Assembly (NCBI GenBank): GCA_977017575.1
Contig: CDRNVI010000135.1
Coordinates: forward strand, 1-22,321
Reading direction: 5' to 3'
DNA: 22,321 nucleotides
DNA from: Paramoeba atlantica
Taxonomy: Eukaryota > Protista > Discosea
Notes under the pieces: model-generated
Seen by the model: only the letters and a program-made list of their open reading frames with translations
What the model was told of the DNA's origin: nothing
Databases searched by the model: none
Shown here: piece by piece, positions 1 through 22,321 of the stretch
How positions within the stretch are numbered: position 1 is the first letter of the stretch
Layout of the letters: each line of letters begins with the position of its first letter
Translations under genes and position numbers: made by a program

Positions 1-237
1 GTATTAGCGGCACGTGGTGATCTAACCACCGATGCTTATGTCGCACTTACATTGCCCAAGCAAGCATTAGCAAGCGCATTTCGTGGCAGTACACAGGTCG
101 ATAAATATGGATATGAATTAGTTAGCATTGATAAAGATGTGTGCCCACGACAACCGTTAATCGATCATTTTTATCATGATAAGCAACACTATCACTTCGT
201 CAATGACGAATTACAATTGGTCGTGCCTAGTATTTAG
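1..237 (+). CDS. Bacterial hypothetical protein, 3' part only (runs off window start)
   Basis: Frame 1 is open from base 1 (VLAARGDLTTDAYVALTLPKQ...VVPSI) to TAG at 235-237. It overlaps the convergent pyrC stop by 27 bp. No recognisable motif. Confidence 0.6.
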   Translation, partial: VLAARGDLTTDAYVALTLPKQALASAFRGSTQVDKYGYELVSIDKDVCPRQPLIDHFYHDKQHYHFVNDELQLVVPSI

Positions 238-1269
238 GACTTGCCAGTCTAGTGTATCACCCGCACGAAATGGAATAATCGTATCGTTATCATCGGTGAT
301 ATAGGTGGTAGGCACTGTCCACGATTTATGTTCAATACAAATTGAACGCTGATTACATGGCAGTTTATAAAAGTTTGCACCAAGTCGGCTGCAAAAGTCT
401 TCTAATTTGTCTAACGCATTGTGTTTCGCAAAGAATTCTGTGTATAACGCCATTGCCACTGGTGCAGTAAAAATCCCAGCACAACCGCATGCGCTTTCTT
501 TATGTTGTTTAGTATGCGGCGCACTATCTGTTCCTAAAAAGAAATGTGGATCACCACTTAATGCTGCTTGTTGTAAGGCATATTGATGTTGCTGTGCCTT
601 TAAAATGGGTAAGCAATAATAGTGTGGGCGAATGCCACCAACTAACATGTCGTTACGATTTAGCAATAAATGGTGTATGGTAATGGTTGCACCAACTGTT
701 GCTGGGGCTTGTTGAATAAATTGAACCGCATCGCGTGTAGTAATGTGTTCTAACACAACCCGTAGTTTAGGAAACGTATCGACGATGGGTGCTAGTACGC
801 TGTCAATGAATCGTTGTTCGCGATCGAAAATATCGATGTTAGCATCAACCACCTCACCGTGTATTAACAACGGCATATCGATATCTTGCATAGCAGAAAA
901 TAGTGGGTAAAGTTGCTGAACATGCTGCACACCGGCATCCGATAACGTGGTTGCGCCAGCAGGATATAATTTAGCAGCAACGATCTTATCGTGTTGTTGG
1001 GTTTCCATGATGTCAGTTACCGATGTCGTATCAGTTAAATAAAGTGTCATCAATGGGTCAAATGGTGTATTAGCCTGTTTTGCTGCAGCTAGGATACGTT
1101 CTCGATAGGCTAATGCCTGTGCGCAAGTGGTCACTGGTGTCACTAAGTTTGGCATCACAATAACCCGATTAAAATGTTGTGCGCTGGCAGGGACGGTAAT
1201 ATTGAGAAAATGGCCATCGCGCAAATGGCAGTGCCAGTCATCTGGCTGTTGCAATGAAATGGATTGCAT
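211..1269 (-). CDS. pyrC: Dihydroorotase, homodimeric (E. coli PyrC) type
   Basis: Motifs DWHCHLRDG, VMPNL, KLYPAGATT, LIHGEV, LEHITT, HHLL, CLPILK, FLGTDSAPH, CGCAGIF. ATG at 1269 (MQSISL) preferred over 1302 because it matches the usual N-terminus and follows a purine-rich AAAAGGG. Confidence 0.96.
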   Translation of the reverse strand: MQSISLQQPDDWHCHLRDGHFLNITVPASAQHFNRVIVMPNLVTPVTTCAQALAYRERILAAAKQANTPFDPLMTLYLTDTTSVTDIMETQQHDKIVAAKLYPAGATTLSDAGVQHVQQLYPLFSAMQDIDMPLLIHGEVVDANIDIFDREQRFIDSVLAPIVDTFPKLRVVLEHITTRDAVQFIQQAPATVGATITIHHLLLNRNDMLVGGIRPHYYCLPILKAQQHQYALQQAALSGDPHFFLGTDSAPHTKQHKESACGCAGIFTAPVAMALYTEFFAKHNALDKLEDFCSRLGANFYKLPCNQRSICIEHKSWTVPTTYITDDNDTIIPFRAGDTLDWQVLNTRHDQL

Positions 1270-1461
1270 GTGGTTACCCTTTTTGTGGGATAGAACGAAC
1301 AATTAGACTACTGCAGAGTTGGTTGTGGATGCAAGTCGCAATATTAGTCCATAAATCAAGCACATTGGTACCATAATTGCCACCTATGCATTTTGTATTT
1401 AGCTAAACACCGCATCAAAGCTTGCATTTCATTTTCTTTCCGTAGAAGATCGCTCTTCTGG

Positions 1462-1477
1462 TTAAGCCATGGCTTAA
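1462..1477. promoter_or_regulatory. Perfect 16-bp palindrome TTAAGCCATGGCTTAA, candidate operator
   Basis: Exact inverted repeat in the divergent pyrC/porin intergenic region, about 41 bp upstream of the ATG at 1519. Function is inferred only. Confidence 0.3.
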
Positions 1478-1518
1478 TTTGTAGGCAAAATACAATCGAA
1501 AAGTATTAGGGGGATGTC

Positions 1519-2487
1519 ATGCAACAACGTAAAATCAGTTGTTTAGTTGCATTATTTATTTCAGTAATAGCAATACTATCATTTGCTACTGCTAGCGGTG
1601 CACCAAATGAGCAAGATAGGGATGCATCGATACAGCGCATTAGCACACAAACAGCAGCATTGGAAAAACAAATGCGCGCTCTACAAGTGCAGTTGCGAGA
1701 ATTAAAACAGCAACAAGCGCAACTAGTTGGGCAACGGACGACAACTAACACATCTACAAAACATACTAAAGCTGTATCGCACCATAGCAAACATCATGGC
1801 AAAGGCTCGGGTGATGTGTTGCGCAGCAATCCAGAAGGTACCTTGGGTTCACAGCTTGATACAGCGAAACAAGTCACACGTTGGATGGATATTCGCGGTA
1901 CAACAGTGGTGACATCGCCTTACTTTGGTCCACAGCCACAATTTGATGGATCGGATATGTTAGTTAATACTTCTAGTGTTAATAAGGATATCGTATTGCT
2001 GCAAATGCGCAAAAATATTAATAAAGAAGTAGATGATGCGCAAAAACCAGCAGAGCATTATTCAGTGTTAGCGCTTAGTGGTGAGTTAGAAGGAGTAGCG
2101 GCATTCTCACGTGGTTATGATAAGACTAAAACCAGTGATGTCGATTTGGCTGCAGCTGAAATAGATGTGGCTGCATTAGTTTATCCATGGTTATTGGGTT
2201 ACATGACGTTGGAATATGACAATAGCAGTTTGCCCGGTGCAACCACCGGTAGCGGTCGACGTGCTGGCAATTCGAATTTTGGTCTAGGCCAAGGCTTTTT
2301 AACAGTGGGTAACTTAGAGCGATCACCCATATATTTCAGTCTTGGGCAACTATATGCACCGTTTGGTCAATACAGCAGTTACATGTATAGCAGTCCGTTA
2401 ACTAAGGTGCTTGGTCGTGCTAAGGTACGTGGTGCTGTGTTAGGTTACGATGGTATTACTAATAACACTGGGTTATATGCATCGGGT
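1519..2487 (+). CDS. Exported outer-membrane protein, LbtU/DUF3573-like porin of Legionellales/Coxiellaceae; 3'-truncated at the junction
   Basis: AGGGGGA RBS; signal peptide (MQQRKISCLVALFISVIAILSFATASG); coiled-coil segment; then beta-strand-like motifs LSGELEG, DVDLAAAEIDV, GFLTVGNLERSPIYFSLGQLYAPFG, SSPLTKVLGR that I recall from LbtU-like porins. The last ~8 codons of the tracked ORF (NITKKYTI*) are antisense nad5. Confidence 0.6.
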
Positions 2488-2492
2488 AATAT
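2485..2492. other. Bacterial / mitochondrial junction
   Basis: The sequence ...TATGCATCGGGT|AATATAACCAAAAAATATAC...: the nad5 frame reads LNSIFFGYI, then becomes non-homologous TRCI*. Base composition drops sharply in GC at this point. Confidence 0.9.
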
Positions 2493-3929
2493 AACCAAAA
2501 AATATACTATTTAAAGCTAATATAAATAAAGGTAAAGACATAAAAATATTAGATTCATGTATTAATTCAAACATTTTTCTATAACCATTAGGTGATGTTA
2601 TAAAAACATATACTAATAACCTAATACTATATAATGATGTAAACAAAGCTGCTATAACACTTAATCAATAAATAAAAGAACTATCTATTATATATGATAT
2701 ATAAGTAATTTCAATTATAACATCTTTAGAATAAAACCCTGTTAAAAAAGGTATACCCATTAATGCTAAAGAACCTATTAACATCATAATATAACTATAA
2801 GGTAATAATTTAATTAACCCTCCATATTTTCTTATATCTTGTTCATCAGATAAAGCATGTATAATAGCCCCCGCACTTAAAAATAATAATGCTTTAAAAA
2901 AGCATGATTAGTTAAATGAAATAAACTTAGTGAATAATTTGATAACCCACATATAAACACCATATAACCTAATTGACTACAAGTTGAATATGCTATAACC
3001 TTTTTTATATCATTTTGAAATAAACCTATAGTTGCTGCAAAAAACTAGTTAAAACACCAACTAAAGTTATAATTCATAAACCAATAGCTGAATATTCAAC
3101 CATTGGTGATAATCTTATTAAAATAAATACTCCAGCTGTAACCATTGTTGCTGCATGTATAAGAGCAGAAACTGGTGTTGGACCAGCCATAGCATCCGGT
3201 AATCAAGTATGTAAACCTAATTGTGCAGATTTTCCCATAGCTCCAATTAATATAAAAATAGTTATCAAAGTTATTGTATTAAAATAATTATTTATAAAAT
3301 AAATATAATCAAATTGACACATATCACTTATTGCGAATATTATACTAAAATTTAATGTTTTATATTCTAAATATATTAAACATATACCTAAACCAACTCC
3401 AATGTCACCTATTCTATTCATAATAATAGCTTTAATTGCAGCTTTGTTTGCATCTGCTATTGTAAATCAAAAATTAATTAATAAATAAGATACTAAACCA
3501 ACACCTTCTCAACCTAAAAATAATTGTAATATATTATCAGCTGTAACTAACATTAACATAAATCATGTAAATAATGATAAATAAGATACAAATCGAGAAG
3601 AAAAAGGATCATTATACATATAACCTATTGAATAAAAATGAACTAATAAAGATATTGTATTTACTACAATTAACATAACACCTGTTACAGGATCGAAAAT
3701 AAATCCTCATGTTACATTAAATAAACCTATATTAAATCATGAAAATAATTTTAAAAAACATACAGAACCTTTTAATACAGTTTCATAAAAAATATAATAT
3801 GATAACAACACTGTTAATAACATATTAAAATTCGCAATTATAAAACTACCTTTATTTCCTAATAAACGCCCAAAAAAACTTATAAATTAAAAAACTTATT
3901 AATGGTAAATATAATACTAATAAATACAT
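2488..3929 (-). CDS. nad5: NADH dehydrogenase subunit 5; 3'-truncated, three single-base frameshifts
   Basis: Motifs [91 protein letters not shown]. Frame breaks at ~3885 (+1), ~3039-3044 (-1) and ~2896-2901 (-1). Confidence 0.95.
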
Positions 3930-3948
3930 AAAAAGTATATAAAAAAAT

Positions 3949-4269
3949 TTAACCTTTTATAGTACTAATATAATCTATAGATATAATACCTCTTAATCTA
4001 TAATAAATAACTATTAATCCTAAACCAATAGCTGATTCAGAAGCTGCTATAGTTAATATATATAAAGCAAATATCTGACCATATATATCATCTAAATATA
4101 TTGATAAAAAAATAAATAATAAATTTACAGATGCTAAAATTAACTCTATAGACATTATTATTATTATTATATTTCTACGTGTAATAAAAATACCCGCTAT
4201 ACCTATAATAAATAAACTAAAACTTAAAATAGGTATAAATGTTTCAAAAGGAATTAAGATATTAAACAT
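3949..4269 (-). CDS. nad4L: NADH dehydrogenase subunit 4L
   Basis: RRNIIIIIMSIELIL, GQIFALYILTIAASESAIGLGL; 106 aa. Confidence 0.95.
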   Translation of the reverse strand: MFNILIPFETFIPILSFSLFIIGIAGIFITRRNIIIIIMSIELILASVNLLFIFLSIYLDDIYGQIFALYILTIAASESAIGLGLIVIYYRLRGIISIDYISTIKG

Positions 4270-4287
4270 TGTTAAAATAAATGTTTT

Positions 4288-5040
4288 TTAATGTCCAGCT
4301 TCGTAAGAATCTTTTAAATAAATAGAAACTAAAACAATAAATACATAAGCTTGTAAAAATGAAATACCAAACTCTAATAAAAAAATTACAGTTATTAATA
4401 ATATTCCTAAAATACCTATAATATAATTAAATTTTAATATTTTTACAATAAAAAATAATAAAATATGTATTAATGAATGTCCCGACATTAAATTTGCAAA
4501 TAACCGTATAGATAAACTAAAACCTCTTGCAATATAAGAAATAACTTCGATACCTATTAACATAGGTAATAAAATATTAGGAACACCTTTTGGTATAAAT
4601 AACTGTATAAAATGTAATTTTTGTTTTAAAAAACCTATTATAGTTAATCCTATAACAGTAATTGATCCTAATAAAAATGTTAAAATTATATGACTTGTAA
4701 TAGTAAAAGAACTTGGTACTAAACCAATAAAATTTGCTATTAATATAAAATAAAATAAGCTAGCTATATAAACAAAATATGGTTCACCTCTTTTACCTAC
4801 TTGTGTAACTAAAACATTTAACGGAAATAAATATATAAAATTCTCATATATGTATTGTCATAACGATTTATAAACTAAATTTAATTTAGATAATAATACA
4901 TTACTTGTTATAATATTTATTATAAAAAAAATAATAAATAAATATATAAATAAGTTTGTTATATAAAAATCACTAAAATAAAAATTTATATATAAAGAAA
5001 ATATATCAAATTGATCTAATGGTTGAAAAAATTTATTCAT
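4288..5040 (-). CDS. atp6: ATP synthase subunit a
   Basis: Continuous in code 4 through TGA at 4858-4860. Starts with PLDQF; contains FTITSH, IEVISYIARGFSLSIRLFANLMSGH, LEFGISFLQAYVF; 250 aa. Confidence 0.96.
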
Positions 5041-5058
5041 AATATATAAAATAATTTT

Positions 5059-5415
5059 TTACTCTCAGGTTAAAGCACCTTTTAATCATTCATATATGAA
5101 ACCTATAGTTAATATAGTAATAAAAATCAATACTACTAAAAAACCACTTGTTCCTAAAAAATTAACTAAAGTCAATCATGGAAATAAAAATATTATTTCT
5201 AAATCAAAAATTAAAAATAAAATAGATACTAAATAAAATCTTACATTAAAATTATGTCTAGTATCTTCAAAAGGGTGAAAACCACATTCATATGCTGAAA
5301 CTTTTTCTATCTCAAATTTTGAATAAATAAGAAGTAAAATAATAGAAAATAATACTAAAGAAATAATCATACTTAATGATATAGAGATAATAATTATACT
5401 ATATTCAAAATTCAT
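5059..5415 (-). CDS. nad3: NADH dehydrogenase subunit 3
   Basis: [35 protein letters not shown], ends GFIYEWLKGALTWE*; 118 aa in code 4. Confidence 0.96.
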
Positions 5416-5418
5416 ATA

Positions 5419-5922
5419 TTATTTTTTTATAGTAAAATATTTTTTAAAAATAAAATTTTTATAGTTTATTTGATTTAATAATTTAAATTTAATACTAAAT
5501 ATAAAATAATTATTAATATAAAAAGTATTTAAAAAATTATTATATAAATAACTATATAAATTTGATATAGAATTTAATAATATATTTAAATTAATATTAT
5601 AAAATAAAATTATAAATTTAAAATAATAATTTTGAAATGTAGATATTAAAATATTTTGAAATATTATATTTTTATATAAATAAAAAATATAATATAGTTT
5701 TAATAATTTTAAATAATATTGTTTATATATTTCATTTTTTTTTATAATTAAGAAATTACTTTTTAACGAAGAAATATAAAAAGTAAATAAAGATATAATT
5801 AATAATATAATTATAATTAATAAATTACCAACAGAATTAAAAAAAAATAAATGATTTGAAAACATATTAACTAAAAATAATATAGAAATATAAAAAATTA
5901 TAAAATTAAAAATTTTATTCAT
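5419..5922 (-). CDS. Probable ATP synthase subunit b (atp4/ymf39-like), divergent
   Basis: 167-aa ORF with two N-terminal hydrophobic segments and a polar helical remainder. Size and topology fit atp4, but no firm motif is present. Confidence 0.45.
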   Translation of the reverse strand: MNKIFNFIIFYISILFLVNMFSNHLFFFNSVGNLLIIIILLIISLFTFYISSLKSNFLIIKKNEIYKQYYLKLLKLYYIFYLYKNIIFQNILISTFQNYYFKFIILFYNINLNILLNSISNLYSYLYNNFLNTFYINNYFIFSIKFKLLNQINYKNFIFKKYFTIKK

Positions 5923-5926
5923 ATGT

Positions 5927-7075
5927 TTAAGTAATATTTTTATATAATGATTTTTCTAATTTAACAATAACAGGTAACAATATAATAAAATATATAAAAT
6001 AAAAACTTGTAGCCATTTGACCTATAAAATAATAAGGTTCTTCTATAGGTTTACCTCCTATTCAGGTTAATGTAATAAAATCCATAATAAATAATCAAAA
6101 ACCTAAATTATAAATAGGTCTAAAATAACCACTAACTATAGGTGCTTTCACATAAAATGGAAATATTATTAAAACAATAATAGATAAAACTAATAAGATA
6201 AAACCACCTGCTTTATCTGGTACAGATCTTAAAATTGCATAAAAAGCTTTAAAATATCATTCTGGTACGATATGTACGGGTGTTACTAAAGGATTTGCTT
6301 CTAAATAATTATCTGCGTCTATTATACTTGGAGTATGTTTTATAGCATACATATTAAAACCAAATAATAATAATAATGAACTAAATAAATCTTTAAAAAC
6401 AAAATAAGGATGAAATGGTATTTGATCTACCTTATGATTAATACCTAATATATTATTAGAACCAACTTCATGTAATAATATAATATGAACTCCAGCTAAA
6501 GCTGCTATAACAAAAGGTAATAAATAATGTAAACTAAAAAAACGATGTAATGTAGCTTCATCAACAGAAAATCCACCTCATAATCATAATAATATATCAT
6601 TACCTACAAAAGGTATAACTGACACTAAATTAGTAATAACAGTTGCTGCTCAAAAACTCATTTGACCCCAAGGTAAAACATAACCTACAAAAGCTGTTAT
6701 AATCATAATTAATAATATTATAACACCAGATACTCATACAAATTGTCTAGGATAAGTATATGAACCATAATATAAACCTCTAAATACATGTAAATATATT
6801 ACAAAAAAAAAAACTGATGATCCACTAGCATGGTACATTCTTAGCATATCACCAAAATGTACATCATTAACTATATGTCTAACACTAGCAAAAGCTAAAT
6901 CAGCATTAGGTGTATAATACATAGCTAAAATAACACCTGTTAAAATCTGAATAATTAAAAACAAACCAGCACTAACTCCTAAATTTCAAGCATAAGTTAT
7001 ATTAGCAGGAGCTGGATAAACTACTAAAGCATTATAAAATGCATTTACAAAAATATCTTTTTTAACTAATCTCAT
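5927..7075 (-). CDS. cob: Apocytochrome b
   Basis: Continuous 382-aa frame in code 4. All four heme-ligand His present ([27 protein letters not shown]); [12 protein letters not shown]; WGGFSVD; HIVPEWY. Confidence 0.98.
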
Positions 7076-7455
7076 TATTTATATATTGTTTTTATTATAA
7101 AATATTTTTTATTTAATAAAGATTCTTTTTTTAAGAAATTTAAACCTAATATATATAATTTACTAAAAATAATAATTTTAATATTATTAATTTTAGATTT
7201 TAATAAAACAACAAATTTATTTAATAAAAAATTATTATTTAATAAAATACTTAAATTTAATTTTATAATAAATAAAATATTTGATTCTAATAATAATAAT
7301 CTTTTTATTATAGATTTTAATTTATATTTTCTTAATTTAATAGTTTTATTTATTAAAGGGAATATATATCTTGCATAATAAATATAAATTAATCAAAAAA
7401 ATATAAAATTTAAAACTAATTCTAAAAATAAAATTCCTAAATCTAATTGTGGCAT
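7075..7455 (-). CDS. atp8: ATP synthase subunit 8 (long protist form), absent from ORF track
   Basis: Starts MPQLD; one TM helix with in-frame TGA (FFWLIYIYY); then FPLINKTIKLRKYK; 126 aa. Its TAA overlaps the cob ATG (TAATG). Confidence 0.88.
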
Positions 7456-7693
7456 AATAATAATTTTTTTTTTTATTACTATAATTTAATTACTAAATAA
7501 TTTTCTTAATCATTTTTTCACGTTTATTCTTTTCTTTCTTTTTCTATACAACATCTTGAAGGTGCAAACATATATAAGATAAAAATATTTTTTTCTTTTT
7601 ACCTTATTTTAAAAATATTATTATTATTCAAATTAATAATAATATTCAAATTTAAAAATTTCTTTTTAAATTTATTAATTAAATATTATTTAA

Positions 7694-10600
7694 TTAATAT
7701 TTTTTAGAATTTAATAAAGTAACAGTATTTAATTTATAATTTATTAAGCTATTATTATTTAATAAACTATAATCATAGTCATAAATATTATTAAAAAAAT
7801 TTATTTCATTTAATTTTGAATAATAATTTAAATTTTTTTTATTTGAATACTTAATACTATATATATACTTATATATTATATTTAAATTTTTCATAAATTT
7901 AGTAATAAATAAACTAATATCACAATTTATTTTTTTAGTATAATTATTTTTTAAAATCAAATTATTAAATAATACTAATTTTAAAAAATATTTATAATAA
8001 CTATATATAGAATTATTATATTTCAAATTATTTATATTTTTATAATTATTAGTATAATCATTAATATTATTAAATAATATATAATTTTTTATTGATACAT
8101 TTTTTACTAAAAATTTATTATAGTAAACTTTATTTTTAATAAAACTTTTGAAAGTCTTATTTTTGTTATAAAAATATTGTAACAAATTACTTCTAATATT
8201 AATTAAAATTTTTGAATAATTTAGTTTACTAAAATTTTTATATTGATTAATTCGTTTTAAAAATAATAAATCAATATTATATATTTTTCTATATATATTA
8301 TAAATTTTAAAATGTATATATTTTGATAAATACGACATTATATTATCTTCATTACGTTTAAAATAATTTTCTTTTATTAATGATCATTTAGGATATTCTA
8401 CTAATAATGTTCTTCTAAAAAAATACATACTACTTTTTTTAAATAAACCTTTTTTAAATAAAATTTTTAATTTTTTTTTCATTTGTTTAAATAATAATGT
8501 TTTATTATTATTAATAAACTTATAATTTAAAAAAAAAGATGTAATATTATTATACCTATAGAATCTTCTCTTTTTTCCTGTTAAATATAAATTTAATAAT
8601 TTTTTTTCTCTTTTCTTTAAATTATTTTTTTGAATTAATATAAATACTTTCTTCTTTCTATTATAAAATTTTAAATATGAACTCTTCTGAGTAAAAGATT
8701 TATTTATAAATCAATTTCTTTTTTTTCATAAACAAATTGAGTTTTTAATATTTTTTTTTTCTTTTATTGGTTTTAAAATTATTTTTCTCTTTTCTTTTAT
8801 TAAATTATTATTTATAAATAAATAATAAGTTCAAGATTTTAAATTTTTCTCTTTTCTTTTATTTAATTTTAAATTATCAATTAAATTACAATTATAAGAT
8901 ATAAAATTTCTCTTTTTTAAACTTTTATTCTCTTTTCTTTTAGATATAATTGAATTATTATTTAATAAATTTTTTGAATAAAAAATATAATTCTTTTTAA
9001 TCTTAGTTAAAACTTTTATTAAATAATTTTCACAATTAATATTACAAGAAAATACTAAAAAATTATTATAAGGTATCTTTATAGATTTTCATTTATAATA
9101 TAAATCATTCTTTTCTTTTTCATTTATAATATAAAAATTTCATTTTTTTTTATGAAATTTATTTATTATATCGTAATAATCTAATTCATAACTATTAAAT
9201 ATAAAATTTTTATATTTATAAACTTTAAAATTTTTATATTTATGAGAACAATAATCTTTATTAAATTTATTATATTTACAATTATAATTATAAATATTAA
9301 AATTCAATAAATCTTTATTATTATAATTGTAAATATAATAATTTATTAAAGATTTCATATTTTTATTATTATTAAAATAATTTTTTTTCTTTATTCCCTT
9401 TTTTTTATGTAATTTATTTAATTTAATTAAATTTAAAGAAATATTATAAAAAAATTTATCAAATTTATATATTTTTTTTTCTTTTGTTGTTGATTTTTTA
9501 ATAATAAAAAATTTTGAATTTTTTCTTTTTATATTTATAAATTTTTTAATTTTTTTCTTTTTATATTTATAATTATTAATTTTATTATAATTATATTTAT
9601 TAAAAATACGAAAATATAAATATTTATTTATTTGTTTTCAATTTCTTTTTTTTAATATGTTATTAAAACTATTCTTAAAAAAGAAATTTTTAACATTTTT
9701 AGAAATTTTATAATTATTTAATAATTTAATATTATTTAATATTATTAAAAATATTTTTAATATTTTATAATCAATATTCGAATTAATAGTATATAAAAAT
9801 TTATTCATTATATAAAATTTTTTATAATTTTTATATAAAAATTTATTTTTAATATTATTATAAATACTATTAATATATAAATTTTTTATAAAATATAAAA
9901 AATTATAATTTAATAATTTTTTTCTTTTAATTAAATATGAATAATTATATAATTTTATTCTTTTTTCTTTTCTTTTATATAATTTTAAAGAATAAAAGTT
10001 ATTTTTTATTCTTTTTATATAATCTAAAAATTTCTCTTTTCTTTTATATTTTTTTCATAAATTAATATTATATATTTTATAAAAAAAATTATATCTAATA
10101 TTAAATAAATTTCTCTTTTCTTTTTTATTTTTAAATAAATTTAGTTTATTTAAAAATAAATTATAATTATATAATTTATTTTTAAATTTTTTTTTAATTA
10201 AAATTTTTCTCTTTCTATATAATTTATTTTTATTTTTTTTATACAATAATTTTTTAAATAAAAAATAATAATTATTATAAAAATTTTTTATATTAAATTT
10301 TTTATATTTTAAATATTTTTTATTATAATATTTTAATAAATTTTCTTTTCTAAATAATAAAAATAAATTTTTTTTATTCTTTTCAAGACAATATTTTTTT
10401 CTTATATAAAAATTATTATTAAATTTTATATAATCTAAATTAAATAAATTTAATTTTGATAAAGACTTAAAATTATAACCTAAAAATACTTGACCTTTTT
10501 TTAAAAAAATAGTTTTTTTTATTATATTATTATTATAATGAAATAATTGTTGTTTTCTTCTTCTCTTTTCTTCTCTTTTCTTTCTAAAACTATTACTTAT

Positions 10601-11172
10601 AGTTTGAAAATATAAACCATTTTCTGGTCCAAAATTTAAAAAATCTTCATTATCTATATTATTAAAACGAGTTTGCTTTAAAAACAATTTTTTTCTTAAT
10701 TTATTTTTATATGATAATAAAAAATTATAATTTTTATACCTTAACTTTCTATTATATATAAATTTTTTATTACAATCTAAAAAATTCATAAAAGAATTTT
10801 GAAAAAAATTATTATAAAAATTTTTATAATTATCTTTTATAACAAAAAACGATTTAGAATTATTTAAATTCAATAATAAATATTTATTATTTAAATACTC
10901 TAATTTATAAAATTTTTTATTAATATTAAATTTAAAAAATTTATTCATTAAATAATAAATATTTATTATTAAATTAAGATTGAAATTTTTTATTTCTGAA
11001 TAAATATTATCACTAATAACATCAATAACATTATTTAATAATAAAAAATTTTTACTCTTATAATTTAAATTATATAAAGATAACTCATTATAATCTGTTT
11101 TATTATCAAATAAAACTATTTTATTATTTTTTTATTATGTTTTATTATATTATTATATCATGTAGTTTTCAT
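7694..11172 (-). CDS. Giant Lys/Asn/Tyr-rich ORF of unknown function (>=1084 aa; about 1160 aa if one A is restored near 11130)
   Basis: Track ORFs 10055..10948, 9140..9358 and 7694..8338 share one frame and are joined by eight TGA codons, with no TAA/TAG from 11131 to 7697. Probable ATG at 11172, 3 nt after the rps13 stop, needs A7->A8 at ~11127-11133; first in-frame ATG is 10948. Confidence 0.85.
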
Positions 11173-11175
11173 CAC

Positions 11176-11490
11176 TTATATTATTTTTTTTCTCGATGAT
11201 CTATTATTAGTCTTTGATCGTTGATTATACATAGGTAACCCTCTAATACGTTTATAACCAAAATAAGAACCATTAACTATTTTTTTCATAATATTATTAT
11301 ATCTAATATGTTTAATTTGTTCCTTCCTTTTAAAAAAATATAACAAATTTTTTTCTAACTGTTTTAATAAACCTTTATTATTAATATTTTTATAAGATTT
11401 ATTATATAATAAACCAAATTTAAATAATATTATAGATAATAAAGATAAACCAATATTATAATTATTAATTATATAACGTTTTATATTCAT
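11176..11490 (-). CDS. rps13: Ribosomal protein S13
   Basis: C-terminal GSYFGYKRIRGLPMYNQRSKTN matches the uS13 GLPVRGQRTKTN motif; syntenic after rpl6. Confidence 0.88.
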   Translation of the reverse strand: MNIKRYIINNYNIGLSLLSIILFKFGLLYNKSYKNINNKGLLKQLEKNLLYFFKRKEQIKHIRYNNIMKKIVNGSYFGYKRIRGLPMYNQRSKTNNRSSRKKII

Positions 11491-11495
11491 ATTTT

Positions 11496-11684
11496 TTATT
11501 GTTTATTTATAATACCCATTTCATATAAATAATTTTTAACTTGAAGTCAATTATTATCGAAAATTAATTTTAAATTATAATTATGTATATAAATTAAATT
11601 ATAATTATAATTTAATAATACCTTAAAACTTATTGCTGAATTAATAAGTTCCTTTTTTTCAATTTTTTTTAATATATAATTCAT
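11496..11684 (-). CDS. Small unassigned ORF (62 aa) between rpl6 and rps13
   Basis: Code-4 frame MNYILKKIEKKELINSAISFKVLLNYNYNLIYIHNY...EMGIINKQ*. It fills an otherwise 150-nt gap and overlaps the rpl6 3' end. Confidence 0.4.
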
Positions 11685-12180
11685 TTTTTTCTTTTATTCC
11701 TTTCAATTTATATGCATTTAATTTTCTAAATTGTTTTATTTCCACAGATACTTTTTTTAACAAAAAATAAGAATTACTAAATAAAAAAAGATTTCTTCTA
11801 GATCTAGATTTAACTAAAATACCTTTAGGTATATTATAATAAATCAAATGATTATAACCTATATTAAATCTTAATTCATTATCTTTTCAAATAGTCATAG
11901 TAAAACCTAAACCTATAACATTTAAAATTAGGCAATAACCTCTTATCAAATCAATTAAATTTTTTTTTATATATCTTTGAAATAAACTATAATATTTCTT
12001 TCTTTTAATAATTAATGTTTTATTATTTAATATAAATATATTTTTTTGATTAAATAAAGTTAAGATAGTTAAATCTATATTTTTTTTATAATTACTTATT
12101 ATATTTTCCATAAAAATATTATTATTATTATGTATAATATTTAATAAAGAACTTTTTCCTAAATATAATTTTTTTTTCAT
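11641..12180 (-). CDS. rpl6: Ribosomal protein L6
   Basis: Two track ORFs join through TGA. LNVIGLGF, FNIGYNH, FRKLNAYKLKGI; 179 aa; follows rps8. Confidence 0.9.
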
Positions 12181-12183
12181 TTA

Positions 12184-12576
12184 TTATAATATATTTTTAT
12201 ATAATAGATGTACTTTTAATAAGGCTTTACCACCACTTTTTATAATATAAGCTTCATCGTGTGTTAACAAACCTTTATTACTACTATAAAAACAAGGATT
12301 AAAATAAAATTTAGAAAAATTTTTATTAAAAGTTTTAAATTTTAAATATTGTTTATTACCTCCTGAAGATAATTGTTCTAAAAAAATTAAAGGCTTATTA
12401 TTATAATATTTTAATGTTATTTTTATTTGGTATTTATTACATATTATAAAACTATTTATCAAATTTAATTCGTATAAACGTGATAATATAGGTAAATACT
12501 TTTTTTTTAATGGTATATATAAACTTTTTAAATTAGCTATATACCCATTATTAATTTGACTACAAAAAAAATTCAT
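12184..12576 (-). CDS. rps8: Ribosomal protein S8
   Basis: IKITLKY, SSNKGLLTHDEA...GGKAL; position between rps14 and rpl6. Confidence 0.9.
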   Translation of the reverse strand: MNFFCSQINNGYIANLKSLYIPLKKKYLPILSRLYELNLINSFIICNKYQIKITLKYYNNKPLIFLEQLSSGGNKQYLKFKTFNKNFSKFYFNPCFYSSNKGLLTHDEAYIIKSGGKALLKVHLLYKNIL

Positions 12577-12579
12577 AAC

Positions 12580-12849
12580 TTATCAAGATATTTTTTTTAA
12601 ACCATTAATTTGTTTCATATTAAGAGATTCTTTTATATTCATTCTAGATAAAGAAAAATCTCGAAAAACAGATCTCTTTAAACCAGTTTCTATACAAAAA
12701 TTCTTTCTTAAAATATTCTGTATAGGAAAATTCAAAAAAAATATTTTCTTTTTCCTATATATTTTTAAAATTTTTAATAATAATACTAATGTATTATTAT
12801 TATTATATATTCTTTCATTTTTATAATTTTTTAAAAAATATTTTTTCAT
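12580..12849 (-). CDS. rps14: Ribosomal protein S14
   Basis: RKNFCIETGLKRSVFRDFSLSRMNIKE...GLKKISW*; the canonical terminal Trp is encoded by TGA and followed by TAA. Confidence 0.92.
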
Positions 12850-13378
12850 GTAATTTATTATTATTATTATTAAAATTTATAATAAAATTTAATTTAAAAA
12901 TTAAATTATTTACCAATATATCTTCATCACTATTTAATCCTAATAAAAAATTAAAATTTTTTAATTCTATTATATATTTATTTTCTTTTCTATAAATTAA
13001 ACTACTTTCATTATTTTTATCTAATAAATTAAAAATAATATTATATAAATAATTTAAATTAGAATAAATATTATTTTTTCTTAAACTTAATCCTAAAACT
13101 ATATAATAAGATAAATTATTACGTCTTGATCTAACAGAAAAATTACGTAATGTCTCTTTTTGTATTTTTATAATAGAAACTCTTTGATTAAATAATTTTT
13201 TAAATAATTTATTTAAAATAAGATACCTTCTAACTATATTACCATCTGAAGAATATAATTTAACTTTTACATCAACTTTATCAATTTTTGATAATTGATT
13301 AAAACTCATTATATTCAATTTACTAATGTTATCCTTTTGTATTATATTTAAATTACTTTTGAAATCTATACTTTTCAT
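12821..13378 (-). CDS. rpl5: Ribosomal protein L5
   Basis: KIDKVDVKV, LFNQRVSII, NFSVR, LGLSLRKNNIY; syntenic between rpl14 and rps14. Confidence 0.8.
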   Translation of the reverse strand: MKSIDFKSNLNIIQKDNISKLNIMSFNQLSKIDKVDVKVKLYSSDGNIVRRYLILNKLFKKLFNQRVSIIKIQKETLRNFSVRSRRNNLSYYIVLGLSLRKNNIYSNLNYLYNIIFNLLDKNNESSLIYRKENKYIIELKNFNFLLGLNSDEDILVNNLIFKLNFIINFNNNNNKLHEKIFFKKL

Positions 13379-13382
13379 ATTT

Positions 13383-13739
13383 TTATATTATACTTTGCAT
13401 CAATAAGAAAACTTTACGGTTTATAAATCTTAAAAATTTTAAACTAATACCAAATAATTTTGTACCTAAAGGTAATTTTTTTTTATTTATCAAAACAACA
13501 GCATTATCACTAAATTTATAATAATTTATATTTTTTTTTAAATTATATTTAGTTCTAATAATTAAAGCCTTATATAATTCTCCTTTTTTTATTCTTTTTT
13601 TAGGATTATTTGTTTTAACAGTTATTAATATTTCATCACCAATAGATCCATATTTTTTTCTTTTATAAATTCTTATACATTTTACAATACGTGCACCAGA
13701 ATTATCACTACAATTTAAATAACTACCTACTAAAATCAT
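13383..13739 (-). CDS. rpl14: Ribosomal protein L14
   Basis: MILVGSYLNCSDNSGARIVKCI, FSDNAVVLIN, PLGTKLFG. Confidence 0.96.
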   Translation of the reverse strand: MILVGSYLNCSDNSGARIVKCIRIYKRKKYGSIGDEILITVKTNNPKKRIKKGELYKALIIRTKYNLKKNINYYKFSDNAVVLINKKKLPLGTKLFGISLKFLRFINRKVFLLMQSII

Positions 13740-14179
13740 TTTTCTTTATTATAAACTAATTTAAATTTAATATTTGATTTTAATGAGGCTAATTTAACAA
13801 TTCCTTTAATATATTCTAATAATTTTTTTTTATCATTATCATTTAATATAAATAATTTATTAGAAAAACCAAATTCAATAAATATTTGACCTTTTGATAT
13901 ATTAAAATAATATTCATTTAATGCACCCTTACCTTTACCCATTCTAACACCTATAGGTTTTGATGTATTTTTAAAACTTGGATGAAAACGTATAAATAAT
14001 TTAGTAAAAAATTTTAATCTTTTTTTTAAAAAAAATAATAAAGCCTTAAATTCATTATTATATAGTATACCACCTTCTAAAAAATATATAGCAAATTGAC
14101 CATTATATATTTTTTCTATCGAATTTTTAGTATTAGAATAATTTAATATTAAATGTTTTTTGACAAAAATTTTTTTCAT
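13730..14179 (-). CDS. rpl16: Ribosomal protein L16
   Basis: TSKPIGVRMGKGKGA, GQIFIEF. In code 4 it reads through TGA at 13736-13738 to TAG at 13730. Confidence 0.95.
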
Positions 14180-14227
14180 TTCTATTTATTTCTTAATAAA
14201 TCAACTTTTTTTCTCTTTTCTTTCTTT

Positions 14228-15418
14228 TTATATTATAGAAGATAAATACACTTTTCTAACATAACTCATTTTTACACCACAAACACCATACCGCATAATT
14301 AAAATAAACTGATTATAACTTAAAGGAGAATTTATATTACTTGGTGAAATAGCACCAAATTGTTTAATAAACTTTTTATTTCTTAACTTTTTTTTATATC
14401 TCCCTGCATAACCTATTTTAAAACCTATAATACCTCTTTCATTTTTTAATTTATTATGTAATAAATAAGCATAATGCTCTATTTTATAACCTACACGCAA
14501 TCTTCATAAAATTAGCTTATATAAAGAATAAGTAGAATAATTTACTTCTTTTTTATCTATAAAATTAATTATAGGATTATTAACTTTAAAAATTTTTTTT
14601 ATAAAAAACGATAAAAAATTTTTTAATATAAAAATAAATTTTTTATCTAAAGTTAAATAATTAGTATTTTTAATATATTTTAATCTATTTAATCAACGAT
14701 TAGTTGGAATTCTTAATAAATTAAATCATTTATATTTAAAAATAAAATTGTTTAATCTTTTATTATTTTTATAAATATAAATATTTTTATATTTATAAAA
14801 ATATTTAAAATTATTAAAATTATTTATTGATTTTTTTTTTCATATATTTTTAAATATTTTCTTTCTATAAAACCCTCTACAAGACTTATTATAAAATAAA
14901 TAATATTTATTATTATGCATGTCTCAAAAAAAATAATTAAATCAAACATATTTTTTATTTTTATAAAAATTTTTTCTTTTACTATAAAAAAATTTACGTA
15001 AAAAATTTAATATATATTTTTTTTTTTTTTTTTCTTTTAAAAAATTATATTTTTTTTTTCTTTTTGACTGTTTATACTTTAAAAAAGATTTAAATATATA
15101 TTTTTTTGACTGATTATAATATTTTTTTAATTTATATTTTTTTGACTTAATATCATTAATTAAAAATTTATTATCATCATTTAATAAATTTAAATTTATT
15201 ATCATCATTTTATATGTTTTAATTATATTTAACGGTAATATTTCTAAATTTAACTTGTTTCAATTAATTATAACTTTAATTCAATTATAAAATTTAATAA
15301 TATTATAATCTTCTAAAAAAAATAATTTATAATTTTTTTTTGTAATATTATTTCAAGACGAAATTCAATATTTACTTTTTGATAATCTATATGTTATTGG
15401 ATTAACTAAATGTCCCAT
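14228..15418 (-). CDS. rps3: Ribosomal protein S3 (396 aa, Lys-rich internal expansion)
   Basis: Continuous in code 4 from MGHLVNPITYRLSKSKYWISSW to GFKIGYAGR...YGVCGVKM. Confidence 0.93.
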
Positions 15419-15420
15419 AA

Positions 15421-15699
15421 TTATTTTTTCTTTTTCTTTATACGTTTCTTTTTCTTTTTATCTTTTATTAATATATTTTTTGAAAAAAAAAAATAATTAA
15501 TCATATAATTAACCATACTATCTATAATTTTAATTGGAATAAAATAACGACCATTATATACAGTTAATCTTTTATTAATCATATAATTTTTTATTTTAAA
15601 ACCTTTTACTTTTAACTTTAATCAAATAAATTTATCTATTTTTGAAAAATTTAAAAAATAAATAATATTTTTAATATTTTTAATATTATTTAAATTCAT
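15421..15699 (-). CDS. rps19: Ribosomal protein S19, absent from ORF track
   Basis: RLTVYNGRYFIPIKIIDSMVNYMINYF aligns with uS19 VHNGR..VPV..T.EMVGHKLGEF; 92 aa; between rpl2 and rps3. Confidence 0.88.
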
Positions 15700-16429
15700 T
15701 TTTTTTTTTTTTCTTAGTTGTAGGTACAAATTTTAATACACGTCTTGTAAAATTTGGACAATCGACTCATGGAGAAGTTTTACCTCTACCACCACCATTA
15801 GGGTGATCTACACAATTTTTTGCTACACCTCTAACTGTTGATTTTTTACCTAATCTTATATTAACACCCGCTTTACCTTTTTTTATTAAATTATGCCCTC
15901 TATTTGATACAATACCTATCATAGCTTTATTATATTTAAAAATTAATTTTTCTAAACCAGAAGGAAATCTTATTAAATAATAATTTTCATTTATTTGTGA
16001 TATTAATAAACAAAAAGAACCTGCAGATCTAGCTACTTTACTTCCTTTTTTTTTTTTTAATTCCATACAAGATATAAAAGAACCAAATTTTATATTTACT
16101 AAAGGATATGTAGAACCAACAATTTTATCTACTGAATTTAAAACCATACCTTCTTTCAAACCTTCGGCTGCTAAAATATAAGATAAAAATCCATTTTTAT
16201 AACATATTAAAGCTATATTTGCAGATCTATTAGGATCATACTCAATTCTTAATACCATTGCAGGTATATCAACGTAAGTTCTAAAAAAATCAATTAATCT
16301 ATATTTCTTTTTAACTCTAGTTCCCTTTGATTTAACTGTTTTATGACCCATATTATTAACTCCTGCATAATTTTTTAAACCAAATGTTAAATATTTTATT
16401 GTTTTTGACTGTTTTTTCCTTTTTAACAT
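15686..16429 (-). CDS. rpl2: Ribosomal protein L2
   Basis: IEYDPNRSANIALI, KVARSAGS, VRGVAKNCVDHPNGGGRGKT; extends through TGA to TAA at 15686. Confidence 0.95.
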
Positions 16430-16432
16430 ATA

Positions 16433-16852
16433 TTATTTTTTTCTTTTAAATCTAATATTAGTATAATTTGCTTCTATTAATCTATACATATCATTTTTTT
16501 TTTTTATAGATAAACCTTTATTATTATATACATCTATTAATTCATTTTGAATACGTTCTTGAAATTTTCGCTCAGTTCTAGAATTAATAGATCTAACTAT
16601 TAATTTAACAGAATATGGTATAGAATCTTTTGATTTTAAAATATGTGGTATTAATAATTTTTTACCTCCTACTTTTTTAATATAACAAAACATTCTAATG
16701 AATATATTAGTTTCTATTTGTTTAAAAAAAGTATTTAAACAACCATATATTTTTTTTATATTAATAAAAATTTTCTCTAAACTTAATATAATTCGTTGTT
16801 TTTTTCCTTTTCTTATTAATAATTGTATTAAATATTTTATTCAATTATTCAT
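16433..16852 (-). CDS. rps7: Ribosomal protein S7
   Basis: MNNWIKYLIQLLIRKGKK, SIKKKNDMYRLIEAN; follows rps12. Confidence 0.85.
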
Positions 16853-17255
16853 CTTTTAAAATCTTTCCTTCCTTCTTTTTTTTTTTCAAACCATATTTAG
16901 AACGACTTTTATTTCGTTCTTCACGTTCTCAATTACTAAAATCATATTTTCCTTTTATCAATTTATAACGTACACCTGGAATATCTCTAGCACGTCCTCC
17001 TCTAATCATAACAACTGAATATTTTTGTAAATTATGACCTTGACCTGGTATAACTGCTATTAATTTTTTACCTGTTGATAACCTTATTTTTGCTACTTTT
17101 CTTTTAGCGGAATTTGGTTTCTTTGGACTAACACTATTTCTAATTTCAATACAAACACCTCTTTTTTGTGGACAAGAATCTAACAAAAGAACTTTTGTAC
17201 GTCTTTTTTTTTTTACTCTGCCTTTATTTCTTATTAATTGATTTAACGAAGCCAT
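16845..17255 (-). CDS. rps12: Ribosomal protein S12
   Basis: [53 protein letters not shown] (after TGA read-through). Confidence 0.97.
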
Positions 17256-17624
17256 AATTTATATTTAAATATTATTAACGTATTAATAATTTTTTTTTCA
17301 TAATTGAATTTCATTAATTCATTAAATAAATAATACTTTTTATTTAAATTTAATAACAAACTATTATTTATTTGTTCTAAAGTTCCTTTACTATATAATT
17401 TATTTTTATATCATAAAAAATAATAATTCATCATTATTTAAAAGATTAGTAAAATAATCTTTAAAATATTTCTTATTAATAATTAGAAAATATTTAATAT
17501 TAACAAAAATTTTATATAATAAATTAATATTAGATAAATTCATTATGTTTAAATAAATTTGTTCAAAATTATTAAACGATTTATATTGATTTACATAAAA
17601 AAAAGCTATAATATTATTATTCAT
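17243..17624 (-). CDS. Unassigned ORF, possible rpl10, with a probable +1 frameshift at ~17415-17420
   Basis: The 72-aa track ORF joins a second open frame ([18 protein letters not shown]...KLWLR*) if one T is removed from a T6 run. It occupies the ancestral rpl10 slot between rpl11 and rps12. Confidence 0.4.
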
Positions 17625-17630
17625 ATTTTT

Positions 17631-18086
17631 TTATATAATTTTATTAATTTGTAAATTTGATATAGAAAAAAAACTATTTTTAAATCGCAATTTTATTCAA
17701 TTTTGATTTAAATTATTATATAATTTAAATCAATAATAATTACGCAATATAACAATATCATATAGACTTCTTAATGTAATTGAATTTTCCATAATATTTT
17801 TATTAGTTAAACTCATAATATTTCAAACCAATTTTAATAAAGTACTAAAAGAAGGTCCTTTTATTAAAAAAACAAATGATTTATCAGTATATAAAAATAA
17901 TCTAACATATATTAATAAATCTTCCGATCTATATATAAAAGTTTGTTTATTAAATTCATTACAAAATTCTTTGATTTTCTCTCTATTCATATAAGGACTT
18001 AAATTAGGTCCTATATTTAAATTTTCAAAAGCGGCACCTCTAGAATTAATTCTTAAATTAAAAAATCGATTTAATTTTTTTTGCAT
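17631..18086 (-). CDS. rpl11: Ribosomal protein L11
   Basis: IGPNLSP, IKEFCNEFNKQT, YTDKSFVFLIKGPSFS; 151 aa in code 4. Confidence 0.9.
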
Positions 18087-18119
18087 ATATATAATATTTA
18101 ATATTATATTAATATTTGA

Positions 18120-19304
18120 TTAACGATCAACCTCCCCAAAAACTATATCTAAAGTACCTATAATAGTAACAACGTCGGCTATCATATGTCCTTTTGATAA
18201 TGTATCTAATAATTGTAAATGATTAAACCCTGGTGCTTTTATCTTACATCTTACCGGTCTATTTAATCCTCCCGAAACTAAAAAAACACCAAATTCCCCT
18301 TTAGGAGCTTCTATAGATCTATAAACATCATTAAAAGGTATATTAACACCTTCTGTAAATAATTTAAAATGATGTATTAAAGATTCCATAGAAAACTTCA
18401 TTAATGATCTTGAAGGTATAGTTAATTTATTATTGTAATTTGAAATAGGACCTTCTTTTAAATTATTTAAAAGTTGTAAAATTATTTTTAAACTCTCATG
18501 CATTTCTTTTAATCTAATTAAAAATCTATCAAAACAATCACCTTTATTTCCTATATAAGATTTAAAATCAACTTCATTATATAATTCATAAGGTTCACTT
18601 TTTCTAATATCTCAAGGAATACCAGATCCTCTTAAAATAACTCCACTACAACCTCAAGTTTGTGCTTGATTATAATCTAATATACCTACATCAACTAAAC
18701 GTTGCTTTCATATTCTATTTCTATTTAATAATTCTTCCATTTCCATTAAAGAGTTAATAAAATTTTGTGTAAATTTATATAAATCATCACAAAAAGACAT
18801 AGGTATATCTTGACTAATACCTCCTGGTCTTATATATGCTGCATGCATTCTAGCACCTGATACCCTTTCGTAAAATTCCATTAATTTTTCACGTTCTTCA
18901 AAAAGTCATAAAAAAGGTGTCATCGCTCCAACATCTAACGCATGTGTAGTTAACCCTAAAATATGATTTAATATTCTAGTTATTTCACCAAAAATCATAC
19001 GTATCATCTTTGCTCTTATAGGTACATTAGTAGAACTTAAAGTTTCTACAGCTAATGAATAACAATGTTCTTGAGCCATCATAGATACATAATCTAATCT
19101 ATCAAAATAAGGTAAAGCTTGTATAAAAGTCTTATATTCTATTAATTTTTCAGTACCTCTATGTAATAATCCTATATGAGGATCAGCTCTTTCTATAATT
19201 TCACCATTTAATTCTAATATTAATCTTAAAACTCCATGAGCTGCTGGATGCTGTGGTCCAAAATTAATTGTAAAAGTTTTTATTTTTTTAAATATTTTAT
19301 TCAC
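18120..19304 (-). CDS. nad7: NADH dehydrogenase subunit 7
   Basis: [62 protein letters not shown]; continuous in code 4; apparent GTG start. Confidence 0.98.
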
Positions 19305-19308
19305 GTTT

Positions 19309-19899
19309 TTAAAGTATATATTTTTTATTTAATAAAGGATTAGTAAAACTATATGATCTCATATTTTGCATTAATTCAATAGGCTCATAAATCAAATATT
19401 GTTTATCTTCATCATACCTTATTTCTAAATAACCATTTAAAGGAAAATCTTTACGAAACGGATAACCTTCAAAACCATAATCGGTTAATATACGTCTTAA
19501 ATCTTTATGACCCATGAAAAAAATACCATACATATCTCAAACTTCACGTTCTAACCAATCGGCACCTAAATAAATATCAGTAATAGATCTTATAACATCT
19601 AATTTATCACAAGATACAGAAATAATTAATCTAGAATTATAATCTATACTTAATAAATTATAATCAATTTCAAAACGTTTAGCTCTATCAATAAAATCAC
19701 TACAGCAAATATCAGTTATTACCTTATATCTTAAAAAAGTATGCTTATTAAAAATATTTAAAACAAAACCTAAATAATCTTTTGATACTAATTTAATTTT
19801 AATAAATTCATCTGTTATTTTTATATGCGAAATATATTTAATTAGTAAATTTAATATATAATTTACAGCATAATTATTACTATTTTTTTTTAATAACAT
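19309..19899 (-). CDS. nad9: NADH dehydrogenase subunit 9
   Basis: [36 protein letters not shown]; two track ORFs joined by TGA=Trp. Confidence 0.97.
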
Positions 19900-19911
19900 A
19901 TTTTTTTTTAT

Positions 19912-20235
19912 TTATAATATATATAATTTATATTTTTTAATATTACTAATTTTATATTTTAAAAATAGATTAAAAGGTGAAGTAACAAAATATAATTGAT
20001 TTAATCGTATATTTTTATACCTATAATATAATAAAAAACTTTCCATATTTAAATATTGTTTTTTATTAAAATTTATAATTAATCCTTTAATATTACGTAT
20101 ATATACATTCTTATATAATCAATAAAAATACTTTAATTCAATAGATATATTATTATTTAATTTTTTTTTATATTCTATAGATAATAAACTTAAAAAAGAA
20201 TTATCTAAATAATTTATAATTTTTTTCTTTTTCAT
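19912..20235 (-). CDS. Unassigned basic ORF (107 aa), absent from ORF track
   Basis: The ATG lies 3 nt after the rps11 stop; open in code 4 (one TGA) to TAA at 19912, 12 nt before nad9. Confidence 0.6.
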
Positions 20236-20238
20236 TTA

Positions 20239-20911
20239 TTATTTTCTTCTTCTCTTTTTCTTTCTTATACCATTATGAGCTTTTGATTTTATAAAATTAA
20301 TAAATTTTAAATTATAAGGTGTAGTCTCAAATAATTCTTTTAAATTTCTCAAAATTTTACGAGTATAATATTTATAAATTATATTTAATATGAATCATTT
20401 TTTCATATATAAATATTTAAAATCAATTTTTGAAGCTACAATTAATGAATTTAAAGCAAAATATGTTTTTTTTAATGATTTTTTATAATAAAAACCACAT
20501 GAAAAATTTTTTATTACATTACCATTAATATGCGAAAAATTTAAATAAGTATTTTTTCTAAATTTTAATATTAAATTAATAGTACAAAATTTCAAAGATA
20601 ACCAATCTAATTTTGAACCCTTTAAAAAATTTTTTTAGTATATTAATAAATAAATATCTTTTTTTAAAAAAAGATAATTTTGCTGCATATATATACTTGC
20701 TTTTTAATTTTATATTAAACCTTTTTTTATATAATCAAGTAACTGAAGGTAATTTAAATCTATTAATTTTTATTATTTAATTTTTCTATTTTTTATTAAA
20801 CTTTCTTTTTTTTCAAACATATTTGTATTATTTCTTTCCTTAATTTTTCTATTTTTTTTAAACTTTTTCTATTTTTTTAATTTTCTTTCTTTTTCTTTTT
20901 AATGATTCCAT
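20239..20911 (-). CDS. rps11: Ribosomal protein S11 with Lys-rich N-terminal extension broken by frameshifts
   Basis: Core 20239-20634: RKNTYLNFSHINGNVI, KKTYFA, ends KAHNGIRKKKRRRK* (uS11 PHNGCRPPKKRR). Upstream basic frames connect only through shifts at ~20625, ~20777 and ~20872, so the start position is uncertain. Confidence 0.8.
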
Positions 20912-20938
20912 ATATAATTAAATTTAATATAAGTTTTA

Positions 20939-21011
20939 TGTGGAGAATTGGGTTTGAACCAATGACCTAAAGCTTTTCAGGCTTTCGCTCTACCTACTGA
21001 GCTACCCCCAA
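20939..21011 (-). tRNA. trnF: tRNA-Phe(GAA)
   Basis: D-arm GCTCAGTAGGTAGAGC; anticodon arm AAAGC-CTGAAAA-GCTTT; T-arm ATTGG-TTCAAAC-CCAAT; 73 nt; U1xC72 mismatch. Confidence 0.95.
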
Positions 21012-21044
21012 AAACTTTTTTTAATTACAAATTATTTTTTTATA

Positions 21045-21133
21045 AGGTAAGTATGGGATTCGAACCCATGATATTATATGAATAATATATCGATTTAGCA
21101 GATCGACACCTTCAACCACTCGGTCAACTCACC
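21045..21133 (-). tRNA. trnS: tRNA-Ser(GCU), type II with long variable arm
   Basis: Acceptor GGTGAGT/ACTTACC; anticodon arm TCGAT-CTGCTAA-ATCGA; T-arm ATGGG-TTCGAAT-CCCAT; AT-rich variable arm. Confidence 0.95.
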
Positions 21134-21139
21134 TAAAAT

Positions 21140-21257
21140 ATGATTTGTATTAATATAAATTATACACTCTTATAAAAAAATTTTTACGAGAATATAATTT
21201 AATATATAATATTTTAAAGGGTTCGATAAGCTTACCTTTAAAAAAAATATAAATTTA
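21140..21257 (-). ncRNA. Candidate highly AU-rich 5S(-like) rRNA
   Basis: About 118 nt directly 3' of rns. Two long stem-loops; the first has a 13-14 nt loop ending in CGAAC like 5S loop C. Terminal helix I is not clearly resolved. Confidence 0.45.
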
Positions 21258-22321
21258 TTTTCCATCCAGCGCAGGTTCCCCTACCACTACCATGTTACGA
21301 CTTCACCCTGATTACTATCAATACATTCAAATTAAATAATTAATAATATTTTATTAAAAATTAATTATCTCCAATAGATTAAAAATAATTAATAAATATA
21401 AATTATTAATTATAATTTTTCCAATATTAACAACTTTCTTGGCGTGACGGGCAGTGTGTACTAGATTTGGATCCCATTTCACCGAAACATTCTAATTTTC
21501 GATTACTGACGATTTCAACTTCATATTTTTATTTTCAAAAAATAATCCGAACTATAATAATCTTTATAATTTAAATAAATTTCACAATTTATTTTTTTTT
21601 TGTAATTATTTTTGTAACACGTGTGTAGCCCAATTCATCAGGGCCATACCTACTTGACGTCCTCCTCTATTTCATTTAATATATAATTAATAATACAATA
21701 TAATAAAATATAATAATATAACATATAATAATATAACATATAATAATATAATAATATATCATATATTTTATTATATTGTAAGGATTACACTCGTTACAGG
21801 ACCTAACCATACATATCACTACACGAGCTGACGACAGCCATGCGACACCTGCTTAAAAAAATTATATAAAGTTTACTATATTTATTATAATTTTTTTCAA
21901 TCTAGAATTGGTAAGATTTTATGCGTTATATCAGATTAAACCACATGTTCCACCGTTCGTACCAAATCTCAGCCACTTTCTTTGAGTTCAAATCTTGCGA
22001 TCATACTCCCCAGGCGGGATGCTTACGCGTTAGCTAAACCACAAAAATATTTCCTACAGTTAGCATCCATCGTTGTCTGTATGGACTACAAGGGTCTCTA
22101 ATCCTCTTTGATACCCATACCTTCGTACTTTAGTGTCAGTATAAATCTAATATATAGCTTTCACCTTCTGATAGTCTCCATAGTATCATAAAATTTCACC
22201 TTTCCTCTATGAATACTATATATCTGAATAATACTCTTAGTTTACTAATATATAATTTATTCATTATTACTAATAACGCCTTTAAAATTATATTATTAAA
22301 AAATAAACCACTTATCATACG
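21258..22321 (-). rRNA. rns: Mitochondrial small-subunit rRNA, 3' two-thirds (runs off window end)
   Basis: Near-universal motifs GGATTAGAGACCCTTGTAGTCC, CCGCCTGGGGAGTA, GCATGGCTGTCGTCAGCTCGTG, GTACACACTGCCCGTCA, GAAGTCGTAACATGGTA. Apparent compensatory change in helix 28 (U925:A1391, E. coli numbering). No anti-SD CCUCC tail. Confidence 0.97.
21711..21750 (+). repeat. Tandem 15-nt repeat (TAATAATATAACATA x2 plus partial) in an rns expansion segment
   Basis: Exact copies at 21711-21725 and 21726-21740, partial at 21741-21750, within the AT-rich V7 region. Confidence 0.8.

What the first reader, a model, noticed from the sequence alone, without database searches (positions are those of the whole stretch)
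2461..2520. Seamless join of a Legionellales-like bacterial gene to a protist mitochondrial nad5
Seen: both genes are cut mid-CDS at ~2487-2490. There is no linker, target-site duplication, tRNA or mobile element, and base composition and genetic code switch abruptly. Inference: the likeliest cause is a chimeric read (ligation or MDA) or a misassembly of co-sampled genomes. A real insertion of ~20 kb of host mtDNA into a bacterial chromosome would be remarkable, but it would break an outer-membrane gene and the UGA=Trp genes would be untranslatable in the bacterial code.
Basis: partly seen in the sequence, partly recalled or inferred. Interest (0 to 1): 0.75.

Follow-up and report, generated by a model that had tools for sequence, protein, structure and literature searches.

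The report
Chimeric contig: cobiont bacterium joined to mitochondrion
The join between a bacterial gene and a mitochondrial gene is real in this contig, but it is almost certainly an artefact of sequencing or assembly, because both genes occur intact elsewhere and the same assembly holds several similar false joins.

Summary
The window is a whole 22.3-kb contig (C135) of a 45.7-Mb protist assembly.

- **Bacterial side:** bases 1-2485 match, with no difference, a separately assembled 2.45-Mb bacterial chromosome (OZ220716.1). It carries Dot/Icm genes, as Legionellales do. There the LbtU-family porin gene runs on intact to 540 aa.
- **Mitochondrial side:** bases 2487-22321 are the host's mitochondrial DNA. 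Seven other contigs I aligned carry nad5 straight through the break; where I translated it, it is an intact 613-aa gene.
- **The join:** base 2486 fits neither parent. There is no shared sequence, repeat, tRNA or mobile element at the join.
- **Sequence quality:** C135 has three private 1-base errors in runs of A. All lie within 1.4 kb of the join.
- **Other false joins:** four more contigs end in a foreign piece. These are C116 (mtDNA with another bacterial locus), C89 (bacterium with nuclear DNA), C129 and C202 (mtDNA with nuclear repeats).

The scan has a second note on this same window, s1-403743. Interest is low.

The parts
1..237 (+). 3' end of the bacterial icmQ gene (Dot/Icm type IVB secretion), cut by the contig end
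   Evidence: In the intact bacterial locus L026 the IcmQ gene (Pfam Dot_icm_IcmQ) ends 237 bases into the stretch that equals window 1-2485.
211..1302 (-). Bacterial pyrC (dihydroorotase), complete
   Evidence: TIGR00856 pyrC_dimer, 429.8 bits against a cut-off of 293, model positions 2-340 of 341. It is the only such gene in the assembly.
1519..2485 (+). 5' part (codons 1-322 of 540) of a bacterial LbtU-family siderophore porin gene
   Evidence: NF033652, 116 bits, model positions 3-129 of 327. The intact gene in OZ220716.1 scores 290.9 bits over positions 3-306. Identity to OZ220716.1 is 100% up to base 2485.
2486..2486 (.). The join: one base (G) that matches neither parent
   Evidence: Three-way comparison of the window, the bacterial chromosome and a mitochondrial contig. 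There is no microhomology and no repeat.
2487..3929 (-). 5' part (residues 1-481 of 613) of mitochondrial nad5, with three private 1-base indels in runs of A (about 2896-2902, 3039-3045 and 3884-3886)
   Evidence: Pfam Proton_antipo_M and NADH5_C. The gene is an intact 613-aa frame on C134. The indels are absent from all seven other contigs compared.
3930..22321 (-). Rest of the host mitochondrial DNA: nad4L, cob, a 1145-aa ORF, a ribosomal-protein cluster, nad7, nad9, tRNA-Phe, tRNA-Ser and the 3' two thirds of the small-subunit rRNA. It is read with TGA = Trp and is collinear with other mitochondrial contigs.
   Evidence: Code-4 ORFs, Pfam, tRNAs, Rfam SSU rRNA, collinearity with C128, C112, C121, C115, C126 and C120.

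Best explanation
C135 is an artefact. During long-read library preparation, a fragment of the cobiont bacterium's chromosome and a fragment of the host's mitochondrial DNA were joined end to end in vitro. This most likely happened by ligation of two inserts, or possibly by template switching if the DNA was amplified. The hybrid molecule was read as one long read. Its bacterial tail could not be merged with true mitochondrial reads, so the assembler kept it as the tip of a small, read-sized contig. Decontamination presumably removed pure bacterial contigs but kept this one because about 89% of it is mitochondrial. Shown: both parents are intact elsewhere, the join is blunt, the private errors cluster next to it, and joins of this kind recur in the assembly. 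Inferred: the ligation step, single-read support and the filtering history.
For: - **Bacterial parent intact.** Window 1-2485 equals OZ220716.1 (2,447,832 bp) with 0 differences, and there the porin runs on to 540 aa. A second, independent low-coverage assembly (ERZ26167977, 12.5-kb contig) is also continuous across the break.
- **Mitochondrial parent intact.** Seven other contigs carry the same continuation for the 60 bases printed past the break; their 200-base upstream stretches fall into two versions. On C134 nad5 is an intact 613-aa frame.
- **No mtDNA in the finished bacterial chromosome.** A search with window 2487-5400 gave only 68-72% matches at one locus, which I take to be the bacterium's own nuoL homologue.
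- **The chimeric product is unique.** The 331-aa chimeric ORF product is on record in no other assembly.
- **Blunt join.** One odd base, no microhomology, repeat, tRNA or mobile element. An overlap-based misjoin is therefore unlikely.
- **Errors cluster at the join.** C135's only private errors in about 6.8 kb compared are three A-run indels within 1.4 kb of the join. None occurs in the next 51 runs of 6 or more bases (hypergeometric p = 0.0017). This fits thin read support next to the join.
- **The contig is read-sized.** It is one of at least 20 mitochondrial contigs of 13-42 kb.
- **Recurrence with unrelated partners, each foreign piece lying at or reaching a contig end.** C116: mtDNA up to window-equivalent 2780, then one odd base, then 1.9 kb of the bacterium at 0.53 Mb. 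C89: 12.1 kb of the bacterium at about 1.0 Mb, then nuclear DNA. C129: mtDNA, then a 4.5-kb tandem repeat. C202: mtDNA, then a nuclear repeat.
- **Literature.** Ligation-based long-read libraries are known to yield chimeric reads that can mimic DNA integration (PMC8495745).
Against: - No reads were examined. The number of independent molecules spanning 2486 is therefore unknown.
- A blunt join with one filler base is also what non-homologous end joining makes in vivo.
- Two bacterium-mtDNA joins lie only 294 bases apart in nad5 (window 2487 and 2780). I found C116 because it matched near my query start, and other breakpoints lie at 3438 and 6307. This is most likely ascertainment, but a fragile site in the mtDNA is not excluded.
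Confidence: 0.9

Rival explanations
1. Purely computational misjoin: no hybrid molecule existed, and the assembler linked a bacterial read to a mitochondrial read.
For: The assembly handles the mitochondrial genome poorly, leaving at least 20 redundant small contigs. It also holds several odd contig tips.
Against: The two parents share no sequence at the join. One base fits neither parent, and the flanks are unrelated. An overlap or k-mer graph has nothing to join them through. The same holds for C116.
Confidence: 0.04
2. Real but rare biological hybrid. In a minority of cells, mtDNA and symbiont DNA were joined in vivo by end joining. This could be mtDNA captured in a symbiont chromosome, symbiont DNA captured in a mitochondrial molecule, or both captured together at a nuclear break.
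For: The bacterium and the host mtDNA occur together in all five runs found, from two studies and under two organism labels. The bacterium has a Dot/Icm system typical of intracellular Legionellales, so the two DNAs may share a cell. Blunt joins with a filler base fit end joining.
Against: - Both parents are 100% identical to the free copies, so there is no sign of age.
- The finished bacterial chromosome and seven mitochondrial contigs lack the join.
- Only one junction is present, with no far side.
- The join lies 2.5 kb from a contig end.
- The two bacterial pieces joined to nad5 (C135 and C116) come from loci about 270 kb apart and point in directions that cannot form one insert.
- Similar joins involve nuclear repeats. 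That fits random pairing of abundant molecules.
Confidence: 0.05

Closest known systems
Chimeric reads of ligation-based long-read libraries (PacBio, ONT ligation kits)
   Same: Two unrelated parent sequences are joined bluntly in one read-sized piece. Both parents are intact elsewhere. Partners are the abundant DNA species of the sample. PMC8495745 reports such reads and warns that they can mimic DNA integration.
   Different: Here the chimera survived into a deposited assembly as a contig. I could not see the read itself.
Cobiont or contaminant sequence left in eukaryote assemblies
   Same: A bacterial cobiont was sequenced with its host and assembled separately as its own chromosome (OZ220716.1). 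Remnants stay in the host assembly.
   Different: The remnants are not whole bacterial contigs. They are bacterial tails on host contigs. I suggest, without having tested it, that contig-level composition or taxonomy filters would miss them.
Genuine organelle or symbiont DNA transfers (NUMTs, Wolbachia-to-host insertions)
   Same: A blunt, end-joining-like junction between DNA of different compartments.
   Different: Real transfers show both junctions, host flanks, read support at host depth and usually some divergence. None of these is seen here.
Multiple-displacement-amplification chimeras
   Same: Artefactual joins in long reads from low-input protist samples. The literature search listed papers on this.
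   Different: From my own knowledge, MDA chimeras are mostly inverted joins within one molecule and use short microhomology. Here the partners are different genomes and there is no microhomology. I do not know whether this library was amplified.

Membership tests
In-vitro chimeric molecule or read artefact | Each parent sequence exists intact, without the join, in the same or a sister data set | tested here: met
   The porin is intact in OZ220716.1 and in ERZ26167977. nad5 is continuous across the break on seven other contigs and an intact 613-aa frame on C134.
In-vitro chimeric molecule or read artefact | Blunt junction with no homology, no mobile-element ends and no repeat | tested here: met
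   One base fits neither parent, and there is no microhomology, repeat or tRNA.
In-vitro chimeric molecule or read artefact | Recurrence with unrelated partners and breakpoints, weighted to abundant molecules | tested here: met
   C116, C89, C129 and C202 each carry a different foreign end piece.
In-vitro chimeric molecule or read artefact | Junction supported by one molecule only | not testable with these tools
The only indirect hint is that three private homopolymer errors cluster within 1.4 kb of the join.
Genuine DNA integration (lateral transfer or NUMT-like) | The recipient locus is interrupted in the recipient's assembled genome, and both junctions are present | tested here: not met
   The bacterial chromosome is uninterrupted at the site and holds no mtDNA from the part tested. 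The mitochondrial contigs are uninterrupted. C135 shows only one junction.
Genuine DNA integration (lateral transfer or NUMT-like) | Many independent spanning reads at the depth of the recipient genome | not testable with these tools
   No reads could be laid.
LbtU-family siderophore porin (NF033652) | Score above the curated cut-off of 90 bits | tested here: met
   116.1 bits for the truncated copy in the window and 290.9 bits for the intact gene.
Mitochondrial NADH dehydrogenase subunit 5 (nad5) | Proton_antipo_M core plus the NADH5_C tail, with TGA read as Trp | tested here: met
   Two pieces match Proton_antipo_M at 57.4 and 38.3 bits, above the cut-off of 21.5. NADH5_C scores 25.3 bits on a 59-aa piece, just under its cut-off of 28.2. 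The intact gene has 11 in-frame TGA codons.
Legionellales-type bacterium (Dot/Icm type IVB secretion) | Dot/Icm genes in the genome | tested here: met
   DotD, IcmT, IcmS and IcmQ (precomputed Pfam hits) lie directly upstream of pyrC in the intact locus. Order-level placement by phylogeny was not done. The public record calls it only 'Gammaproteobacteria bacterium'.

The most novel reading that the evidence does not exclude
The hybrid molecules are real. In this host, a Dot/Icm-bearing intracellular bacterium and the mitochondria exchange or co-ligate DNA fragments in vivo at low frequency. In that case C135 and C116, both breaking nad5 within 294 bases, would record a fragile site in the mtDNA joined to symbiont DNA.
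Probability: 0.04. Interest if true: 0.8.

Novelty: not a real feature. Interest (0 to 1): 0.07.

Why it matters
As biology it does not matter, because no gene transfer is shown. It matters for data hygiene in three ways.
- The deposited host assembly still carries pieces of its cobiont bacterium as tails on host contigs (C135, C116, C89). It also carries at least 20 redundant mitochondrial contigs.
- I expect automated screens for lateral gene transfer to flag these joins as bacterium-to-organelle or bacterium-to-nucleus transfers.
- The frameshifted, truncated nad5 in this contig should not be read as a pseudogene.

One useful by-product: the bacterium is a Dot/Icm-bearing cobiont that accompanies this host in all five runs found.

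Tried and rejected
**Reads.** The look-up of sequencing runs found five runs holding 84-98% of the sampled words of window 1-5000. No read-level evidence exists. Scripts masked those places or worked on 2487-5400 and 5500-9400, and searches used 2487-5400 or non-mitochondrial pieces.

**One large insert.** I considered that C116 and C135 are the two ends of one bacterial insertion in nad5 with a 294-base duplication. I rejected this. The bacterial pieces come from 0.53 Mb and 0.26 Mb of the chromosome, with orientations that cannot form one continuous segment.

**nad5 as a decaying pseudogene.** Rejected. The only differences from the other copies are three A-run indels. There are no substitutions in about 6.8 kb.

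**Structure at the join.** A repeat and hairpin search found only short matches that I take for chance.

**Naming the host.** Paper searches found other protist-cobiont genome notes but not this one. Tetramitus jugosus, at 26.3 Mb, does not fit the 45.7-Mb assembly.

**Other.** Pfam gave nothing above its cut-off for the porin. The first Pfam call failed on an in-frame TGA.

Full report
**What the window is.** The window is the whole of contig C135 (22,321 bases) of a 45.7-Mb assembly in 248 contigs. The size, the RNA-polymerase genes and the mitochondrial contigs mark the assembly as a protist. G+C is 0.42-0.45 over the first 2.5 kb, then falls to 0.23 and as low as 0.07-0.26 for the rest.

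**Left side: bacterial.**
- It holds a complete pyrC (TIGR00856, 429.8 bits).
- It holds the first 322 codons of an LbtU-family siderophore porin (NF033652, 116 bits, model positions 3-129 of 327).
- A scan of bacterial genomes found the same porin at 100% identity in OZ220716.1, a 2,447,832-base chromosome filed as 'MAG: Gammaproteobacteria bacterium'.
- Window 1-2485 equals that chromosome with no mismatch and no gap.
- There the porin continues to 540 residues and matches the LbtU model over positions 3-306 at 290.9 bits.
- An exact-protein look-up found the intact 540-aa porin in two ENA assemblies: the 2.45-Mb contig and an independent 12.5-kb contig of about 1.7x depth. Both are continuous across the break.
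- In both, DotD, IcmT, IcmS and IcmQ lie just upstream. This supports 'Legionellales-like'. Window 1-237 is the tail of icmQ.
- The chimeric 331-aa product is on record nowhere else.

**Right side: mitochondrial.**
- Read with TGA as Trp, it gives nad5, nad4L, cob, a 1145-aa ORF, a ribosomal-protein cluster, nad7 and nad9.
- It also holds tRNA-Phe, tRNA-Ser and part of the small-subunit rRNA.
- The same DNA lies on at least 20 other contigs of 13-42 kb and is collinear with the window over its whole length.
- Homology to seven of these contigs starts at window 2487. All seven continue leftward with the same 60 bases printed.
- On C134 nad5 is an intact 613-aa frame with 11 TGA codons. The window keeps residues 1-481.

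**The join.**
- Base 2486 is G, where both parents have T.
- There is no microhomology, no repeat or hairpin, no tRNA and no mobile-element end.
- Only one junction is on the contig, so a target-site duplication cannot be judged.

**Sequence quality near the join.** I compared C135 with seven other mitochondrial contigs over about 6.8 kb, leaving out places 5429-5464.
- C135 has three private differences. All are 1-base indels in runs of A, and all lie within 1.4 kb of the join, inside nad5.
- It has none in the next 5.4 kb, which hold 51 runs of six or more bases. The hypergeometric p is 0.0017.
- There are no substitutions.
- This fits thin read support beside the join. It does not fit an old, decaying insert.
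- The bacterial part has no long homopolymers, so its perfect match says little about support.

**Other joins of the same kind in this assembly.**

| Contig | Length | What is joined |
|---|---|---|
| C116 | 18.8 kb | mtDNA up to window-equivalent 2780, one base fitting neither parent, then 1.9 kb identical to the bacterial chromosome at 0.53 Mb |
| C89 | 157 kb | 12.1 kb identical to the bacterium at about 1.0 Mb (including rpoB), then nuclear DNA with repeats |
| C129 | 15.1 kb | mtDNA up to window 6307, then a 4.5-kb tandem repeat |
| C202 | 27.7 kb | mtDNA, then a nuclear repeat found at many contig ends |

- Each foreign piece lies at, or reaches, a contig end.
- The partners are molecules that I take to be abundant in the sample.
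- The bacterial pieces on C135 and C116 come from loci about 270 kb apart and point in directions that cannot form one insert.
- The finished bacterial chromosome holds no mtDNA from window 2487-5400. The only hits are 68-72% matches that I take to be its own nuoL homologue.

**Reading.** The simplest account is that hybrid molecules formed in vitro, were read as single long reads and were kept at contig tips.
- Ligation-based long-read libraries are known to produce such reads, and they can mimic DNA integration (PMC8495745).
- A purely computational misjoin is unlikely, because nothing is shared at the join.
- A real but rare in-vivo join cannot be excluded without reads. Nothing in the assemblies asks for it.
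- A single odd base occurs at two joins. It could come from ligation of two A-tailed inserts. That is my speculation from general knowledge of library preparation, and I did not test it.

**Limits.**
I worked beside those places afterwards.
- Five runs from two studies and under two organism labels hold both halves of window 1-5000. The bacterium and host therefore travel together, which explains why their DNA meets in one library.
- The host could not be named.

**Verdict.** This is not a real feature, and interest is low.

Noticed in passing
G000:C116:16909-18812 (L049:7909-9812): A second mitochondrion-bacterium chimera. nad5 is cut at window-equivalent 2780, one odd base (T) follows, then 1.9 kb 100% identical to the cobiont chromosome at 528,376-530,274.
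   Followed up: yes
G000:C89:1-12111 (L020, L016): The first 12.1 kb of a 157-kb nuclear contig are 100% identical to the cobiont chromosome (about 995,336-1,007,445, including rpoB). Nuclear DNA with a dispersed repeat follows. This looks like another chimeric tip and would pass for a lateral transfer.
   Followed up: partly
G000:C129:13375-15131 (L051:176-1932) and G000:C202:1-1402 (L052): Two more small contigs join mtDNA to something else. C129 joins it to a 4538-base tandem repeat that fills C203 and C233. C202 joins it to a repeat found at the starts of many small contigs.
   Followed up: partly
G000 contigs C95, C108, C112-C116, C118, C120, C121, C124, C126-C135, C227, C229, C232: The mitochondrial genome is present at least 20 times as redundant contigs of 13-42 kb. 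They differ from each other mostly by scattered 1-base homopolymer indels, so per-contig frameshifts in mitochondrial genes are not biology.
   Followed up: partly
L049:8507-8635 (= G000:C116:17507-17635) and about 50 places in G001:C1: A roughly 128-base element is dispersed about 50 times, on both strands, through the cobiont chromosome at 73-94% identity. It looks like a REP- or MITE-like repeat family.
   Followed up: no
window 7697-11131 (-): A 1145-aa open frame appears in the mitochondrial DNA only when TGA is read as Trp. It lies in DNA of about 7-11% G+C, and I did not look for a function. Another note of the scan (s1-403684) covers it.
   Followed up: no
window 1-5000: Five public runs from two studies, filed under two organism labels, each hold 84-98% of the sampled words. 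All of them therefore contain both the bacterium and this mtDNA, which suggests a stable host-cobiont association.
   Followed up: partly
L027 (ERZ26167977 ctg7367, 12,488 bp): In the second, low-coverage bacterial assembly, several genes around the porin (icmQ, pyrC, a peptidase, purL) are split into two or three called pieces. I take these for consensus errors at about 1.7x depth, not pseudogenes. The stretch matching window 1-2485 has three gaps.
   Followed up: partly
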